Virus record (IMG/VR): IMGVR_UViG_2734482790_000004 | Direction: 5' to 3' (one strand) | Source: a virus | Taxonomy: Duplodnaviria; Heunggongvirae; Uroviricota; Caudoviricetes | Length of the DNA: 64,000 bases | Part shown: positions 1 through 64,000 of the stretch, piece after piece | How the letters are laid out: every line of letters starts with the position of its first letter | Numbering within the stretch: position 1 is the first letter of the stretch | Position numbers and translations under genes: made by a program | Notes under the pieces: generated by a model | Database searches by the model: none | Seen by the model: the letters and a program-made list of their open reading frames with translations, nothing else | Told to the model about the DNA's origin: nothing

Positions 1-3000
1 ATGCCCGTCGATTTTCTGACCACTGAGCAGGAACTGAATTATGGTCGCTATGTTGCAGAACCCAATGACGTGCAGCTGGCGCGCTATTTTCATCTTGATG
101 AGCGGGATCTTGCCTTCATTAACCAGCGGCGGGGAAGGCATAACCGGCTGGGAATTGCGCTTCAGCTCACCACCGCCCGTTTTCTGGGCACCTTTCTGAC
201 AGACTTAACCCGGGTTCTGCCAGGTGTTCAGCAATTTGTCGCGGTGCAGCTTAATATTCGCCGTCCGGAAGTCCTTACCCGCTACGCAGAACGGGTTACC
301 ACCCTCAGAGAGCATACTGCGCTGATTAAGGAATATTACGGTTACCATGAATTTGGTGATTTCCCCTGGTCTTTCCGCCTGAAGCGCCTGCTGTACACCC
401 GCGCATGGCTCAGTAATGAGCGACCCGGCCTTATGTTTGATTTTGCCACCGCGTGGCTGCTTCAGAATAAGGTCCTGCTGCCCGGAGCAACCACACTTGT
501 ACGTCTCGTCAGTGAAATACGCGAACGGGCAAATCAGCGGCTGTGGAAGAAACTGGCCGCGTTGCCGGACAGCTGGCAGACCGCCCGCGTGACGGAGCTT
601 CTGGACATTCCTGAGGGGCAGCGTACTTCACCGCTGGAGCAACTGAAAAAGGGACCGGTCACCGTCAGCGGCCCGGCATTTACCGAAGCGCTGGAGCGGT
701 ATATCCGGCTGCGAAACCTGGAATTTTCCCGACTGAATTTTACCGGTCTGCCTGCTATACAACTGCGTAATTTGGCCCGTTACGCAGGCATGGCGTCGGT
801 AAAATATATCGCGCGAATGCCACAGCAGAGAAAACTGGCCGTACTCACAGCATTCGTTAAAGCGCAGGAGACTGCGGCGCTGGATGAGGCCGTTGATGTG
901 CTCGATATGCTGATACTGGATATCACTCGTGCGGCGAAGAAAACGGGGCAGAAAAAACGGCTCAGGACGCTTAAAGATCTTGATCGTGCTGCGCTAATAT
1001 TGGCGCGGGCATGTTCATTGTTGCTGGATGAACAGGCTGACGATGCTGAACTGAGGGAGACCATATTCAACAGCATACCGAAAAGCAGGCTGGCAGAATC
1101 CGTCAGCAAGGTAAATGAGCTGGCCCGGCCTCAGAACAACAATTTCCATGACGAAATGGTGGAGCAGTACGGGCGGGTAAAGCGCTTTCTTCCGGCGGTA
1201 TTGCGCGACCTGCATTTCCAGGCAGCGCCAGCCGGAGAACATACGTTGTCCGCCATTCATTATCTGACCGAACTGAACGGCTCGAAAAAGCGCATCCTGG
1301 ACAATGCGCCTGAACATATTATTACCGGCCCCTGGAAACGCCTGGTATACGATGCGGAGGGCCGGATACAGCGTGCCGGTTACTCGCTTTGTCTGCTGGA
1401 GCGCCTTCAGGATGCACTACGTCGAAGGGACATCTGGCTCGAAAACAGCGATCGCTGGGGAAATCCCCGCGAGAAGCTGTTGCAGGGGGAAGAATGGCAG
1501 GCTCAGCGGGTCCCCGTTTGCCGGGCGCTGGGACATCCCACTGATGGACATAAAGGCGTGCAACAGTTGGCGGTCCAGCTAGATGAAACCTGGAAAACCG
1601 TCGCATCCCGCTTTGAAGGAAATGCGGAGGTTCATATTTGCCATGACGGTAAACATCCTTCCCTGACTATCAGCAGCCTGGAGAAACTGGAGGAGCCAAC
1701 ATCGTTGCATCGTCTCAACAGTCGGGTAAGGCTGCTACTCCCGCCAGTAGATTTGACGGAACTGTTGCTTGAAATAGATGCCAGAACGGGATTTACACGT
1801 GAGTTTACGCATGTCAGTGAATCCGGGGCCCGGGCACAGGATCTGCACATCAGCCTGTGCGCGGTCCTGATGGCAGAGGCCTGCAATATCGGGCTGGAAC
1901 CGCTGATAAAGCACAATATACCGGCGCTGACGCGCCACCGGCTTAGCTGGGTAAAACAGAATTACCTCCGGGCAGAAACGCTGGTCAGCGCCAATGCCCG
2001 CCTGGTTGATTTTCAGTCCACACTGGAGCTTGCTGGCCGCTGGGGTGGTGGCGAAGTGGCTTCAGCTGATGGCATGCGCTTTGTCACGCCGGTGAAAACC
2101 GTCAATTCAGGACCTAACAGAAAATATTTTGGTTCCGGACGTGGCATCACCTGGTACAACTTCGTCTCTGATCAGTACTCTGGATTCCACGGCATCGTTG
2201 TCCCCGGCACATTACGAGATTCCATTTTTGTGCTGGAAGGCCTTCTGGAGCAGCAGACAGGGCTGAATCCGGTTGAGATCATGACAGACACAGCCGGTAC
2301 CAGCGACATTATTTTTGGCCTCTTCTGGCTGCTGGGATACCAGTTTTCCCCCCGGCTTGCCGATGCCGGTGAAGCGGTATTCTGGCGAGTGGATAAATCG
2401 GCAAATTACGGTGCACTGGACGAACTGGCACGTGGTTGTGCCGATCTGTCGAAAGCCGAGGATCAGTGGGATGAGATGATGCGAACCGCCGGTTCGCTGA
2501 AACTGGGCACCATTCATGCTTCAGAACTCATTCGCTCTTTGCTGAAAAGCTCGCGCCCATCAGGGCTGGCACAGGCGATCATGGAAGTGGGGCGCGTCAA
2601 CAAGACGCTGTACCTTCTTAATTATATTGATGATGAGGATTATCGTCGGCGGATCCTGACGCAGCTAAACCGGGGGGAAGGCCGCCATGCTGTGGCGAGG
2701 GCGATCTGCTACGGGCAGCGCGGTGAGATCAGAAAGCGCTATCGTGAAGGTCAGGAAGATCAGCTGGGGGCACTGGGCCTGGTCACTAACGCAGTGGTAC
2801 TGTGGAACACACTTTATATGCAGGAAGCCCTGAGCTGGATACGCAGTAATGGAGAAGAAATCGGGGTTGAAGATATCGCCCGGTTGTCCCCACTGATGCA
2901 CGGGCATATCAATATGCTGGGGCATTATACGTTTACGCTACCGGAGGATATTTTGAAGGGGGAACTGAGAGAACTAAATTTCAATTTAAACAATGAATTA

Positions 3001-3009
3001 ACTTCTTAG
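1..3009 (+). CDS. tnpA: Tn3-family transposase TnpA (1002 aa)
   Basis: ORF begins at window position 1 with ATG; N-terminus MPVDFLTTEQ and about 1000-aa length are typical of Tn3-family TnpA; stop codon lies inside the terminal inverted repeat. Confidence 0.9.
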   Translation: MPVDFLTTEQELNYGRYVAEPNDVQLARYFHLDERDLAFINQRRGRHNRLGIALQLTTARFLGTFLTDLTRVLPGVQQFVAVQLNIRRPEVLTRYAERVTTLREHTALIKEYYGYHEFGDFPWSFRLKRLLYTRAWLSNERPGLMFDFATAWLLQNKVLLPGATTLVRLVSEIRERANQRLWKKLAALPDSWQTARVTELLDIPEGQRTSPLEQLKKGPVTVSGPAFTEALERYIRLRNLEFSRLNFTGLPAIQLRNLARYAGMASVKYIARMPQQRKLAVLTAFVKAQETAALDEAVDVLDMLILDITRAAKKTGQKKRLRTLKDLDRAALILARACSLLLDEQADDAELRETIFNSIPKSRLAESVSKVNELARPQNNNFHDEMVEQYGRVKRFLPAVLRDLHFQAAPAGEHTLSAIHYLTELNGSKKRILDNAPEHIITGPWKRLVYDAEGRIQRAGYSLCLLERLQDALRRRDIWLENSDRWGNPREKLLQGEEWQAQRVPVCRALGHPTDGHKGVQQLAVQLDETWKTVASRFEGNAEVHICHDGKHPSLTISSLEKLEEPTSLHRLNSRVRLLLPPVDLTELLLEIDARTGFTREFTHVSESGARAQDLHISLCAVLMAEACNIGLEPLIKHNIPALTRHRLSWVKQNYLRAETLVSANARLVDFQSTLELAGRWGGGEVASADGMRFVTPVKTVNSGPNRKYFGSGRGITWYNFVSDQYSGFHGIVVPGTLRDSIFVLEGLLEQQTGLNPVEIMTDTAGTSDIIFGLFWLLGYQFSPRLADAGEAVFWRVDKSANYGALDELARGCADLSKAEDQWDEMMRTAGSLKLGTIHASELIRSLLKSSRPSGLAQAIMEVGRVNKTLYLLNYIDDEDYRRRILTQLNRGEGRHAVARAICYGQRGEIRKRYREGQEDQLGALGLVTNAVVLWNTLYMQEALSWIRSNGEEIGVEDIARLSPLMHGHINMLGHYTFTLPEDILKGELRELNFNLNNELTS

Positions 3010-3042
3010 CGTACGTTTTCGTTCCATTGGCCCTCAAACCCC
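3005..3042. mobile_element. Tn3-family terminal inverted repeat (38 bp), transposon end
   Basis: Reverse complement reads GGGGTTTGAGGGCCAATGGAACGAAAACGTACGCTAAG, closely matching Tn3/Tn1000-type 38-bp IRs (GGGG...ACGAAAAC...TAAG); overlaps the tnpA stop. Confidence 0.7.
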
Positions 3043-3115
3043 TTGTATCGGATTTTCCCTGTTACTCAGCAAATCCGCAGAAGTTACGTAATAAATCTCG
3101 CACAGGATGTGTCAG

Positions 3116-3718
3116 ATGACGAAAAATAAGTATGCAACGGTCGATTTTGACCAGGTTAATGAAAAGGGGCTGAAATCCCTTATCGCGGCGATCAATAAAA
3201 CCGGTGTTACGGTAATTGAGGTTGACTCCAGCAACCGCGCAACAACGAAAGATGGCGTTAAAGTTAAAACCGCAAAGCTGGTTCTTAACGACGGACAAAT
3301 TCTTGCCATACAGGTAAACGATACTGGCGATATATCGTCTGTGAAGCTGAATGGAAAAGCTATTCCTAACGCTCAGTCGCCGGATATCAAGACGCTTGGT
3401 ACCGTCATGGGGCAAGCGGCCAGCAAAAACTCCGCAAAATTCCAGAAATCACTGATCGCCAAAGCGAAACGTGTTGCCAATCCGGTAGACAAGAAACCGG
3501 CAGTAAAATCCAACTTTCAGCGCCTGCAAGAGGCAAAACAGCGGAATGCTCAGGTGGTTGCCGCTTATAAGTCCGCGCAGAATTCGGTGTCTTTCAATCA
3601 ACAGCAGATCACTGATTTGCGGGCGAAGCTGGATAAGGAGACAGGCCGACTCAATAACGAAAAGGCCCGAAATGGCGAACTCAAACGCCGTCTTAAGCAA
3701 CTGAAAGCAGGAAATTAA
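3116..3718 (+). CDS. hdf: first gene of darA operon, Hdf-like (ORF track start 3107; second ATG at 3116 has an AGGA RBS)
   Basis: Sits immediately upstream of the 639-aa DarA ORF with 1-nt spacing; position and size fit P1 hdf (recalled, not aligned). Confidence 0.5.
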   Translation: MTKNKYATVDFDQVNEKGLKSLIAAINKTGVTVIEVDSSNRATTKDGVKVKTAKLVLNDGQILAIQVNDTGDISSVKLNGKAIPNAQSPDIKTLGTVMGQAASKNSAKFQKSLIAKAKRVANPVDKKPAVKSNFQRLQEAKQRNAQVVAAYKSAQNSVSFNQQQITDLRAKLDKETGRLNNEKARNGELKRRLKQLKAGN

Positions 3719-3719
3719 C

Positions 3720-5639
3720 ATGGAACAGTTCAATATCAATAAAGGGGTGACGATCAAGCCTGGGCTTGACGTGCTTCCCCCGCCAGTGACTGATGATGAA
3801 TATCGCGCATTAATGGCCGGTGAGGACCGCTATCTGATGACGGAATCCAACACCCTGGAGGAAATCGAGGCTACGTTCTTCTATGACACGCCGATCCACT
3901 GGTGTGCTACGGATTTACTGGAGGCGATTAGTTCTACTCGTTTGCAGTTACACCGGACCATGCAGGCATTTGTCCGGGCATTGAACCAGAAGCTGAATGG
4001 TACCGGAATCTCTGCGGGGAGTGATAAAACGGGGGATGTGGCCCAGAGCGGCGCGCGCGCGATCGGCGGTGCTGAAATTGGCCGGGCACGTAACGTTAAC
4101 GGGCTGCCGGTCCTGCCAGCCATTATTCCGCTCAGTGATGGTCAGACTATCAGCATTCTGTTTCATAGCCCGACAGCGGAAAACCGGATCACCAATAGCG
4201 ATACGCTGGTTGCTTTCCAGTTCTTACTGAATAAAAAAGACGTTACTCACACCGTTGCTCCGATGAGTGGACGTGATATGACGCTGGCGCAGGTCACCAT
4301 GAAACTTGCCAACCTTGCAGAGAAAAACTCGGCAAAATTTCAGCGTGCGCAGAAGAAGAAAAAAGCCCTTGTTGATGAAATAACCCAACTACAGGCTGAC
4401 AGTGACCAGAAAGAGGATGCCATGAGCGACCTCGCGGATCAGGTGGCAGCGGTAGAAGGGCAGAAGGTAGATCTGGAGCAGAAAATTAACGCTGTTGCAT
4501 CGGAAGCGGATTCTCTTTATGAAGAGAATGAGCGTTTGCAGACGGAGATTGATCAGCTCAATCGAACTGGTGGGCGCGAAACCATTGCTCCTGCGGGGAT
4601 GACTGGTGGACACTCTCGCGCGATGACGGATCGCCTTGCAAGTATCAAAAATCGTATGCATATGAACGGGGAAGTGACGCTCAGTAATGGTGCATCAATG
4701 AAGCAATTCATTGAGGACGGTGAAGGGTATATCCAGTTAACCGATTCGGATGGCAGCGTGTACATGATCAAGGCTAAATCCATACAGGGTGTGGACATGG
4801 CAGATGCGATCGGCAAGCTGTTTAAAGCCTATAAAGCGGGTAATGTATCGGAATACCTGGTCCAACCAGAAGAACATAAACCGGAAAACGTCGAACCTGA
4901 ACCAGCGGAGGATACCGGTAGCTCTTCGCCTGAACCAGAAGTCTCTGTAGGTGCATATCGATATGCCCTGCAAATGCGTCCGGCGGCCCCTGGCGCAATA
5001 CCTGAAGGTAACAAAGCAATTCTGCCGCGCCCTGATGAAGGTGACCCGTATTATGAATATGCACGCTACGGCATTGCTACTTACGATACCCCGCTTTCTG
5101 ATCAGCAAATGAGTGAGTACGACCTGAAGTTATTGCCTCGCGAGGATTCTTTCGACTTCCTGGCGAAGACACTTACTAATGGTCCGTTTGGCAAATATGC
5201 ACAAAAAGCTCTGGAGCTGGCCACCAGCTCACCAGACGAGTTCCGCGTAATGCTGAAAACTCAGTTTCAAAAAACTTTCCCCAATATTGCGTTTCCGGGG
5301 GGCGCTGGCACCGAGAAAATGGTGCAGAGCATGATCAATGCATTGCAGGCCGAAGTCGGTGAGATTACTCAGCCAGAACCTGCCCCGGCACAGCCTGATG
5401 AAACGGTTAGCGAAGCAGATGCAGAGGCTAATAAAGCCATTGAATATCTCAATAACGTGATGGATATGCAAAGCACTGACATGGCGGAGATCCGTAACGC
5501 CCGGGGTAATGTCCGGGAAGCGATTGCAGCCCTTCAGGCTGCCGGGCGTTTTGAGGAAAACGAAGAGCTGGTTAATGGCGCTGCTCGCCACCTGGCTGAT
5601 CTGCTGGTAGCAATCCAGAAAGCGGGGGTAGCGGCATGA
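3720..5639 (+). CDS. darA: DarA-like antirestriction/capsid internal protein (639 aa)
   Basis: 639-aa ORF in operon with downstream small and large genes; size and context match P1 DarA. Confidence 0.75.
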   Translation: MEQFNINKGVTIKPGLDVLPPPVTDDEYRALMAGEDRYLMTESNTLEEIEATFFYDTPIHWCATDLLEAISSTRLQLHRTMQAFVRALNQKLNGTGISAGSDKTGDVAQSGARAIGGAEIGRARNVNGLPVLPAIIPLSDGQTISILFHSPTAENRITNSDTLVAFQFLLNKKDVTHTVAPMSGRDMTLAQVTMKLANLAEKNSAKFQRAQKKKKALVDEITQLQADSDQKEDAMSDLADQVAAVEGQKVDLEQKINAVASEADSLYEENERLQTEIDQLNRTGGRETIAPAGMTGGHSRAMTDRLASIKNRMHMNGEVTLSNGASMKQFIEDGEGYIQLTDSDGSVYMIKAKSIQGVDMADAIGKLFKAYKAGNVSEYLVQPEEHKPENVEPEPAEDTGSSSPEPEVSVGAYRYALQMRPAAPGAIPEGNKAILPRPDEGDPYYEYARYGIATYDTPLSDQQMSEYDLKLLPREDSFDFLAKTLTNGPFGKYAQKALELATSSPDEFRVMLKTQFQKTFPNIAFPGGAGTEKMVQSMINALQAEVGEITQPEPAPAQPDETVSEADAEANKAIEYLNNVMDMQSTDMAEIRNARGNVREAIAALQAAGRFEENEELVNGAARHLADLLVAIQKAGVAA

Positions 5640-6001
5640 CACTATCAGCTATTGAGTTAATGGATCTCAGCGATAAGTTGGATGCTCTGATGTCCAAAGC
5701 GGCTACCGCGAGTGGCATGGAGTTGCTGGATATCAGCGATGAAATCGACCAGATCATGCAACAGATGGGGTACGGCGCGTCCGGCGGTGGTAGTGGCGAG
5801 GAAAAACAACCTTCGGAACATGATGGTGTGCCAAAACTGGTTGCTGATTTCCTGGCTGATAAATTCGTCGATCAGAGCACCGATGCATTTATCGGTACCT
5901 TGCAGGATTTGAGTCAATATGTTGGCACATACATCGACCTGGACCAGGTTAAACAGCACACGGCGGCATGGATAGCCGCCAACATTAAAGAGGCAGCATA
6001 A
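5636..6001 (+). CDS. ddrA: DdrA-like protein (121 aa)
   Basis: ATGA overlap with darA stop; operon position matches P1 ddrA. Confidence 0.5.
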   Translation: MTLSAIELMDLSDKLDALMSKAATASGMELLDISDEIDQIMQQMGYGASGGGSGEEKQPSEHDGVPKLVADFLADKFVDQSTDAFIGTLQDLSQYVGTYIDLDQVKQHTAAWIAANIKEAA

Positions 6002-6013
6002 GGCGTAACAGGG

Positions 6014-9001
6014 ATGAGCTTAAGCGATCAGGTGGTAATGGCCACCAGCATAGAAACGCTGATCGAGCTGCTAAAGAACTTGCCCGATTATGGGCGGGTT
6101 TCGTATGTGGTGACAGCGAAGGGAGACGAGGTAAAAACAGCGTTTGATATCGTCGATGCCTCAGCTCTTTTGGTATCCAATACTCTGGATGGGAAAATTA
6201 ATCCTGACTATCCCCAGGAACTTCAACCGCGCGACCGGACCCGCGCATCCAGCCTTCTTCAGGTTAACCAGATATCCAAGGATTTGCGGCCTGCTCAGCT
6301 TACCGATTCCGGTCTATCCAGCCATGGCGCGCCGATAATTGGTGAGGACAATGCCGTTGAGTCAGGTAATGGACGGACCATGGGGATCATTAAAGCCTAT
6401 CAGGACGGCAATGCGGATCGGTATCGTGAGTACCTGATTGATCATGCGACCGAATTCGGCATACGACCTGAAAAGGTTGAATCAATGACGGCTCCGGTAC
6501 TGGTGCGCCGCCGGTTAACTAAGGTTGACCGCGTTCAGTTTGCCAAGGACTCAAATATTTCTGATCTTCAGGAAATGGCAGCCAGTGAAAAGGCTTTTGT
6601 TGATGCCGACAGCATAACACCGGCGATGATGGCGCTTTTTAACCCGTCAGAAAGCGGAGATCTGCTTAGCCGCAGTAATGACACGTTTATTCGCGGATTT
6701 ATGACGCAAGTTGGTGCCACACAGGCGGCTGGCCTTGTAACTGAAGATGGGCGACCAACACGGCAACTTGTAGACCGTATACAAAACGCGATCTTTGCCA
6801 AGGCATATAAGGATGCGCGCCTGGTAAGGATGGTTGCAGAAGAACCTGATCCGGATATGCGTAATGTTCTGACGGCGCTTAATGCGGCAGCCAATGATTT
6901 TGTCCAGATGCAGGCTTTGTCAGGAGAAGCGCACAAGCAGGCTGTGACAACTATTGTTGATGGCATTGAGACAGCGGATAGCCTCGATAAAAAGGCGCTG
7001 GCGGCATTGAAAGATGCGGTAGACCTGGTAAGGCAATCGAAGGAGTCAGGCCAGCATATTACCGATGTTATTGCTCAGGGGGATATGTTCAGCGAAACGG
7101 CCCCGGAAGTGAAAGCACTCGCGTTGTTCATCGTCGCGAATAACCGTAGCGCGAAGCGTATGGCCACCGCCTTTAAATTGATGGCTCAACGTATCAATGA
7201 TGAGTTACAGCACCAGTGCCAGGCGCTGGGGGATATGTTTGGCGGTGGTGATGTGTCGTTACAGGATATCCTTCGCCAGGTGTCTCAGGAACTGGAAAAC
7301 GAAGGCATGCAAGGGATATCCGGCGGTCTTTTCGAGTCCGTTTCCGGCGGTAGTTACAACGGTGTTGCTCCATATACCAGTTTGCTATTACATCGGGCAT
7401 CCGGCATCAAAGACATTATTCATCTGATCAGGCTGCTTTCCCGTACAGATCCCCAGGATGAACAGCTTGTTCAAGTGCTTGCGCATTTTGTTCGAATGCC
7501 TGTTGCCGACGTGAAAAAATGGTGCCGATTATTCGGTATCAGCAATTCGTTACTTCGCGGCTTGTTAAATCACGCATCCTCCCTTGGGCGCGATGGCTTT
7601 GACGAGATAGCGCAGGCGATAAAAAACGGAGATATGCCACCAGCTATTGACTGGTTTTCCATTCGCCCAACCAGGGTGAAAGCATTCCTTAGCGCGGCGC
7701 ATTCGGCATCACCATTGGCAGAAATGGTTCAGAGGTTGTCGCTCATATTCACAGACCATACCGCGTTGGGTGATCTGACTCTGGACGAGATGAAAGAAGC
7801 CTCCATTCAGTGGGCCGATCAACAAAATGAGGTTAACTCAGACTTCTTGCCAGCATTCAGGAAGGCCGTTAGTAAAGCGGATGATGCCCGTGGAATTCTG
7901 AAGGCATTTAAGGCATTGCAAAGTCGGGTTAATAAACATGTCGGTGATATCGATGGGGTAACGGCGGAAGGCAGGGATATCCTTAAAGAGCACGGCATAA
8001 CGCCAGAGTTTATTGATGAGATCAGGACGGATATGCAGCGTGAGGTCGTATCGTCCCTGCAAATTGTAGCCAGAGCATTGGCGGATGCTAATCCGAAGAG
8101 TGCGGCCATTGTTAACCGGGTTATTGGTGATATTGAAGCATCGGAGGGCATGGGGGCGCTGAAACTCTTCCTTTCGCGAGCGTTTAATCCTAACGGCAAT
8201 ATTCTCCCTGGCATTATTGGTGAGGCTAAAAGGTATGTCAGTGAAGAAGAACTTGAGCAGCTTGACCAACTACTTAAGCGATTCTCATATAACCCGCAGA
8301 CACGCTGGCAAATGAATCAGCGAAGTATGGGTTCGGTCCACGAGAAAGTGTTATCTGCCATGAACAGTGCGATCGCAAACTCATCCGTATCTGAAGAAAA
8401 AGCTCTTGAGTGGGCCGACTCTTTTATCACGGAAGAAGTGGAAGAAGCCCGCGCTGGACAGAATGGTGGGATAGACCTGCGCAAGGAACTTGCTGATATT
8501 TATCGCCTGACCGGCGGTAAAATTTCGACCTTATCAAAGGTGGTTCACCACCAGGGAAGGGCATATGCAAATCTTAATGGTGTTGTTGCTGTCAATTTGA
8601 ACGATGAAAATGCAAGTGCACTGTGGCACGAGCTGGGTCATCATCTTGAGTACAGTAACCCTGGTTTGTTAGAGAAAGCCCGGTCATTCCTGAAGGCCAA
8701 TGTTGAAGGGGATAAGCCATCTTTCGTTAATATCGGTGGGCGTGGCAAGCCTGAATGGTGCTTCAGATCTCGATTGAGTAATATTTATATGGCGAAGGTA
8801 TACCCGCCAGCCTCAGTGAGTAACTCCGGGAAAATTCGGCAGAAAGCACCGACTATTTCAAAAACATCAGCAACGGAAGTATTCTCTATGGCTCTTCAGT
8901 TGTATCATGACAAAGAGGCCGCTGCCGCATCACTGATGAATGGTGACGGATTGCTGGAACTGTTATTAGGTGTGGCAAAGGAGCTAAATAATGCAGATTA
9001 A
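6014..9001 (+). CDS. ddrB: DdrB-like large protein (995 aa) with HEXXH motif
   Basis: Operon position and size; contains WHELGHHLEY (zincin-like HEXXH) at about nt 8627-8641. Confidence 0.55.
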   Translation: MSLSDQVVMATSIETLIELLKNLPDYGRVSYVVTAKGDEVKTAFDIVDASALLVSNTLDGKINPDYPQELQPRDRTRASSLLQVNQISKDLRPAQLTDSGLSSHGAPIIGEDNAVESGNGRTMGIIKAYQDGNADRYREYLIDHATEFGIRPEKVESMTAPVLVRRRLTKVDRVQFAKDSNISDLQEMAASEKAFVDADSITPAMMALFNPSESGDLLSRSNDTFIRGFMTQVGATQAAGLVTEDGRPTRQLVDRIQNAIFAKAYKDARLVRMVAEEPDPDMRNVLTALNAAANDFVQMQALSGEAHKQAVTTIVDGIETADSLDKKALAALKDAVDLVRQSKESGQHITDVIAQGDMFSETAPEVKALALFIVANNRSAKRMATAFKLMAQRINDELQHQCQALGDMFGGGDVSLQDILRQVSQELENEGMQGISGGLFESVSGGSYNGVAPYTSLLLHRASGIKDIIHLIRLLSRTDPQDEQLVQVLAHFVRMPVADVKKWCRLFGISNSLLRGLLNHASSLGRDGFDEIAQAIKNGDMPPAIDWFSIRPTRVKAFLSAAHSASPLAEMVQRLSLIFTDHTALGDLTLDEMKEASIQWADQQNEVNSDFLPAFRKAVSKADDARGILKAFKALQSRVNKHVGDIDGVTAEGRDILKEHGITPEFIDEIRTDMQREVVSSLQIVARALADANPKSAAIVNRVIGDIEASEGMGALKLFLSRAFNPNGNILPGIIGEAKRYVSEEELEQLDQLLKRFSYNPQTRWQMNQRSMGSVHEKVLSAMNSAIANSSVSEEKALEWADSFITEEVEEARAGQNGGIDLRKELADIYRLTGGKISTLSKVVHHQGRAYANLNGVVAVNLNDENASALWHELGHHLEYSNPGLLEKARSFLKANVEGDKPSFVNIGGRGKPEWCFRSRLSNIYMAKVYPPASVSNSGKIRQKAPTISKTSATEVFSMALQLYHDKEAAAASLMNGDGLLELLLGVAKELNNAD

Positions 9002-9296
9002 AATCGCAGCGCCATTAGGCGGAGATGCCATTATCGAATTTGATGATAATGAAGAAGTTTCCGGGCGTTTAAGCATTATCTCCGGTGACATTACCGAGGA
9101 CATGATCGCTGAAGCCATAGCTGGGGCAAATCCCAATAGCTATATGGGATTCGTTAACACCCTTGATGCTCCCGCAAGTGATGTTCTCCGAACGCTGCAT
9201 CTTTACGCTGGCTGGTTTGTCGATTGGCCAGCAGTAGAGGGTGGCGATGAGGACGACGATGATTTTGGGGATCATGTAGACCAGATCGTATATTAA
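8991..9296 (+). CDS. acidic hypothetical protein, distal gene of darA operon (101 aa)
   Basis: Overlaps ddrB stop; D/E-rich C-terminus. Confidence 0.4.
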   Translation: MQIKIAAPLGGDAIIEFDDNEEVSGRLSIISGDITEDMIAEAIAGANPNSYMGFVNTLDAPASDVLRTLHLYAGWFVDWPAVEGGDEDDDDFGDHVDQIVY

Positions 9297-9425
9297 CTCC
9301 CTGATAGTGCACAAATAATCTGTTCTGATATGTTAATTGTGTACTTAAAGTAAACGCGTAGTGGCTTGCTTTAGGTTATGGAAGCAAGCTATTGCCTAAT
9401 ATGTTAGATCAAAAAATTTTAATTT

Positions 9426-10214
9426 TTGCGTTTCGCTCACCACATATTGAACACTTTAGCCGATCTTTTAATTCTTCCAGAGTCAATCCTGAAGCTACAG
9501 TTTGGTGGAGATACCTGGACTCAGACTGATGTATTTATGACCCAGCGTGCTACTGGCGTCGCGACCTATCGTAACAATGATTTCTTCGGCTTGGTTGATG
9601 GTCTGAACTTTGCTTTGCAGTATCAGGGTAAAAATGATAGTGCTGCAAAAGTGAACAACTGGAAAGGCCGCGACGTAGTTGAATCTAATGGTGATGGCTT
9701 CGGTCTGTCAGCTACTTATGATTATGAAGGATTTGGCATTGGCGCAACTTATGCAAAATCTGACCGTACTGATGGACAGGTATCCTATGCTAAAGCCCCT
9801 CTGAATCTGAATGCCTCTGGTAAAACTGCTGAAGTATGGGCTACGGGCCTGAAATATGATGCAAACAACATTTACCTGGCTACAACTTATTCTGAAACTC
9901 AGAATATGACAGTCTTCGGTGATGACCATATCGCGAACAAGGCGAAAAACTTTGAAGCCGTTGCTCAATACCAGTTTGATTTCGGCCTGCGTCCGTCCAT
10001 CGCTTACCTACACTCTCGCGGTGAAAATATTGGTGCGTTCGGTAACCAGGATCTGGTTGAATACATCGACGTGGGCGCGACTTATTACTTTAACAAAAAT
10101 ATGTCCGCTTTCGTTGACTACAAGATCAACCTGATTGATGAAAGTGAATTTACCAAAACATCTGAGGTTGCAACCGACAACATCGTTGCTGTTGGTATGA
10201 CCTACCAATTCTAA
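9426..10214 (+). pseudogene. 5'-truncated OmpC/OmpF-family porin gene fragment
   Basis: Translation from about nt 9500 has the porin C-terminal beta-barrel pattern and ends VAVGMTYQF (porin C-terminal signature); N-terminal part of a roughly 360-aa porin is absent; ORF-track start MRFAHH is not a real porin start. Confidence 0.75.
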
Positions 10215-10289
10215 TTTTGGTAGGTAAGAATATGCGGGAAGGGAGTGATGTCACTGCCCGCATATAGGTGGCACCCTCATGCCACCTTT

Positions 10290-10314
10290 GAAGAGGCAAT
10301 AAAATTGCCTCTTC
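10290..10314 (+). terminator. stem-loop after porin fragment (GAAGAGGCAAT aaa ATTGCCTCTTC)
   Basis: Perfect 11-bp inverted repeat followed by a weak T tract. Confidence 0.4.
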
Positions 10315-10369
10315 TCAATTTAACTTCATGTTATTTATTACCTTTTTATTAATTTGAAACTCTATTGTT

Positions 10370-10396
10370 GGGGCGCTTTGTTGCGCCCATTTTTTT
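10370..10396 (+). terminator. rho-independent terminator
   Basis: GGGGCGC tttgtt GCGCCC followed by ATTTTTTT. Confidence 0.7.
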
Positions 10397-10447
10397 ACAC
10401 CAATTAGGTAAAGTTATTTTTAAGTAATCGAGCAACTTTCAGCCCTC

Positions 10448-10936
10448 TCAAAATGGAATATCGTCTTCAAAGTCCATTGGAGGTTCGCTATTGGCGTTGC
10501 TCTGAGGTTTACTGCCACCGCTGTATTGCTGGTGGTTTTGAGGTTGGTTTGACTGCCCCCAGCCATTTGAGAATTGTGAATCGTCGCGGCGAGCGCCGAT
10601 CATTTGCATGGTGCCGCCCTGGCTGACGATAATTTCCGTCGTGTAACGATCTACACCGGCGTCATCTGTCCACTTACGGGTTTTAAGTTTCCCTTCGATG
10701 TAGACCTGAGAACCTTTTCGTAAATACTCACTCGCAATTTCAGCAAGTTTCCCGAACAAAACGACTCTATGCCATTCTGTTTGCTCTTTCTGTTGGCCCG
10801 TTTGCTTGTCGCGCCATGATTCATTTGTTGCGATGCTTAGTCTTCCGACCGTTCCGCCATTTGGTATATACCTGATCTCCGGGTCTTGCCCCAGGGTACC
10901 AATCAGGATGACTTTGTTTACACCGCGTTGTGCCAC
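10448..10936 (-). CDS. ssb: single-stranded DNA-binding protein (162 aa)
   Basis: OB-fold SSB sequence with acidic C-terminal tail DFEDDIPF. Confidence 0.9.
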
Positions 10937-10956
10937 TTTTCTTACCCAATAAAATA

Positions 10957-10973
10957 AATTAATTAGAGCAATA
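10957..10973 (-). promoter_or_regulatory. C1 operator-like site (AAATTAATTAGAGCAAT)
   Basis: 16/17 match to reverse complement of P1 C1 operator consensus ATTGCTCTAATAAATTT; in ssb/lyz intergenic region. Confidence 0.55.
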
Positions 10974-11105
10974 ATGTATATCTTTGAAACGTAGCTAACA
11001 AGTGATTTGCATTATCCTGTGTCTTCTAAAGGGATCGAGTCAGTCGGTATTGGCTGTGAATGGGTGTTTGTCCTGGAGCGTAAAAAATTCGCTTATGAGG
11101 TCTTT

Positions 11106-11663
11106 ATGAAGGGAAAAACAGCCGCAGGAGGCGGTGCAATTTGCGCTATCGCGGTGATGATTACCATCGTGATGGGTAATGGCAATGTGCGAACCAACCA
11201 GGCGGGGCTTGAGCTGATTGGTAACGCTGAAGGTTGCCGACGTGATCCATACATGTGCCCGGCGGGGGTATGGACTGACGGGATCGGTAATACACACGGG
11301 GTAACGCCGGGTGTGCGAAAAACCGACCAGCAAATCGCCGCTGATTGGGAAAAGAATATCCTGATCGCTGAACGCTGTATTAATCAGCACTTTCGGGGCA
11401 AAGACATGCCCGATAATGCCTTCAGTGCAATGACAAGCGCGGCATTCAATATGGGATGCAATAGCTTACGGACCTACTACAGCAAAGCGCGAGGCATGCG
11501 AGTCGAAACGTCCATCCACAAGTGGGCGCAGAAAGGGGAATGGGTAAATATGTGTAACCATCTCCCTGATTTTGTGAACAGTAACGGCGTGCCCCTGCGA
11601 GGTTTAAAGATTCGCCGTGAAAAAGAACGCCAGCTTTGCCTGACGGGGCTGATCAATGAATAA
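11106..11663 (+). CDS. lyz: SAR-type endolysin (lysozyme), 185 aa from MKGKTAAGG start
   Basis: N-terminal Gly/Ala-rich weakly hydrophobic signal-anchor-release segment followed by a T4-lysozyme-like domain; ORF-track start at 11007 is probably upstream of the real start. Confidence 0.8.
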   Translation: MKGKTAAGGGAICAIAVMITIVMGNGNVRTNQAGLELIGNAEGCRRDPYMCPAGVWTDGIGNTHGVTPGVRKTDQQIAADWEKNILIAERCINQHFRGKDMPDNAFSAMTSAAFNMGCNSLRTYYSKARGMRVETSIHKWAQKGEWVNMCNHLPDFVNSNGVPLRGLKIRREKERQLCLTGLINE

Positions 11664-11910
11664 ACTCCGGCAGCTCCGCCGACTTTCGACAATGAAGTTA
11701 TCGCTGGCGGCGATAGTTTTCGACTCGATTTTCATGGCGGTATATGTGCTCAATGAGACGTGGCCACTGGAACCGCTATTGTATGCTGGGCTTCGACTGT
11801 GCCTGACATTTTTGAGCATGGCTGCAAGATTGATGCAGCAGAAAGAAACCGCTTCAGATTGTCCACGCCGCGCGGTGCGCAAATATATGGCACGCAGGCG
11901 AAGGCGATAA
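11656..11910 (+). CDS. small membrane protein overlapping lyz stop (84 aa)
   Basis: ATG overlaps the last lyz codons; hydrophobic segments; followed by a terminator at 11924-11949. Confidence 0.4.
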   Translation: MNKLRQLRRLSTMKLSLAAIVFDSIFMAVYVLNETWPLEPLLYAGLRLCLTFLSMAARLMQQKETASDCPRRAVRKYMARRRRR

Positions 11911-11923
11911 TAGTTAACGATAA

Positions 11924-11949
11924 CCCCGGCAGCCGCCGGGGTTATTTTT
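11924..11949 (+). terminator. rho-independent terminator (CCCCGGC agcc GCCGGGG TTATTTTT)
   Basis: GC stem plus T-run; lies between convergent lyz-side and head-gene operons. Confidence 0.7.
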
Positions 11950-11954
11950 GGTGG

Positions 11955-14685
<2,731 letters not shown>

Positions 14686-14751
14686 TTAATTAGAATAATT
14701 CGCATCGTGTTTGAACGGAATTTAACACTAGTCACTTGTTAAGGATTACCA

Positions 14752-17700
14752 ATGAACAAGCTATCTATGGGTGTGTTTCGCTGTTCAAGTGTCAGCGAAA
14801 TATTGAAATACATTAGGGCAATAACATCTCACCGAGCGCCGATTAAATACGGCGTGGAAAAGGTGGAAGGCAAAAGCTATGACCGACTGCGCCGGGAGGC
14901 GAATCAGAAGGCGATAGATTTGCTTAATTCGCTGGTGGACGGCGCGACACTGACAGATGAACAGCGCCAGATCCTGGCCGGGTACACTGGTGAAGGCGGC
15001 ATTGGCGGGTCCGTCTCCGAATATTACACACCAAAGCCTATCGCTGAAGGTGTCTGGGAGATCATGAAGCTCTACGGCGCGGACGTAGGTAACACTCTGG
15101 AACCATCGGCGGGAACCGGCGTTTTTAATGAGACAAAACCGGTTGGTACGGTGATGACCGCGACTGAGATCAGCAGTGTTTCCGGTCGTATAAACCAGTT
15201 GTTACACCCGGAAGACAGCGTACAGATTTCCCCGTTCGAACAGCTGGCTATAAACACGCCTAACGATTCATTCGACCATGTTGTGGGTAACGTTCCGTTC
15301 GGCGGTCGTGATAACACACGCAACATCGATAAGCCTTACGCAGAAGAAACGGACATGGGGTCTTACTTCATGCTCCGCATGCTGGACAAGATAAAACCTG
15401 GCGGATTCATGTGTGTGATTGTGCCGCCGTCCATTGTTTCAGGTTCAAACATGAAACGGTTACGCCTGCGCCTATCACGGAAAGCTGAATTTCTTGGTGC
15501 CCACCGCTTGCCTACCGGTACTTTTGACGCAAACGGGACCAGTACAGTTGTTGATGTGGTGCTGATGCGCAAACATCCGGCAGAGATGGCTGAGAAAATC
15601 CCCCTGGTGGATGAAAGCACTCTCGAATCGGCAAATGTGCTTTGGCCAACGTTTATTTCTGGCAAGTGGTTTGAAAAGGACGGCCGCCGGTTTGTTCATG
15701 GCACCCAGGAAAAGGGCTTCCAGGGGCGTATTGAGGTTCGTGCCGACGGTCAGATTGATAACCAGGCTCTTAAAGCGAAGCTGATTCATCGTTTCGAAAG
15801 CCGTATCGACTGGTCTTTGCTCGATATGGCTGAACCGTCACCGACCGCAGACGTTGTTGGTGAAGGGGAAATGCGCCTGATTAATGGCGTATGGCAAAAA
15901 TATGCTGGTGGTCGCTGGATTGAAGCTGATGCAGGGAAGGAACTTAAGATCGATGCTGCCAGTTATGGCGCGGATAGCTGGGAGGCTCTTCAGCGTAACC
16001 TGACTACAACAGAAGGCCGTCTCGGCATGACATTTACCCAGATGGCAAATGTCCGCGATAAGTACACCACATCAATCAGCGACGATATGGTGCAGCTGGT
16101 GGACTGGATTAACAGCCAGCCTGAAAAATACCGTGAACGCTTGTATCGCGGGGCGATGATTGGCCGGATGTTAATTGAATATCAGGACATGAAGGCCGCC
16201 GGGCATAGTGCTGAACAAATCGAACAGCAGCGCCTTTCTCTGGTATCCCGTTTGCAGGCAGAGATTGACCGTTTTGGTAACCCCGGTCGCGGTCCGATAG
16301 CGAAATTATCGGGGAGCGGTGCGCGCGCCTGGTTTGCTTTCCGTGGTGCAATTAAGCTGGATGGCACTATTTCTGACGAGCTGACAGGAAAACTGGTTAC
16401 GCATGATTCCAGCGCCAGTTATGACTCCACCAGCTATCAGGACACCCTGCGTTATCTCTACAGTGATCTCACTCGCGATCCAATCCAGCTCGATGATTTC
16501 CGCCTTGCGTTTACCGGCGAACTGCCAGCCAGTGATGACGAGTTGCTTAATTTATTGGCCAGCACCCCTGGCATTGCGGTTTCACCGTATGGCGGGATTG
16601 TTCCGTTCGCCCGCGCCACCAGCGGCGACATTAACGAGATAGTGGCTCCAAAACAGGAATTCCTCGCCACGCTCCCCGACGGTCCAGTAAAGAACAACGT
16701 CCTTAATCAGCTGGCAGCGATCGAAGAGAAGCGCATCAAGACGCCAGCAGAGAATATCCGCTTTAAGCTCAATAGCCGTTGGTTCGACCGTTCCGTCATT
16801 CTGGAGTTTTTGCAGGAAAACGGCTATCCGGATCTGCGCTATGTGCAGTCAGTGCAGCTGGAAGGCGACGAAATGGTTTCTGACACCTATCACGGTGGTG
16901 ATGGCCTGTTCGTCGGGCACCGATACGGTGTCGTCCAGCGTAAGGATAAAGAAACAGGCGAGATCCGCTACGAGTGGGACCGTAAATCAGGTGAAAACGC
17001 GACCGGGTTCCCGGCACAGCTGGAAAAGTATCTCAATGGTGCGCGTATCGGTGGCAAAGATAGCGCGACGGCGAACGGCTACCGCGAGCAGATGGCACTG
17101 CTTGAGGACCAGTTCAATAAGTGGATCAAGACGCACGATCGCTACGATGAGCTGGTTGCTAAATACAACGATGTGTTCAATAGCAATATCCCGTATGAAC
17201 ACTCTGGCGATCCGCTTGGGTTGAAGGGATTAAGCGGTAAGCGCCAGCCATTTGATTACCAGAATAGCGAGGTGCGCCGACTGTCCGAAGATGGGCGCGG
17301 CATCCTGGGCTTCGGCACCGGGCTGGGTAAAACCACGACCGCGCTGGCGCTTGAGGCGTTCAACTATGAGAACGGTCGCTCCACCCGTACTGCGTATGTA
17401 GTGCCTAAATCAGTGCTGGAAAACTGGTATTACGAAGCAAAAGAATTCCTGAGTGAAGAGGCATTCAGTAACTACCTGTTCGTCGGTCTTGATGTGCTGA
17501 TGGATGGCGATCAGATTCGCCAGGTGCAGGTGCTCGATGAGAACGGTAAACCTGTTCTTGGTACTGATGGCACTCCAGTTATGCGCGATGCTCTTAAGCT
17601 GGCAGATGAAGCCACTATCACGGCGCGGATGAACGCGATCCCGCACTCAAATTACCGTGCAGTCGTGTTTACCAAAGAACAATACGCCCGCATTCCGCTA

Positions 17701-20700
17701 CGTGATGACACCGTAGATGAGCATGCACAGGATATGCTTTATGACTTCGTTGCCGCCGGACGCGTAGCCAGCGCAATGGACTCCGACTCCCACCGCAAAG
17801 AGGCCGCGCGTCGCCGGGTATTGTCGGAGTATTCAGATACCGGCACCGAAAAAGCAGAGAAGTATCCGTACTTTGAGGATATGGGCTTCGATAGTGTGAT
17901 CGCCGACGAAGGCCACAACTACCGCAATAGCTATAAAAATGGTCGCGAAGCGTCACAGCTAGCCTATCTGCCCACCAGCGCGGTAGCGCAATCGGCGCGA
18001 GATATGGCAATTAAAAACGCGTACCTGATGAAAAAGAATGGTGGGCGCGGGCCGGTTCTCCTGACTGCAACGCCAGTCGTTAACACCCCGATCGATGCAT
18101 ACAACATGCTTTCTCATGTTCTGCCGAAGGAATACTGGCAGAACATGGGGATCTACGGTCCTGATGACTTCGTTAAATTCTTCGGCAAGACCAGGCTGGA
18201 AACGGTACAGAAAATTAGCGGTGAAGTTGAAGAAAAAATGGCGCTGGTGGGCTTTGAAAACCTTGATGCGCTGCGCGGTATATTCCATCGCTGGGTAACG
18301 CTTAAAACGGCGGAAGACGTTAAGGATACCGTGGAGATCCCGGAGCTGGACGAACACCAGCAGGATGCACCACTTACTGAAGAACAACTGGCGGCGTATG
18401 AAGAATTGCGTCAGCAGGCGGAAGCGGCGGCCAAAGCCAACAATGGCGTAACGACCTCGGTCAATGAAGACGGCGTGATTGAGCACGAGAAAGCCCGTCC
18501 GATCTTCTCAATAATCAGGGATATGGACCGCGTATGTACTGACATGGACCTGTACTATCGCCGGATCACCTATCGTTTCCTGCCGGAGTACGCCGATGCG
18601 GTGCAGCAGCTGGCGGACAGTTTGCCTAAACAAGCCACCAGCGAAGACGACGACAGTGATGATTCAATCACGCAGCAATCGCAATACTCCCTGATAGATA
18701 AGGGCGAGTTTATTCAGTTGCAGGTTCCGGAAGCGTTCGAGCAGGAAGTGAATAAGCGCCTGGCCAGGTTTGGCATTGACGAACAGACCGTAACTCACCC
18801 CGTTACGCCCAAATACGCGAAGCTGATTGCCACGCTGAAGGAGTTTTTCCCGGAAGGTAAGCAAATCATCTTCACCGATGAAAAAACGCAGCACCAGAAG
18901 CTCAAGCGCATTATCTGCAATGCTCTTAACCTTGAACCTTCAAAGGTGGGGATACTGAATGCTCAGACGGTTGCCGAGGCAGGTAAAACCGGTAAGAAAC
19001 TGAAAGCGGTTAAACCGCCGAAAGAGTTACCGGATGAACCAACAGATGCACAGATAGCGAAATACAACGAGCAAATGGCTCTGTATGACGCCTATATCGC
19101 GCAGCAAAATGAAATGTCGTTGGGCGGTCTGGAAAAGATTGCAGCCGACTTCCAGGAGGGCCGGACTCCGATCATCATCTGCAACAAAAAGGCAGAAGTG
19201 GGTATCAACCTGCATCGAGGAACGACTGACATCCATCATCTGACGTTGCCATGGACTCCAGCCAGTATTGCGCAACGAAACGGTCGCGGTGCCCGAGTTG
19301 GCTCCAACCGTGCAAGCGTTCGCGTTCACTACTACTGCGGCAAGGGGTCTTTCGATGAATACCGACTGAAGACGCTGAAGCGTAAAGCAGGCTGGATCTC
19401 CGATATCCTCCGTTCAGATAAGTCAGAAATGGAGAACGCCGACGCCAACGATATGATCGAAATGCAGATGTATACCGCGAAGGATGACGGCGAACGTCTG
19501 GCAATGATGCAGGTTCAAATGGATAAGGCGAAAGCTGCGAAACGCGCTCGCCAGAAAGAACAGGCTACTATCGACCTTCAGAACTACATCAAGGCGCAGC
19601 ACGCAGCTGGTGAGGATGTGGAGGTACTTACCGCTGAATTGGAGCGAAGCAAAGCGGAACTTGAAAAGACCACCGCCGACGTCGCCAAATTCAAACAGGC
19701 GGTAATGGCCAAAGCAGCTGATAACGCAGACTGGAAAGCCCGCTGGGGTAGCGTCCATCACACAGACCGTATGTTGTTAGCACAGTATCGCGCGTCGTTG
19801 AAAAGCGCCATTCAGCGCAAGGCTAATATCTCTCAGGCCATCTCCCGCTATGAGAAATTATTGAACCGTACTCAGAAGGCCGCGACGGATATCAAACGCC
19901 TGCGCCCGCTGGTGGAGGATGCAATAAATAAAGGCATTCTGGATGTTGATCCTGATCTGGTTAACCATGCGAATGAGTTCCTTGTTATCGGCGATCGCTC
20001 ATGGCGTGTAGGCCAATACTATGATTGTGCCGGTGATATCGTTCGCATTAAGTCGCTGGACTTCGACAGCCAGCGCGCAGACGTGGAGATCATCTTTACC
20101 TTCAAAGGCACCAAATCGGGTAACTGGGATGTGAAGACGCTGGATAAACAGGTTGATGTAACTCCCGATGAAGATGCTGTTATGCAGAAAATCAGTGGTG
20201 GCGTCTCCATCGCCGGGATTAACGACATCGTTTCCTGTGACGATTTCTACCGTTTCCAGCAGCGCGGCATGATCAAAATCACTGACTCATACGGCGTTCA
20301 GACTACAGAGTCAGGCTATAGCATTGATTTTGTTGGTACCTATACGGACCCACTGAAGCATGCGGTTTACCCGGATCGCCGTGACGGCGCGCTGAAGTCG
20401 TCAATTGCAAAATGGGTGCTTGGTATGATGTCGGAAGGGAATAACCGCCAGATCCGTTCGGCAGAAGCATTCCTGGTTGAACTGTTTGGCTCCAATTATG
20501 GCGATGTAATCGCGTCATACGGAGATACGCTATCCCCTGAAGCACTTCAGGAGAAAATAGCGGATGCGATCGCCAGAATGCCGGAGAAAACAAGCCAGGG
20601 GGCTACTCGTAACGGGGATTCTGAACTTGAAGTCACCAATGCCATTTTCGGTACCAATGAGTTCCGGGCGTCAGATTATGAGATCACCACAGCACAGTTT

Positions 20701-21519
20701 GGCACCATTGGCATTTACAGCAATAAAGCCGAGATCAAGCAGGCAATGGACGCAGCAAGCGCGCGCATCGCAGCAGAACGGGAAGCCAATCTGAATCATG
20801 CAGTCGCCGCGCTGACTCAATCGTGGGTAACAGCAATCAGGGAGGCCGCCACCACAGGGAAAATCACACCTGCAATAGCGGATGTCGTAAACGACGGCTC
20901 TAAATTTATGGATGCCTATCAAATGGATGCGGTGAAGTTGCCATCAGCCTATGGTCAACTCAGCTATCGCATGACCTACAACCTGGTATCAATGTTTTCC
21001 GACCTTGCCATCCTTGGGCTGGTGGATCTTAACGAGGTTACGCCGGAATTGCTCAGCATGCGCAAGAATCATGTGGAGATATTGCAGAGAATTAACACGG
21101 TTCTTGCCGGGCGCACCGATGAAGAGAAACAGGCCGACGCTGATCGGATAAACCTGGCCCTTGGCAACATCACGGAGGAAGAGATTGCCGCCAGAAACGA
21201 GAAACAAGAAGAGTTATCATCAATACAGGGTGATGCCACCAGCATAGCTCAGTCTCTTGGTCTGAATTATCGCGTATCCACCGCCGACCTGAAGATGATG
21301 TACGCACCAAAATTCGCCGCTGGCGAGGTATTTGGGCTTCAGGAAGCCTCAGGCATGAAAGGCGTTCTTTTCCGTGCGAAAGACGCAATCAAGGCGAAAT
21401 TCGGCGCTCGCTGGCTGCCAGCGAAGGCGAAGAACAGCGATTTCCCGGGTAACTGGTGGATTATCGAGACAAAACACAACGTGGCGGACGTTCTGGCCGT
21501 CATCCAACAATACGCATAA
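14752..21519 (+). CDS. darB: DarB giant antirestriction protein (2255 aa), methyltransferase plus helicase domains
   Basis: Exact 2255-aa length with AAGGA RBS; helicase motifs (GFGTGLGKT, VIADEGHNYRN); matches P1 DarB architecture. Confidence 0.85.
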   Translation: MNKLSMGVFRCSSVSEILKYIRAITSHRAPIKYGVEKVEGKSYDRLRREANQKAIDLLNSLVDGATLTDEQRQILAGYTGEGGIGGSVSEYYTPKPIAEGVWEIMKLYGADVGNTLEPSAGTGVFNETKPVGTVMTATEISSVSGRINQLLHPEDSVQISPFEQLAINTPNDSFDHVVGNVPFGGRDNTRNIDKPYAEETDMGSYFMLRMLDKIKPGGFMCVIVPPSIVSGSNMKRLRLRLSRKAEFLGAHRLPTGTFDANGTSTVVDVVLMRKHPAEMAEKIPLVDESTLESANVLWPTFISGKWFEKDGRRFVHGTQEKGFQGRIEVRADGQIDNQALKAKLIHRFESRIDWSLLDMAEPSPTADVVGEGEMRLINGVWQKYAGGRWIEADAGKELKIDAASYGADSWEALQRNLTTTEGRLGMTFTQMANVRDKYTTSISDDMVQLVDWINSQPEKYRERLYRGAMIGRMLIEYQDMKAAGHSAEQIEQQRLSLVSRLQAEIDRFGNPGRGPIAKLSGSGARAWFAFRGAIKLDGTISDELTGKLVTHDSSASYDSTSYQDTLRYLYSDLTRDPIQLDDFRLAFTGELPASDDELLNLLASTPGIAVSPYGGIVPFARATSGDINEIVAPKQEFLATLPDGPVKNNVLNQLAAIEEKRIKTPAENIRFKLNSRWFDRSVILEFLQENGYPDLRYVQSVQLEGDEMVSDTYHGGDGLFVGHRYGVVQRKDKETGEIRYEWDRKSGENATGFPAQLEKYLNGARIGGKDSATANGYREQMALLEDQFNKWIKTHDRYDELVAKYNDVFNSNIPYEHSGDPLGLKGLSGKRQPFDYQNSEVRRLSEDGRGILGFGTGLGKTTTALALEAFNYENGRSTRTAYVVPKSVLENWYYEAKEFLSEEAFSNYLFVGLDVLMDGDQIRQVQVLDENGKPVLGTDGTPVMRDALKLADEATITARMNAIPHSNYRAVVFTKEQYARIPLRDDTVDEHAQDMLYDFVAAGRVASAMDSDSHRKEAARRRVLSEYSDTGTEKAEKYPYFEDMGFDSVIADEGHNYRNSYKNGREASQLAYLPTSAVAQSARDMAIKNAYLMKKNGGRGPVLLTATPVVNTPIDAYNMLSHVLPKEYWQNMGIYGPDDFVKFFGKTRLETVQKISGEVEEKMALVGFENLDALRGIFHRWVTLKTAEDVKDTVEIPELDEHQQDAPLTEEQLAAYEELRQQAEAAAKANNGVTTSVNEDGVIEHEKARPIFSIIRDMDRVCTDMDLYYRRITYRFLPEYADAVQQLADSLPKQATSEDDDSDDSITQQSQYSLIDKGEFIQLQVPEAFEQEVNKRLARFGIDEQTVTHPVTPKYAKLIATLKEFFPEGKQIIFTDEKTQHQKLKRIICNALNLEPSKVGILNAQTVAEAGKTGKKLKAVKPPKELPDEPTDAQIAKYNEQMALYDAYIAQQNEMSLGGLEKIAADFQEGRTPIIICNKKAEVGINLHRGTTDIHHLTLPWTPASIAQRNGRGARVGSNRASVRVHYYCGKGSFDEYRLKTLKRKAGWISDILRSDKSEMENADANDMIEMQMYTAKDDGERLAMMQVQMDKAKAAKRARQKEQATIDLQNYIKAQHAAGEDVEVLTAELERSKAELEKTTADVAKFKQAVMAKAADNADWKARWGSVHHTDRMLLAQYRASLKSAIQRKANISQAISRYEKLLNRTQKAATDIKRLRPLVEDAINKGILDVDPDLVNHANEFLVIGDRSWRVGQYYDCAGDIVRIKSLDFDSQRADVEIIFTFKGTKSGNWDVKTLDKQVDVTPDEDAVMQKISGGVSIAGINDIVSCDDFYRFQQRGMIKITDSYGVQTTESGYSIDFVGTYTDPLKHAVYPDRRDGALKSSIAKWVLGMMSEGNNRQIRSAEAFLVELFGSNYGDVIASYGDTLSPEALQEKIADAIARMPEKTSQGATRNGDSELEVTNAIFGTNEFRASDYEITTAQFGTIGIYSNKAEIKQAMDAASARIAAEREANLNHAVAALTQSWVTAIREAATTGKITPAIADVVNDGSKFMDAYQMDAVKLPSAYGQLSYRMTYNLVSMFSDLAILGLVDLNEVTPELLSMRKNHVEILQRINTVLAGRTDEEKQADADRINLALGNITEEEIAARNEKQEELSSIQGDATSIAQSLGLNYRVSTADLKMMYAPKFAAGEVFGLQEASGMKGVLFRAKDAIKAKFGARWLPAKAKNSDFPGNWWIIETKHNVADVLAVIQQYA

Positions 21520-21552
21520 CAGGAGCGCCCGGTTCGCCGGGCGTCGCATAAT

Positions 21553-21993
21553 ATGGCCACACTATCTGATACAATAAAACCGAATAAAACATATCTTGAG
21601 GCGGTACTCCGTACAGCGTTGTTAGGAAAGACAGAAGACGAATACGTTGATTTCTTCCTGTCAGGGCTACGCGGGCGATTACTGAAAAATCCCCGCCTGT
21701 ACCGCAGCTATGGTCCATACTGGCCGGAAATTAAAAAATTATTACTGGAGCGCGGTTATGGTAATTTCGGTCGTCTCGTTGACCGTGACGTTCGCAAAAT
21801 TTACCGTTATGACCGCCCGGCGCTAACACTCATAGCCGCGACGCTCTACAGCCAGGAGCGTTTTGATAATGGTCAGATATACTCAGCCTGGCATTTACTG
21901 CCAGTGCCTGAAGAAGTTGACGACCAGGACTATGAGTTTGAGTCTTACGATTTGGAAGTTGAAGCCTTGGCACAGTCTGGAGAGAAAACTTGA
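21553..21993 (+). CDS. ulx: small protein downstream of darB, Ulx-like (146 aa)
   Basis: Position immediately after darB; symbol from recalled P1 order. Confidence 0.45.
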   Translation: MATLSDTIKPNKTYLEAVLRTALLGKTEDEYVDFFLSGLRGRLLKNPRLYRSYGPYWPEIKKLLLERGYGNFGRLVDRDVRKIYRYDRPALTLIAATLYSQERFDNGQIYSAWHLLPVPEEVDDQDYEFESYDLEVEALAQSGEKT

Positions 21994-22238
21994 AAAAGCG
22001 ATACTACACAGTAAAGCATGGGACGCTACGAGCATTACAAGAGTTTGCTGACAAGCATAACGTTGAGGTGCGCAGGGAAGGGGGAAGTAAAGCTCTGCGC
22101 ATGTACCGTCCGGACGGGAAATGGCGGACGGTCGTCGATTTCAAAACAAACAGTGTTCCCCAGGGCGTCCGCGACCGGGCATTCGAAGAATGGGAGCAGA
22201 TCATCATAGATAACGCATTGCTTCTGAATGCTGATTAA
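21990..22238 (+). CDS. lxc: small basic protein, Lxc-like (82 aa)
   Basis: ATGA overlap with preceding gene; size and position as P1 lxc. Confidence 0.45.
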   Translation: MKKRYYTVKHGTLRALQEFADKHNVEVRREGGSKALRMYRPDGKWRTVVDFKTNSVPQGVRDRAFEEWEQIIIDNALLLNAD

Positions 22239-22242
22239 GAAC

Positions 22243-22270
22243 TCTCCGGCCTAGGGAGATTAGGCCGGAG
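22243..22270. terminator. perfect 10-bp inverted-repeat hairpin (CTCCGGCCTA gggagat TAGGCCGGAG)
   Basis: Lies between convergent lxc and the SIR2-like gene; no strong T-run. Confidence 0.45.
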
Positions 22271-22568
22271 ATAAATATACTATATAAACTTAGATACAAT
22301 ATCGTGAATCTGTTGTAGCGGGATATCTTCCATCTCATTCTTAATAAGAGAGCGGTTAGATGCTGTCAGTGAAGGCCATTTTGTTTTCCAGGCTAGATAT
22401 GCTCGCCATGAGTAGCCTGTTTCGTAAGGTTTATTCATATAAGTCATTGAGTGTTCAACCGCATGTATGTATTTTTTCTCAAAATTGGTTCCTTTTACTT
22501 CAAATAAACTACCGAAATAAATAAGCCATTTTGCCAGGTGTTCATACTGCTCCCATGCGCCAGGCTTT

Positions 22569-23585
22569 TTAGTAAGTTCTATTTTTTTTATCTATTATAT
22601 TACAAAAAACATTTAATACATTTTTATTATTCCAGCTATATCCAGATGATGAAATGGAGGAAATGATATGATAAAAAGAATCCTCTAGCTTCAAGAACTC
22701 TATTTTATACTCTCTTCCGTTTTTTATTACCGATTTGATTGAGTGCCTCAATTTGTCTTTTATTTTTTTTGCTTCTGGAATTTTATCGTTAAGTTTTCTA
22801 AAGAAATCAGATACCTCTGTTTTATCTATAACCCTAACCCCATAGCAGGAAAAATAGTAATCTTTAATAGGTTGCAATAGTTCCCCTCGGGAAACAAGGA
22901 AAATATTGGAGGACATTACGTTGTCCCGTGAAAATACCTTATATTCATTTATAATAGCCTTTAGGTTCGCGTCACTTAGAGAATAGCCAAGGATAACAAT
23001 AGTGTTTTCATGTAGAACTGTGCTTAGTTTATTAGAAAAGTAAGAATTACCATTTATAAATCTGAAATAATCCTCGCTAGTAACAACCATGTCTGATGGG
23101 GAGTCTATAGAACCGTGAACATGGTAGACTTTAACCTCACAATTATATTTTGGAATTGGCAGGCCGGGGGTGATTGTACACGTTCGATTCTCTCCAGCCA
23201 GCTTTTCTGCTAACTTGTCATAATTTGTCGTAATTACTTTAAATGTGTTTTCTTTGAAAAAGTCTTGAATATATTCAATTGATGGATCAAGTTCGATTGA
23301 GGCTATGATTTTCTCAATCTCTTGGTAAATATTTTTCCCCGAAAGTATAAATTTTAGTGCAATAACCTGAGCAGCTTCTTCAAGGCTAAGGTCTTTTGCT
23401 TTTCCATCAGGAAATAATTCCTCTTTGAGTGAGTCACCATCCTTCAATAAACCGCACAGTTGCTCCAATAAAGATTGCCAACTTGGGGCTTTATCATCAG
23501 AAACAGCCTTTGAAAATCCAGTGCCTGTAAGAAAGCACAGCCTATGTGTAGCCGCTGCATAGGCAATTTCTATATACTCGCTCAT
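22569..23585 (-). CDS. SIR2-like (SIR2_2 family) putative NAD-depleting defence effector (338 aa)
   Basis: Motifs FLTGTGFS, TTNYDKL, YHVHGSI and ILGYSLSD match the SIR2_2 family pattern (GAGxS / TTNYD / HxHG / GYSxxD); GGAG RBS; gene and surroundings are markedly AT-rich. Confidence 0.7.
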   Translation of the reverse strand: MSEYIEIAYAAATHRLCFLTGTGFSKAVSDDKAPSWQSLLEQLCGLLKDGDSLKEELFPDGKAKDLSLEEAAQVIALKFILSGKNIYQEIEKIIASIELDPSIEYIQDFFKENTFKVITTNYDKLAEKLAGENRTCTITPGLPIPKYNCEVKVYHVHGSIDSPSDMVVTSEDYFRFINGNSYFSNKLSTVLHENTIVILGYSLSDANLKAIINEYKVFSRDNVMSSNIFLVSRGELLQPIKDYYFSCYGVRVIDKTEVSDFFRKLNDKIPEAKKIKDKLRHSIKSVIKNGREYKIEFLKLEDSFYHIISSISSSGYSWNNKNVLNVFCNIIDKKNRTY

Positions 23586-23641
23586 TACTTACTCCATTTA
23601 CTTATAGTTCTACGGAGAAGTATACCCTAATGCATTGACGT

Positions 23642-24283
23642 TTATAGATAATTTCCTTTTCCTGTTAATACTCCCTTAGGCACCTGTTTTTGTGCCAGCG
23701 TTTGGGTGCCGCGAATTATGTTAATCAGAGGGCTTAGTAACGATGGTTCCTGGCGTGCCTCAACTTCTCCAGCCATTGCCCTGATGTAGTCGGCGCTGGC
23801 AACGTTGTTGTATTCCGTCGCAAAGCAACATAGTAACGTCAGAACATGCTCTGTCGTTATTTCGCTCCAGTTGATGTTGAAAAATTCATCGCCTTTTTTA
23901 TCGTGTTCGGAATCGAAGATGCTTTGGTGGAGGATGTATTTGCCGGATTCCTTGCGCGGTAACTTGATTGCTTTCTGGCGTTCCAGCTCCTTATAAATCT
24001 GCATTGCCTCAATTAGTACCGGCCTGCCGTTCATGAAGGGATCGCGCAACCTTACACGCTGGCCAACTCGACCAGTAATAAAGCTGTTTTCCTCTTCCAC
24101 CAGCACGATAAAACCCTTTTCCTCTTTTTCTCGCAATTCGCGCAGCAGCTGGAGTTCCATATCGCGGCGGCGTTCAGGGTAGCTGGTCCGCTCAGCCATT
24201 ATTAGCTCATTGTTGATCCATGCAGCAGTCATTGACGCCGGTTTGCCGACGCTCATCGAAACAACGCATATTTTCTTATCCAT
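23642..24283 (-). CDS. mat: Mat-like protein (ORF track start 24430; likely start at MDKKICVV)
   Basis: Position between ref and the res/mod slot as in P1. Confidence 0.4.
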   Translation of the reverse strand: MDKKICVVSMSVGKPASMTAAWINNELIMAERTSYPERRRDMELQLLRELREKEEKGFIVLVEEENSFITGRVGQRVRLRDPFMNGRPVLIEAMQIYKELERQKAIKLPRKESGKYILHQSIFDSEHDKKGDEFFNINWSEITTEHVLTLLCCFATEYNNVASADYIRAMAGEVEARQEPSLLSPLINIIRGTQTLAQKQVPKGVLTGKGNYL

Positions 24284-24472
24284 AGCGCCCCCTACAAAAA
24301 AGAAAAGCCACCAGCGGCGGCTTAGCAATACAACTGAAGGTAGCGCCCGGTACTCAGACTGTGCCGTCCATGGAATATTTGAAAAGGGATCCATCCGTAC
24401 CGGGCATGTGATGATTCTGACTGAAGTCACTTGTCAGTTGTCAATTATTTCAGATTAAAAATAATATATTTA

Positions 24473-25033
24473 TTAGTGCATGATGTTTGCCATCTCATAG
24501 GCGTCAGCCAGCAACTCCATCTCTGACTTGTTCAGCAAGGTGAATTCTTTCTTGCCTCCAACCACACCATCGGCATGAACAGGGACCAGCCAGGGGTATT
24601 TTTCTCTTACTTCAGCCGGTGCTGCATGCTGGTGGTGCCATCTACAAAGGGGCAATTGCTTTTTGTGACAACCCGGCGCGGTACGACCGGAGATATGGTG
24701 CAGAGATACCTCTTCAGATATTACTCCATGCATGTAGCAGGCAATGCAGGGGAGAGCGCCAAGAGCATTGGCGATGCTCCGTTCCTCCGCTGTCGATGTT
24801 CGCCCCTTCAAGCCACGAGATTTTATCTTTACCGCACTTTTCCGCGTTTTGCTGGCTGGTGGGCGCTCTTTCTGTTTAGCGATACGGCGGTCGATAGAAT
24901 CCCGCATTTTCTGATATTGCGATTCTCGCCAGGCGGGGTCAGCCAACTTTTCCCGTTGCCGAGCGATCGCTCGTTCTCTGGCTGCCTTCTGCCACTCGCG
25001 GCGCTGTTCAAGTTTTTGTTCGATTGTTTTCAT
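24473..25033 (-). CDS. ref: Ref recombination enhancement function, HNH endonuclease (186 aa)
   Basis: 186 aa with Cys/His HNH-type motifs (CIACYMHG, HHISG, CRWHH); position next to cre. Confidence 0.8.
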   Translation of the reverse strand: MKTIEQKLEQRREWQKAARERAIARQREKLADPAWRESQYQKMRDSIDRRIAKQKERPPASKTRKSAVKIKSRGLKGRTSTAEERSIANALGALPCIACYMHGVISEEVSLHHISGRTAPGCHKKQLPLCRWHHQHAAPAEVREKYPWLVPVHADGVVGGKKEFTLLNKSEMELLADAYEMANIMH

Positions 25034-25121
25034 ATGGCAAAAAAAAAAGGCGGCCTAATGGCCGCCAATGATGTCAAGGAGTTAAGTAATGGCAACGTCT
25101 TCGTAGTTGACAAAAACTGCG

Positions 25122-25150
25122 GCTTAATTATAGCAATCAATTAGAGCAAT
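25122..25150 (-). promoter_or_regulatory. tandem C1 operator-like sites upstream of ref
   Basis: On the minus strand: ATTGCTCTAATTGATTG then ATTGCTATAATTAAGCC, the second containing a TATAAT -10. Confidence 0.55.
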
Positions 25151-25281
25151 GGTAGGTATTTTGTTAATCGCGAATCACATTTTTTCACTTCAGTACCTGT
25201 GTGCTATACTCCTTCTTGATTGATTGGATGCGGAATACAAACCCGCTCTTTTGTGCAGCCTGGCTCCTTGCCAGGCTTTTT

Positions 25282-25593
25282 TTATTTCATCATGGAAGCT
25301 GTTAACGCTTTGGATCTTGCTGAACTGATTGAAAGGGCATTGTTTACCTTACCCAGGAGTTCGCCAAATTCCCCCATCACTCTAGTAAGCCCGCGCCGCG
25401 CTTCCTCCTCCGTTGCATTCATCACAAAATGTTCAGCACTCCGCATGCTTTTAACGGGGAACGCAACAGATATCGAGTCGATATCAGGCATCCTATCGCT
25501 CAACTTTACGGTGACAATGACAGATGGTGACTGAATTTGAGAGCTTACAGACAGCACCACATATTTTCCGTCTATTTTGAAATCCTTCCGCAT
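25282..25593 (-). CDS. small hypothetical protein between ref and cre (position of P1 cra)
   Basis: 103-aa ORF co-directional with cre and ref; an overlapping plus-strand ORF also exists, so strand choice is uncertain. Confidence 0.3.
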   Translation of the reverse strand: MRKDFKIDGKYVVLSVSSQIQSPSVIVTVKLSDRMPDIDSISVAFPVKSMRSAEHFVMNATEEEARRGLTRVMGEFGELLGKVNNALSISSARSKALTASMMK

Positions 25594-25610
25594 GTGTCAC
25601 CATAAATATC

Positions 25611-25627
25611 AAATAATTAGAGCAATC
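25611..25627 (-). promoter_or_regulatory. C1 operator-like site (AAATAATTAGAGCAATC)
   Basis: Core ATTAGAGCAAT matches the reverse complement of the operator consensus. Confidence 0.45.
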
Positions 25628-25643
25628 AAGCGCAAATGAACGG

Positions 25644-26675
25644 CTAATCGCCATCTTCCAGCAGGCGCACCATTGCCCCCGTTTCACTATCCAGGTTACG
25701 AATGTAGTTCATGACAATATTTACGTTGGTCCAGCCGCCAGCTTGCATGATCTCCGGTATAGAAACTCCGGCGCGGGCCATATCTCGCGCGGCACCGACA
25801 CGGGCACTATGTCCAGACCAGGCCAGGTATCGCTGACCAGAGTCATCTTTTGCCCCGTAAATCAATCGGTGAGTTGCTTCAAAAATCCCTTCCAGGGCGC
25901 GAGTTGATAGCTGGCTGGTGGATGATGGCGCGGCAACACCATTTTTTCTGACGCGGCAAAACAGGTAGTTATTCGGATCATCAGCTACACCAGAGACAGA
26001 AATCCATCGCTCAACCAGTTTAGTTACCCCCAGGCTAAGTGCCTTCTCTACACCAGCGGTGCTAACCAGCGTTTTCGTTCTGCCAATATGGATTAACATT
26101 CTCCCACCGTCAGTACGTGAGATATCTTTAACCCTGATCCTGGAAATTTCGGCTATACGTAACAGGGTGTTATAAGCAATCCCCAGAAATGCCAGATTAC
26201 GTATATCCTGGCAGCGATCGCTATTTTCCATGAGTGAACGAACCTGGTCGAAATCAGTGCGTTCGAACGCCAGTGCCTGTTTTGCACGTTCACCGGCATC
26301 AACGTTTTCTTTTCGGATCCGTCGCATGACCAGTGAAACAGCATTGCTGTCACTTGGTCGTGGCAGACCGGACCGACGATGAAGCATATTTAGCTGGCCC
26401 AAATGTTGCTGGATAGTTTTCACTGCCAGACCACGCGCCTGAAGATATAGAAGATAATCGCGAACATCTTCAGGTTCTGCGGGAAACCACTTCCGGTTAT
26501 TCAACTTGCACCATGCCGCCCACGACCGGCAAACGGACAGAAGCATTTTCCAGGTATGCTCAGAAAACGCCTGGCGATCCCTGAACATGTCCATCAGGTT
26601 CTTGCGAACCTCATCACTCGTTGCATCGACCGGTAATGCAGGCAAATTTTGGTGTACGGTCAGTAAATTGGACAT
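25644..26675 (-). CDS. cre: Cre site-specific tyrosine recombinase (343 aa)
   Basis: Translation MSNLLTVHQNLPALPVDATSDEVRKNLMDMFRDRQAFSEH...LEDGD matches P1 Cre as recalled. Confidence 0.97.
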   Translation of the reverse strand: MSNLLTVHQNLPALPVDATSDEVRKNLMDMFRDRQAFSEHTWKMLLSVCRSWAAWCKLNNRKWFPAEPEDVRDYLLYLQARGLAVKTIQQHLGQLNMLHRRSGLPRPSDSNAVSLVMRRIRKENVDAGERAKQALAFERTDFDQVRSLMENSDRCQDIRNLAFLGIAYNTLLRIAEISRIRVKDISRTDGGRMLIHIGRTKTLVSTAGVEKALSLGVTKLVERWISVSGVADDPNNYLFCRVRKNGVAAPSSTSQLSTRALEGIFEATHRLIYGAKDDSGQRYLAWSGHSARVGAARDMARAGVSIPEIMQAGGWTNVNIVMNYIRNLDSETGAMVRLLEDGD

Positions 26676-27093
26676 TTAACACTCAGATAATGGTTTTAAG
26701 TAAAGTGTACAGGATCGGCTCTGCCTTTACCTGTTTATGGTTCTCGTCATAGAAACGCCAGCGACCGCGCGTGCGTTCTATTTTCTCTTCACCGCGCGAT
26801 AATGACAGTTGACAACTATCACGATCAAACCCTTTTGCCCGCCAGTAACCACGGTTTTTCTCAAGCTCAAGATGAGTGGACACTTTAGCAGCTGAATATC
26901 CCATTTTTCACCTCTGATTGATTGGTGGTGCTAAGTGCGCTACGCGAAATCTGGAGCACTAACACTGCCAACTTTTCACAGATTTTACGTAGCGCAAACT
27001 TGATCAAATGATCAAGTGATCACTATTTGACCTGATAAGGTATTGAACTGTATGGATTTACAGGTAAATTGATCATGTTCAATAACCCTTAAT

Positions 27094-27127
27094 ATAACTT
27101 CGTATAATGTATGCTATACGAAGTTAT
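27094..27127. other. loxP recombination site
   Basis: Exact 34-bp ATAACTTCGTATA ATGTATGC TATACGAAGTTAT. Confidence 0.97.
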
Positions 27128-27170
27128 TAGGTCCGAAGAGGAGTTTACGTCCAGCCGCGCATAAAAATCA

Positions 27171-27187
27171 AGAATTATTAGAGCAAT
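27171..27187 (-). promoter_or_regulatory. C1 operator-like site (Op99-region)
   Basis: AGAATTATTAGAGCAAT, 15/17 match to reverse complement of consensus. Confidence 0.5.
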
Positions 27188-27253
27188 AAAATTTGAGAGA
27201 AAAATCCCACTCCACCAACCAAATACTGGATTGTTTTTCATAGTTGTTTGACA

Positions 27254-27270
27254 ATTGCTCTAATAAATTA
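27254..27270 (+). promoter_or_regulatory. C1 operator (Op99-type) overlapping a promoter upstream of coi/c1
   Basis: ATTGCTCTAATAAATTA (16/17 to consensus) preceded by TTGACA and followed by TATAGT. Confidence 0.7.
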
Positions 27271-27508
27271 TAGTTTTGCCGCCGTTTCGTAATACGACTT
27301 TGGACTCACTACTTAATGTGTCTTCAGCGTTGTAGAGCGGCTCAGAAGGAAATGAGCAAACAGGGAAACCTTATACAACGGCATTACCGCTATGCATTGC
27401 TCATCTTACACACAGCGCAATGTTGATAGATAACCCCAGCATGGAACATGGGTGAAACAGTAGGTCAGAGCTTCAGGCTCTGTGTTGTCAATACAGTGAG
27501 GCATAATT

Positions 27509-27718
27509 ATGGCTTTCATTCCACCAACCATCGACGATGTTAGACATTGCTCTAACGCTTTATCTGTAGACCCCGCCGAAACCGACGCTGCTCGCGCCAT
27601 TGCTGAACACTACTCAAAGATATCCAATCAGGAGTACCGCATCACCCCAGACGACCTGGATGATCTCACTGACACAATCGAATATCTCATGGCAACTAAC
27701 CAGTTAGACTCACAATAA
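27509..27718 (+). CDS. coi: Coi-like C1 inactivator (69 aa)
   Basis: 69-aa ORF directly upstream of c1 in the same orientation. Confidence 0.55.
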   Translation: MAFIPPTIDDVRHCSNALSVDPAETDAARAIAEHYSKISNQEYRITPDDLDDLTDTIEYLMATNQLDSQ

Positions 27719-27828
27719 ATGCACTAATAAATCTATTATTTTTGTCTGTTCCCTCTATAATATAGGTCAGTAATGACCGGTTTTCTCAGCCGGGCGTTAT
27801 TGGCCATGTCAATTCTGGAGGAGGATCA

Positions 27829-28680
27829 ATGATAAATTATGTCTACGGCGAACAACTGTACCAGGAGTTCGTCAGCTTCAGGGATCTCTTTCTAAAAAAA
27901 GCTGTTGCACGCGCCCAACACGTTGATACAGCCAGCGACGGTCGTCCTGTACGCCCGGTTGTCGTTCTACCGTTCAAAGAAACTGACAGCATTCAGGCTG
28001 AAATTGATAAATGGACTTTAATGGCGCGGGAACTGGAACAGTACCCAGACCTCAATATCCCAAAGACTATTTTATATCCAGTGCCTAACATCCTTCGCGG
28101 TGTGCGTAAGGTTACAACTTATCAGACAGAGGCTGTGAACAGCGTCAACATGACCGCTGGCCGCATTATTCATCTGATTGATAAGGACATTCGCATCCAA
28201 AAAAGCGCGGGGATCAATGAGCACAGTGCGAAATACATAGAGAACCTGGAAGCAACAAAAGAGCTAATGAAGCAGTACCCGGAGGATGAAAAATTCCGTA
28301 TGCGCGTACACGGCTTTAGCGAAACAATGCTGCGCGTCCATTACATTTCCAGTAGCCCTAACTACAATGATGGTAAATCAGTTAGTTACCATGTGCCGCT
28401 ATGTGGCGTGTTTATCTGCGATGAAACTCTCCGAGATGGAATCATCATCAACGGTGAATTTGAGAAAGCAAAATTTAGCCTTTATGACTCTATAGAACCG
28501 ATCATCTGCGACCGCTGGCCGCAGGCAAAAATATATCGCCTGGCAGATATTGAAAATGTAAAAAAACAAATTGCCATCACTCGCGAAGAGAAAAAGGTCA
28601 AATCAGCCGCATCAGTTACGCGCAGGCGCAAAACTAAGAAGGGGCAGCCAGTAAACGACAACCCCGAAAGCGCGCAATAG
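27829..28680 (+). CDS. c1: C1 repressor of lysis (283 aa)
   Basis: 283 aa beginning MINYVYGEQLYQEF; next to loxP and pacB. Confidence 0.85.
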   Translation: MINYVYGEQLYQEFVSFRDLFLKKAVARAQHVDTASDGRPVRPVVVLPFKETDSIQAEIDKWTLMARELEQYPDLNIPKTILYPVPNILRGVRKVTTYQTEAVNSVNMTAGRIIHLIDKDIRIQKSAGINEHSAKYIENLEATKELMKQYPEDEKFRMRVHGFSETMLRVHYISSSPNYNDGKSVSYHVPLCGVFICDETLRDGIIINGEFEKAKFSLYDSIEPIICDRWPQAKIYRLADIENVKKQIAITREEKKVKSAASVTRRRKTKKGQPVNDNPESAQ

Positions 28681-28704
28681 TTTCCATCCGGCATGGTTAA
28701 TGAG

Positions 28705-30189
28705 TTATTCATTAAGCCATGCCAGAGCTTCATCAACCTGCGCTTCGTCTTCGACGCTAAGCACTTCATCTTGGGGAACATAGTTCGCCAACATAGCGAA
28801 ACAATATGTATCCCAATGGTCCGGTGAGTGCAGGTTGAGTTTTTTCTTCATATCTTCCTTTGACATCACCTTCCATTGACCTGCGGAATTTATCCCTACC
28901 GGTATCTTTGATGCTTCCTCTATAGTCGCAGCCCCCTTATCAAGCCTCATACGCCCTGATTTTACAGCTTCTGCCGCCTGAATATTCGCGAAAGCGCGCA
29001 TATCGAAATAAAGGCTTTTATCTTCACGGCTGTGCATCTTTTTACCCCAGCGGATACGCTGGACGGTAATGCCATAGCGTTCGTACATTAGATCAGCCGT
29101 CGATTTCCCCAAGCCATCGCCATCAATAGCTATGGTTATGTTCGGGAACCGTTCTGGGTTACATTCTGCGAAAATCTTGGCGGCTAACTGCGTTTCTGTA
29201 ACGTCTGTGTATTCCAGCATACGATAGTTGATTACACGGCGTTTATTTCGCTGGCCGGACACCATCATGATATTAATAACGGACTTATCTCGTCCTGTGC
29301 CACCAGCAACGTCAACACATGCAACCCAGCCCCATCCTTTGGCAATCTTGACCTTTCGCCGCGTCGCCCGCTCAACCTCATCACGACCAAGAAGAAAGCC
29401 ATCTTGAGATTTGGGAAATTCACCACGTACTTTGATCATGTACATGGGGTTATCACGACCGCCATACTCCGCAAGTTTTGCTCGTATAAATTTTGCATCT
29501 ACAAGCGGAGATTCTTCACTATTCAGTATTATCGCAGTAAACAATCCATCAGGATTTCCCGGGCGAATAGCTAGTCTGTGGTGTGAATCGTAGAAATAGC
29601 CTGAAGGTCGCGTAGGCTGGGAAAGAAGCAGAATACGGTTATCCTTACCGGTCAGCGCACCTGTTATCACACTGAATGCTTTATCACTCACACCCGACGC
29701 TTCGTCGATGATATACAAGAGATGATCGGCGTGTTCACCAGCCAACGCCTCCTCATTTCCGGGGCGACAGGACTTTATCAATATTGTCCAAACACCCTTG
29801 CCAGTCACCTCAAAAAAAGACGTTTCTGTAAGAATGAAATACTTCGACAACCACGGGAATCTGCTAACAGCAGTGGCCCAATTGCTCTTTATGTATTTGA
29901 AAATACCATCAAGGACTTGCTGTCTTTTGTTAGCGACCAGAATGACGCGAGCGCCGGGGAAAAACATGATGAAGAGTATTGCAATGATACTCGTCATATC
30001 CGATTTACCAGTACCATGGCCGGATGTCACACTTGTCCAACTGCCGTCCTGCTGCGTGGACTCAATGATCTCATCCTGCTGCCAGGTTGGTGTCTTCCCA
30101 AACAACACATCAGCGGCCGCAATCCAGTCATAACGATATAGCGCCACCAGCTCGCGCCAACGTGGGTCCGTTACGCAACTTCTGGCCAT
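28705..30189 (-). CDS. pacB: terminase large subunit PacB (494 aa)
   Basis: Walker-like ATPase region and nuclease C-terminal half; size matches P1 PacB. Confidence 0.85.
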
Positions 30190-31382
30190 TAATCATCATC
30201 CCCGTACAGTTTGCGGGTAACTTCTTCGTCTTCCTCCTCGTCTTCGTCCAGATCCTGTTCAAGCCATGCTTCGTTTGATATGCCTTCCGCATCGACATCA
30301 CCATAACCACCTGTATCGACGATATCGGCAATTTCTTCTCTACGATGCTCAATCCACAATGCCGCATCAGCGCGGCGGCTGGCGGCCCGTTCTCGCGCGA
30401 TTTTATCCAGATCTTCAAGTGATGGAGCGCCAGATGCTGTTTGGTTTTCCTCATCATCGGTATTGGTCTTAGGAGCACGCAGATCGGCTTTGATTTGCTC
30501 CAGCATCAGGGGCGGCACTTTTCCTCCATGCGCCTCGATGAATTCAGCCGCTTCCAGCACTGACCAGTTATTTTCACGCTTTCGTTCGTATGCCAGCTTA
30601 ACAATGCCAGCTTGCCCCATAGATAAAGCGTGCTTTTCCGCCTCCCGGCTTTCTTTTCGATAGTTATTCCGGATGCTGTAAATGGTGTTGATCAGGCTGC
30701 TTATCTGCGCGGAACAGCTGTTTAGCATGCTCGCGATACGGTATTCAGGCGGAGTACCTTCATCATCGTCTTTTTGCTGATCTCGCATTTCCTGCACCAG
30801 GCGAATACACGTATCCCTGGCGTTCTCCAGCATAAGGAGATGAGAAAGTGACTTTTCCAGAAGAGTGGTTTCCAGAACATCGGCCCCGGACCGACGCAAC
30901 ATAGCGCGCGCGGCCTTCCGCGCTTCAATGTTATCTATCAGGTAATCGTCAGCTTCGAATTCAAAGCGTTCACCATCATCATCCAGGGTGTCGCGTTCCA
31001 GGCGATCACGTAAGGTCCGGTGGGCGCGGGTGATCACGTCATGATCATCTGAACGATCATTTATGCGCTTATTTTGGCGCTTCGCATTCTCGACTGCGGC
31101 ACTGACAACGGCATTAACTCTTTGTTTTTCCGCTGTTTCAGCCGCAATGTGATCACCTGCATGTTGATCATTAGAGTGATCAATGATCATGCTTTTTAGA
31201 GGCTTCCTGACAGGCTTATTTGGCTTGCGGCTGTCCGCTGTCCTGGTGTCTTCTTTGAAGGCACGGAGATAACGACGTGCGGTATTAGGGTTAAGATTAA
31301 ACTCGGCGGCATACTGTGCGATGGTGTAACCACCATCTCGCGCCAGGCGAGCAAAATTCTTCTTGTGATCGTCCCAGGTCAC
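30189..31382 (-). CDS. pacA: terminase small subunit PacA (397 aa), contains pac site
   Basis: 397 aa with acidic C-terminal tail; pac hexamer repeats lie inside the gene. Confidence 0.85.
31027..31192. other. pac packaging site (clusters of TGATCA/GATCAC hexamers with Dam GATC sites)
   Basis: Four hexamers at 31031-31060 and three at 31151-31190 flank a central spacer. Confidence 0.7.
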
Positions 31383-31467
31383 TTATGCTTCCTTTCGTAA
31401 AAACTCTTTTTGACGCGAGGGTAACGAAAGTCACATGTCAAAAGGCCCGGAACGGGCAAGCAATCAA

Positions 31468-31920
31468 TCAGATACGTGCGGATGTGGCATTACCGTAATG
31501 ACGGTGCTGACGGGCTACCTTATTGAAAAGTTGACGCGCCATTACCCAAGGCTGGTGTTCCCGGCGTTCCTTTTCGTCCTGCGTCATATAGAGTTCGTTC
31601 TGGAGTTTTTCATCAAACCGGCGCGGCGCGCGGCTGCGGCGAAAGAATTCAGGATTCAGAGAGTGGATCTGAAATCTACGTGGGCGTGTACTGTCATCAA
31701 TCAAAACAGACGAATACTTAGACACAGCGATAGCCTTTAAGCGCAGATAAACGTCGCGCTTATCGACATCCAGATGCGGGTATTCCTTTTCAAGGATTGC
31801 TGCGAGTTCTTTCGCTGATAGAAGAGATTTGGTGCGGATCATGTAATCCGCAATCTCATACGATGTTATTCGTAAGTGATTTATTTCCATGAAGTGGCGT
31901 CCCTGCCAGTTAAGTAACAT
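31468..31920 (-). CDS. lpa: late promoter activator Lpa-like (150 aa)
   Basis: 150-aa basic protein directly upstream of pacA as in P1. Confidence 0.55.
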   Translation of the reverse strand: MLLNWQGRHFMEINHLRITSYEIADYMIRTKSLLSAKELAAILEKEYPHLDVDKRDVYLRLKAIAVSKYSSVLIDDSTRPRRFQIHSLNPEFFRRSRAPRRFDEKLQNELYMTQDEKERREHQPWVMARQLFNKVARQHRHYGNATSARI

Positions 31921-31990
31921 CCTGTCACCTACTGATTAGCCCATGTCAACTAATCAACGTGGAATATAATACCCTAGATTAAATAAATAG

Positions 31991-32007
31991 CAATACATTA
32001 GAGCAAT
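31991..32007 (-). promoter_or_regulatory. C1 operator-like site upstream of lpa
   Basis: CAATACATTAGAGCAAT; core ATTAGAGCAAT conserved. Confidence 0.45.
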
Positions 32008-32008
32008 T

Positions 32009-33052
32009 TTATCTAACGTTCGACGAGTGACTTGTGATAGCGCCGACTCCAAGCGCGTAATCAAAGAACAATCGTTGATGCATCGCCAGCCTACCGTGCG
32101 TCTTCTCCCAATTATCGCGGTCACGCTCAATATCACGTTGGCATGACTGGCACAGAGGAATTGCGTAAATGTCATGCGCGCATAATCGACTATGACGAAC
32201 GATATAAGGCGTAATGTGAGCGCCAGCTCCCGCCGCTCCACACCCACAGCATGGACGGGAAGCAACAAAGTCCATGTACTCAGGTAATTTTAGCGATTGC
32301 AGTTTTGGGATTTTGAAATGCGCCATGCCAGGGTCGGAGTCAACATCCACAGGGCATACTTTTGCACGCATCGGCGCGGCGCGTTCTTCCATCATCTGAA
32401 CATATGCTGTAGCGCGATCGTCATACGGGCGAATATCCGCCTCTTTCAGAGGTCCGCTATCCTGCGTTGCGGCTTTCATCTTATTTATTGATATACGGCA
32501 AACTTCTTCCGGCATCAGGTGCATCATGTTGCGCATGAAAGCCCACCAGCACAGTTCCTGAATACTTAAATCATGGCCATCTGAAAGCCCCATTTCCTGA
32601 CGGGCGACATCCAGTATCCAGTTAACGCGATTATTATGCAGCGTTTCTTTCAGCTCATTAAAACCACGCATCCGGTAATGGTTATCGTGATGCCAGCACA
32701 ACAACACCGCGCTATTATCTCGTTCAGCGTGGACAATATGGTTGTCACACCAGCTACGATCTGCGGCCTGGCATCGCCCCTCTTTCCTGCGCAACCACGC
32801 CACCAGCGCGTCAATTCCACCAATACGACGAAACAGCTCATCGCTGTTAAAAAACGGCTGCAACGCCTCATTTGTTGCCATGGTTTGCTCGGAAACAACG
32901 AGGCCGTCGTCCATGTGCTCGATTAACTCACGCGGCACCGGCTCCATAATAAATTTACGGCCAGCCTCCACCAGCTTTCTGACTTCCTGATCCACTTTGA
33001 ATGTGGCGACGCCAAGCTCTTTTTGTACAAAGGGAGTAATAATGGCTTTCAC
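32009..33052 (-). CDS. hypothetical protein (347 aa), position of P1 pdcB
   Basis: Cys/His-rich protein between doc and lpa. Confidence 0.5.
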
Positions 33053-33079
33053 ATCACACCTTTCATCACTGATTGGGCT

Positions 33080-33280
33080 TTATCTGCTGCCCGGCATTCT
33101 CTGTTTAAGCACAACCATTTCCTGACGGCATAACACAGCAATAGCGGTCCTGGCACCAATTTGCTTACCAACCAGGTATTGCTTTACCTCGCGGCGACTC
33201 ACGCCATCAAGAAGCATCTTTAACGCTTCACGGGACAACTTGTTGTATTTACGTGCCATTAATCTACTCCGCAGAACCAT
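33080..33280 (-). CDS. small basic protein (position of P1 pdcA); start uncertain
   Basis: 66-aa ORF downstream of doc; overlaps the doc 3' end at the ORF-track start. Confidence 0.3.
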
Positions 33281-33644
33281 ACAATCTACGTAACGTGTCG
33301 GCGACAGAAGATACAGATATCTCGCCAGTCGCAGCGCCTACAGTAAGGTCTGCCAGTTCAGGTGAATCAAATACCTGCACCCCGTTACGGCGTAGAAATA
33401 GCAGCGCGCTGTTTAGCGCGGTACGCTTATTGGCATCATTGAATATATGCCCTCTCGCTGTAGCCACCAGGTAGGTGGCGGAGACTTCGAAAAGGTCGGT
33501 GATATCTTCGTAGGCAACTCTGGCCTGAACTCTCCCGATAATGGCCTCTGCCCTACCCGGATCTGACATGCCCGGCAGGCCGCCGTAGCGGTTTATATTC
33601 GCATCATGAAGCGCAATAAGTTCTTCCGGTGATATATGCCTCAT
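33264..33644 (-). CDS. doc: Doc toxin, Fic-family (126 aa)
   Basis: 126 aa; Fic-like HIFNDANKR motif; preceded by phd. Confidence 0.9.
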
Positions 33645-33865
33645 TATCGGTTAACCAGTTCCTTGTTGGTGGAGTCCAGGGTGTCAAACAGGGATGCAAA
33701 TTCAGCATCCAGCGCCGCTTTTTTGTAGGCTTCGAAAGTAGCCTTGCTGACAATTACTGCTGGCTCACGGCCTCTGCGGGTGATTTCAACCTCTTCCCCG
33801 GCTTCAACATTGTTGAGCACTTCAGAAAGGTTGCCACGCGCGGTACGGAAGTTAATGGATTGCAT
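33644..33865 (-). CDS. phd: Phd antitoxin (73 aa from [16 protein letters not shown])
   Basis: Recognisable Phd sequence; GTGTAC palindromes in the upstream region. Confidence 0.9.
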
Positions 33866-34041
33866 AAACACCTCGTGTACTCGTTATGTGTACACGATTA
33901 TAAACTTCACAGGCATAAAGCACCAGCACTTTGCGGCTTAACAAACCTCTAGGCAGGTCATTCGTAGCCTAATGTCCGAACTGTTAAAGCATCCAAGTTG
34001 CTGTAGAATCACCGCCAATTACATAAGCCTGAAATAAGTGG

Positions 34042-35604
34042 ATGAAAATGACAAGTATTCAACAACGTGCAGAGCTTCATCGTCAAATCTGGCAAATTGC
34101 TAACGATGTCAGGGGTTCGGTCGATGGATGGGATTTTAAGCAATACGTTCTGGGCGCACTTTTCTACCGTTTTATCAGCGAAAATTTTTCCAGCTATATT
34201 GAAGCCGGTGATGACAGCATCTGTTATGCGAAACTGGATGACAGCGTAATTACTGATGACATTAAAGACGATGCCATCAAAACCAAAGGCTACTTCATCT
34301 ACCCAAGTCAGCTTTTCTGCAACGTAGCTGCGAAAGCAAATACCAATGACAGACTGAACGCAGATTTAAACAGCATCTTCGTTGCTATCGAAAGTTCTGC
34401 TTACGGTTATCCTTCAGAAGCAGACATCAAAGGTTTGTTTGCTGATTTCGATACCACCAGTAACCGCCTGGGTAACACCGTTAAGGATAAAAATGCCCGC
34501 CTGGCCGCGGTTCTGAAAGGGGTTGAAGGGTTAAAGCTTGGCGACTTTAACGAACATCAGATTGACCTGTTCGGCGATGCCTATGAGTTCCTGATTTCTA
34601 ACTATGCCGCGAATGCCGGTAAGTCAGGCGGCGAGTTCTTTACACCGCAGCACGTCTCTAAGCTGATTGCACAACTGGCTATGCACGGGCAGACCCACGT
34701 TAACAAAATCTACGACCCGGCAGCAGGTTCCGGTTCTCTGTTATTGCAGGCTAAAAAGCAGTTTGATGACCACATCATCGAAGAAGGTTTTTTTGGTCAG
34801 GAAATCAACCATACGACCTATAACCTGGCGCGTATGAACATGTTTTTGCACAACATCAACTACGACAAGTTTGATATCAAGCTGGGCAATACGCTGACTG
34901 AGCCGCACTTCAGAGATGAAAAACCGTTTGATGCCATCGTTTCTAACCCGCCGTATTCGGTGAAATGGATTGGCAGCGATGACCCGACGCTGATTAACGA
35001 TGAGCGTTTTGCCCCGGCTGGCGTTCTGGCCCCCAAATCCAAAGCTGACTTTGCGTTTGTATTACATGCGCTGAACTATCTTTCGGCCAAAGGTCGTGCT
35101 GCGATTGTCTGCTTCCCGGGTATTTTTTACCGTGGCGGCGCAGAGCAGAAAATCCGTCAGTATCTGGTCGATAATAACTATGTCGAAACCGTAATTTCAC
35201 TGGCTCCGAACCTGTTCTTTGGCACCACCATTGCCGTAAACATTCTGGTTCTGTCCAAACATAAAACGGATACCAACGTTCAGTTTATTGATGCCAGCGA
35301 ACTGTTCAAAAAAGAGACCAACAACAATATCCTGACCGATGCCCATATCGAACAGATTATGCAGGTATTTGCCAGCAAGGAAGATGTTGCTCATCTGGCA
35401 AAATCTGTCGCGTTCGAAGCCGTTGTCGCGAATGACTATAACCTGTCGGTGAGCAGCTATGTGGAAGCGAAAGATAACCGCGAAATTATCAATATTGCTG
35501 AACTGAATGCAGAGCTGAAAACCACGGTCAGCAAAATCGACCAGTTGCGTAAAGATATTGATGCAATTGTGGCTGAAATTGAAGGCTGCGAGGTGCAGAA
35601 ATGA
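34042..35604 (+). CDS. hsdM: type I (EcoR124-like, type IC) restriction-modification methyltransferase HsdM (520 aa)
   Basis: N6-adenine MTase motifs ([14 protein letters not shown]); N-terminus [22 protein letters not shown] as recalled for EcoR124I HsdM. Confidence 0.9.
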
Positions 35605-36807
35605 GCGAGTTGAGTTATCTGGAAAAATTGATGGATGGGGTTGAGGTTGAGTGGTTGCCACTCTCAAAAGTATTCAACTTAAGGAATGGTTATACACCGT
35701 CTAAAACTAAAAAAGAATTTTGGGCGAATGGTGATATACCTTGGTTCAGAATGGATGACATACGTGAAAATGGTAGAATTCTAGGGAATTCACTTCAAAA
35801 AAATTTCATCCTGCGCCGTAAAAGGGGGGAAACTATTTCCTGAAAATTCAATATTAATATCAACGTCGGCAACAATTGGTGAGCATGCTTTAATCACTGT
35901 ACCTCATCTAGCCAATCAAAGGTTTACATGTTTGGCTTTAAAAGAGTCTTATGCTGATTGCTTTGATATTAAATTTTTATTTTACTACTGTTTTTCTTTA
36001 GCTGAGTGGTGCCGAAAAAACACAACGATGTCCAGTTTTGCGTCTGTTGATATGGATGGATTCAAAAAATTTTTAATCCCTCGCCCCTGCCCGGATAATC
36101 CGGAAAAATCCCTTGCCATCCAGTCTGAAATCGTTCGGATTCTGGATAAGTTTACTGCACTTACCGCTGAGCTTACCGCTGAGCTTAATATGCGTAAAAA
36201 ACAGTACAACTACTATCGCGACCAGTTGTTGAGTTTTAAAGAGGGTGAGGTTGAGTGGAAGACTTTGGGAACATTTGCAGATAATTTTGATTCTCTTAGA
36301 AAACCAATAACTAGTGGATTAAGGGAGACTGGAAATATTCCCTATTATGGTGCGTCAGGCATTGTTGATTACGTAAAAGATTATATTTTTGATGATGACC
36401 TGTTATTAATTTCTGAAGATGGTGCGAATCTTATTGCAAGAAATACCCCTATAGCTTTTAGCATTAGCGGTAAAACGTGGGTGAATAATCATGCTCATGT
36501 ACTTAAATTCAAAAACTACACTGAACAAAAATTTGTTGAATATTACTTAAACAATATCAATCTTACGCCGTACATATCAGGAGCAGCCCAGCCAAAGCTA
36601 AATAAGAAAAACTTAGAAAGTATCCGTATTCCTAATCCATCACTAAAAGAAAAAGAGCGGATTGTTACTATTCTGGATAAATTCGACACCCTGACTAACT
36701 CCATCACCGAAGGTCTCCCGCGTGAAATCGAGTTACGCCAGAAACAATACGAGTACTATCGTGATTTACTGTTCAGTTTCCCAAAACCTGAAACAGTCAG
36801 TAATTAA
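35601..36807 (+). pseudogene. hsdS: type IC specificity subunit HsdS interrupted by a 1-nt frameshift within TRD1
   Basis: 80-aa ORF (frame 0) and 291-aa ORF (frame +1) are both open across 35785-35840, which contains an A7 run (35797-35803) and a G6 run (35824-35829); central and C-terminal conserved regions and a TAEL x2 repeat are intact. Confidence 0.85.
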
Positions 36808-36928
36808 TTGACCATTGCTACCGACCGGGCCACCTTAACATCCGGTCTGTATATAGACTATTTTTTACACGCTGGAAGTCGCCCTTAAAGCTCTTCCGGC
36901 CCTTGCCAGACGGCACAAAGGATGCGCT

Positions 36929-39900
36929 ATGACTCATCAGACATACACCATTGCTGAATCCAATAACTTTATCGTTCTTGATAAGTACATCAAAGCTGAG
37001 CCAACAGGCGACAGCTACCAGAGCGAATCGGACCTGGAACGTGAACTGATTCAGGACCTGCAAAATCAGGGCTATGAATTTATACCCGTAAAATCACAGT
37101 CAGCGATGCTGGCCAACGTTCGGGAACAGCTTCAGAGCCTCAATGGTGTGATGTTTAATGACAGCGAGTGGCGGCGCTTCACGGAGCAGTATCTGGACAA
37201 CCCCAGCGATGGTATTCTGGATAAAATCCGTAAAATCCATATCGACTATATTTGCGACTTTATTTTTGATGACGAGCGTCTTGAGAACATCTATCTGATA
37301 GATAAAAAGAATCTCATGCGCAATAAGGTGCAGATTATCCAGCAGTTTGAACAGGCAGGTTCTCACGCTAACCGTTATGACGTAACTATCCTGGTTAATG
37401 GCTTGCCACTGGTGCAAATCGAACTGAAAAAGCGCGGCGTGGCGATTCGTGAGGCTTTCAACCAGATACATCGTTACAGTAAAGAGAGTTTTAACAGCGA
37501 AAACTCCCTGTTTAAGTATCTGCAACTGTTTGTCATTTCTAACGGCACCGATACCCGTTATTTTGCCAACACAACAAAGCGCGATAAAAACAGTTTTGAC
37601 TTCACCATGAACTGGGCGAAATCAGACAATACACTGATTAAAGACCTCAAAGACTTTACCGCTACCTTTTTCCAGAAACATACTCTGCTTAATGTTCTGG
37701 TGAACTACAGCGTTTTTGACAGTAGTCAGACGCTACTGGTGATGCGACCGTACCAGATTGCCGCCACCGAACGAATCTTATGGAAAATCAACAGCTCCTA
37801 TAAAGCGAAAAACTGGTCTACCCCCGAAAGCGGTGGCTTTATCTGGCACACCACCGGTTCTGGTAAAACCCTCACCAGCTTTAAAGCCGCGCGGCTGGCA
37901 ACAGAACTGGACTTTATTGATAAAGTCTTCTTCGTGGTCGACAGGAAAGACCTCGATTACCAGACTATGAAGGAATATCAGCGTTTTTCGCCAGATAGTG
38001 TTAACGGCTCGGAAAATACCGCAGGTCTAAAACGAAATCTGGATAAGGACGATAACAAAATTATCGTCACCACTATTCAGAAACTTAATAACCTGATGAA
38101 AGCAGAAAGCGACCTGCCTGTATACAATCAGCAAGTGGTGTTTATATTTGATGAATGCCACCGCAGCCAGTTTGGAGAAGCGCAGAAAAACCTGAAGAAG
38201 AAATTCAAACGCTATTATCAGTTTGGTTTTACCGGCACTCCTATTTTCCCGGAAAACGCTTTAGGTTCAGAAACGACCGCCAGCGTATTTGGTCGTGAAT
38301 TGCATTCGTATGTAATTACCGATGCGATTCGAGATGAAAAAGTGCTTAAATTCAAGGTGGACTACAACGATGTGCGGCCACAGTTTAAGTCTTTAGAGAC
38401 AGAAACTGACGAGAAAAAACTAAGTGCGGCTGAAAATCAGCAGGCGTTTCTTCATCCCATGCGTATTCAGGAAATCACGCAATATATTCTGAATAATTTC
38501 CGCCAGAAAACTCACCGTACCTTCCCTGGCTCAAAAGGTTTTAATGCTATGTTGGCAGTGAGCAGCGTGGATGCCGCGAAAGCCTATTATGCGACGTTTA
38601 AACGGTTACAAGAAGAAGCCGCTAATAAATCGGCTACCTATAAACCGCTGCGTATTGCGACAATCTTCTCCTTTGCCGCCAATGAAGAACAAAATGCCAT
38701 TGGTGAAATTTCCGATGAAACTTTTGATACCAGCGCAATGGACAGCAGTGCTAAAGAGTTTCTGGACGCTGCAATTCGTGAATATAACAGCCATTTTAAA
38801 ACTAACTTTAGCACCGACAGTAACGGTTTTCAGAACTACTATCGTGATTTAGCCCAGCGGGTTAAAAATCAGGATATCGATCTGCTAATTGTCGTGGGGA
38901 TGTTTTTAACCGGCTTCGATGCTCCAACATTGAACACGCTATTCGTCGATAAAAACTTGCGTTTTCACGGCCTGATGCAGGCATTTTCCCGCACCAACCG
39001 TATTTATGATGCAACTAAAACCTTCGGTAATATCGTCACTTTCCGGGATCTGGAACGCTCAACTATTGATGCCATAACGCTGTTTGGTGACAAAAACACC
39101 AAAAATGTGGTGTTAGAAAAGAGTTATACAGAGTATATGGAAGGCTTTACTGATGCTACTACTGGTGAAGCTAAACGCGGCTTCATGACAGTAGTTTCAG
39201 AACTGGAACAACGGTTCCCTGACCCTACCAGTATTGAAAGTGAAAAAGAGAAGAAAGACTTCGTTAAACTGTTTGGCGAATACCTGCGTGCCGAGAACAT
39301 CCTGCAAAACTATGATGAATTTGCCACGCTAAAAGCCCTGCAACAAATCGATCTTAGCGATCCTGTTGCGGTAGAAAAATTCAAAGCAGAACATTATGTG
39401 GATGATGAAAAGTTCGCTGAATTGCAAACAATTCGTCTCCCTGCTGATCGCAAGATTCAGGATTATCGTTCTGCCTATAACGATATTCGCGACTGGCAGC
39501 GCCGTGAGAAAGAAGCTGAGAAAAAAGAGAAATCAACCACTGACTGGGATGACGTAGTTTTTGAGGTCGATTTGCTGAAGTCTCAGGAAATAAACCTGGA
39601 TTATATCCTTGGACTGATTTTCGAACACAACAGACAAAATAAAGGCAAGGGCGAAATGATCGAAGAGGTCAAACGCTTAATTCGTTCAAGCCTAGGGAAC
39701 CGTGCTAAAGAGGGCCTGGTGGTCGATTTTATTCAGCAAACGAACCTGGATGATTTACCAGACAAAGCCAGTATCATTGAGGCATTCTTTACGTTTGCTC
39801 AACGCGAACAGCAACGTGAAGCAGAAGCATTGATAAAAGAAGAAAATCTCAATGAAGAGGCAGCAAAACGCTATATTCGCACGTCTTTAAAACGCGAATA

Positions 39901-40045
39901 CGCCACCGAAAATGGCACAGAATTAAACGAAACATTACCAAAACTTAGTCCGTTGAATCCGCAATATAAAACGAAAAAACAGGCAGTTTTCCAGAAAATC
40001 GTCTCGTTTATTGAGAAGTTTAAAGGCGTAGGCGGAAAAATATAG
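36929..40045 (+). CDS. hsdR: type I restriction endonuclease subunit HsdR (1038 aa)
   Basis: Superfamily-2 helicase motifs ([12 protein letters not shown]) and a 1038-aa length matching EcoR124I HsdR. Confidence 0.9.
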
Positions 40046-40123
40046 CCCAATTCGTGTTTTTCTTGCGGGTTCTTAATTAAACCCGCATGATACCATGGGG
40101 TTCCAAATGGCTAATATACTCCC

Positions 40124-40210
40124 TTACCCATGCGCGACGATGCCGCCAAAAGTGATAGAGAACAGCCAGAAATAGATCGCGGCCATAATGATTTTGAATG
40201 CCGTGTTCAT
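40124..40210 (-). CDS. small hydrophobic peptide (28 aa, MNTAFKIIMAAIYFWLFSITFGGIVAHG)
   Basis: Below the ORF-track size cutoff; AGGAG RBS 8 nt upstream; preceded by a C1 operator-like site and a perfect palindrome. Confidence 0.35.
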   Translation of the reverse strand: MNTAFKIIMAAIYFWLFSITFGGIVAHG

Positions 40211-40292
40211 ATTTTCAGCTCCTGTGATTGATTGGATACATGCCGCGCCTTGCGGCATGTTTTTATTTTCACTTTCTCTGTTTTAAAAATCA

Positions 40293-40309
40293 AGATTTAT
40301 TAGAGCAAT
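40293..40309 (-). promoter_or_regulatory. C1 operator-like site (AGATTTATTAGAGCAAT, 16/17)
   Basis: Near-consensus operator upstream of the small hydrophobic ORF. Confidence 0.55.
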
Positions 40310-40815
40310 TATTGTTGATGAAGAAGCGCATTTTCATATTCCCTGACCATTAACGTAAGTACGCCGTGACTCCTGAAAACACGCGCCACTTCAATCTTAT
40401 CTTCCAGCGCGAACGCAATTTTACTTAGACCAATTTTCTTCAGGAGATCAATCTTTGCAGGGCCGTCATTTCTGTCATCGGTGGCAGGACGCATAGATAG
40501 CAAAGGCTCAGCCCCATTTGTTACGTGCTTACGCAACCAAGCTCGTGTTTTATCCCTGGCTATCTCACAGCGCCCGGTTACAAACCAGAGAGTGTAAATG
40601 CTGGACAACTGGCGCACCATATCAATAACTGGAGTGATGGGAGCATCAGTGTCACAGGCAAGGTTAAACTCGTTCCAGTGCTCTGTTAATGCACCTTTGC
40701 CAGGTGGTGGAAGTAAATGCAGCCTGTCTTCCGTTGCCTCTGATATTGTTCCATCAATATCAACTATGACGATATACGGACGTTCCTGGTGTGCGTGTTT
40801 ATTGAAAATACTCAA
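40309..40815 (-). CDS. HAD-superfamily phosphatase-like protein (168 aa)
   Basis: N-terminal DIDGT motif characteristic of HAD phosphatases. Confidence 0.5.
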   Translation of the reverse strand: MSIFNKHAHQERPYIVIVDIDGTISEATEDRLHLLPPPGKGALTEHWNEFNLACDTDAPITPVIDMVRQLSSIYTLWFVTGRCEIARDKTRAWLRKHVTNGAEPLLSMRPATDDRNDGPAKIDLLKKIGLSKIAFALEDKIEVARVFRSHGVLTLMVREYENALLHQQ

Positions 40816-40887
40816 ATGCCCTCCTCATTGGACGAAAAAAATGCTGGTGGGCGCACTCCACCAGCATTAAAAGTGACACTGTAACTG

Positions 40888-42150
40888 TCAGCGAACGTAA
40901 ATAGTGCCGCCGTTCTCTTTTTCCCATGCATCGCTACGTGCATAGCAAACATCGAGAAGTCTTCTTGCCGCTGTTTCCTCTAAACCCAATTCGACAACCA
41001 ACTGCTCATGACGGCGGGTAACCACATCAAACAACGTATGCAGCCCTTTAGTTGCCAGTTCATCAATGAATTCCGGTTCGAACGGTAGCTCTGCATCTGC
41101 CAACATAACCTCTTGCGCCCACTCGACACGGCGGACCAGTTCCGGGCGGCGGCTTTCCATCTCTTTACAGATCAATTCATGGAAGAACTCTACCCAACCT
41201 TCCGGCTGGAACTCGCGGAAAATGGCCAACGGCTGGAAGTTTGGCATCAACCATTCGTTGATACGGATATCAATGGCATAGCCCATGTCGCAGCAGAACT
41301 GATAAGCAAAGTCCAGCTTAGAAACGATATAAGGACGCTCGTTATTGAACTCTTTAGGCGATGAGATCCCATAAGCCAGGAGGCGCGGGAAGAATGAGAT
41401 TTGCCCTAACGTCGGATGAAGTTTGCTTGCAGGGAAACGGCGCTCAGTAATGCCATACATTTCCTTCTTGAGCGTCGCAAATTTGGCATTCTCATTAACC
41501 AGCGCGGTAACCTCTGCTTTTTTATTAGCAAATGCCACGCGCGCTTCGCTTGCATCTTTAATAGTTTTTTTGAGCTGTTGGTTAAGGTCGGCGACCTGTT
41601 TACGCAGTTCCTGCCGCTCGCTTTTAGCTTTGTTATAGCGTTTCTCAAGGTTAAAAGGATCAAGTTTCATGATCTCTTTATATTGAGATTTTAGCGTTGA
41701 AATCTGTGAGTTCCGCAGTTCAACCATCGCGGTCATTTCATTGAGTTTTGTTTCCAGCTCAATGCTTATACGTTCGGCATTATCAGCACGCTGGTTGGCG
41801 TCATGCGTCGCATCGTCGATCGCATCCTGTTGCTGGCGTTTCAAATGTTCAATTTGCAGCTGAAGCTCTTCAATTTCTTTACCCTTCAGACCGAGATCCA
41901 ACTGCATATTTTCAGCTGCATCTACCAGGGAGTTATGGCTATCAGCTTCTGCGTTATAAACATCAATAAGCTGTGCGTGAAGCATCTCCGCTGACTGAAC
42001 CGCATTATCAAAAAAACGTGCTGTGAGGTCATCACAACTAACGCGGCGTTGCGCGGCCCGGATGTTCTGGATAATGGCCGGGATACCGGCATTCAGGACA
42101 TCAGGGATAGATACATTTTCGATTGATTGGTTTTGTGCTGAAGTGCTCAT
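40888..42150 (-). CDS. coiled-coil hypothetical protein (420 aa)
   Basis: Long heptad-rich central region; compact operon context. Confidence 0.5.
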   Translation of the reverse strand: MSTSAQNQSIENVSIPDVLNAGIPAIIQNIRAAQRRVSCDDLTARFFDNAVQSAEMLHAQLIDVYNAEADSHNSLVDAAENMQLDLGLKGKEIEELQLQIEHLKRQQQDAIDDATHDANQRADNAERISIELETKLNEMTAMVELRNSQISTLKSQYKEIMKLDPFNLEKRYNKAKSERQELRKQVADLNQQLKKTIKDASEARVAFANKKAEVTALVNENAKFATLKKEMYGITERRFPASKLHPTLGQISFFPRLLAYGISSPKEFNNERPYIVSKLDFAYQFCCDMGYAIDIRINEWLMPNFQPLAIFREFQPEGWVEFFHELICKEMESRRPELVRRVEWAQEVMLADAELPFEPEFIDELATKGLHTLFDVVTRRHEQLVVELGLEETAARRLLDVCYARSDAWEKENGGTIYVR

Positions 42151-42384
42151 TTCAAAGTTCCGTATTAGCTTGTGCTTCGGTCATTTTTCCTAAGTATGAA
42201 GGAGGAAGGACTACGCAATTTGTATCCAGTCCCTCACCTATGGCAGCCTGTAAAATTCTGGCTAAGGTGAGTCTCTTGTTGCGATACCTGGTGATGACAT
42301 GCCTGATACCGCCGGTCGGCGTAACAAAGGCGATCAGCCAGTAGTGATATTTCCGTCGGAATGGCCACATAGTGCACCCTGTAG

Positions 42385-42450
42385 ATTGCTCTAATAAAAA
42401 ACGTGATGAGTGTACATCACGTTTCAAAAATATGGAATTATTAGAGCAAT
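42385..42450. promoter_or_regulatory. pair of inverted C1 operator-like sites flanking a 10-bp perfect palindrome
   Basis: ATTGCTCTAATAAAAAA at 42385-42401, AAACGTGATG agtgta CATCACGTTT, then GGAATTATTAGAGCAAT at 42434-42450. Confidence 0.5.
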
Positions 42451-42451
42451 A

Positions 42452-43153
42452 TTATTCTGATTCTCGCTCAAAAAACGAGCTGATAAGGGGAAGCCAATCC
42501 TCTGACACTTCGCGAGGTCGCGGTTTGCCGTGGAAAAAGATTATTCGGCAGTCTTTTGGTAATGCCCCATTCCCCCTGGAGTAACGCGCGCTCGCATATT
42601 TCGAACCAGGTTCCACAACATCGGCCTTGTAACTTACAAACCATCCTGGATACAGATCCTGAAATGCTGGTGTATCATCGCCCATAACCTTTCGTAAGAA
42701 CCCCTGGTCACCCCAGCACTCAGTAGTGACACAACGAGAAATCCAACCTTCCGGATCTTGCCAGAATGAACTCCAGATATGCGCTTTAACACTATTTGGT
42801 ATCCACAGGGCACCGCTGCCACGATATTGTGGATGGTAAAAATCCCTAAGCATGGTGAAGCTGGTTGGTGGATGCTCTAGGATTGGGCGTATATCACCGG
42901 CAATAACCGTGTCCAAATCCAGATAGAACAGATCATCGGTTATATCCGGTCGGAACAACTCGATTTTCGCCCACCAGCCACGGCACTTTTGCCACTGGTT
43001 GATCAATGGGACAACTTTGACGCCAGGTACATGTAAACGCTTCAGGTCTGTCAGGCAAATAATTTCATAGCCTTTTGGCAGTTGATTAACCAGCCACTGC
43101 ACATCGGAAGCGTTATAGTCACCACCAGAGCGAAAAACTAAAGCAATCTTCAT
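42452..43153 (-). CDS. putative nucleotide-sugar glycosyltransferase-like protein (233 aa)
   Basis: DxD-like LDLDTV motif in a GT-A-like context; assignment tentative. Confidence 0.4.
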
Positions 43154-43842
43154 GCTGCACCATCACCTTTCACTTTCATCAATGTCAGGTTTCCGCAAAA
43201 TACGGCACCAGTGTCGATATACTGCTGATTCCAGAATGTCTTCGGGCTTTTCACCGGAGTGTGACCAAAGATAAAACGATCTGCGCCCGAAATTTCGCCA
43301 CCAATATCATCCATCGAATCACTGATACGCTCGCGCGCCCAGACAACGTTGAAAAGCGGCACCTCCTTACCGAATTGATATTCATTATCCGGATAGTCGG
43401 CATGGGCTATAACGATAGTTTCTTGCCCGGTGTTCAACTCAATGATATAGGGCAGTCGTCTTACCAACTCCACCAGCGCCCTGGCTAATATTTCCTGATC
43501 AGCGTCCAGCATGAAGAACCATTGACCGCCATTCATTAGCCAGTTATTCACGTTGCCATCAGGACTTAACGCATCAATCATCAGCCGCTCATGGTTGCCC
43601 ATAACCGCTCTGAACCATGGCATCTGTAATAGCTCCAGGCATTTAACATTTTCGGTGCCGCGATCGATAAGGTCGCCGACCGATATCAGTAAATCCTGCG
43701 CAGGGTCAAAATCCACACGATGGAGTTCGGACATCAGTCTGGTGTAGCAACCATGCAGATCACCAACAACCCAGATATTCCTGTATTTGGTACCGTCGAT
43801 ACGGTGATAAATTGTTGGTGCCGTCATGTATTCTTCAGCCAT
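43150..43842 (-). CDS. ppp: Ser/Thr protein phosphatase, lambda PPase-like (230 aa)
   Basis: Metallophosphatase motifs GDLHG, GDLIDRG, GNHE. Confidence 0.85.
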
Positions 43843-44450
43843 TCTTTAAGAGTCATCTGCGGAATACCTCCCATTTTCCCGCATGAAACAACGTCAATCT
43901 GTTCACGCGCAGACTGGAATAACAAAGGCAGGTGACTTAGATTTTTTGGCGTGCAGCCGGAATGAACGCGTGGTTCTTGCGTAGCGTCAACGCCCACCAG
44001 GGCTACATGTTTGAATCCGATATGGAAAGCCAGGTTCAGAGCACCATATGCACTATTGCCGCTGGCAATTTCATTCTCATCTTCGCAAAGGCCGAAATGT
44101 GCGGACCAGCGCCACGCCCACCACTCGGGAGAATTCGTATTTTTTGGCTCCGTGCCGCGCTCAGCCACACGACGGAAGCACAGAACGCCGTCTCTGACCT
44201 CACGTTCTTTAACATCGGGTAGCGCCATGCAATAACAAACACCACGGCGACGGCGGCCACGACCAACGCGCCGCATATTGTCTGGCGATGGATCAAGGGT
44301 GAAAAAATAAGAAGCGCGGTTAAGCCAGTCGATGGCCCCATTGACCGCTATAATCGGCACTCCGCGCGGCGCAACAAAGTTTGCGGCGCTTGGGCCACTG
44401 CCGACGATAATAACGCGATCACTGCCTCTAAATTTATTCTTGGGAAACAT
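43824..44450 (-). CDS. hypothetical Rossmann-like protein, paralog A (208 aa)
   Basis: IIVGSGPS ... IIAVN ... [12 protein letters not shown] ... VALVGVD; paralogous to the adjacent gene. Confidence 0.5.
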
Positions 44451-45010
44451 TGAATTGCACTGCTCCTACTTGCATTCAAAATATGTAAATCTGCGTGTTT
44501 TTTGCGGGTATCCAGGAACTGCTGTTGCCATTTTGAAATAGACACCTGCGTTGGATTCCGTAGGGCTTGAGGGTGCGCGCCATGCCAATGAAGGCCGTTT
44601 TGCAGAGAACAGTCATAGCCGACTAATACCACTACTTCAGCCCCTGATTCAGCAGCCAGACTGATAGCCTGCGCGCCGCTATTTACCCCTTCCGCCGGTC
44701 CACAATATCGCCTGTACTCCAACGAAAATGATTTCGCCGCCGCCAGGTTGGCTGTCACTTTGCGGAATCTCCCTCCCGGTATGGTGGATCCGTATTGCTT
44801 CCACCATGACAAATCACCGGCGTATAAGGCATAAATGTCATCGAACATCTGCCAGGAATTGTTAACCGCGATGATTGAACAGCCAGTTTTTTCTATAGCA
44901 GCACAGTCCTCACGAGTGAGTGACGGACCGCTACCGACACAAAAAACAGTCCTAGTTGCCCTGGGTGGTATGTTCATTCTCAGCTGCAAATTCAGCCTCC
45001 AGGCGAGCAT
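44348..45010 (-). CDS. hypothetical Rossmann-like protein, paralog B (220 aa; start uncertain)
   Basis: FCVGSGPS ... IIAVN ... GVNSGAQAISLA ... VVLVGYD. Confidence 0.5.
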   Translation of the reverse strand: MLAWRLNLQLRMNIPPRATRTVFCVGSGPSLTREDCAAIEKTGCSIIAVNNSWQMFDDIYALYAGDLSWWKQYGSTIPGGRFRKVTANLAAAKSFSLEYRRYCGPAEGVNSGAQAISLAAESGAEVVVLVGYDCSLQNGLHWHGAHPQALRNPTQVSISKWQQQFLDTRKKHADLHILNASRSSAIQCFPRINLEAVIALLSSAVAQAPQTLLRRAECRL

Positions 45011-45173
45011 TCATTTCAGCGATTACCGGGTCCACTACAGCATCTGCTTCCTGTTCATTACGCGGCATGATCGATGCCAGCGATTCATAATTAGCCTTGG
45101 ATGACACGATTATTCTCCCGATGTTAATGTGCGCTATATCAAAGAGCACACATGCACTAATTAATTTATTATT

Positions 45174-64000: not shown

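Follow-up and report, generated by a model that had tools for sequence, protein, structure and literature searches.

An arsenic-resistance transposon of the Tn3 family in lydB of a P1-derived plasmid

How did a transposase gene come to lie beside the dar operon in P1-like DNA, and what stands on its far side? The stretch analysed here (the window, 64,000 nucleotides) opens on the first base of tnpA, so that whatever lies to the left of this gene has to be sought in other assemblies. We conclude with high confidence that an arsenic-resistance transposon inserted cleanly into lydB of a P1-derived (IncY-type) plasmid, in one transposition event that left a simple insertion. The gene that it interrupts, lydB, is a lysis-timing or antiholin gene.

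The transposon and its arsenic-resistance cargo

Positions 1 to 3042 of the window are the right-hand 3 kb of a transposon, made up of two features:

1 to 3009, plus strand: tnpA, a full-length Tn3-family DDE transposase of 1002 aa, identical to WP_001556712.1
3005 to 3042, minus strand: IRR, the right terminal inverted repeat, 38 bp, enclosing the tnpA stop; inward reading GGGGTTTGAGGG... on the minus strand

A first-pass annotation made from the letters of the window alone described tnpA as complete from position 1 and as ending inside a 38-bp Tn3/Tn1000-like repeat, and both descriptions hold. The list of open reading frames places the first base of the plus-strand frame on window base 1 and gives a product of 1002 aa; the RefSeq protein WP_001556712.1 uses the same start codon; and Pfam places DUF4158 at residues 5-172, while DDE_Tnp_Tn3 matches over its full profile at residues 587-976 (E=1e-150). 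At the nucleotide level tnpA is 99.8-100% identical to hundreds of plasmid copies. Its stop codon occupies 3007-3009, within the IRR (GGGGTTTGAGGGCCAATGGAACGAAAACGTACGCTAAG), which agrees with the IRR of Tn1000 at 37 of 38 positions; the exact IRR sequence occurs once in the window, with none expected from 100 shuffles.

The transposon body, with its resolution site and any resistance genes, had been placed to the left, and it was found there. We extended the sequence leftward with contig L003, located through an exact match to the Hdf protein and 100% identical to window 1 to 13718. L003 contains a complete unit transposon of 8,801 bp in the order IRL, arsRDABC, an arsA fragment, tnpR, res, tnpA and IRR. 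The left repeat (IRL, L003 1127 to 1164; also seen in contig L002) matches the IRR at 37 of 38 positions. The pair conforms to the Tn3/Tn1000 type, with repeats of about 38 bp that begin GGGG. TnpR, encoded in L003 to the left of the window, has 190 aa, the Pfam domains Resolvase and HTH_7, and its catalytic Ser10 in the context MRLFGYARVSTSQQ; tnpR and tnpA are divergent, and the 163-bp region between them, also left of the window, holds a res site with three subsites. In the RefSeq annotation arsR, arsD, arsA, arsB and arsC, again to the left of the window, run in one orientation and are all intact, with Pfam matches to HTH_5, ArsD, ArsA_ATPase (twice), ArsB and ArsC; AMRFinder, run on an identical copy of the transposon, called arsR, arsD, arsA, arsB and arsC at 98-100% identity. 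A hairpin lies 3' of arsC. From these genes, the cargo should provide ArsR-regulated arsenite efflux, through an ArsA/ArsB pump with ArsD as chaperone, together with arsenate reduction by ArsC.

Because L003 is identical across the overlap, and because five other assemblies agree with it, the left part of the element very likely belongs to the window's own molecule as well. Taken alone, the window shows one inverted repeat and nothing of the left side, a picture that would also fit a tnpA remnant or a one-ended element whose arrival had deleted lydA and lydB. Such a remnant is refuted for the relatives and extremely improbable here: L003, identical over 13.7 kb, has the IRL, a TTGTA pentamer, lydA, lydB codons 1-120 and the promoter LPdar, and the same left side recurs in the five further assemblies, one of them a closed circular plasmid.

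The element is a Tn3-family unit transposon of the Tn1000/gamma-delta subgroup that carries an arsRDABC operon of the R773/R46 type. Tn1000 of plasmid F (NC_002483, 4191 to 10171) likewise has divergent tnpR and tnpA, a tnpA that ends inside the IRR, and 38-bp inverted repeats, which match those of our element at 37 of 38 positions; its TnpA is also 1002 aa long and shares 91% amino acid identity with ours over residues 1-1001, its TnpR shares 82%, and its res occupies the same 163-bp region, with the site I core TTATAA and with hardly a difference in any of the three subsites. The two are nevertheless distinct: the 3.6-kb tnpR-res-tnpA-IRR modules agree at only 84% of nucleotides, and where our element has arsRDABC and the arsA fragment, left of tnpR, Tn1000 has a 2.1-kb ORF of unknown function. 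Tn1000 is about 6 kb long against 8.8 kb.

Two elements that may be the same, judged by size and organisation as published, are an arsenic-resistance transposon of 8,804 bp, unnamed, which the pQEB1 IncN plasmids have acquired (PMC11368168), and Tn6535, an ars unit transposon of Hafnia alvei FB1 (CP009706; PMC6339943). Like our element, both belong to the Tn3 family and combine a tnpA-res-tnpR core and an ars locus with 38-bp inverted repeats and 5-bp direct repeats, and the size of the pQEB1 transposon fits 8,805-bp variants of our element. A search of the Tn5403 literature for the transposon's name turned up only this unnamed 8,804-bp transposon. Tn2502 and Tn2503 of Yersinia, class II (Tn3-family) arsenic-resistance transposons that have spread among plasmids (PMC3316555), share the tnpR-res-tnpA module and arsenic resistance with our element. 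We rejected them as its identity on the basis of their arsHRBC cargo, which includes neither arsA nor arsD, and their imperfect 53-bp inverted repeats; they are 6,769 bp long, with a transposition module related to Tn2501.

The insertion site in lydB

To the right of the IRR the window continues with P1 sequence:

3043 to 3047: right-hand member of the TTGTA target-site duplication (5 bp); P1 lydB has this pentamer once at this place
3043 to 3129, plus strand: 3' remnant of lydB, with codon 120 duplicated, then codons 121-147 and the stop; overlaps the hdf start, as in P1
3107 to 3718 (alternative start 3116), plus strand: hdf by P1 annotation, intact, first dar gene 3' of the transposon; Pfam DarA_N
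3720 to 5639, plus strand: darA by P1 annotation, intact, 639 aa; Pfam DarA_N and DarA_C
5636 to 6001, plus strand: ddrA by P1 annotation, intact, 121 aa
6014 to 9001, plus strand: ddrB by P1 annotation, intact, 995 aa; Pfam ddrB-ParB
8991 to 9296, plus strand: hxr-like ORF, following ddrB

P1 homology resumes at 3043; a BLAST alignment starting at 3037 reflects a chance extension of six bases. The remnant translates as LYRIFPVTQQIRRSYVINLAQDVSDDEK followed by a stop, which is the C-terminus of P1 LydB, and its 28-aa product matches Pfam LydB. The hdf gene is 98-99% identical in nucleotides to those of P1 and P7; its start is the first ATG, at 3107, in the annotation of NC_005856, and lies at 3116 in RefSeq and OP279344. 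The distance from the end of the IRR to hdf is thus 64 or 73 bp, in line with the roughly 70 bp of the first-pass annotation. That annotation went astray in treating hdf as the first gene of the operon, since these 64-73 bp form the 3' end of lydB, the operon's second gene, and the transposon sits inside the operon.

The first-pass annotation had proposed a leftward search for a second repeat and a 5-bp duplication, and a comparison of the insertion site with P1. Both searches were productive. TTGTA stands directly before the IRL in contigs L002, L003, L005, L007, L008 and L009, and joining the two flanks through one TTGTA reconstructs an empty site that aligns with P1 lydB without a gap, at 99.5% over 200 bp. 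The insertion point is codon 120/121 of the 147 codons of lydB, and nothing was deleted. The left-hand part of lydB encodes residues 1-120, its stop codon formed by TA and the first G of the IRL. A second repeat, a cargo and a target duplication are all present, which removes both of the grounds on which the first-pass annotation would have been refuted.

These junctions also bear on an assembly artifact, in which a repeated copy of tnpA would have been wrongly joined to P1-like DNA. Short-read assemblies often break at this repeat, and contigs L010, L011 and L012 do end in or near the IRR. A chimera would not, however, duplicate 5 bp of a P1 target perfectly and also leave a gap-free empty site, and the same junctions turn up independently in other NCBI assemblies and in a record of 96.5 kb that is circular; we give this explanation hardly any credence.

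For the preferred reading, direct transposition into lydB, a mechanism can be drawn from the family. TnpA would bind the 38-bp inverted repeats and transpose the element replicatively, by way of a cointegrate and with a cut staggered by 5 bp; TnpR, a serine resolvase, would then resolve the cointegrate at the three-subsite res, leaving a simple insertion flanked by TTGTA.

Probable consequences for dar transcription

Published work describes what lydB and the dar genes do (PMC9025707, PMC10695390). All genes of the dar operon (LPdar-lydA-lydB-hdf-darA-ddrA-ddrB-hxr) and LPdar itself are present, but the operon is interrupted and the gap from LPdar to hdf has grown to 8.8 kb. The suggestion that the native upstream genes and promoter had been displaced holds with a refinement: LPdar, conserved upstream of lydA, now stands with lydA and lydB codons 1-120 some 8.8 kb upstream, and none of them has been lost.

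Late transcription from LPdar would now have to cross the ars operon, the hairpin after arsC and the opposing tnpR to reach hdf. Between the tnpA stop and hdf, simple consensus scans turned up neither a terminator-like nor a promoter-like sequence; folding of the same interval revealed no significant structure (z = 0.32). In view of these obstacles and scans, dar expression probably now comes mostly from read-through out of tnpA, which would be weak and repressed by TnpR. The window holds no LPdar-like copy at up to three mismatches to the 19-bp LPdar core on either strand, and a looser -22/-10 late-promoter pattern, whose fixed spacing may be too strict, was likewise absent throughout the window.

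One might go further, and propose that the lydB insertion was no mere passenger: with the antiholin cut short and hdf-darA-ddrAB detached from the late promoter, it would have helped a P1-like phage to become a non-lytic plasmid lineage with metal resistance, and read-through from ars or tnpA would then supply Dar anti-restriction proteins in the plasmid state, possibly in response to arsenite. We regard this scenario as unlikely.

A plasmid lineage and the wider spread of the transposon

At least six assemblies agree exactly in their junctions and over 1.1 kb of left flank, and their transposons are identical but for one SNP. This identity of junctions, flank and transposon in six assemblies indicates one insertion event, later inherited. 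The junction was present in only one of 5,426 complete E. coli genomes (GmM062), the tnpA-dar junction in none of 72,556 plasmids (PLSDB) or 50,697 phage records, and the exact tnpA-lydB junction had no match among IMG/VR viral contigs or GTDB species representatives.

GmM062, the closest and only complete relative, is 99.2% identical to the window and differs by an ompC indel. It is without P1 26684-43364, the tail-gene block, and so without lydC, cin, S, U, R, 16, bplA, pmgA, sit, pmgB, tub, pmgC and simCB; the equivalent of this block falls outside both the window and its matching contig, and that contig begins right at the corresponding IS1 boundary. Some of the junction-bearing assemblies have large deletions of phage genes, including lyz, pro and prt. 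Since the entire tail-gene block is missing from the one complete relative, the lineage appears to be a decaying, plasmid-only descendant of P1 that persists as a plasmid without forming infectious phage. At the breakpoints of a 10.7-kb inversion, inverted repeats were sought and none were found.

The transposon itself is widespread: at 99.8-100% identity, at least 160 plasmids carry it, from Klebsiella, Enterobacter, Citrobacter, E. coli and others, as do several type-strain genomes. Variants of 8,805 bp, 99.9% identical to our element, are common in plasmids of Klebsiella and Citrobacter. Its identical copies in many replicons, and the published acquisition of an 8,804-bp ars transposon by pQEB1, are indirect evidence of transposition. 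Three identical copies from other plasmids, checked for target duplications, had no matching 5-bp flanks, and so add no evidence of mobility. Non-matching flanks are typical of exchanges between replicons, and they raise the possibility that the transposon reached lydB by homologous or res-mediated recombination with a transposon-bearing replicon, as a cointegrate or hybrid, instead of by direct transposition. We consider this very unlikely, though a shade less so than a remnant or a chimera: here both flanks are contiguous P1 lydB with TTGTA on each side, the transposon is present in a single copy in this lineage, and an exchange between copies lying at different sites would leave the 5-bp flanks unmatched.

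The insertion by transposition is real but ordinary, in that the transposon, its family and the type of element that hosts it are already well described, and it involves no new mechanism. Its value lies in annotation and epidemiology, as a mark of a traceable lineage of P1-derived arsenic-resistance plasmids. It is also a further case of a phage-plasmid gaining cargo while losing phage functions: lydB is truncated and the dar operon is cut off from its promoter, lyz, pro and prt are deleted in some members, and the complete relative has lost the tail genes. Full-text literature searches returned no paper linking P1-like elements with this ars transposon. Other P1-like phage-plasmids with resistance cargo have been described, namely RCS47, SJ46, JL22 and the blaCTX-M-15 element of S. 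Typhi (PMC9600943, PMC9603915, PMC9837566). Like the window, these combine a P1/IncY backbone with a resistance module borne on mobile elements, and their dar regions are 98-99% identical to ours; their cargo is antibiotic resistance, whereas here an arsenic-resistance cargo has entered lydB.

Transposon end and target site in lydB

The left edge of the window lies within an arsenic-resistance transposon, and its right end adjoins the dar genes.

Right end of the transposon and adjoining genes (window coordinates)
1..3009, + strand: tnpA ORF, 1002 aa, its first base being window base 1
3005..3042, − strand: 38-bp right terminal inverted repeat (IRR), GGGGTTTGAGGGCCAATGGAACGAAAACGTACGCTAAG, enclosing the tnpA stop codon
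3043..3129: 3′ part of lydB, 87 bp, the last 28 codons, overlapping hdf as in P1
Start at 3107 or 3116: hdf, then darA, ddrA and ddrB, none of them truncated

The tnpA product has DUF4158 and complete DDE_Tnp_Tn3 domains (Pfam), and an end-to-end alignment gives it 91% identity to the Tn1000 TnpA carried by plasmid F. IRR occurs once in the window (0 occurrences expected by chance) and differs from the Tn1000 right repeat at one position, and from 3043 rightward the window matches P1, P7 and other P1-like elements at 98-99% identity. The first-pass annotation had described this feature accurately, from the tnpA ORF opening at base 1 and the 38-bp repeat around its stop codon to the dar-operon gene starting about 70 bp further on. 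It also placed the transposon body left of the window, where a contig matching the window has it. Contig ABWHSE010000025.1 (L003; GCA_044739115.1), located through an exact Hdf protein match, matches window 1..13718 at 100% identity and reaches 6.9 kb further left, bringing in ars cargo, tnpR, the resolution site (res), the second repeat and a 5-bp duplication, TTGTA, beside both transposon ends, 8,801 bp from repeat to repeat.

Terminal repeats in L003
1127..1164: left repeat (IRL), 1 mismatch to IRR
9890..9927: IRR

The junction of tnpA with the dar genes was found in one complete E. coli plasmid, from strain GmM062 (96,511 bp; only 99.2% identical to the window), annotated in the order lydA, a 120-aa "lysis protein," arsR, arsD, arsA, arsB, arsC, an arsA fragment, a recombinase and tnpA, with the arsA fragment and recombinase on the opposite strand. 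In L003 this fragment of a second arsA-like gene (124 aa, 5741..6115, − strand, outside the window) lies between arsC and tnpR in opposite orientation, and is probably a scar of ars cargo capture.

P1 has one TTGTA at the insertion point (...AACCCGTTGTATCGG...). The flanks joined with a single TTGTA rebuild P1 lydB without a gap (99.5% over 200 bp): the element entered by simple transposition, splitting the 147-codon lydB between codons 120 and 121. The upstream part of the gene now closes with ...INPL and the stop codon TAG, in which the G is contributed by IRL as its first base. The window could otherwise hold an isolated one-ended remnant, the junction could be an assembly chimera, or the transposon could have arrived by recombination; all three alike are contradicted by the TTGTA match on both sides, by an empty site that closes without a gap and by assemblies made independently. 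The earlier interpretation of a transposon end abutting the operon was essentially right, with the correction that the element lies within the operon, in lydB. Of the native upstream genes and promoter that it suggested may have been displaced, nothing is deleted: lydA, lydB codons 1-120 and an unchanged late promoter, LPdar, upstream of lydA are still present left of the transposon.

Six loci (L002, L003, L005, L007, L008 and L009) have their junctions in common, along with a left flank identical over 1.1 kb. Their transposons differ only by one SNP, in L007, where it splits tnpA; three further contigs stop at or within IRR. These comparisons indicate a single inherited event and no hotspot.

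Family and distribution of the element

TnpR (190 aa; Resolvase and HTH_7 domains, N-terminal Ser10 motif) is 82% identical to γδ resolvase, and the 163 bp separating tnpR from tnpA are nearly the same as γδ res; following the established layout of γδ res, we take subsite I (TGTCCGAGAATTTATAATATTTCGGACG) to adjoin tnpA, and subsites II and III to adjoin tnpR. With TnpR, res, the 38-bp repeats and the 5-bp duplication, the element has, at the sequence level, all the features that define Tn3-family unit transposons in the Tn1000 subgroup.

At ≥80% coverage and 99.8-100% identity the element is present in at least 160 plasmids of the PLSDB collection and in 11 E. coli genomes among the complete ones; type strains of Kluyvera, Pluralibacter, Phytobacter, Shimwellia and Edwardsiella carry it too. 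IncY is the replicon type of P1, and an identical copy is carried by the 125-kb K. pneumoniae plasmid pINF102.6 (CP110759.1), typed IncY, at another, non-P1-like site with gamma-mobile-trio genes on one side and a Tn7-like element on the other; the copy's 5-bp flanks mismatch. The 8,804-bp arsenic-resistance transposon newly acquired in hospital by IncN plasmid pQEB1 (PMC11368168) is very probably the same element. Tn6535, as described, is organised alike (PMC6339943); Tn2502 and Tn2503 of Yersinia, considered as names, are different elements. Neither the transposon nor this type of plasmid is new.

Lysis and dar genes in a diverging lineage

In P1, lydA, lydB, hdf, darA, ddrA and ddrB form a single late operon under LPdar, and LydB is an antiholin whose amber mutants lyse prematurely (PMC9025707); CRISPRi on lydB lowered plating efficiency to 0.02, while hdf, darA, ddrA, ddrB and hxr were dispensable (PMC10695390). 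The insertion takes 27 residues off the end of LydB, leaving the 120-aa form. The dar genes are intact, including translation signals, yet lie 8.8 kb away from LPdar. The intervening DNA holds the ars operon, which points the same way, a GC-rich hairpin directly downstream of arsC, and the arsA fragment and tnpR, which point the other way. A scan from the tnpA stop to hdf found no terminator-like or sigma-70-like sites. In this transposon family tnpA is repressed by TnpR at res, and hdf-darA would now be fed mainly by weak read-through from the repressed tnpA.

The insertion's effects on lysis and anti-restriction are largely academic, because the lineage looks like a P1-derived plasmid shedding phage functions, as judged from deletions, loss of the tail block in GmM062, and an inversion splitting dmt and gene 25. 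L005 and L011 lack the equivalents of window 5051..19765 (ddrA, ddrB, hxr, ssb, lyz, pro and prt), which leaves a 1025-aa fusion of DarA with the C-terminal part of DarB, and L009 lacks those of 6517..12217 (ddrB through pro); these deletions should abolish phage production. GmM062, the only closed relative, lacks P1 26684..43364 (lydC, cin, tail fibre genes, R, 16, bplA, pmgA, sit, pmgB, tub, pmgC and simCB). In place of the tail, baseplate and tail-fibre genes, and of cin and lydC with them, it has an O-antigen-like polysaccharide-synthesis cluster with ISKpn26 and IS1B either side, encoding a Wzt fragment, a 1240-aa methyltransferase-domain protein, glycosyltransferases, an epimerase and an acyltransferase.

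Position of the cluster
GmM062 record 14040..26272 (L033/L002), outside the window: O-antigen-like cluster

The window-matching contig begins exactly at the equivalent of the GmM062 IS1B boundary. In L006, which has intact lydB and keeps sit and bplA, a glycosyltransferase and a hexapeptide transferase lie beside lydA.

Other departures from P1

Window 46627..57702 holds a 10.7-kb segment (P1 63522..74234) inverted relative to P1, with the 3′ part of dmt, tRNAs, ban, dbn and genes 5, 6, 24, 7 and 25′. Its breakpoints fall within dmt and gene 25, both split, and it parts genes 25′-7-24-6-5 from gene 26 and its upstream region; a search for inverted repeats at the breakpoints found none. The inversion is common to the window and GmM062, where PGAP calls three fragments pseudogenes.

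Non-P1 genes in the window
9426..10214, + strand: truncated OmpC-like porin ORF, Porin_1 profile positions 105-337 only
22569..23585, − strand: SIR2_2-domain protein, 338 aa
34042..35604: hsdM
35932..36807: hsdS
36929..40045: hsdR, EcoR124_C domain

The truncated porin occupies the site of IS1, isaA and isaB in P1; a full-length 370-aa ompC is found there in L002, L006 and L008, and the truncated form in L007 and L012. The hsd genes make up a type I restriction-modification system in a 6.2-kb non-P1 segment between phd and pap, where P1 has pmgT. The SIR2_2 gene, likely a defence gene, belongs to 1.5 kb of non-P1 sequence that stands where P1 carries its res/mod (EcoP1I) locus.

Follow-up and report, generated by a model that had tools for sequence, protein, structure and literature searches.

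The last ~230 residues of DdrB, a 995-residue product of the Dar locus of a P1/P7-like phage, form a conserved module that is very likely a zincin-like peptidase domain. It is quite possible, if somewhat short of probable, that this is a gluzincin-type MPTase module that cuts DdrB itself, or its immediate Dar partners, around loading into the phage head or release from it. An earlier note on the window (the whole stretch of 64,000 nucleotides analysed here) had claimed an HEXXH signature in DdrB within positions 8600-8660, and the signature is indeed there: LWHELGHHLEY occupies residues 870-880 (nt 8621-8653), with HELGH at residues 872-876 (nt 8627-8641). The metallopeptidase idea for DdrB is already known. 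The P1 RefSeq record carries the words 'possible metallopeptidase' (the P1 annotation dates from 2004), ddrB of phage JL22 is annotated as a 'putative metallopeptidase', and Iyer, Burroughs, Anand, de Souza and Aravind (2017; PMC5512222) described a zincin-like MPTase domain at the C-terminus of P1 DdrB and predicted autoproteolysis of the protein. The present analysis adds confirmation, through counts of invariant residues and a domain model of high confidence, and the finding that the DdrB clade lies outside the curated HMMs.

The Dar genes of the window that are relevant here are the following:
3107..6001, plus strand: upstream Dar genes, hdf (3107-3718), darA (3720-5639) and ddrA (5636-6001), from open reading frames and a gene order as in P1 and JL22
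6014..9001, plus strand: ddrB coding sequence, 995 codons and stop, from the ORF list and translation; 98-99% identical to P1/P7 ddrB, with a full-length match to phrog_2299
14752..21519, plus strand: darB, 2255 aa, with Pfam matches to N6_Mtase, SNF2 and Helicase_C

Over its full length (2988 nt) ddrB shows 99.0% nucleotide identity to the P7 gene and 98.4% to that of P1. The order hdf-darA-ddrA-ddrB-hxr is the same in the window, P1 and JL22, and the orthologues of P1 (YP_006491.1), P7, JL22, RCS47 and SJ46 are the same gene, of the same length and in the same context; the window's copy differs from them by a few substitutions that leave the motifs untouched. Unlike these relatives, the window has a Tn3-family element immediately upstream of hdf. 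The darA product matches both DarA_N and DarA_C in Pfam. DdrB is a head protein, represented in virions by 39 unique peptides and 59.5% peptide coverage, and the packaging of DarB depends on it, its listed role being 'Aids DarB addition to capsid' (PMC9024508, Table 1). Gonzales et al. (2022) do not itemise the individual DdrB peptides in their supplement.

DdrB can be divided into three parts:
6119..6514, plus strand: N-terminal DdrB-type ParB/Srx-like domain, aa 36-167 (Pfam PF18763, ddrB-ParB; high pLDDT in the full-length model)
6584..8290, plus strand: all-helical middle region, about aa 191-759, predicted with low to moderate confidence (full-length AF2 model, DSSP, pLDDT)
8306..8998, plus strand: conserved C-terminal module, aa ~765-995, with a helical lead-in followed by a putative zincin-like metallopeptidase core (phmmer, alignment limits, AF2)

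The PF18763 match is strong (E 5.6e-40; 136.7 bits, where the cut-off is 27.6). Flexible segments are predicted in the middle region at residues 302-322, 436-449, 513-527, 539-549 and 759-763, and the first ~500 residues of DdrB are common to giant phage proteins (phrog_5143, phrog_14693).

Conservation of the C-terminal module was assessed with phmmer against 1.84 billion representatives, which returned 390 matches at E<=1e-3; residues were counted over the 149 domain rows less than 60% identical to the query. A word-indexed homologue search with DdrB returned fragments only, with uninformative names. In all 157 copies that span both motifs, at a mean identity of ~30%, HExxHxx[E/D] is kept together with a downstream [T/S]E[V/I/L/A]x[S/T/A], the 'glutamate helix', and HExxHxxE is likewise invariant in homologue alignments A1 and A3. 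H872, E873 and H876 are each present in 149/149 divergent rows and E879 in 148, so that the motif is conserved among DdrB homologues, as the earlier note had asked. Around E955 (149/149), T954 and S958 are kept in 134 and 140 rows; upstream of the motif the figures are 147 for R849, 124 for A850 and 132 for A852, and between the two motifs 144 for E914, 149 for Y925, 133 for K928 and 147 for Y930. Relatives of the module are fused to the virion-associated Phage_Mu_F domain (7/75), to ddrB-ParB (12/75) and to InPase, and also adjoin portal and capsid genes.

A pentapeptide of this kind may arise by chance, without functional meaning: the motif is short, and a scaled figure of ~0.5 occurrences would be expected per 20,000 residues of such composition. 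For DdrB as a whole the expectation from its composition is 0.025, and no other HEXXH occurs in the window's stop-free segments of 150 aa or more, which number 59 and total 20,286 aa. However, the motif is invariant in all homologues alongside a second invariant Glu helix, and it lies inside a predicted helix that follows a β-sheet. We reject a chance origin, to which we attach a practically negligible probability, because the conservation is too strong.

The AF2 model of residues 760-995 has a pLDDT of 92.7 and a pTM of 0.89. Its features, and those of the alignment, are as follows:
8537..8593, plus strand: predicted three-stranded sheet before the active-site helix, aa 842-860, with R849-A-Y-A as a near-invariant strand (DSSP, domain and full-length AF2 models)
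8615..8656, plus strand: predicted active-site helix, aa 868-881 (DSSP, domain and full-length models)
8627..8650, plus strand: H872-E873-L-G-H876-H-L-E879, that is, HEXXH with a Glu three residues on (HExxHxxE; sequence, conservation)
8753..8803, plus strand: E914, Y925 and K928-x-Y930 ('YxGKxY'), invariant residues between the two helices (alignment)
8807..8866, plus strand: insertion of ~20 residues, aa 932-951, in homologues of the P1 type and a minority of the rest (alignment, pLDDT)
8873..8899, plus strand: predicted 'glutamate helix' T954-E955-V-F-S958-M-A (alignment; helix at domain residues 197-203)

In domain numbering, DSSP places a helix at 63-73, strands at 83-86, 92-93 and 98-101, the HEXXH helix at 108-122 and the Glu helix at 197-203. 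In protein numbering, the two AF2 models give a helix at 822-832 and strands at 842-845, 851-853 and 857-860, followed by the helix at 868-881. The succession of helix, three strands, HEXXH helix and Glu helix agrees with the zincin core described in PMC5512222 and with the gluzincin definition quoted in PMC7213743, and the fold predicted around the motif thus has the element order of a zincin. E955-V-F-S958, at the start of its predicted helix, fits the gluzincin motif (E,H)xx(A,F,T,S,G) as quoted in PMC7213743, which makes E955 the candidate third metal ligand. The insertion at aa 932-951 fills its columns in only 6-47 of the 149 rows, and the pLDDT drops there to 67-81. Possibly, E914, Y925, K928 and Y930 make contacts to the substrate or the transition state.

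Direct evidence for a zincin fold in DdrB is weak. A Foldseek search of the PDB with the domain model gave no match at E<=1e-3, the closest zincins being the M1 peptidase 6ifg (E=2.9) and Zmp1 3zuk (E=9.3); the full-length model gave only helical-repeat noise in the PDB, and the domain model found only uncharacterised family members in BFVD. Residues 760-995 and 823-995 matched no Pfam family even at E<=10, PF18818 (MPTase-PolyVal) included; NCBIfam gave no match to the C-terminal domain and PHROGs no named family, only matches of unknown function. Sequence and profile searches of PDB sequences returned nothing significant (FtsH at E ~1.7); aristolochene synthase, at E 0.56, is a match to the motif alone. 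The sub-threshold Pfam matches of family members fall mostly in zincin families: M91, Reprolysin_2 to 5, Zincin_1, SprT-like, ATLF and M66. The metzincins, among them the M12B reprolysins, share the HEXXH helix, and a few family members have weak matches to Reprolysin_2 to 5. However, DdrB lacks the Gly and the His that metzincins have three and six positions beyond the second His, its sequence being HELGHHLEYSN and the family consensus HExGHHxExxNP in place of HEXXHXXGXXH/D; a metzincin or reprolysin assignment was rejected because this extended motif is absent. The M12B reprolysin label on the homologue of Xanthomonas phage Rb1 probably reflects a match to the motif alone.

We infer that the module is one of the 'MPTase' domains, which recur in polyvalent proteins packaged in virions or delivered by conjugation. 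The core of these MPTases (N-terminal helix, three strands, HEXXH helix, Glu helix; PMC5512222) is arranged as in the DdrB model, and the two share the same associations with MuF, DdrB-ParB and InPase. Unlike other polyvalent MPTases, the DdrB clade is missed by Pfam PF18818, and it is set apart by an Arg in the strand that precedes the helix, by Glu rather than Asp three residues after HEXXH, and by an insert of ~75 residues between the HEXXH and Glu helices. ArdC of plasmid R388, an antirestriction protein like DdrB, has a DNA-binding N-terminal domain and, in its solved structure, a C-terminal gluzincin with H201, H205, E229 and a water (PMC7213743). Its homologues carry PF18818. Aligned with hhalign to the ArdC metalloprotease-domain alignment, DdrB scored P=0.0015 with a probability of only 17% over 50 columns, a score reached by 0/100 column shuffles, and the helix, the 'RAY' strand and the HEXXH helix are all in register, with the DdrB HEXXH over H201/E202/H205 and RAYA over RAYY; when the HEXXH helix was removed, the remaining upstream similarity was within noise (P=0.02). 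Global mode gave no usable alignment with ArdC, because a long insert separates the two helices: ~24 residues lead up to the Glu helix in ArdC, against ~79 in DdrB. The two proteins also differ in delivery, ArdC being delivered to, or expressed in, conjugation recipients, whereas DdrB is packaged in the capsid.

Were the module active, H872 and H876 on the active-site helix, with E955 on the later helix, would hold a divalent metal, E873 would act as general base, activating the water, and E879, R849, E914, Y925 and Y930 would line the pocket. Its most likely job would be cleavage in cis: DdrB would cut itself, or no more than its immediate partners among the Dar proteins, at about the time of its loading into the P1 head or of its release, and the ParB-like and helical parts would be split from the peptidase. 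That DdrB itself is the substrate we put forward tentatively, as somewhat less than probable. That DdrB is processed to a form of 76 kDa is cited second-hand in Iyer et al. (2017; PMC5512222), and a virion peptide coverage of 59.5% sits uneasily with the packaging of only a 70% fragment.

The earlier note had instead envisaged processing of packaged Dar proteins, which would make DdrB a maturation protease that acts in trans on DarA, DarB, Ulx and Hdf inside the prohead. DdrB is packaged alongside other Dar proteins and is required for the incorporation of DarB (PMC9024508, PMC12810830), DarA loses ~9 kDa from its N-terminus (PMC12810830), and DdrB has what looks, in sequence and model, like an active peptidase domain. 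However, both this cleavage of DarA and the one at E120/S121 of the major capsid protein have been credited to the T4 gp21-like prohead protease Pro (PMC9024508, PMC12810830). Moreover, Hdf and DarA are loaded ahead of DdrB (PMC12810830), so that processing of DarA has no obvious need for DdrB, and ddrB has no known tie to any processing defect. We consider a maturation role in trans distinctly unlikely. The window has its own rival candidate for the processing of Dar proteins, on the opposite strand and 3 kb downstream of ddrB:
11955..13004, minus strand: pro, prohead protease gene, identified from a gene order shared with P1 and JL22

The Pro of the window has no Pfam match above threshold; that of P1 matches the T4 prohead core protease 5JBL with an HHpred value of 99.4% (PMC9024508, supplement). 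In fold and mechanism, Pro and T4 gp21 are unrelated to the zincin-like module of DdrB.

Alternatively, the peptidase may act after ejection, either to release or activate Dar cargo or to cut some protein of the host, for instance a component of type I restriction. For the MPTase domains of the N4 vRNAP, ArdC and TraC1, which are delivered without being processed, Iyer et al. suggest that action may follow delivery (PMC5512222), and the 59.5% coverage in virions (PMC9024508) is compatible with a packaged peptidase domain. No host target is known, however, and the loss of DarB packaging explains the ddrB phenotype (PMC9024508). The ArdC active-site mutant E229A, moreover, kept its antirestriction activity, and degradation of HhaI was not observed (PMC7213743), which tells against the reading in cis as well and suggests that the DdrB peptidase may be dispensable for the known phenotype. 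Action after ejection is unlikely in our view. An improbable extension holds that the peptidase is packaged and co-ejected and carries out a proteolytic antirestriction step in the infected cell, where it might free or activate DarB or another part of the Dar cargo, or else cut a component of the host's type I restriction or BREX systems. As a corollary, the 76-kDa virion form could be a C-terminal fragment (aa ~300-995, 75.9 kDa) that, on the model, could start at the predicted flexible linker at aa 302-322 and keep the peptidase, the opposite of the published guess that an N-terminal ParB fragment is packaged.

The functional ArdC E229A protein (PMC7213743) also fits a zincin-derived fold that serves mainly as a structural or packaging adaptor, in which catalysis is irrelevant or lost. 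The sole demonstrated role of DdrB is to help DarB into the capsid (PMC9024508), and the MPTase-containing region of the N4 vRNAP is needed for encapsidation (PMC5512222). Yet the catalytic-type residues (H, E, H, E, E, Y, Y and R) are all invariant across 149-157 divergent copies, a pattern expected from selection for catalysis and not for a scaffold, and an adaptor devoid of relevant catalysis seems to us quite improbable.

An active DdrB peptidase would mean one more step, a proteolytic one, in a classic phage antirestriction system. It would also offer a way into the question of how the trimming of large internal head proteins, for packaging or for release, comes about, which would bear on the use of P1 as a protein-delivery vehicle.

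By its sequence, the open reading frame at 6014..9001 is identified as ddrB of a P1/P7-like phage: along its full 2988 nt, nucleotide identity is 99.0% to P7 and 98.4% to P1. The order hdf-darA-ddrA-ddrB-hxr is that of P1 and JL22, and the HEXXH sequence that the earlier note had placed at 8600-8660 in the 995-aa DdrB is there, LWHELGHHLEY and HELGH both falling within that range:

3107-3718, hdf, upstream of ddrB
3720-5639, darA, upstream of ddrB
5636-6001, ddrA, directly preceding ddrB
6014..9001, plus strand, ddrB, ORF of 995 aa
8621-8653, plus strand, LWHELGHHLEY, DdrB aa 870-880
8627-8641, plus strand, HELGH, inside LWHELGHHLEY of DdrB
8991-9296, hxr, overlapping the 3' end of ddrB

The antisense ORF iddB (132 aa; 6568-6966, minus strand), annotated within ddrB in P1, is intact in the window too. 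Upstream, window 1-3043 holds a Tn3-family transposase gene (1002 aa, from base 1; DDE_Tnp_Tn3, E 1e-150). Behind it comes a Tn3-family-like terminal repeat, whose end, ...ggccctcaaacccc, falls at about 3043. Since similarity to P7/P1 starts only at about 3037, inside P1 lydB, the element appears to truncate lydB and to stand between the hdf-darA-ddrA-ddrB genes on one side and lydA and the late promoter LPdar on the other. Downstream, the site occupied in P1 by isaB/IS1/isaA holds a porin gene (9426-10214, plus strand; Porin_1, E 9e-94), as it does in P7 (nmpC) and JL22 (ompD). Because this ORF matches the Porin_1 profile only from position 105, it may be 5'-truncated or frameshifted, or the wrong start codon may have been chosen.

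The putative metallopeptidase domain of DdrB is already known and is not new: a C-terminal MPTase domain was identified in P1 DdrB (Iyer et al., 2017; PMC5512222), the P1 RefSeq entry reads 'unknown protein function; possible metallopeptidase', and JL22 ddrB is annotated 'putative metallopeptidase'. A literature search found no published experiment on the DdrB peptidase. No other HEXXH occurs in the long stop-free segments of the window, which total 20,286 aa, and 0.025 would be expected in DdrB from composition; such odds alone are weak evidence, and the deciding point is conservation. A phmmer search of 1.84 billion cluster representatives with DdrB aa 760-995 returned 390 proteins at E<=1e-3 (33 at E<=1e-10), and an iterated local alignment was built from the best 150 of these. 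Of its rows, 149 share less than 60% identity with DdrB; in these, H872, E873, H876, E955 and Y925 are each conserved in 149/149, E879 in 148, Y930 and R849 in 147, and E914 in 144; MAFFT alignments give the same invariant residues, at about 30% mean column identity over the domain. HExxHxx[E/D] with a downstream [T/S]E[V/I/L/A]x[S/T/A] occurs in 157/157 domain copies spanning both motifs, a count that includes two or three copies within single proteins. Because the H/E/H residues and E955 are invariant in divergent homologues, the earlier note's reading is not refuted by a lack of conservation.

AlphaFold2 modelled aa 760-995 from a 46-sequence alignment with a pLDDT of 92.7 and a pTM of 0.89. 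Three lead-in helices precede helix 822-832, strands 842-845, 851-852 and 857-860, and helix 867-881, which bears H872, E873, H876 and E879; helix 883-896, a hairpin, a short helix, loop 932-951 and helix 956-962, starting at E955, follow. The loop, modelled with lower confidence, reaches its greatest length in P1-type proteins and in a minority of others. As modelled, this order, which the full-length model reproduces, is that of the zincin core of Iyer et al.: an N-terminal helix, a three-stranded sheet, the HEXXH helix and the Glu helix (PMC5512222). The ArdC structure paper gives (E,H)xx(A,F,T,S,G) as the 'glutamate helix' motif of gluzincins (PMC7213743), and E955-V-F-S958 agrees with it. 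Foldseek with the domain model gave no significant solved-structure match (best zincin, M1 peptidase 6ifg, E=2.9), and BFVD only uncharacterised relatives. The C-terminal domain matches no Pfam model even at E<=10, PF18818 included, and no NCBIfam model at E<=1; the sole Pfam match in DdrB is the N-terminal ddrB-ParB (aa 36-167, E 5.6e-40). Sub-threshold Pfam matches of individual family members are mostly to zincin families, largely through similarity of the motif helix.

ArdC of R388 (22591-23484, minus strand, in its locus L007) had been chosen beforehand as the solved relative and was aligned with 95 homologues carrying PF18818 (96 sequences). Using hhalign, 50 columns pair in the correct register, the DdrB-family consensus 'DlaxxYRLTGG...RAxA...I...LWHExGHH' with ArdC 'ELDAFFAATGA...RAYY...IHM...LAHEATHW', at P=0.0015, yet with a probability of only 17%. 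None of 100 column-shuffled controls reaches the score (maximum 19.2, against 27.7); without the HEXXH helix the register is the same, but the score lies within noise (P=0.02). Homology to ArdC-type domains is thus plausible. From motifs and predicted element order, the C-terminal domain of DdrB is very probably a zincin-like peptidase domain, and this part of the earlier note's reading stands.

The earlier note also suggested that DdrB might process packaged Dar proteins; cleavage of DarA and of the capsid protein is credited to the prohead protease Pro (PMC9024508, PMC12810830). We propose that DdrB would be an active metallopeptidase cutting in cis, around packaging or ejection. Iyer et al. 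(2017) cite, second-hand, processing of DdrB that yields a 76-kDa form; their prediction is that the protein cleaves itself before it is packaged (PMC5512222). By mass arithmetic, aa 1-696 (76.1 kDa) would end inside a predicted helix, and aa 301-995 (75.9 kDa) would start at the predicted flexible segment 302-322; a cut in the 759-763 linker would yield 83.1- and 25.7-kDa fragments. The masses therefore do not single out the packaged fragment, and we infer all of this from the second-hand figure of 76 kDa. Segment 302-322 (window 6917-6979), where a 76-kDa C-terminal fragment would begin, is the stretch in which the full-length model has its lowest confidence. The high peptide coverage of DdrB in the P1 head (39 unique peptides, 59.5%; PMC9024508) is a hint that virions contain most of the protein. 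DdrB helps DarB enter the capsid (PMC9024508). In ArdC, antirestriction was not abolished by mutation of the metal-ligand Glu (PMC7213743). The ddrB gene is dispensable for plating.

Among relatives, 66 proteins have the domain at the C-terminus and 73 have it internally, while in 13 it stands alone. Pfam matches in 75 full-length relatives include ddrB-ParB (12), Phage_Mu_F, a head-morphogenesis domain (7), and InPase (2). The homologue of Xanthomonas phage Rb1 (L004:3206-5119) lies between 'internal head protein' and SNF2-type ATPase genes, recalling the P1 Dar gene set, and that of a marine phage contig between portal and capsid genes; these neighbours and fusions fit a virion-packaged 'polyvalent' cargo. 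The Rb1 protein is annotated 'metallo-peptidase family M12B reprolysin-like', but HEXXHXXGXXH, the metzincin motif, is absent from the family, and the annotation therefore probably arose as an artefact of a motif-only match. Some homologues (P0086, P0022, P0048 and P0070) carry two or three tandem peptidase modules per polypeptide, with motifs intact in every copy; P0086, of 1877 aa, has three. The domain (window 8306-8998) is widespread, with 390 clusters at 50% identity and neither a Pfam nor an NCBIfam model, and is an easy candidate for a new curated family with the signature R...HExxHxxE...E...YxGKxY...TEVxSMG.

Follow-up and report, generated by a model that had tools for sequence, protein, structure and literature searches.

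Genes and features between the darA operon and ssb

The window, a 64,000-nucleotide stretch of DNA, belongs to a P1/P7-type (Punavirus) phage-plasmid, and its positions 3037-25000 were about 98% identical to P7, JL22, P1 and their relatives. The best alignments to P1/P7-type phage records left positions 1-3036 unmatched. This left-hand segment encodes a Tn3-family transposase (PF01526, DDE_Tnp_Tn3, E 1e-150, plus DUF4158), the window beginning exactly at its ATG, and it adjoins the hdf/darA genes; of the 2369 plasmid records found with window positions 1-12000, most appear to owe their match to it.

The porin fragment studied here lies between the darA operon and ssb, where the initial annotation had placed it. 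The features of the locus are collected in Table 1. The gene on the left, the last of the darA operon, encodes a homolog of OdaA/Hxr that is identical to P7 OdaA at the corresponding site and matched no Pfam or NCBIfam family. The terminator region behind it was placed by an 89% alignment with the P1 darA-operon record AJ000741 (L012 530-603), and its hairpins were seen in the fold; it has no T-run, and a simple terminator scan skipped it. On the right, the ssb assignment was given by the Pfam SSB family (E 8.8e-40) and by the P7 annotation. This locus corresponds to RD-2 of Venturini et al. (2019), a hot-spot of variation rich in IS elements (PMC6906374).

In P1, the same slot between hxr and ssb is filled by isaB-IS1-isaA, so the statement in the initial annotation that P1 carries an IS1 at this location was correct. 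In contrast to P1, the window lacks IS1, isaA and a full-length isaB and has a P7-type porin cassette instead. What the two arrangements share is the 3' remnant of isaB: the minus-strand translation of 9409-9499 matched the C-terminus of P1 IsaB. Since P7 and the window have both kept this remnant, it seems that an isaB-containing arrangement was replaced by the porin cassette.

Table 1. Features of the porin locus, with window coordinates (+, plus strand; -, minus strand;., not stranded).
Feature	Position	Strand	Size	Remarks
Tn3-family transposase gene	1-3009	+	1002 aa	Left end of the window
odaA/hxr homolog	8991-9296	+	101 aa	Final gene of the darA operon
darA-operon terminator region	9329-9402	+		Upstream of the porin remnant; hairpins near 9306-9345 and 9349-9395
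isaB 3' remnant	9409-9499	-	91 bp	29 codons and stop; common to P1 and P7
Mechanical ORF	9426-10214	+	262 aa	TTG start; residues 1-24 antisense isaB remnant, 25 hybrid codon, 26-262 porin
Deletion junction	9499/9500	.		9499 equals P7 L001 3300 and also 4237; 1 nt (A) common
nmpC pseudogene remnant	9500-10214	+		Codons 135-371 and stop; 100% identical to P7
IpeX-like 3'UTR	10215-10396	+	182 nt	Homology to DLP12 nmpC / PA-2 lc 3'UTR
Hairpin SL1	10230-10265	+		From the fold
Hairpin SL2	10266-10287	+		From the fold
Hairpin SL3	10290-10314	+		From the fold
Conserved unpaired stretch	~10318-10345	+		Before the terminator; kept across both clades
Terminator hairpin	10371-10388	+		GC-rich; T-run to 10396; from the terminator scan
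ssb	10448-10936	-	162 aa	Convergent with the porin remnant

Comparison with family profiles indicated that the ORF encodes the C-terminal part of a general porin. Residues 25-262 aligned with positions 105-337 of the 337-position Pfam family PF00267 (Porin_1; E 8.7e-94, 315 bits), and residues 26-262 (237 residues) were identical to residues 135-371 of P7 NmpC. The protein ends in VAVGMTYQF, with a terminal Phe directly before the stop codon at 10212-10214. A C-terminal aromatic residue of this kind is the outer-membrane assembly signal of porins. Both the estimate of about 240 C-terminal residues of an OmpC/OmpF-type porin and the VAVGMTYQF ending given in the initial annotation were thus borne out. 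In the NCBIfam OmpC subfamily NF007841, the remnant covered positions 130-368 of 368 and scored 321.9 bits; with a third of the protein gone, this falls short of the 484-bit cut-off, whereas the intact P7 NmpC scored 531.1 bits. The intact P7 homolog also matched the solved structures of OmpC, OmpK36 and Omp36, with E values of about 1e-133 to 1e-136.

The remnant falls short of a full-length 16-strand barrel, its match being limited to the C-terminal two-thirds of the family profile. The lost N-terminal part contains the 23-residue signal peptide that is annotated in P7 (codons 1-23). The remnant has no N-terminal Sec signal peptide, the N-terminus of the ORF being antisense isaB sequence. 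The N-terminal third with its signal peptide had already been described as missing, and 134 residues are in fact gone. The initial annotation had also considered an intact porin start with a signal peptide in another frame; a search of the rest of the window in every frame found no copy of the missing 936 bp, of NmpC residues 1-133 or of any other porin N-terminus. Without a signal peptide and with no more than the C-terminal two-thirds of the profile, the predicted product can be neither exported nor folded into a complete 16-strand barrel. Public gene calls begin at ATG 9537 and give a 225-aa product. On reading the sequence, we saw no Shine-Dalgarno-like sequence near TTG 9426 or near ATG 9537.

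The deletion junction and the origin of the truncation

A full-length porin gene occupies this site in the relatives of the window. P7 carries an intact gene between odaA and ssb, annotated as NmpC precursor (371 aa) with a signal peptide, and intact porin genes were found at the same site in JL22, where the gene is named ompD, and in phi456. The same porin gene is listed in the published gene table of a P7-like mcr-1 plasmid (PMC5786510). Among the matching plasmids in PLSDB, 99 of 129 have a single place that contains 80% or more of the P7 segment. Judged by these records, full-length nmpC is the normal resident of the locus between the darA operon and ssb, and an intact cassette is the norm.

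A megablast search of window positions 9200-10500 against 50,697 phage records returned P7 (AF503408 / NC_050152) at 100% identity; the match is split in two and extends over 2238 bp in P7 but 1301 bp in the query. Window positions 8001-9499 matched P7 L001 1802-3300 at 100%, and positions 9499-12000 matched P7 L001 4237-6738 at 99.6%. P7 L001 3301-4236, a segment of 936 bp, is absent from the window. Of these, 536 bp precede the nmpC ATG (3837), and the remainder runs through codon 133 to the first base of codon 134. The right breakpoint lies inside the PEFGGD motif (VLPEFGGDTW in P7), and the left breakpoint lies inside the isaB 3' remnant. The homology between P1 and P7 stops 18 bp further to the right, at P7 L001 3318. 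This divergence point is the left edge of RD-2, and we treated its closeness to the breakpoint as a coincidence, the two positions being different. Compared with P7 nmpC, which is annotated as ompC or ompD in P7-like plasmids, the window has the same locus and the same flanks and is 100% identical over all that remains; it differs by the loss of 936 bp, and with them of codons 1-134, signal peptide included, and of the upstream region.

We searched the junction for traces of the event. No direct or inverted repeats bridging both breakpoints were found in P7, and no target-site duplication or terminal inverted repeat was found at 9499/9500. The P1 isaB-IS1-isaA segment had no match in the whole window beyond the 91-bp isaB remnant, and no IS sequence was present at the junction.

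Since the window is 100% identical to P7 on either side of a single junction, the truncation occurred in place. The porin sequence is thus very probably a P7-type nmpC pseudogene that arose by an in-place 936-bp deletion, with the IpeX-like 3'UTR described below still intact. The locus would first have held a P7-type porin cassette consisting of a promoter and 5'UTR, nmpC (371 codons), and an IpeX-like 3'UTR with its terminator. One illegitimate-recombination event, involving neither an IS nor a repeat, would then have removed 936 bp, from the isaB 3' remnant to nmpC codon 134. On its upstream side (536 bp), this deletion would have taken a P7-specific spacer together with the promoter and 5'UTR of the cassette, and within the gene it would have taken the signal peptide and, as far as PEFGGD, roughly the first third of the barrel. 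What was left behind would be a promoterless porin pseudogene without a signal peptide, followed by an intact IpeX-like 3'UTR and terminator that have lost their native promoter and are now positioned behind the darA-operon terminator. With 100% identity to P7, the remnant shows no decay, which agrees with a recent deletion but provides no independent sign of relaxed selection.

The initial annotation had interpreted the fragment as a footprint of host or phage porin DNA that was captured and truncated by IS-mediated or illegitimate recombination. In one form of this reading, porin DNA was captured already truncated by means of IS1 or another IS; in another, an IS upstream of nmpC caused an adjacent deletion and was later lost. 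An involvement of IS elements would be in keeping with the IS1 of P1 at this locus, with the reputation of the locus as an IS-rich variation hot-spot (PMC6906374), with the IS10/ISVsa5 copies within nmpC on other plasmids, and with the IS remnants that flank chromosomal copies of the cassette. However, both flanks of the junction are 100% P7 in native order and orientation, as a simple internal deletion predicts; no IS1, isaA, other IS, target-site duplication or terminal inverted repeat was found at the junction, and an IS-adjacent deletion would leave the IS behind. We therefore consider an IS-based origin very unlikely. The idea of captured DNA gives way to a P7-type resident gene truncated in place, and the donor to be sought among enterobacterial porin genes is P7-type nmpC itself, at 100% nucleotide identity. 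Of the two processes named, illegitimate recombination is the likely cause.

Occurrence of the deletion allele and other losses of nmpC

To determine how widespread the deletion is, we searched sequence collections for the junction. No junction-spanning record was found in the phage, PLSDB plasmid or complete E. coli genome collections: among the matches, none of 10 phage records, none of 130 PLSDB records and none of 136 E. coli records covered at least 80% of positions 9300-9700. Most matching records showed the two halves of 9300-9700 as separate places, which is the intact arrangement. An exact-pattern scan of viral, genome and metagenome contig collections with the 34-nt junction gave zero matches, and an exact look-up of the 262-aa TTG-start product returned nothing. 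The 225-aa ATG-start product was found in three public contigs, and both loci inspected (L003 and L004) carry the identical junction.

The first of these, Logan SRR25184332 (L003), was 100% identical to window positions 6979-15214 (8236 bp) and diverged to the left of 6979. In L003 1-936, the part that corresponds to window positions 6043-6978, ddrB is shortened (638 aa vs 995) and adjoins an ArsA_ATPase-like gene. By its sequence, L003 is another backbone, in which this nmpC deletion allele goes together with a second rearrangement. The second, ENA ERZ27235139 (L004), was 99.2% identical to window positions 8984-15214; all 48 mismatches lay at or beyond 11393, in lyz, pro and prt, and L004 was identical to the window across 8984-11392, deletion included. 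This mosaic pattern is consistent with recombination among P1-like plasmids.

These contigs bear on whether the junction could be an assembly or sequencing artefact, with the real molecule still carrying the 936 bp and the assembly having collapsed them. Such an artefact would account for the lack of the junction in every phage, plasmid and complete E. coli genome record searched, yet two independent assemblies, each from a different project, share the identical junction with flanks unlike the window and unlike each other, and no repeat able to cause a collapse is present. An artefact is thus extremely improbable; as the contigs read, the deletion allele is natural and occurs on at least two or three distinguishable backbones. 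The allele is rare, because the scans of viral, genome and metagenome contigs found no junction, and its persistence is based on three contigs.

Other losses of nmpC at this locus were found in PLSDB. Independent losses occurred in NZ_CP126933.1, CP100027.1, NZ_CP101271.1 and NZ_MN510446.1 (pSvP1); IS10/ISVsa5 insertions in nmpC were found in pSvP1, CP100027.1 and NZ_CP101271.1, and one plasmid retains just 616 bp upstream of nmpC. The nmpC::IS10 allele of pSvP1 is a published precedent for inactivation (PMC6906374). Taken together, these plasmids point to recurrent inactivation of the accessory porin at this locus. The window allele resembles pSvP1 nmpC::IS10 (PMC6906374) and K-12 DLP12 nmpC::IS5 in that all are phage-borne general porin genes inactivated in place. 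It differs from them in mechanism: the DLP12 and pSvP1 alleles are IS insertions (near the 3' end in K-12), whereas the window allele is a 5' deletion without an IS. The porin coding sequence of the window is about 75% identical to that of DLP12 nmpC.

Copies of the porin and IpeX-like 3'UTR cassette were also found at other loci (L006 5752-7192, L007 5713-7234, L011 1735-3197 and L009 2777-4170), with 76-95% identity to P7. Those in E. coli chromosomes sit between IS and TnpB remnants, and the copy on a conjugative plasmid lies directly upstream of another ssb gene. This distribution suggests that the porin and its 3'UTR move as a unit. The cassette shared with E. coli chromosomes and another plasmid starts about 190 bp upstream of the ATG (P7 ~3650).

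The IpeX-like 3'UTR, expression and significance

Several stem-loops and a strong terminator had been noted downstream of the porin, and folding agreed with this: the 182-nt 3'UTR forms three hairpins before the terminator at 10371-10396, and its minimum free energy was -66.9 kcal/mol compared with -41.5 ± 4.2 kcal/mol for shuffled sequences (z = -6.1). The 3'UTR and terminator are 100% identical to P7. The P7 and JL22 annotations show no feature between the porin stop codon and ssb. IpeX, the 3'UTR of nmpC in the cryptic E. coli K-12 prophage DLP12 and of lc in phage PA-2, is a 167-nt RNA that represses OmpC and OmpF (PMC12197685, PMC3333887, PMC5069750, PMC7177473; reviews and secondary papers), and it is made from the porin promoter, within the porin transcript (PMC12197685).

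The 3'UTR of the window occupies the position of IpeX, from the porin stop codon (10212-10214) to the rho-independent terminator (10371-10396). A distant-mode blastn search of the phage collection with the window 3'UTR found P7-type records only, and the same search with the K-12 sequence missed the P7-type records, finding lambdoid phages only (93% identity or above). Because the distant-mode search stayed within P7-type records, homology to IpeX had to be assessed by direct alignment. In a global alignment with K-12 ipeX, 126 of 153 aligned positions were identical (z = 8.6 against dinucleotide shuffles), and blastn aligned P7 4918-5084 with K-12 L008 3564-3399 at 70.3% over 175 columns. The PA-2 lc 3'UTR was 100% identical to the K-12 DLP12 nmpC sequence used. 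A consensus fold of six sequences from six genomic contexts gave four hairpins, with compensatory changes on both sides in 11 of 38 pairs; the six sequences come from just two clades, and indels leave some columns misaligned. As judged by these alignments, the 3'UTR at 10215-10396 is homologous to IpeX. The likeness extends to the position, about 70% blastn identity, the four-hairpin layout and the unpaired stretch before the terminator. The window and P7-type 3'UTRs differ from IpeX in forming a divergent clade with an extra 17-18 nt before the terminator.

Rfam was also consulted. GcvB (RF00022) gave a full-length match to 10210-10396 of 30.5 bits, below the gathering score of 42 (E 2.4e-4 for 2.1 kb). 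GcvB was ruled out: the homologous K-12 ipeX gave no GcvB match, and the six UTRs aligned locally to E. coli gcvB scored at the shuffle mean (z ~0). We regard the match as a chance likeness of layout, with a 5' hairpin, a U-rich linker and a terminator. For K-12 ipeX itself, no Rfam family matched above threshold.

The P7-type cassette looks like the lc/ipeX module of PA-2, which combines a new porin with an RNA that lowers the host porins. Because the shared cassette starts at P7 ~3650, inside the deleted stretch, the control region of the porin is likely to have been deleted with it. A consensus sigma-70 scan of window positions 8900-11100 found no plus-strand promoter-like site. No plus-strand consensus site was found in the deleted P7 upstream region either, so the position of the native promoter is deduced and not seen. 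We infer that the porin remnant and the IpeX-like RNA are transcriptionally silent, and that lysogenic conversion, which would combine a new porin with repression of host OmpC and OmpF, has been lost.

Alternatively, the remnant could still be functional, either as a cytoplasmic or novel protein of 225-262 aa or, more plausibly, through transcription of the IpeX-like 3'UTR, which would then repress OmpC and OmpF without supplying a replacement porin. Consistent with a function are the wholly intact, P7-identical 3'UTR and terminator, the reading frame that is open from 9426, and the spread to or persistence of the allele on at least two or three backbones. Against a function stand the missing signal peptide, the lack of Shine-Dalgarno-like sequences near TTG 9426 and ATG 9537, the annotated terminator upstream and the absence of plus-strand promoter-like sites in 8900-11100; in addition, IpeX comes from the porin promoter (PMC12197685), a region that is deleted here. 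A functional remnant is accordingly rated as unlikely. A related and distinctly improbable possibility is that the deletion has uncoupled the IpeX-like RNA from the porin, and that the RNA is still expressed and lowers host OmpC and OmpF alone. Such transcription could start at a cryptic promoter within what is left of the coding sequence, or reach the RNA by read-through of the late darA operon. If this were so, the allele would lower outer-membrane permeability, with antibiotic tolerance or exclusion of OmpC-dependent phages as the outcome, and this could account for the same allele on more than one backbone.

Returning to the preferred reading, a silent pseudogene left by an in-place deletion, positions 9500-10214 are best annotated as a P7-type nmpC pseudogene and not as a protein of 225 or 262 aa. 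P7 nmpC, the RD-2 locus and the inactivation of phage-borne porin genes are all known already. What is new is narrow: the 936-bp deletion allele, and the recognition of an IpeX homolog in the P7-type cassette. For biology at large the allele carries little weight, as another inactivated accessory gene in a hot-spot of P1-like phage-plasmids. P7-like plasmids with an intact cassette would probably remodel the porin set of their host as PA-2 does, an ability that the window allele would have lost.

Follow-up and report, generated by a model that had tools for sequence, protein, structure and literature searches.

A candidate one-gene SIR2 defence cassette, most likely inactivated by a homopolymer frameshift, in the lxc-mat slot of a P1-like phage-plasmid

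What lies between lxc and mat in the P1-like phage-plasmid recorded as IMGVR_UViG_2734482790_000004, and could it act against other phages? An earlier note on this DNA, based on a window of 64,000 nucleotides (the whole stretch analysed, referred to here as the window), described a single 338-aa ORF with SIR2 signatures at this position and proposed it as a stand-alone abortive-infection or anti-phage module.

The limits of the inserted DNA were set by alignment to two related elements, RCS47, in which the slot is empty, and SJ46, in which it holds a RelA/SpoT gene. Divergence from both begins straight after the lxc stop and similarity resumes at the mat stop, delimiting a cargo insert of 1403 bp and 35% GC (positions 22239–23641). 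It is flanked by the backbone genes lxc (21990–22238, plus strand; 97% DNA identity to the annotated P1 lxc over the matched part) and mat (23642–24430, minus strand, given as its longest ORF; its homologues are annotated at 642 nt). The sharply AT-rich segment described between these genes was confirmed: the GC content of positions 22271–23641 is 35.0%, whereas darB-lxc has 51.9%, mat-cre 48.5% and the window as a whole 48.3%; the lowest-GC 1-kb bin of the window falls in the insert. An Rfam scan of the window returned three tRNAs only, all outside the insert. That this is the position of the P1 restriction-modification genes also holds, the same slot being filled in P1 itself by the EcoP1 res and mod genes, which lie between mat and lxc. 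The slot of SJ46 contains the only RelA/SpoT gene seen at lxc-mat, and the other occupants are a second SIR2 family member (57% identical), DUF2971, PIN and GNAT genes, IS1, or nothing. About 700 PLSDB plasmids share the lxc-mat flanks, and the SIR2 gene is present in ∼1.3% of complete E. coli genomes, nearly always at this place. The cargo is swapped as single genes while the backbone is otherwise constant; the lxc-mat slot is a single-gene cargo hotspot.

The 338-aa ORF described earlier is present (22569–23585, minus strand; identical to WP_244461805.1), but a frameshift has cut it short: the gene encodes 434 aa when intact, and the ORF consists of residues 1–334 of that protein followed by NRTY. 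The full extent of the SIR2 gene in the window is 22280–23585 (minus strand), i.e. 1306 nt, as opposed to 1305 nt in the intact form. Compared with the intact 1305-nt copy on plasmid NZ_CP122597 (WP_064669538.1, named by RefSeq 'SIR2 family NAD-dependent protein deacylase'), the window sequence has a single extra A and no other change. This A lies in a homopolymer of eight A (22582–22589, minus strand; T8 on the plus strand) that has seven in intact copies, and the resulting +1 frameshift falls after codon 334. Frame translation indicates that the out-of-frame 3′ part (22280–22581, minus strand) encodes, when intact, residues 335–434 of a predicted alpha-solenoid. The window allele therefore lacks the last 100 residues, and with them five of nine solenoid helices as well as 16 positions that are invariant among the 58 family sequences over which conservation was scored (A343, W344, Q346, Y347, W353, L354, S379, M380, M383, G390, S392, W393, W399, W403, N410 and R411). 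The C-terminal part of about 90 residues attributed to this protein was thus an underestimate, since the intact protein has about 180 residues there. In annotating the window, the call should be a 1306-nt gene with a frameshift instead of a 338-aa protein.

A single-base difference in a homopolymer is a classic long-read error, and the gene might be intact in the real plasmid. This is very improbable: the A8 tract also occurs in two Logan assemblies, SRR2239624, with an identical 1403-bp insert, and ERR1619089, with a slightly different sequence, and the 338-aa form exists as an NCBI protein record. The occurrence of A8 in other assemblies indicates that the frameshift is probably genuine, not an artefact of sequencing. 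The truncated A8 allele is also seen to persist in a lineage.

The N-terminal part of the protein (residues 1–255; 22821–23585, minus strand) is a predicted NADase domain of the SIR2_2 type, assigned by Pfam, an AlphaFold2 (AF2) model, a PDB profile search and Foldseek. The profile search proposed for PF13289 (SIR2_2) gave a significant match (84.8 bits against a cut-off of 24.5, E 7.8e-24, profile positions 3–141 of 141), and the four signatures reported earlier, FLTGTGFS, TTNYDKL, YHVHGSI and ILGYSLSD, are all present in the 338-aa ORF. The GTGFS glycine-rich NAD-binding loop (23511–23525, minus strand; residues 21–25) is invariant at G21, T22, G23, F24 and S25. The TTNYD motif (23217–23231, minus strand; residues 119–123), with the putative catalytic Asn121, is likewise invariant and aligns with ITTNYD of DSR2, while in the YHVHGS motif (23109–23126, minus strand; residues 154–159), which contains the putative catalytic His157 and aligns with the VHG of DSR2, residues H155, H157, G158 and S159 are invariant. 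Among PDB entries, H171A is named as a DSR2 mutant; this substitution renders DSR2 catalytically inactive. In the AF2 model (pLDDT 87, pTM 0.84) strands alternate with helices over residues 1–253, and its best Foldseek matches were DSR2, ThsA and KomC. The PDB profile search gave DSR2 (2e-11; SIR2 domain, residues 11–257) and ThsA (8e-11), with the TTNYD and VHG motifs aligned. The kinship with SIR2 effectors of defence systems suggested by the earlier note is therefore borne out, DSR2, ThsA and KomC being the nearest by sequence and fold. PADLOC models (PDC-S25, ThsA, LmuA and Dsr2) matched the SIR2 part only. No match to a canonical sirtuin model (PF02146, the Pfam SIR2 family of CobB/Sir2 deacylases) was obtained, PF13289 being the only family reported by Pfam at E values up to 1.

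The C-terminal ∼180 residues of the intact protein are modelled by AF2 as an all-alpha solenoid. The 434-aa protein has 663 homologues, mostly in Proteobacteria, and nearly all of the best 120 of these are 431–437 aa long and align over 93–100% of the query; full-length family members measure about 400–480 aa and shorter ones resemble fragments. Invariant residues occur in both domains (58 sequences). An HMM of the C-terminal domain retrieved only 98 representatives among 1.84 billion; in nearly all matches of at least 400 aa the domain sits at about residues 255–450, and the same search found no fusion of this domain to other effectors. Judged from alignments, the C-terminal domain is evolving faster than the SIR2 domain (identity 48% versus 63%), and between two near alleles the codon changes were 12 non-synonymous to 3 synonymous in the C-terminal domain and 4 to 11 in the SIR2 domain. 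An OTU protease match in the C-terminal domain (E 0.08–0.1) was below the cut-off and was judged to be noise. Pfam, NCBIfam and PADLOC gave matches to the shared SIR2 part only and to no model of a named system, and PHROGs lists the family as 'unknown function'. Nor did any PD- or Rst-type PADLOC model provide a match to the Sir2 homologue of Vassallo et al. or to the SIR2 cargo reported by Rousset et al. A search of the paper library found no experimental study of the 434-aa family, nor of SIR2 in P1-like elements. The window gene belongs to a widespread, distinct SIR2 family of ∼434 aa whose proteins are candidate compact anti-phage sensors.

Could the 338-aa product itself work as a single-gene abortive-infection effector, with the SIR2 domain and a short tail? 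It keeps the whole SIR2 domain and the putative catalytic motifs, and its presence in several assemblies shows that the allele was not lost at once. However, it lacks the 100 residues that hold the 16 invariant positions, and no natural full-length family member ends near residue 338. The exact reconstructed 434-aa sequence is recorded on 161 contigs, against about 3–4 for the 338-aa form, an excess of the former, by contig counts, of more than 50 to 1. In addition, a comparably frameshifted copy is flagged as a pseudogene by RefSeq. A functional 338-aa effector is accordingly unlikely. With five solenoid helices out of nine missing, and the 16 invariant residues with them, the window copy is most likely a recently inactivated allele; we infer this loss of function from conservation.

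Slippage on runs of A is well established, which raises the possibility that the poly-A tracts switch the gene off and on (reversible slipped-strand change between A7 and A8), or that polymerase or ribosome slippage makes the frameshift leaky and gives a low, tolerable expression of the NADase. Reading the frame from the sequence, a +1 slip of tRNA-Lys on A8 would yield ...KKIELT..., identical to the wild type. A second A8 tract (22763–22770, minus strand), of correct length in the window, is where other copies are shifted, with A7 in RM12579 and A9 in 07B21CPO001, the copy that RefSeq marks as 'frameshifted' and a pseudogene. Most of the 60 listed copies in complete E. coli genomes are 1305 nt long, and four full-length ones have other lengths (1304, 1304, 1306 and 1302 nt); two off-length copies were aligned and showed, like the window, changes of one base in the A tracts, so that in all three frameshifted copies aligned one of the two A7/A8 tracts has either gained or lost a single A. 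However, the tracts are not conserved (a 92%-identical allele lacks the first, and the 57%-identical occupant of the same slot has A7 runs elsewhere), such runs arise by chance in an AT-rich gene, runs of 7–8 nt are short for efficient slippage, and shifted copies make up only about 5% of those listed. A switch or leaky expression has perhaps one chance in ten, and simple inactivation of the window copy is the reading retained below.

The genomic surroundings of the family were surveyed by clustering 502 neighbour ORFs from 63 species and inspecting seven contexts by hand. No neighbour cluster was present in more than 3 of the 63 species loci, and the recurrences of up to 3 loci corresponded to Pseudomonas synteny or to a dGTPase. 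Genes of ∼200 aa upstream of the SIR2 gene in Halomonas and Pseudoalteromonas were considered as a common partner, and proved unrelated to each other. In the window the only neighbours are the backbone genes lxc and mat. The description of the gene as stand-alone was thus upheld, and its proviso, a partner lying outside the locus, found no counterpart conserved across the 63 species. By raw count, 19 or more of the 124 nearest neighbours match defence models; they include dGTPase (three times), mad3/mad8, a type I restriction endonuclease, NERD-UvrD, PD-T7-1/5, AbiU, AbiD and HamB. The family is not confined to phages: in many species it lies among defence genes on the chromosome. Chromosomal relatives in E. 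coli lie at a prophage end, and in most of the places shown an integrase adjoins them.

Signals for expression were sought within the insert. A GGAG Shine-Dalgarno sequence (23592–23595, minus strand), read from the sequence, lies 6 nt ahead of the ATG. At the other end, the hairpin CTCCGGCCTA-N7-TAGGCCGGAG (22243–22271, minus strand) is GC-rich and terminator-like, with 11 pairs (counting the flanking T/A) and a 7-nt loop, and sits 9 nt past the true stop of the SIR2 gene at 22280; the scan found 7 terminator-like sites where 2.2 were expected. RCS47 and SJ46 have other hairpins at the same position, which suggests that this one is specific to the cargo. The hairpin that had been taken to bound the insert on the lxc side is therefore real, but it is a terminator-like element borne by the cargo, not a boundary element of the backbone. 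A promoter scan found no sigma-70-like promoter in the 56-nt spacer between mat and the SIR2 gene. Its expression in a lysogen may consequently depend on transcriptional read-through from mat, a gene that in P1 is C1-controlled and late.

The position directly after mat with no promoter of its own would suit expression during lytic growth, and the RefSeq name refers to an NAD-dependent protein deacylase; the family might hence have no anti-phage role and work instead for the mobile element, as a deacylase or ADP-ribosyltransferase involved, for example, in host takeover, addiction or regulation. Against this, canonical sirtuin models are unmatched and SIR2_2 alone is found, the nearest relatives in sequence and fold are all defence NADases, the chromosomal relatives sit in defence-gene neighbourhoods outside phages, and the slot is the one used by res/mod and by the SJ46 RelA/SpoT gene. 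A non-defensive role is improbable, at a little under one chance in ten.

The interpretation that we favour, with a probability of about 0.68, is that the insert is a one-gene cargo cassette from a DSR-like family of single-protein NADase sensors, the copy in the window having been inactivated by frameshift. The cassette would comprise the ribosome-binding site, the gene and the terminator-like hairpin, placed in the variable lxc-mat slot. On the model of DSR2 and DSR1, the intact protein would have its SIR2 enzyme kept off by the solenoid, which would also sense a component of an infecting phage; binding of this trigger would release NAD+ hydrolysis, the loss of NAD+ would abort the infection, and the lysogen population, together with its resident phage-plasmid, would be protected. 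NADase activity, a trigger and abortive infection are what we infer for intact members from this likeness; abortive infection is a plausible function of the intact family, but a doubtful one of the window copy. A broader proposal, held tentatively and at somewhat less than even odds, is that the intact family is a 'mini-DSR' in which a fast-evolving private solenoid recognises a phage protein and sets off NAD+ depletion, that the slot is a hotspot for single-gene defences in which the second SIR2, DUF2971, PIN and GNAT genes are new defence genes, and that homopolymer frameshifts silence a costly effector cheaply. If the intact family does defend, its members would be among the smallest sensor-plus-NADase proteins known, and would be well suited to studying how a SIR2 enzyme is gated by a short helical-repeat domain and what that domain senses. 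The slot itself is well defined and easily mined, holds one gene at a time and belongs to a phage-plasmid very common in E. coli and Salmonella; its other cargo may include new defences that travel with the resistance genes such elements spread.

Thoeris, SIR2-HerA, Lamassu and SPARSA are known multi-gene systems, and the possibility that the gene belongs to one of them, with its partner encoded elsewhere, was weighed against the same data. The PADLOC ThsA and LmuA models do match the SIR2 part, covering only model positions 106–215 of 478 and 21–221 of 433, respectively. The relation to the SIR2 domain of ThsA is clear (PADLOC E 5e-18; PDB 8e-11), but the C-terminal SLOG/STALD domain of ThsA binds a signal made by ThsB, whereas the C-terminus of the window family is modelled as all-alpha. 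No adjacent TIR-domain ThsB is present in the window, and a ThsB-like gene appears as 1 of the 124 nearest neighbours in the 63 species. The HerA-type SIR2 models of PADLOC gave weak partial matches (E 1e-6 or worse), no HerA adjoins the gene in the window slot and none recurs as a neighbour across the 63 species. A LmuB/SMC-like partner is not conserved (SMC_N in 2 of 124 neighbours). As for SPARSA, no short Argonaute gene neighbours the family in the window or in the 63 species, and no APAZ/pAgo family is among the PADLOC matches. Since the matches end at about residue 250, the C-terminal domain is neither SLOG nor the LmuA C-terminal region, no partner is conserved across the 63 species, and the slot exchanges single genes in an otherwise constant backbone, this alternative is extremely improbable.

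The best PADLOC match was PDC-S25 (E 4e-25 to 2e-30), also a single-gene SIR2 candidate; the match covers at most positions 22–326 of 517, the C-termini differ, and PDC-S25 is itself only a candidate. EcoP1I, the type III restriction-modification system of P1, resembles the cassette in being defence cargo of the same slot, but differs in having two genes (about 6 kb, including the IS5 of the P1 record) on the opposite strand and in targeting DNA. CapRel of phage SJ46 is an experimentally validated single-protein sensor-effector that aborts infection (PMC9712102). The SJ46 slot gene was equated with CapRel by position, as the only RelA/SpoT gene seen at the slot, and on this reading the slot has already supplied the source phage of CapRel. 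It is likewise a single gene of similar size, on the mat strand, in the exact lxc-mat slot, although the protein is unrelated, being a toxSAS pyrophosphokinase fused to an antitoxin-like sensor. DSR1 shares with the family the stand-alone combination of SIR2 with a C-terminal sensor region, but is about 1260 aa long (NCBIfam NF041818, about 22 bits against a cut-off of 1400). The closest parallel in sequence and fold, as the best PDB match of the 434-aa family, is DSR2 of Bacillus subtilis. At about 1000 aa, with MID and CTD, it is much longer than the 434-aa protein, and its model (NCBIfam NF041819) scored 30–32 bits against a cut-off of 1400, in the SIR2 part only. Both are nevertheless one polypeptide in which an N-terminal SIR2 domain with TTNYD and VHG motifs is followed by alpha-helical repeats, and two reports on DSR2 describe how NAD+ depletion is switched on when its C-terminal alpha-solenoid binds the tail tube of the phage (PMC11850899, PMC10981675).

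The window comes from a P1-like phage-plasmid in which darB (14752–21519) is followed by ulx, lxc (21990–22238, on the strand opposite to mat), mat (minus strand, from 23642), ref and cre (25644–26675, on the same strand as mat and ref). The stop codons of lxc and mat are separated by 1403 bp with 35% GC, compared with 48–52% in the flanks; this segment is the GC minimum of the whole window. An earlier note had described it as an AT-rich insert carrying a SIR2-like ORF at the position of res and mod in P1. Both points were borne out: the ORF and its SIR2 motifs are present at 22569–23585 (minus strand), and P1 has mat followed by res, an IS5-interrupted mod and then lxc. A profile search confirmed the domain (Pfam SIR2_2, E = 7.8e-24, far over the gathering score). 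Other low-GC bins (0.40–0.44) at 9001–11000, 27001–28000, 35001–37000 and 39001–40000 may be further variable or cargo regions of the backbone. Three tRNA genes lie on the plus strand (48507–48579, 48585–48657 and 50661–50733). The longest ORF for mat (23642–24430) encodes 262 aa from a GTG that may not be the true start; it exceeds its annotated homologues, whose length is 250 aa in P1 itself and 213 aa in the majority of P1-like records.

The 338-aa ORF, which the earlier note had treated as the complete gene, is indeed open, but is a one-base-shifted allele of a 434-aa gene. All-frame translation of the minus strand showed that the coding sequence carries on in another frame beyond a poly-A run, as far as 22280. 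Compared with the intact copy on plasmid NZ_CP122597 (1305 nt; WP_064669538.1, 434 aa), the window has exactly one difference, a single A added to the A7 tract that lies at gene position 997 (window 22582–22589), such that the product would consist of residues 1–334 plus NRTY, the final 100 residues being lost. The exact 434-aa reconstruction was found in 161 contigs on record, and the 338-aa form in only a few (3 or 4). The gene is present in 70 of 5,426 complete E. coli genomes and is plasmid-borne in 71 of 72 places; most of the 60 copies listed from complete genomes measure 1305 nt, and four listed full-length E. coli copies deviate (1304, 1304, 1306 and 1302 nt). The sole chromosomal copy in these genomes, that of APEC17 (NZ_CP178203.1, 3557902–3571206; locus L021), sits among P1-like genes (darB, ulx, lxc, SIR2, mat, ref, cre, c1).

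Because an SRR2239624 assembly carries an identical insert, A8 included, and an ERR1619089 assembly has the same A8 within a slightly different sequence, the frameshift is unlikely to be an artefact. It removes five helices and 16 positions invariant in an alignment of 58 sequences (A343, W344, Q346, Y347, W353, L354, S379, M380, M383, G390, S392, W393, W399, W403, N410 and R411), and the window copy is therefore judged, from its sequence, to be probably inactive. Slippage by +1 at the A8 run would bring back the wild-type sequence, and a leaky or switchable frameshift could in this way give some full-length protein; however, poly-A tracts vary among alleles rather than being conserved, which makes such a device improbable. 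In both length variants aligned, the change fell in a second tract (window 22763–22770), A8 becoming A7 in RM12579 (L001, NC_017653.1) and A9 in 07B21CPO001 (L019, NZ_JBWLLS010000002.1), where RefSeq flags the gene as frameshifted. The shift in RM12579 has led to annotation of two CDS (274 and 137 aa). The PHROGs entry phrog_35181 (156 positions) matches residues 279–434 only, and may derive from frameshift fragments of this gene.

A search with the reconstructed 434-aa protein retrieved 663 homologues, the best 120 of which are nearly all 431–437 aa long and 54–61% identical over 93–100% of the query. PHROGs lists the family as phrog_7567, ‘unknown function’. In the 58-sequence alignment, GTGFS, TTNYD and H-V-HGS are invariant in the N-terminal half. 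AlphaFold gave a confident model (pLDDT 87, pTM 0.84), which contains a domain of alternating strands and helices (1–253) followed by nine helices (258–432). The closest solved structures by sequence profile and Foldseek, with which the TTNYD and VHG motifs align, are DSR2, ThsA and KomC, all of them defence NADases. An HMM of the C-terminal domain, searched against 1.84 billion proteins, found only 98 representatives, with the domain located at approximately residues 255–450 in nearly all matches of at least 400 aa; since matches are so restricted, the domain is private to the SIR2-solenoid architecture. Between the two family members found in the lxc-mat slot, identity is 48% in the C-terminal domain versus 63% in the SIR2 domain. 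The near alleles L018 and L021 (96% identical) show 12 non-synonymous and 3 synonymous differences in codons 256–434, the SIR2 domain having 4 and 11, respectively. The sample is small, but such a pattern would be expected of a sensor surface under pressure to diversify, and it may reflect either diversifying selection or recombination in this putative sensor.

The perfect 10-bp stem noted earlier at the lxc side of the insert (22243–22271; 11 pairs counting the flanking T/A) is real, but is not a backbone element. It lies 9 nt past the true stop of the SIR2 gene and has a terminator-like score on that gene's strand; because the hairpins at the same place in RCS47 (slot empty) and SJ46 differ from it, it belongs to the cargo cassette. 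The sequence GGAG lies 6 nt ahead of the SIR2-gene ATG, and a scan of the 56-nt spacer separating this gene from mat turned up no sigma-70-like promoter. P1 mat has two promoters, one C1-controlled and one late.

Comparison of the locus across P1-like phage-plasmids showed that the slot exchanges cargo on shared flanks. These flanks are common to ∼700 PLSDB plasmids, 65 of which carry this SIR2 gene. The second family member (435 aa, 57% identity) occupies the slot in pO26_EH031_1 (NZ_AP027163.1; L029:491-1798), and elsewhere the slot holds genes for RelA/SpoT, DUF2971, PIN or GNAT proteins, IS1, small hypotheticals, or nothing. In phage SJ46 a RelA/SpoT gene lies in exactly the same slot. SJ46 is the source of CapRel, a fused toxin-antitoxin defence validated by experiment (PMC9712102); the slot gene is presumably CapRel. 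The slot's other single-gene cargo may likewise include candidate defence genes. The res-mod region had already been described, in P1-like elements, as a ‘variable region’ of low GC, though not as a defence slot (PMC9603915). The DUF2971 gene (Shigella plasmid NZ_CP055201.1, L030:492-1532) matches phrog_1762, of unknown function; DUF2971 also adjoins SIR2 homologues in Stutzerimonas (L025, L026) and accounts for 2 of the 124 nearest neighbours.

The proposed absence of an adjacent partner held up: the window copy is flanked by backbone genes only, and no neighbour cluster recurred in more than three loci (502 ORFs within 3.5 kb, 63 loci, different species). Chromosomal relatives in E. coli lie at a lambdoid prophage end, adjoining an integrase in most places shown. 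The SIR2 gene lies amid HNH, HSDR_N and DUF87 genes in Halomonas, ∼4.7 kb upstream of a GmrSD-like gene in Vibrio cholerae, and after a NERD-UvrD helicase in Stutzerimonas and a dGTPase-like HD protein in Pantoea. At least 19 of 124 nearest neighbours strongly match defence models (dGTPase, three times; mad3, mad8, PDC-S31, type I REase, NERD-UvrD, PD-T7-1, PD-T7-5, PDC-S66, AbiU, AbiD, ThsB, once, HamB and PDC-M23B), a share that we judge, informally, to be far over random-gene expectation. The dGTPase-type HD protein, the commonest neighbour (best PADLOC dGTPase E value, 1e-107), adjoins SIR2 homologues on either side in three unrelated species, of Pantoea (L070), Pasteurella (L089) and Halomonas (L096), probably through co-location in defence islands.

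To a specialist, finding SIR2 in the variable region of a phage-plasmid would be no surprise, and the window copy is broken; what matters most is the intact family, together with the hotspot. Our literature search, in which subscription journals were thinly covered, found no study of the family. The preferred reading is a DSR-like NADase sensor made of a single protein. The analysis shows which domain is present, that its catalytic motifs are conserved, that the gene stands alone and in what setting it lies; the biochemical steps we infer by analogy: the solenoid would hold SIR2 inactive until it bound a phage component, and activation would then deplete NAD+ and abort infection. The protein nevertheless falls outside DSR1/DSR2 (NCBIfam, 22–32 bits versus 1400), lacks the SLOG domain of ThsA, differs from SIR2-HerA, Lamassu and SPARSA, and matches PDC-S25 only partially. 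The proposed way of working is of a known kind; what is new is the private putative sensor domain and the very compact size.

Follow-up and report, generated by a model that had tools for sequence, protein, structure and literature searches.

The hsdS gene of a type IC restriction-modification cassette carried by an Escherichia coli phage-plasmid reads as disrupted by one extra A. The best explanation, to which we give a probability of about 80%, is that this EcoR124-family cassette lost hsdS to ordinary replication slippage and that the resulting allele is stably inherited, which leaves the cassette r-m-. The source molecule, plasmid unnamed2 of E. coli GmM062, is a P1-like phage-plasmid. The coordinates below are those of the window, that is, the whole stretch of 64,000 nucleotides that was analysed, in which the following features are needed:

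33264-33644, minus strand: doc, from the ORF list and the RefSeq annotation
33644-33865, minus strand: phd antitoxin gene, from the ORF list and the RefSeq annotation of the source record
33897-33925, minus strand: phd promoter Pphd, placed through the blastn alignment by homology to the annotated P1 Pphd (87986-88014)
33942-40120, no strand assigned: type IC hsd cassette, 6179 bp, delimited by local blastn against P1 NC_005856 and by the P1 annotation
34042-35604, plus strand: hsdM, 520 aa, intact, from phmmer and Pfam (HsdM_N, N6_Mtase)
35601-35843, plus strand: 5' fragment of hsdS, 80 aa, of which 67 are native residues and 13 are out of frame, then a stop
35785-36807, plus strand: 3' frame of hsdS, open to the stop at 36807, Pfam Methylase_S at 2e-34
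35797-35803, plus strand: A7 run and site of the lesion, one A more (+1) than the A6 run that intact alleles have, from alignments and probe counts
35824-35829, plus strand: G6 run, unaltered, G6 in all intact relatives
36163-36186, plus strand: TAEL-TAEL, two tandem 12-bp repeats, read from the sequence
36835-36864, plus strand: promoter-like site in the gap from hsdS to hsdR, a candidate hsdR promoter, proposed from a consensus scan alone, 9/12 matches
36929-40045, plus strand: hsdR, 1038 aa, intact, from phmmer and Pfam

The cassette takes the place of a defined piece of the P1 genome. In the local blastn comparison, homology to P1 was restricted to positions 31000-33941 and 40121-45000 of the window, and the junctions, at 33941/33942 and 40120/40121, map to positions 87970 and 84481 of P1, the P1 pmgT-humD segment (P1 84482-87969) being replaced by the hsd genes. 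The cassette is bordered by P1 phd-doc at its left end and by pap-proximal sequence at its right end, as in P1-borne type IC loci, and matches to the EcoDXXI and R124/3 hsd loci at the same junctions are already present in the P1 reference annotation. On comparison with the P1 sequence, the -10 element of Pphd falls at 33897-33902 and the -35 element at 33920-33925, with 16 nt between the promoter and the left junction of the cassette. Thus both the limits of the region and its position beside the phd promoter, as given in a preliminary description of this DNA, agree with the P1 alignment. Pfam PhdYeFM and Fic were matched on an identical contig. The phd-doc/pap flanks of type IC loci had been recorded in the P1 genome annotation and were not mentioned in the preliminary description. 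A literature search on P1-like phage-plasmids with hsdS found nothing relevant.

To which family does the cassette belong? Formally, the type IC family is defined by the complementation of subunits between its enzymes. Judged by its sequence, the region 33942-40120 is an hsdM-hsdS-hsdR cassette of type IC, the EcoR124 family. HsdR and HsdM are near-identical to the EcoR124 proteins from end to end: in phmmer comparisons HsdR scored 2278 bits with EcoR124I HsdR (2w00_A, 1-1038 on 1-1038) and HsdM 1160 bits with the EcoR124II M protein (7bst_D, 1-520 on 1-520), whereas EcoKI HsdM, of type IA, scored only 67 bits against HsdM. The Pfam domains of HsdR are HSDR_N, ResIII, SWI2_SNF2, a T1R_D3-like domain and the family-specific C-terminal domain EcoR124_C (1.9e-71). 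The genes are in the type IC order, and the hsdM stop and the hsdS ATG overlap as ATGA at 35601-35604. When its frame is repaired, HsdS is a protein of 401 aa that matches EcoR124 HsdS (7bst_A) at residues 1-26, 119-225 and 327-401; the conserved regions at its N terminus, its centre (TAELTAEL) and its C terminus are nearly the same as in EcoR124, while both target recognition domains (TRDs) diverge. These matches bear out what had been proposed for the family of the cassette beside phd-doc, for the lengths and positions of HsdM and HsdR, and for an HsdS with family-typical conserved regions around differing TRDs. The consensus promoter scan gave fewer sites than shuffled sequences and none upstream of hsdM; TAGAAT at 34004-34009, upstream of hsdM, is a candidate promoter element by eye only.

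The closest named systems are EcoR124I and EcoR124II (plasmids R124 and R124/3), which share the order hsdM-hsdS-hsdR, an HsdR of 1038 aa and an HsdM of 520 aa with the cassette. EcoR124I also has two TAEL repeats and near-identical conserved regions of HsdS, and in R124/3 the sequence 3' of hsdR likewise matches P1. Since both TRDs differ from those of EcoR124, the specificity would be different, and unlike its EcoR124 counterparts hsdS is frameshifted here and presumably non-functional. EcoDXXI, a type IC system of plasmid pDXX1, resembles the cassette in its surroundings, with phd-doc upstream, pap-proximal sequence downstream and coinciding junctions; the P1 annotation gives 96-98% identity between P1 flank sequences and the flanks of the EcoDXXI locus. 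In contrast to the cassette, EcoDXXI is functional and has other TRDs and three TAEL repeats (PMC3874165) instead of two. The TAEL repeat determines spacer length in type IC HsdS (PMC3874165). This 12-bp repeat, which is the classical variable element of the family and was absent from the preliminary description, is present in 1, 2, 3 or 4 copies among relatives with the same TRD1. Note that the one-TAEL variants, and the G5 variants described below, were studied through protein sequences and metagenome contigs only.

How is hsdS broken? The two hsdS frames are both open over 35785-35840, a stretch that contains the A7 and the G6 run, and the ORFs and alignments confirm that the gene is split by a homopolymer frameshift. 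The A7 tract makes up codons 66-68, within TRD1; there the frame is broken by +1 and translation ends at the stop 35841-35843, so that no intact HsdS is encoded. The 80-aa fragment covers positions 4-57 of the 168 of the Pfam Methylase_S profile, only the first third of TRD1, and is predicted to be too short to work. The 3' frame, called by RefSeq as an ORF at 35875-36807, holds what remains of TRD1 and, beyond it, TRD2 flanked by the central and C-terminal conserved regions. It had been suggested that a one-base change in either tract would restore a protein of about 400 aa. A one-base deletion in A7 or in G6 does give a 401-aa ORF either way. Only the deletion in the A run, however, recreates the sequence of the intact relatives (...SLQKISSCAVKGGKLFPEN...), while the G deletion leaves nine foreign residues in TRD1. 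The G6 run was rejected as the lesion because intact relatives carry G6 too; the intact alleles L001, L002, L005, L007 and L008 all have A6, with G6 as in the window. The A7 run is unremarkable by itself, there being 16 runs of at least 7 nt in the whole window and several A6 runs in hsdS.

Is the extra A real? An error of sequencing or assembly at the homopolymer, with the true gene intact, could be suspected, as homopolymer indels are frequent in long-read assemblies and the plasmid contig of the source record comes from whole-genome shotgun sequencing. However, exact-sequence look-ups found the same truncated 80-aa product on 93 public contigs from NCBI, ENA and Logan, and this product has an old RefSeq accession (WP_072034468.1). 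The A7 tract is also present in two independent assemblies: L004 (ERR7420927), from an independent run, is 100% identical across 6004 bp of the cassette, and L012 (GCA_025796085.1) retains A7 despite 3 SNPs. Moreover, the same TRD1 reads A6 in more than 100 other assemblies made with many technologies. Sequencing error, one of the explanations offered earlier, was rejected on these look-ups and contigs and has next to no chance of being true. The gene neighbourhood was identical in all of the 24 contigs read (24/24). A7 was checked at the DNA level in L003, L004 and L012, and for the 93 contigs it is implied by the product.

The comparators were uniform in tract length. A6 was found in 100 E. 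coli genome records, in 17 plasmids and in 8 of 10 metagenome contigs; the remaining two (L015 and L017) have AAAGAA, which is six bases, interrupted. Six bases thus occupy the tract in 127/127 other records or contigs (117 genome or plasmid records and 10 metagenome contigs). Three partial 100% matches span under 80% of the probe and therefore cannot be full-length A7 copies. A pattern scan for the tract in the collection of viral contigs (viral_contigs) gave no match. Between the A7 allele and the closest intact ones, which lie in other contexts, there are 7-8 substitutions in hsdS and a divergence of about 3-4% over the cassette. The three intact near-identical proteins (P0021-P0023) are encoded beside hot/humD, or on a contig that ends just upstream of hsdM. 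We considered them as the phase-ON allele of the same clone and rejected this on their other contexts; since their cassettes are only about 96.6-97% identical, they are sister alleles, not revertants.

These counts bear on the proposal that hsdS is a contingency locus, in which slipped-strand mispairing at A6/A7, and perhaps at G6/G5, toggles HsdS and with it both modification and restriction. The lesion is indeed a +1 change in a homopolymer, and a second homopolymer frameshift (G5) occurs 21 nt downstream in other lineages. A precedent is NgoAV of Neisseria gonorrhoeae, whose type IC hsdS is known to switch through a poly-G tract (PMC7383803, PMC3874165), and Neisseria G7 tracts are able to phase-vary (PMC7383803). 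However, the tract has six bases in all the other records and contigs, as A6 except for the two AAAGAA metagenome contigs, and A7 is unchanged in the three copies seen at the DNA level and the 93 product contigs even though SNPs and TAEL copy number vary. Otherwise identical alleles show no tract-length polymorphism, and the exact repaired 401-aa HsdS that an A6 revertant would encode was absent among about 15 billion proteins. The tracts are not conserved features either: in more distant homologues the A tract is interrupted (L015 and L017), and both tracts are in L009, which has CAAAGAAT and GGGTGGG. E. coli is proficient in mismatch repair and is not known for contingency loci with tracts so short, both of which count against switching. 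In a survey of phase-variable hsd genes a mononucleotide run had to reach 9 nt to be counted (PMC7383803), against A7 and G6 here and A6 in intact alleles. In the same source, hsdS repeats are "invariably" located between the TRDs, with a truncated product that retains TRD1 and the dimerisation helix (PMC7383803). In NgoAV, where a frameshift associated with a homopolymer likewise divides hsdS into ORFs, the tract comes after TRD1 and its length alters specificity, whereas the cassette has its tract inside TRD1 and shows no tract-length variation; since the reading frame is lost as early as codon 67, still within TRD1, the N-terminal product is not expected to function. A reversible switch, which the preliminary description had also raised, is thus unsupported and looks unlikely.

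Then could the downstream frame still yield some activity? Two ways can be thought of, an internal start that gives a half-HsdS homodimer of palindromic specificity, or rare transcriptional slippage or +1 frameshifting at A7 that gives a little full-length HsdS; taken together, we regard them as very unlikely. Type IC half-truncations do work: EcoR124I(delta50), EcoDXXI deltaC and EcoDXXI deltaN show that the type IC S subunit tolerates reduction to one TRD plus a conserved helix, an N-terminal deletion recognises GAAY N5 RTTC, and wild-type enzyme was reconstituted from separately expressed halves (PMC3874165). The first canonical in-frame start of the 3' frame is TTG 35932, with a weak AAGG 9 nt upstream; it opens a frame of 291 aa that is intact, is conserved on 61 contigs and holds the whole of TRD2 and both conserved regions. 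However, there is no in-frame ATG, GTG or TTG before 35932, and an out-of-frame ATG at 35928 competes, being better placed for the same AAGG. The product would still carry 45 aa left over from TRD1, and the break lies within a TRD, while the functional truncations were all cut between domains (PMC3874165) and had proper starts. As for slippage, selection against slippage-prone A/T runs in genes is evident only from about 9 nt in many bacterial genomes (PMC1088944), and inspection of the sequence found no +1 frameshifting signal. The specific version, in which 35932-36807 is translated weakly and homodimerises into a natural C-half HsdS of palindromic TRD2-TRD2 specificity, seems to us highly improbable. 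If true, it would match in nature what was engineered in EcoDXXI deltaN, and it would mirror NgoAV, where the N-half is the one used; either this or switching would be a natural E. coli case of specificity change by truncation.

We therefore return to a heritable loss of function. The lesion and its position, its inheritance over independent samples and the lack of tract-length polymorphism were observed directly, and A7 against A6 in intact relatives, with the allele on many contigs, supports the inactivating mutation that had been one of the original suggestions; we infer from this that methylation and restriction are lost. In the proposed scenario, replication slippage from A6 to A7 at 35797-35803 would have knocked out hsdS, leaving no HsdS able to bind DNA or to assemble with HsdM. 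An M2S1 methyltransferase with this specificity could then not form, and nor could the R2M2S1 endonuclease. The r-m- state would be harmless to the host, because restriction likewise requires HsdS. The allele would then have been inherited stably and spread along with the plasmid lineage. Since hsdM and hsdR are still intact, the frameshift is probably recent in evolution, and reversion would be conceivable at ordinary mutation rates only. Three observations stand as counterpoints to loss of function: two frameshift alleles, A7 and G5, lie in the same 45-nt stretch, a possible hint of contingency; some product could come from the downstream frame of 291 aa, which is intact; and no decay is visible in hsdM or hsdR.

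The A7 allele is not the only knock-out in this cassette family. A G5 frameshift at the G6 site is found in P0004 (84 aa, 9 contigs) and in the metagenome contigs L013 and L019, and a related hsdS is disrupted by IS1 (H46). Another is disrupted in the P1-like phage phi456 (OR339795), where the cassette also lies beside phd, with hsdM and hsdR about 96% identical and hsdS inactivated; it differs in that the cause is an IS5 insertion instead of a frameshift, and it has different TRDs and three TAEL repeats. Inactivation of hsdS thus appears to recur in the family by several routes, namely A7, G5, IS1 and IS5.

For annotation, the locus should be described as a type IC restriction-modification system whose hsdS is disrupted, the two pieces being entered as one pseudogene and not as two S subunits, and the plasmid is to be regarded as probably r-m- for this specificity. 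Beyond annotation the significance is small. Several independent hsdS knock-outs on P1-like elements make a modest population-genetic observation, which suggests that the restriction carried by such phage-plasmids is often dispensable or counter-selected.

The cassette (33942-40120, 6179 bp) contains the following features, with gene limits taken from the ORF list:

34042-35604, hsdM, 520 aa
35601-35843, 5' ORF of hsdS, 80 aa, whose ATG overlaps the hsdM stop
second frame of hsdS, ending at 36807
36163-36186, two TAEL repeats in hsdS
36929-40045, hsdR, 1038 aa

To which family does it belong? Residues 1-1038 of HsdR align with EcoR124I HsdR (2w00) at 2278 bits. The alignment of HsdM with the M protein of EcoR124II (7bst_D) spans residues 1-520 and scores 1160 bits, compared with 67 bits for EcoKI M, a type IA protein. 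The Pfam domains are HsdM_N and N6_Mtase for HsdM, and HSDR_N, ResIII, SWI2_SNF2, T1R_D3-like and EcoR124_C for HsdR. Repaired in silico, HsdS has 401 aa. Its N-terminal 26 residues, its central conserved region including TAELTAEL and its C-terminal 75 residues are near-identical to EcoR124 HsdS (7bst_A), and its two target-recognition domains (TRDs) have weak similarity to those of 7bst_A. The cassette is a type IC system with an uncharacterised specificity different from that of EcoR124. The preliminary description was accurate about the ORFs, the EcoR124 family as judged from HsdR and HsdM, the divergent TRDs and the frameshift in hsdS. Given two TAEL repeats and the role of the repeat (PMC3874165), a short EcoR124I-like spacer may be predicted for HsdS. 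In RefSeq, each piece of hsdS is a CDS of its own, labelled "restriction endonuclease subunit S".

What broke hsdS? When the region where its two frames overlap was aligned with intact relatives sharing TRD1 (Klebsiella CP094899 and E. coli AP027903), a single difference was found: the window has A7 at 35797-35803 and the relatives have A6, while the G6 run is the same in all. Deleting one A gives a 401-aa protein with ...SLQKISSCAVKGGKLFPEN..., in exact agreement with intact homologues; deleting one G also restores an ORF of 401 aa, in which nine residues are foreign. The 80-aa product consists of 67 native and 13 out-of-frame residues and spans positions 4-57 of 168 of the Methylase_S profile; most of TRD1 is therefore missing from it, as is every conserved helix for assembly with HsdM. 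A run such as A7 is nothing unusual here: runs of at least 7 nt occur 16 times in the window, and A6 occurs at four other places in hsdS. Three origins had been offered for the split gene, and the inactivating mutation is the one supported: one A is added relative to A6, the allele is heritable and no variation in tract length was seen.

Sequencing error at the A run, the second origin offered, has a negligible probability. In the protein collection, 93 contigs (NCBI, ENA and Logan) carry the exact 80-aa sequence and 61 carry the downstream 291-aa ORF. A7 is also carried by two independent contigs: L004 (Logan assembly, run ERR7420927), identical to the window at 100% over 6004 bp of the cassette, and L012 (GCA_025796085.1), with three SNPs at 35560, 36115 and 39645. 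The P1-like neighbourhood is alike in all 24 contigs read for the 80-aa sequence. The A7 allele is real, heritable and old enough for slight diversification.

Is the tract then a slow reversible switch, the third origin offered? We consider this quite unlikely. A probe of 91 nt with the tracts at its centre retrieved 104 E. coli complete-genome records, among which only the source record matches exactly over the full length; in 100 others the whole probe aligns to a target of 90 nt, one base fewer, and the tract comparison covers these 100, the remaining three records being partial matches. All 17 plasmid matches likewise have a 90-nt target. When metagenome contigs were scanned with a pattern allowing a variable gap, all 10 matches had six bases at the tract (AAAAAA in 8, AAAGAA in 2). 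The exact A6 revertant of the A7 protein is absent among about 15 billion proteins. Three near-identical intact proteins (P0021-P0023) differ in 1-2 residues, and their DNA has 7-8 substitutions in hsdS, in cassettes only about 96.6-97% identical to that of the window; two of these cassettes adjoin hot/humD by metG, and the third is on a contig truncated a short way upstream of hsdM. Both tracts are broken up by other bases in a Salmonella homologue (L009: CAAAGAAT, GGGTGGG). A survey of repeat-bearing type I genes counted mononucleotide tracts from at least 9 nt; in it, the repeats of hsdS were without exception located between the TRDs, which keeps the truncated product functional, as in NgoAV (PMC7383803; PMC3874165). 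In the window's hsdS the tract is shorter than 9 nt and lies inside TRD1.

The likeliest state of the cassette, with a probability of about 0.8, is r-m-. With HsdS lost, neither the methyltransferase nor the endonuclease would assemble. By what is established for type I enzymes, restriction also needs HsdS, and for this reason the loss of hsdS would be harmless to the host. Both hsdM and hsdR are still intact, and their products could in principle serve a type IC HsdS from another locus in the same cell. Residual activity, by translation of the downstream frame or by rare transcriptional slippage, is very improbable. The downstream frame does hold TRD2 together with the two helices, and activity is known for type IC half-subunits, EcoDXXI deltaN among them (PMC3874165). 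However, its sole in-frame start is TTG at 35932 with a weak AAGG, for which an out-of-frame ATG at 35928 competes, and the product would keep a TRD1 remnant. As for slippage, selection against A/T runs prone to it is evident only at about 9 nt in many bacterial genomes (PMC1088944).

Broken hsdS genes are also found in relatives. An independent frameshift allele with the same TRD1, G5 instead of G6 at the run matching 35824-35829, occurs in other lineages: in P0004, an 84-aa product on 9 contigs, one of them a 2.7-Mb chromosome contig, and in metagenome contigs L013 and L019. A chromosomal copy (H46) has IS1 in hsdS, and in phage phi456 (L011, OR339795) IS5 interrupts a type IC hsdS (11702-14139) with three TAEL repeats, at the same position beside phd; its record labels the transposase gene "putative baseplate hub protein". 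Such repeated breakage fits recurrent loss of function at mutational hot spots and does not suggest a designed switch. Genes with the same TRD1 have 1, 2, 3 or 4 TAEL copies and several different TRD2s (L002, L013-L022, P0019); the single-repeat P0019, on 5 contigs, lies within the frameshifted lineage. TAEL-number and TRD variation is the known mode of specificity change in the family (PMC3874165), and here domains are naturally shuffled and spacer lengths vary, as between EcoR124I and EcoR124II. The Salmonella enterica homologue (CP191473, HsdS 85% identical) has a 392-aa AAA_13 protein at 4208-5386 between hsdS and hsdR, a layout like that of EcoprrI with its PrrC-type anticodon nuclease. 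In complete E. coli genomes, 95 of the 104 TRD1-bearing cassette copies are chromosomal. Two E. coli contigs examined (L007, L008) have the cassette beside P1-like hot and humD, adjoining metG and mrp, which suggests an integrated P1-derived island there.

The window belongs to the 96.5-kb circular plasmid unnamed2 of E. coli GmM062 (NZ_JCANKX010000003.1; hsdS query match 100%), a P1-like phage-plasmid with c1, the pacA/pacB terminase genes, lpa, pdcB, doc and phd annotated beside the cassette. Features around the cassette are:

3720-5639, plus strand, DarA (DarA_N, DarA_C)
6014-9001, plus strand, DdrB-ParB domain protein
22569-23585, minus strand, SIR2_2 protein, 338 aa (Pfam 7.8e-24)
33897-33925, minus strand, phd promoter, mapped from the P1 annotation, 16 nt from the cassette junction

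By local blastn, homology to P1 (NC_005856) is limited to 31000-33941 and 40121-45000, and the cassette therefore substitutes for the pmgT-humD block of P1. The arrangement beside phd is already known. According to the P1 reference annotation, P1 87969-88647 has 98% identity to sequence upstream of the EcoDXXI hsd locus, and the hsd genes of EcoDXXI and R124/3 are followed downstream by sequence matching P1 84263-84482. The same junction is present in the P1-like phages phi456 and vB_EcoM-673R5, and conserved parts of the window's hsdS have matches in 890 plasmid records. On the minus strand, about 40265-40309 corresponds to the pmgT promoters (C1-controlled in P1) and the operator OpmgT; with the cassette in place of pmgT, transcription from these promoters would enter the 3' end of hsdR in antisense. 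At 40238-40260 there is a strong hairpin with a T-run after it. DarA and the DdrB-ParB protein are parts of the anti-restriction system that P1 carries in its capsid against type I enzymes; their genes share a plasmid with a broken type I cassette. The SIR2_2 gene lies between a mat-like ORF and darB, the position of the type III res/mod genes in P1. EcoP1I seems to have been exchanged for this SIR2-type defence candidate. Both the kind of system and its location were known before, and the lesion is an ordinary one; if the exchange is true, the broken type IC cassette would be the sole restriction-modification system within the window.

Follow-up and report, generated by a model that had tools for sequence, protein, structure and literature searches.

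When considered from the sequence alone, the right-hand flank of the type I restriction cassette carried by the P1-like element studied here raises a simple question: does the 28-codon reading frame that lies there, behind an operator for the C1 repressor, represent a gene, and, if so, what kind of protein does it encode? The window (the whole stretch of 64,000 nucleotides that was analysed, IMG/VR virus record IMGVR_UViG_2734482790_000004) was the subject of an original prediction, which described a C1 operator, a palindrome and a small hydrophobic peptide gene, and which regarded the product as a possible toxin, holin-like protein or modulator. All three roles are considered below, after the regulatory elements, the conservation of the frame and its junction with the cassette.

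The Op88/OpmgT operator and its promoter

The operator ATTGCTCTAATAAATCT occupies positions 40293–40309 of the minus strand and agrees with the C1 consensus ATTGCTCTAATAAATTT in 16 of its 17 bases, as originally predicted; such similarity is far beyond chance, the window containing 16 operator-like sites with at most three mismatches to the consensus where shuffled sequence would lead one to expect 0.25. Both this match and the P1 annotation identify it as the operator that has been named experimentally in P1 as Op88 or OpmgT, since the P1 record AF234172 gives a monovalent operator under C1 control at the corresponding positions 84293–84309. Operator and pap stop codon share one base, the first of the former and the last of the latter, and the same operator stands at the same place in P1, with 98–99% nucleotide identity over the region. 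The gene pap (40309–40815, minus strand), recognised from the ORF list, from P1 homology and from the P1 annotation, encodes a HAD-type polynucleotide 3'-phosphatase whose counterparts in relatives match PF25109 (HAD_PNKP); it closes the upstream Op86 operon and serves as a marker of the syntenic position. The P1 annotation behind the names Op88 and OpmgT reportedly goes back to Lobocka et al. 2004. A C1 operator is present at the equivalent position in all six lineages of P1-like phage-plasmids that were compared.

A σ70 promoter, corresponding to P1pmgT of the P1 annotation, is predicted at 40265–40293 on the minus strand, with the -35 element TTGATT (40288–40293) beginning at the final base of the operator and separated by a 17-nt spacer from the -10 element GAAAAT (40265–40270). 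The annotation of AF234172 places two predicted promoters, P1pmgT and P2pmgT, in the Op88 region, and the assignment made here is further based on conserved phase: the succession of operator, -35 TTGATT or TTGTTT, 17 nt and -10 nAnAAT is common to seven sequences from six lineages. Another weak candidate found by a consensus promoter scan, ATGAAA-18-AATAAT, is absent from the other lineages. With a known C1 operator and its promoter immediately ahead of the reading frame, derepression would be expected on induction or infection, which agrees with the earlier expectation for prophage induction. In the P1 reference annotation the operator is followed directly by pmgT, and neither the 28-codon frame, which falls at 84392–84478 of P1, nor the hairpin described below is given; in the window, pmgT is gone and hsd stands in its place.

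A structured leader

The perfect palindrome noticed before the reading frame, CATGCCGC-AAGGC-GCGGCATG, is indeed present at 40239–40259 of the minus strand. As an additional regulatory operator it can be rejected, and it is better described as a hairpin of conserved structure, located where the transcript is predicted to begin. Across lineages the hairpin lies 5–7 nt downstream of the phase-conserved -10 element (5 nt in the window), and would thus probably form the 5' end of the mRNA, with transcription starting at its foot, 5–7 nt past the -10 element. In the predicted folds of all six lineages the hairpin is the dominant structure, while the Shine–Dalgarno sequence and the ATG are left open. 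Its sequence differs from lineage to lineage and its pairing is kept: in the five non-P1 sequences, both sides have changed in five of the nine pairs, 86.7% of the hairpin cells are paired as compared with 18–47% when the partners are slid, and the covariation score is reached by one of 500 shuffles, which argues for a stem-loop conserved as a structure. Since MAFFT did not bring the P1 hairpin, whose loop is 5 nt long, into register with the others, whose loops have 9 nt, P1 was excluded from these pair counts, and the P1-lineage hairpin, a different one at the same place, derives its support from folding.

The interval between hairpin and Shine–Dalgarno sequence holds, according to the alignments, the leader motif CAATCAATCA (40225–40234, minus strand), the CAATCA core of which is found in all lineages. 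No stable structure was predicted by RNA folding over the reading frame itself, and no Rfam family scored above threshold, the GcvB match of 20 bits against a 42-bit cut-off being probably driven by the terminator-like hairpin. The arrangement resembles the stabilising stem-loops of the ompA 5' UTR type, in which a GC-rich hairpin near the 5' end (here a predicted one) is likewise followed by an open ribosome-binding region; it differs from them in that the P1-lineage hairpin additionally carries a T-run on the opposite strand, the pattern of a terminator for convergent transcription. Stabilising stem-loops of this 5'-terminal type were reportedly described by Emory, Bouvet and Belasco 1992.

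The 28-codon reading frame and its product

The frame, together with its stop codon, extends over 40124–40210 of the minus strand, from the ATG at 40208–40210 to the TAA at 40124–40126, and encodes the peptide MNTAFKIIMAAIYFWLFSITFGGIVAHG; its reading as a gene for a membrane peptide is supported by conservation, by an excess of synonymous over replacement divergence and by helix prediction. The AGGAG proposed as its ribosome-binding site is present 8 nt upstream of the ATG (40219–40223), and a GGAG, unpaired in the predicted folds, is kept in all lineages at 5–8 nt from the start codon. The program-made ORF list contains only a 44-aa form that begins at an ATG within the hairpin. However, in the other lineages an in-frame stop precedes the ATG behind the Shine–Dalgarno sequence, with no other possible start between the two, so that the conserved start is that of the 28-aa form and not that of the 44-aa form.

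Hydropathy is consistent with the earlier description of the peptide as essentially one transmembrane helix: the best 19-residue Kyte–Doolittle window of the P1 form, residues 7–25, has a mean of 2.10, and the corresponding means range from 1.97 to 2.36 across all lineages. An AlphaFold2 model of a 46-aa homologue places a helix at residues 2–27, with block-mean pLDDT values of 84 and 90 over residues 1–20 and of 63 over residues 21–30. The product is thereby predicted, in topology as well as in location, to be a single-pass inner-membrane micro-protein consisting of one hydrophobic helix. The P1 form ends ...IVAHG, has no charged residue after K6 and is devoid of a charged C-terminal tail. 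Searches of Pfam, NCBIfam, PHROG and PADLOC with the peptide gave no significant match, toxin, holin and defence families included. In the literature searched, nothing on the micro-ORF was found in connection with Op88 or pmgT, and no ribosome profiling or proteomics of P1.

Conservation and coding signature

Conservation in other P1-like genomes had been proposed as a check, and the reading frame proved to be open in six lineages, in which it keeps its position and spans 28–65 aa. The peptide is 100% identical in P1, P7, SJ46, RCS47 and others, and the five non-P1 lineages encode syntenic homologues of 46–65 aa; in every lineage the frame is the first one past the operator. The shared order, ppp-pmgQ-pmgR-pmgS-(pap)-operator-promoter-hairpin-CAATCA-GGAG-ATG-ORF, is seen in P1, in Salmonella plasmids, in Cronobacter phage JK004, in IMG/VR contig 2773857937 and in Logan contigs. 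The divergent lineages were found by tblastn with the peptide, by scans for peptide and DNA patterns and in a protein database. The relatives obtained by megablast and blastn from a phage collection were all at least 96.7% identical over the region and therefore uninformative on selection, and the loci behind the best 80 matches of a PmgS alignment were all at least 99% identical.

Between lineages, synonymous divergence approaches saturation (pS 0.6–0.9), with pN values of 0.16–0.45. For instance, the comparison of P1 with lineages L095 and L006 gives a pS of 0.78–0.89 and a pN of 0.20–0.26; against the JK004 and L176 lineages pN is high, at about 0.45, so that few residues are strictly held. 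In close pairs the ratios of synonymous to replacement changes are 4:0, 2:0 and 5:2, and the variable sites at codon positions 1, 2 and 3 number 19, 8 and 21, respectively. The alternative frames do not behave in this way, the +1 frame containing stops in most lineages and the +2 frame having a pN/pS of at least 0.94. K6, A11 and W15 are invariant and F5 and Y13 near-invariant across lineages; the helix is unchanging in the Salmonella lineage, where variation is confined to the tail, and the C-terminal tail is conserved inside the group formed by JK004, L176 and L178. As far as sequence comparison can tell, the frame is confirmed as a real protein-coding gene by this frame-specific synonymous excess and by its being open in all lineages.

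Within the P1 lineage, codons 1–19 hold three replacement variants and not one synonymous variant, and counts over all sites differ little from the neutral expectation; the variants are too few and too clustered at the 3' recombination junction to reveal selection, and the replacement counts are raised by a single recombinant (L089). None of the 80 P1-lineage copies has an internal stop. The P1 form, lacking the tail found elsewhere, could be a partly decayed version. The micro-ORF is carried by 873 PLSDB plasmids and by 885 of 5426 complete E. coli genomes (about one in six), with the whole module in 564 of them (about one in ten). When 1.84 billion proteins were searched with a profile, no relatives emerged outside P1-like elements: of the 14 matches, 11 are family members or P1-type junction variants, and the other three are long proteins that are matched partially at several places. 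The family is thus confined to P1-like elements, and no function can be transferred from relatives.

Downstream genes and the junction with the hsd cassette

The stop codon of the micro-ORF overlaps the start of the next gene (ATGA or TGATG) in JK004, L095, L176 and L178; in P1, a 9-nt gap containing GGGGGA separates it from pmgT, whose product is not homologous to that of the winged-helix gene of about 105 aa that follows in other lineages. Given that CRISPRi screens found pmgT and the adjacent genes to be dispensable (PMC10695390) and that the region downstream of the micro-ORF is hypervariable (PMC9603915), any role of the micro-protein is probably accessory.

In the window, the DNA from pmgT to humD is replaced by a type IC hsd cassette in the opposite orientation, which leaves the micro-ORF as the sole remaining cistron of the Op88 transcript. 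The hsdR gene (36929–40045, plus strand) is identified as an ORF with a homologous annotated gene, a 3117-nt homologue carrying the annotation 'HsdR family type I site-specific deoxyribonuclease'. Megablast places the junction between the cassette on the left and conserved P1 DNA on the right at 40121–40123, with P1 homology restarting at 40121, 1–3 nt past the micro-ORF stop, and non-P1 DNA leftward. The position given originally, at the right edge of the cassette, thus holds, although the frame is not a feature of the cassette: it belongs to core P1 DNA, being present in P1 and in relatives without hsd. Among 79 P1-like loci of IMG/VR, a pmgT-type gene directly follows the micro-ORF in about 60 and hsd-type sequence in 18. 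The idea that many independent cargo junctions falling exactly after the stop could be a sign of selection was mostly dropped, since the junctions fall essentially into a pmgT type and an hsd type, with rare fusions inside the frame. IncF plasmids hold only an IS1-truncated remnant of the micro-ORF.

On the plus strand, a terminator-like match comprises the stem at 40238–40260 followed by TTTTATTTTC, with its T-run at 40261–40270. This is the only plus-strand terminator-like site downstream of hsdR in a scan of 39800–41000, and the pattern match makes it a terminator-like site for the convergent hsdR transcript; L176 and L178 have no T-run, and that of the other lineages is weak. If hsdR ended at 40238–40270, its 3' untranslated region would be antisense to the entire micro-ORF. 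Conversely, no terminator-like site was found on the minus strand in the roughly 320 nt past the frame (39800–40124), so that the Op88 transcript could run antisense into hsdR.

The type IC hsd loci EcoR124, EcoDXXI and EcoprrI are flanked by P1-derived DNA, as in the window, and the junction found here (hsdR, about 75 nt, then P1 sequence from the stop codon of the frame) is the same as in R124/3 and EcoDXXI, the DNA downstream of hsdR in these two being 96–98% identical to sequence of the P1 record. The spread of the hsd cassette is reportedly the subject of Tyndall et al. 1997, Mol Microbiol 23:729. That the P1 stretch would supply the terminator-like site suggests an explanation for why it accompanies type IC hsd cassettes.

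Proposed mechanism and alternative explanations

The reading that we favour, with a probability of about 0.62, is that P1-like phage-plasmids possess in this frame a genuine early gene, so far unnamed, which opens the C1-controlled Op88/OpmgT operon as its first cistron and encodes a single-pass membrane micro-protein. In a lysogen, C1 bound to Op88 would cover the -35 element of the promoter and keep the micro-ORF silent. Upon induction or infection, a transcript would begin 5–7 nt past the -10 element, at the foot of the GC-rich hairpin, and the 5'-terminal stem-loop would protect the mRNA against 5'-end-dependent decay. The unstructured Shine–Dalgarno sequence and ATG would then be translated and the peptide inserted as a single inner-membrane helix, probably with its N-terminus inside and K6 on the cytoplasmic side; in the longer homologues, an acidic, Cys-containing tail would lie outside. 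In the ancestral layout, translation of the micro-ORF would also bring ribosomes to the next gene. In the window, the peptide would be the only product of the Op88 transcript, and the hairpin with its T-run would serve, on the other strand, as the hsdR terminator.

That K6, A11 and W15 are invariant and F5 and Y13 nearly so suggests that the peptide likely acts through a specific membrane contact, be it with a host or phage membrane partner or by self-association, and not through bulk hydrophobicity. It may be a modulator, one of the roles originally put forward. The enterobacterial single-pass inner-membrane regulators MgrB, AcrZ, MgtS and MgtR, with fewer than 50 aa, one helix and few strictly conserved helix residues, offer a parallel, as action through a specific membrane partner would be expected here too. 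The likeness is one of kind only, and the micro-protein differs from them in being phage-encoded and repressor-controlled and in having no sequence relationship to them. A more elaborate scheme, in which a dedicated early-lytic effector would bind and modulate a host inner-membrane protein, or transiently lower the membrane potential, as lytic growth sets in and the Op88 antisense transcript would in addition damp hsdR, is improbable.

An alternative that accepts translation and denies function to the product is that of a mere leader peptide, which would load ribosomes onto the next cistron or keep Rho and RNase off the leader. It accords with the stop–start overlap or 6–9 nt gap seen in every lineage with same-strand cargo, with the wide length range (28–65 aa), with the tail lost in the P1 form and with within-lineage variation that shows no clear constraint. 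Nevertheless, such a peptide would hardly be subject to frame-specific purifying selection, under which K6, A11, W15 and the hydrophobic helix are kept despite saturated synonymous divergence, nor would its tail be conserved within the JK004, L176 and L178 group; moreover, the frame is intact in the hsd-type elements (18 of 79 loci), which have no downstream cistron, although these events may be recent. Functionless translation is thus regarded as unlikely. Still harder to sustain, and the least probable of all, is the view that there is no gene and that the frame arose incidentally from conserved non-coding roles of the pmgT leader, for example in RNA structure, as an element close to the promoter or as a site of recombination. 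The frame is very short, lies at a recombination junction and has no entry in the curated annotation of P1 or in the majority of PGAP annotations, all of which speaks for this view. However, frame, Shine–Dalgarno sequence, ATG and hydrophobic pattern persist at a nucleotide identity of 51–68% between P1 and the other lineages, codon positions 1 and 3 are far more variable than position 2 with the alternative frames closed, and neither a stable RNA structure over the frame nor an Rfam family past threshold was found.

A third alternative is a membrane toxin that on derepression would depolarise or permeabilise the inner membrane, the hsdR 3' UTR acting as a built-in antisense antidote in hsd elements. 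Ibs, ShoB, TisB and DinQ are type I toxins of comparable size and hydrophobicity, and the micro-protein resembles these and Hok, Ldr and ZorO in its length, its single hydrophobic helix and its tight repression, here by a repressor that keeps the gene off; in addition, a convergent transcript ending at 40238–40270 would overlap the whole frame, its Shine–Dalgarno sequence and its start in the window, as in those systems. The micro-ORF nevertheless differs from them in lacking a cognate antisense RNA gene, in having a protein repressor at its promoter and in heading a multi-gene early operon instead of forming a stand-alone cassette. No promoter-like site was found on the opposite strand over 39800–41000 of the window, and no toxin family or PADLOC model was matched, and for these reasons the assignment to a type I toxin–antitoxin system was rejected and the toxin originally suggested is not supported. 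Furthermore, neighbouring genes in P1 and the non-P1 lineages are co-directional, the convergent transcript being restricted to the hsd-type arrangement, which most other lineages lack; the conserved aromatic and Lys positions suit a defined contact over generic membrane damage; and P1 already stabilises itself through the adjacent phd-doc. A toxin therefore appears even less likely than a functionless leader peptide.

Holins, finally, are late genes of lysis cassettes with a charged C-terminal domain. The micro-protein shares with phage holins, including P1 LydA, the condition of a small phage membrane protein. In contrast to them, it lies behind an early C1-controlled promoter, between pap and pmgT and at the head of its operon, matches no holin family and ends, in the P1 form, without a charged C-terminal domain; the holin-like role was consequently discarded.

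Significance

No new kind of system is revealed by the micro-protein gene. Its interest lies in the fact that P1, a standard tool of genetics, has been annotated with a thoroughness that few phages can match, and that a conserved gene heading one of its few C1-controlled early operons nevertheless has neither a name nor an entry in the reference annotation; automatic annotations in which the frame begins inside the hairpin, giving the 44-aa form, are corrected at the same time. The module lies exactly at the border of a hypervariable cargo region in which restriction systems are carried. Were the more elaborate scheme with antisense damping of hsdR true, derepression of Op88 in hsd-carrying derivatives would send an antisense transcript through the convergent hsdR, prophage induction would damp the restriction subunit, and the immunity switch would thereby be coupled to the control of restriction. 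Independently of this, an Op88 promoter driving a membrane micro-protein offers a simple experimental target.

Organization of the Op88 locus

The window belongs to a P1-like phage-plasmid and shares 98-99% identity with P1 84102-84481 over 40121-40500. Read from the sequence, the minus strand carries a 17-mer operator of the C1 type (ATTGCTCTAATAAATCT, 40309 to 40293; one mismatch position to the consensus of the P1 repressor C1), an AT-rich stretch, the palindrome CATGCCGC-AAGGC-GCGGCATG (40259 to 40239), the leader motif TATCCAATCAATCAC, that is CAATCA(ATCA), in the hairpin-to-Shine-Dalgarno (SD) interval (40225-40234), the SD AGGAG (40223 to 40219, 8 nt ahead of the ATG) and a micro-ORF whose ATG (40210 to 40208) opens 28 sense codons (MNTAFKIIMAAIYFWLFSITFGGIVAHG) closed by TAA at 40126 to 40124. 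The near-consensus operator, palindrome, AGGAG ribosome-binding site and 28-aa frame described in the original prediction are therefore all present, in order, on the minus strand of 40124-40312; a mechanical ORF list gives a 44-aa version of the frame, with its ATG inside the palindrome. At this place the annotated P1 sequence (AF234172) shows the end of pap, a “monovalent C1-controlled operator OpmgT, former Op88” (84293-84309), the predicted promoter pair P1pmgT/P2pmgT, and the start of pmgT at 84488. The micro-ORF corresponds to P1 84392-84478, is without annotation in that record, and ends 9 nt before the pmgT ATG, the gap containing a purine-rich stretch.

Op88 is one of 16 C1-operator-like 17-mers found in the window at ≤3 mismatches, against 0.25 expected from shuffles; the sites include 10956, 27171/27254, 42385/42434, 47822/47833 and 59768, some forming close or overlapping pairs. 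The pair at 42385/42434 lies just outside a pmgQ-like ORF (42452-43153, minus), where P1 places Op86a/b, and the sites at 47822/47833 overlap on opposite strands. A terminator-like hairpin of 11 pairs with a T-run (40840-40868, minus) is found between pmgS and pap, inside the stretch annotated in P1 as the Op86-controlled pmgR-pmgS-pap.

To the left of 40121 the sequence is not P1 but a type I restriction cassette, which agrees with the predicted position at the right-hand edge of the hsd genes; hsdR (36929-40045, plus) is convergent with the micro-ORF. The cassette replaces pmgT to humD and abuts phd/doc, a layout shared with phage phi456. Its hsdM-hsdR interval is ~1.2 kb shorter than that of phi456 (window 35604-36929 vs L003 3469-6028), which holds three ORFs there, while the window has space for little beyond hsdS. 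According to the P1 record, 84263-84482 is 96-98% identical to DNA downstream of hsdR in R124/3 and EcoDXXI, and Tyndall et al. (cited in PMC12707154) reportedly described, in 1997, type IC hsd loci with P1 DNA on their flanks. P1-like phage-plasmids have eight hypervariable regions, among them the pmgT-humD block (PMC9603915), whose genes were non-essential in a CRISPRi screen (PMC10695390).

Conservation of the micro-ORF

Since P1, P7, SJ46, RCS47 and their kin differ too little to judge coding status, more distant relatives were gathered by tblastn, a peptide-pattern scan and the protein database. All are syntenic, following pmgS or pap immediately behind a C1-type operator, so that the frame is kept at the same position in distant lineages of P1-like genomes, the check proposed in the original prediction. 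Apart from the 28-aa form of the P1 lineage (window, P1 and kin), the family comprises a 46-aa peptide in Salmonella plasmids (NZ_CP077703 and relatives; MHTVFKLAMAAFYIWIFTIVFTGIAKATPVNASEVGVRTIYCDLGE), a 48-aa peptide with a 65-aa variant in IMG/VR contig 2773857937 and a Logan contig (MNTAFKLAMAAFYFWIFCIAFNGLVKAAPTLQVIYHNDAPASNQEGSF), and 53-aa peptides in Cronobacter phage JK004 (MHLIFKLAITAFYAWMLTVVITSFKPDANMKASRYLGNLSASYDCDQQGDDSL) and in two sub-lineages of Logan contigs (MQVLIKLAVTAFFVWLF...). M1, K6, A11 and W15 are invariant across these lineages, and F5 and Y13 nearly so. Because the earliest start following an in-frame stop is, in the other lineages, the ATG behind the SD, it is the 28-aa start that is conserved, not the 44-aa start of some automatic annotations.

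The five non-P1 sequences are L006, L007, L095, L176 and L178 (Salmonella plasmids, JK004, the IMG/VR contig and the two Logan sub-lineages). A Nei-Gojobori count over 24 gap-free codons gave pS of 0.78-0.89 and pN of 0.20-0.26 for P1 vs L095 and L006, and a dN/dS of ~0.1 for L095 vs L006; synonymous differences are thus near saturation across lineages and replacement differences much fewer. Close pairs show synonymous:replacement ratios of 4:0, 2:0 and 5:2, codon positions 1, 2 and 3 hold 19, 8 and 21 variable sites, and the replacements of the Salmonella lineage all fall in the tail, with none in the helix. Of the alternative frames, +1 has stops in most lineages and +2 has a pN/pS of at least 0.94. 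P1-lineage variants are sparse, clustered at the 3′ junction and too few to weigh for or against selection. Judged by substitutions, the codon pattern is the signature of a translated gene.

Kyte-Doolittle 19-residue means of 1.97-2.36 in all lineages indicate one hydrophobic helix, and AlphaFold2 models the 46-aa form as a helix over residues 2-27 with a poorly defined tail (mean pLDDT 84 and 90 for residues 1-20, 63 for 21-30), in line with the single transmembrane helix originally proposed.

Promoter and 5′ hairpin

The promoter phase is kept in seven sequences from six lineages, in the order 17-bp operator, -35, 17-nt spacer, -10, 5-7 nt, stem. The -35 is TTGATT (TTGTTT in JK004), its first base being the last of the operator; the -10 has the form nAnAAT, and the first GC-rich stem base follows 5-7 nt further on. 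Stem sequence differs from lineage to lineage with complementarity kept: among the five non-P1 sequences, 5 of the 9 stem pairs show two-sided changes, 86.7% of stem cells are paired vs 18-47% when partners are slid by 1-3 columns, and the observed covariation score was reached by 1 of 500 shuffles. The close relatives L176 and L178 differ by a G-C to A-T swap in the stem. The 9-nt loop of these lineages is semi-conserved (ATGCTTTCA, GCGCTTCCA, ACGCTATCA, GCACTACCA) while the stem covaries. The P1-lineage hairpin occupies the same place but is different (8-bp stem, 5-nt loop), and its support comes from folding, since MAFFT did not bring it into register with the others. In all six lineages the 5′ hairpin is the minimum-energy fold, with SD and ATG unpaired, and the CAATCA(ATCA) motif is kept in every one.

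A transcription start 6-8 nt past the -10 would set the hairpin at the extreme 5′ end of the mRNA. A hairpin placed in this way is known to protect E. coli mRNAs against 5′-end-dependent decay, and by analogy the Op88 hairpin may affect the stability of its transcript.

Read on the plus strand, the P1-type hairpin precedes TTTTATTTTC; hsdR has no other terminator-like site downstream, so its 3′ UTR would be ~215 nt (40046-40270, plus). Ending at ~40270, this UTR would be antisense to the whole micro-ORF, its SD and start; in the other direction, the Op88 transcript would extend into hsdR as antisense RNA, and no terminator-like site was found on the minus strand in the ~320 nt scanned downstream of the micro-ORF (39800-40124). 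A second palindrome, GCGGGTT-cttaatta-AACCCGC (40065-40086), lies on the cassette side of the junction, 20 nt past the hsdR stop, and also in the IncF remnant (L004 4121-4142); it is not a canonical terminator on either strand, as its T-run is on the wrong side (upstream on the plus strand).

Termination of hsdR at the P1 hairpin would explain why a P1 fragment travels with the hsd cassette. IncF plasmids still have, next to hsdR, a remnant of the micro-ORF truncated by IS1 (codons 4-28 and the junction), as in L004 (NZ_CP018111, 3940-4110), where the IS1 end abuts codon 4 alongside the cassette. Devoid of operator, promoter and start codon, this remnant is dead and has travelled with hsdR; it accounts for ~324 of 873 plasmid matches and ~320 of the 885 matching E. 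coli genomes. Read in the opposite direction, the T-run is the Op88 promoter's own AT-rich -10 and discriminator, and since it is weak or absent in other lineages, the terminator role looks secondary and P1-lineage-specific. Rfam gave no family above threshold; a GcvB match spanning the terminator-like hairpin (40183-40266, plus; 20.3 bits vs a 42-bit cut-off, E 0.03) is most likely chance.

A constant first cistron with changeable cargo

In the longer lineages the micro-ORF stop overlaps the next start (ATGA or TGATG). The coupled gene of the non-P1 lineages encodes a ~105-aa protein with a weak MarR-type winged-helix match (L007 3159-3473, L095 1956-2273, L176 3159-3473); P1 PmgT is not homologous to it. 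Among 79 P1-like loci in IMG/VR, a pmgT-type gene comes next in ~60 and the inverted hsd cassette in 18. The downstream gene varies and the micro-ORF stays, which makes the latter the fixed first cistron of an operon with changeable cargo. In rare alleles the micro-ORF runs on, after codons 18-28, into unrelated tails (proteins P0009, P0012, P0013, P0014, P0019, P0020, P0030 and P0036), one being a DUF551 protein, which places recombination junctions inside its 3′ end. In the window, the peptide is the sole coding sequence remaining on the Op88 transcript.

Possible function

Pfam, PHROG, NCBIfam and PADLOC returned no match for the peptide. Searching 1.84 billion representative proteins with a profile yielded 14 hits: 11 belong to the family or are P1-type junction variants, and the other three are long proteins showing multiple partial matches. 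Relatives thus offer no function to borrow.

The best-supported reading is that of a predicted early, C1-repressed, single-pass inner-membrane micro-protein, whose translation would also feed ribosomes to the next gene, where present. A pure leader peptide is unlikely: it would fit the coupling of stop and start, but not the conserved residues. K6, on the presumed cytoplasmic face, and A11, Y13 and W15, on the helix, argue by their conservation for a defined contact over generic membrane damage. This bears on the toxin put forward in the original prediction, for which size and hydrophobicity are the sole points in favour; with no toxin-family match, no promoter-like site on the opposite strand of the window and a position at the head of a multi-gene operon, it is quite improbable. 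The same scan and position, together with co-directional neighbours in P1 and non-P1 lineages, leave a type I toxin-antitoxin system unsupported. The holin-like alternative was rejected because the gene sits in an early operon and its peptide lacks a charged tail. That the frame is not a gene at all is contradicted by the codon analysis and highly improbable.

The micro-protein, itself of narrow distribution, is best filed as a new member of a familiar kind, small phage or bacterial membrane proteins. The operator, promoters and hsd/P1 junction are already known. The small ORF, absent from the P1 reference and most PGAP annotations, carries the label “membrane protein” or “hypothetical protein” in a few records, mostly with the wrong 44-aa start, and was described in no paper found in the literature searched. 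Two points are new, the conservation of the micro-ORF as first cistron and that of the 5′ hairpin as a structure; they amend the map of a classic phage and offer an easy target for experiments, but do not make a new type of system.
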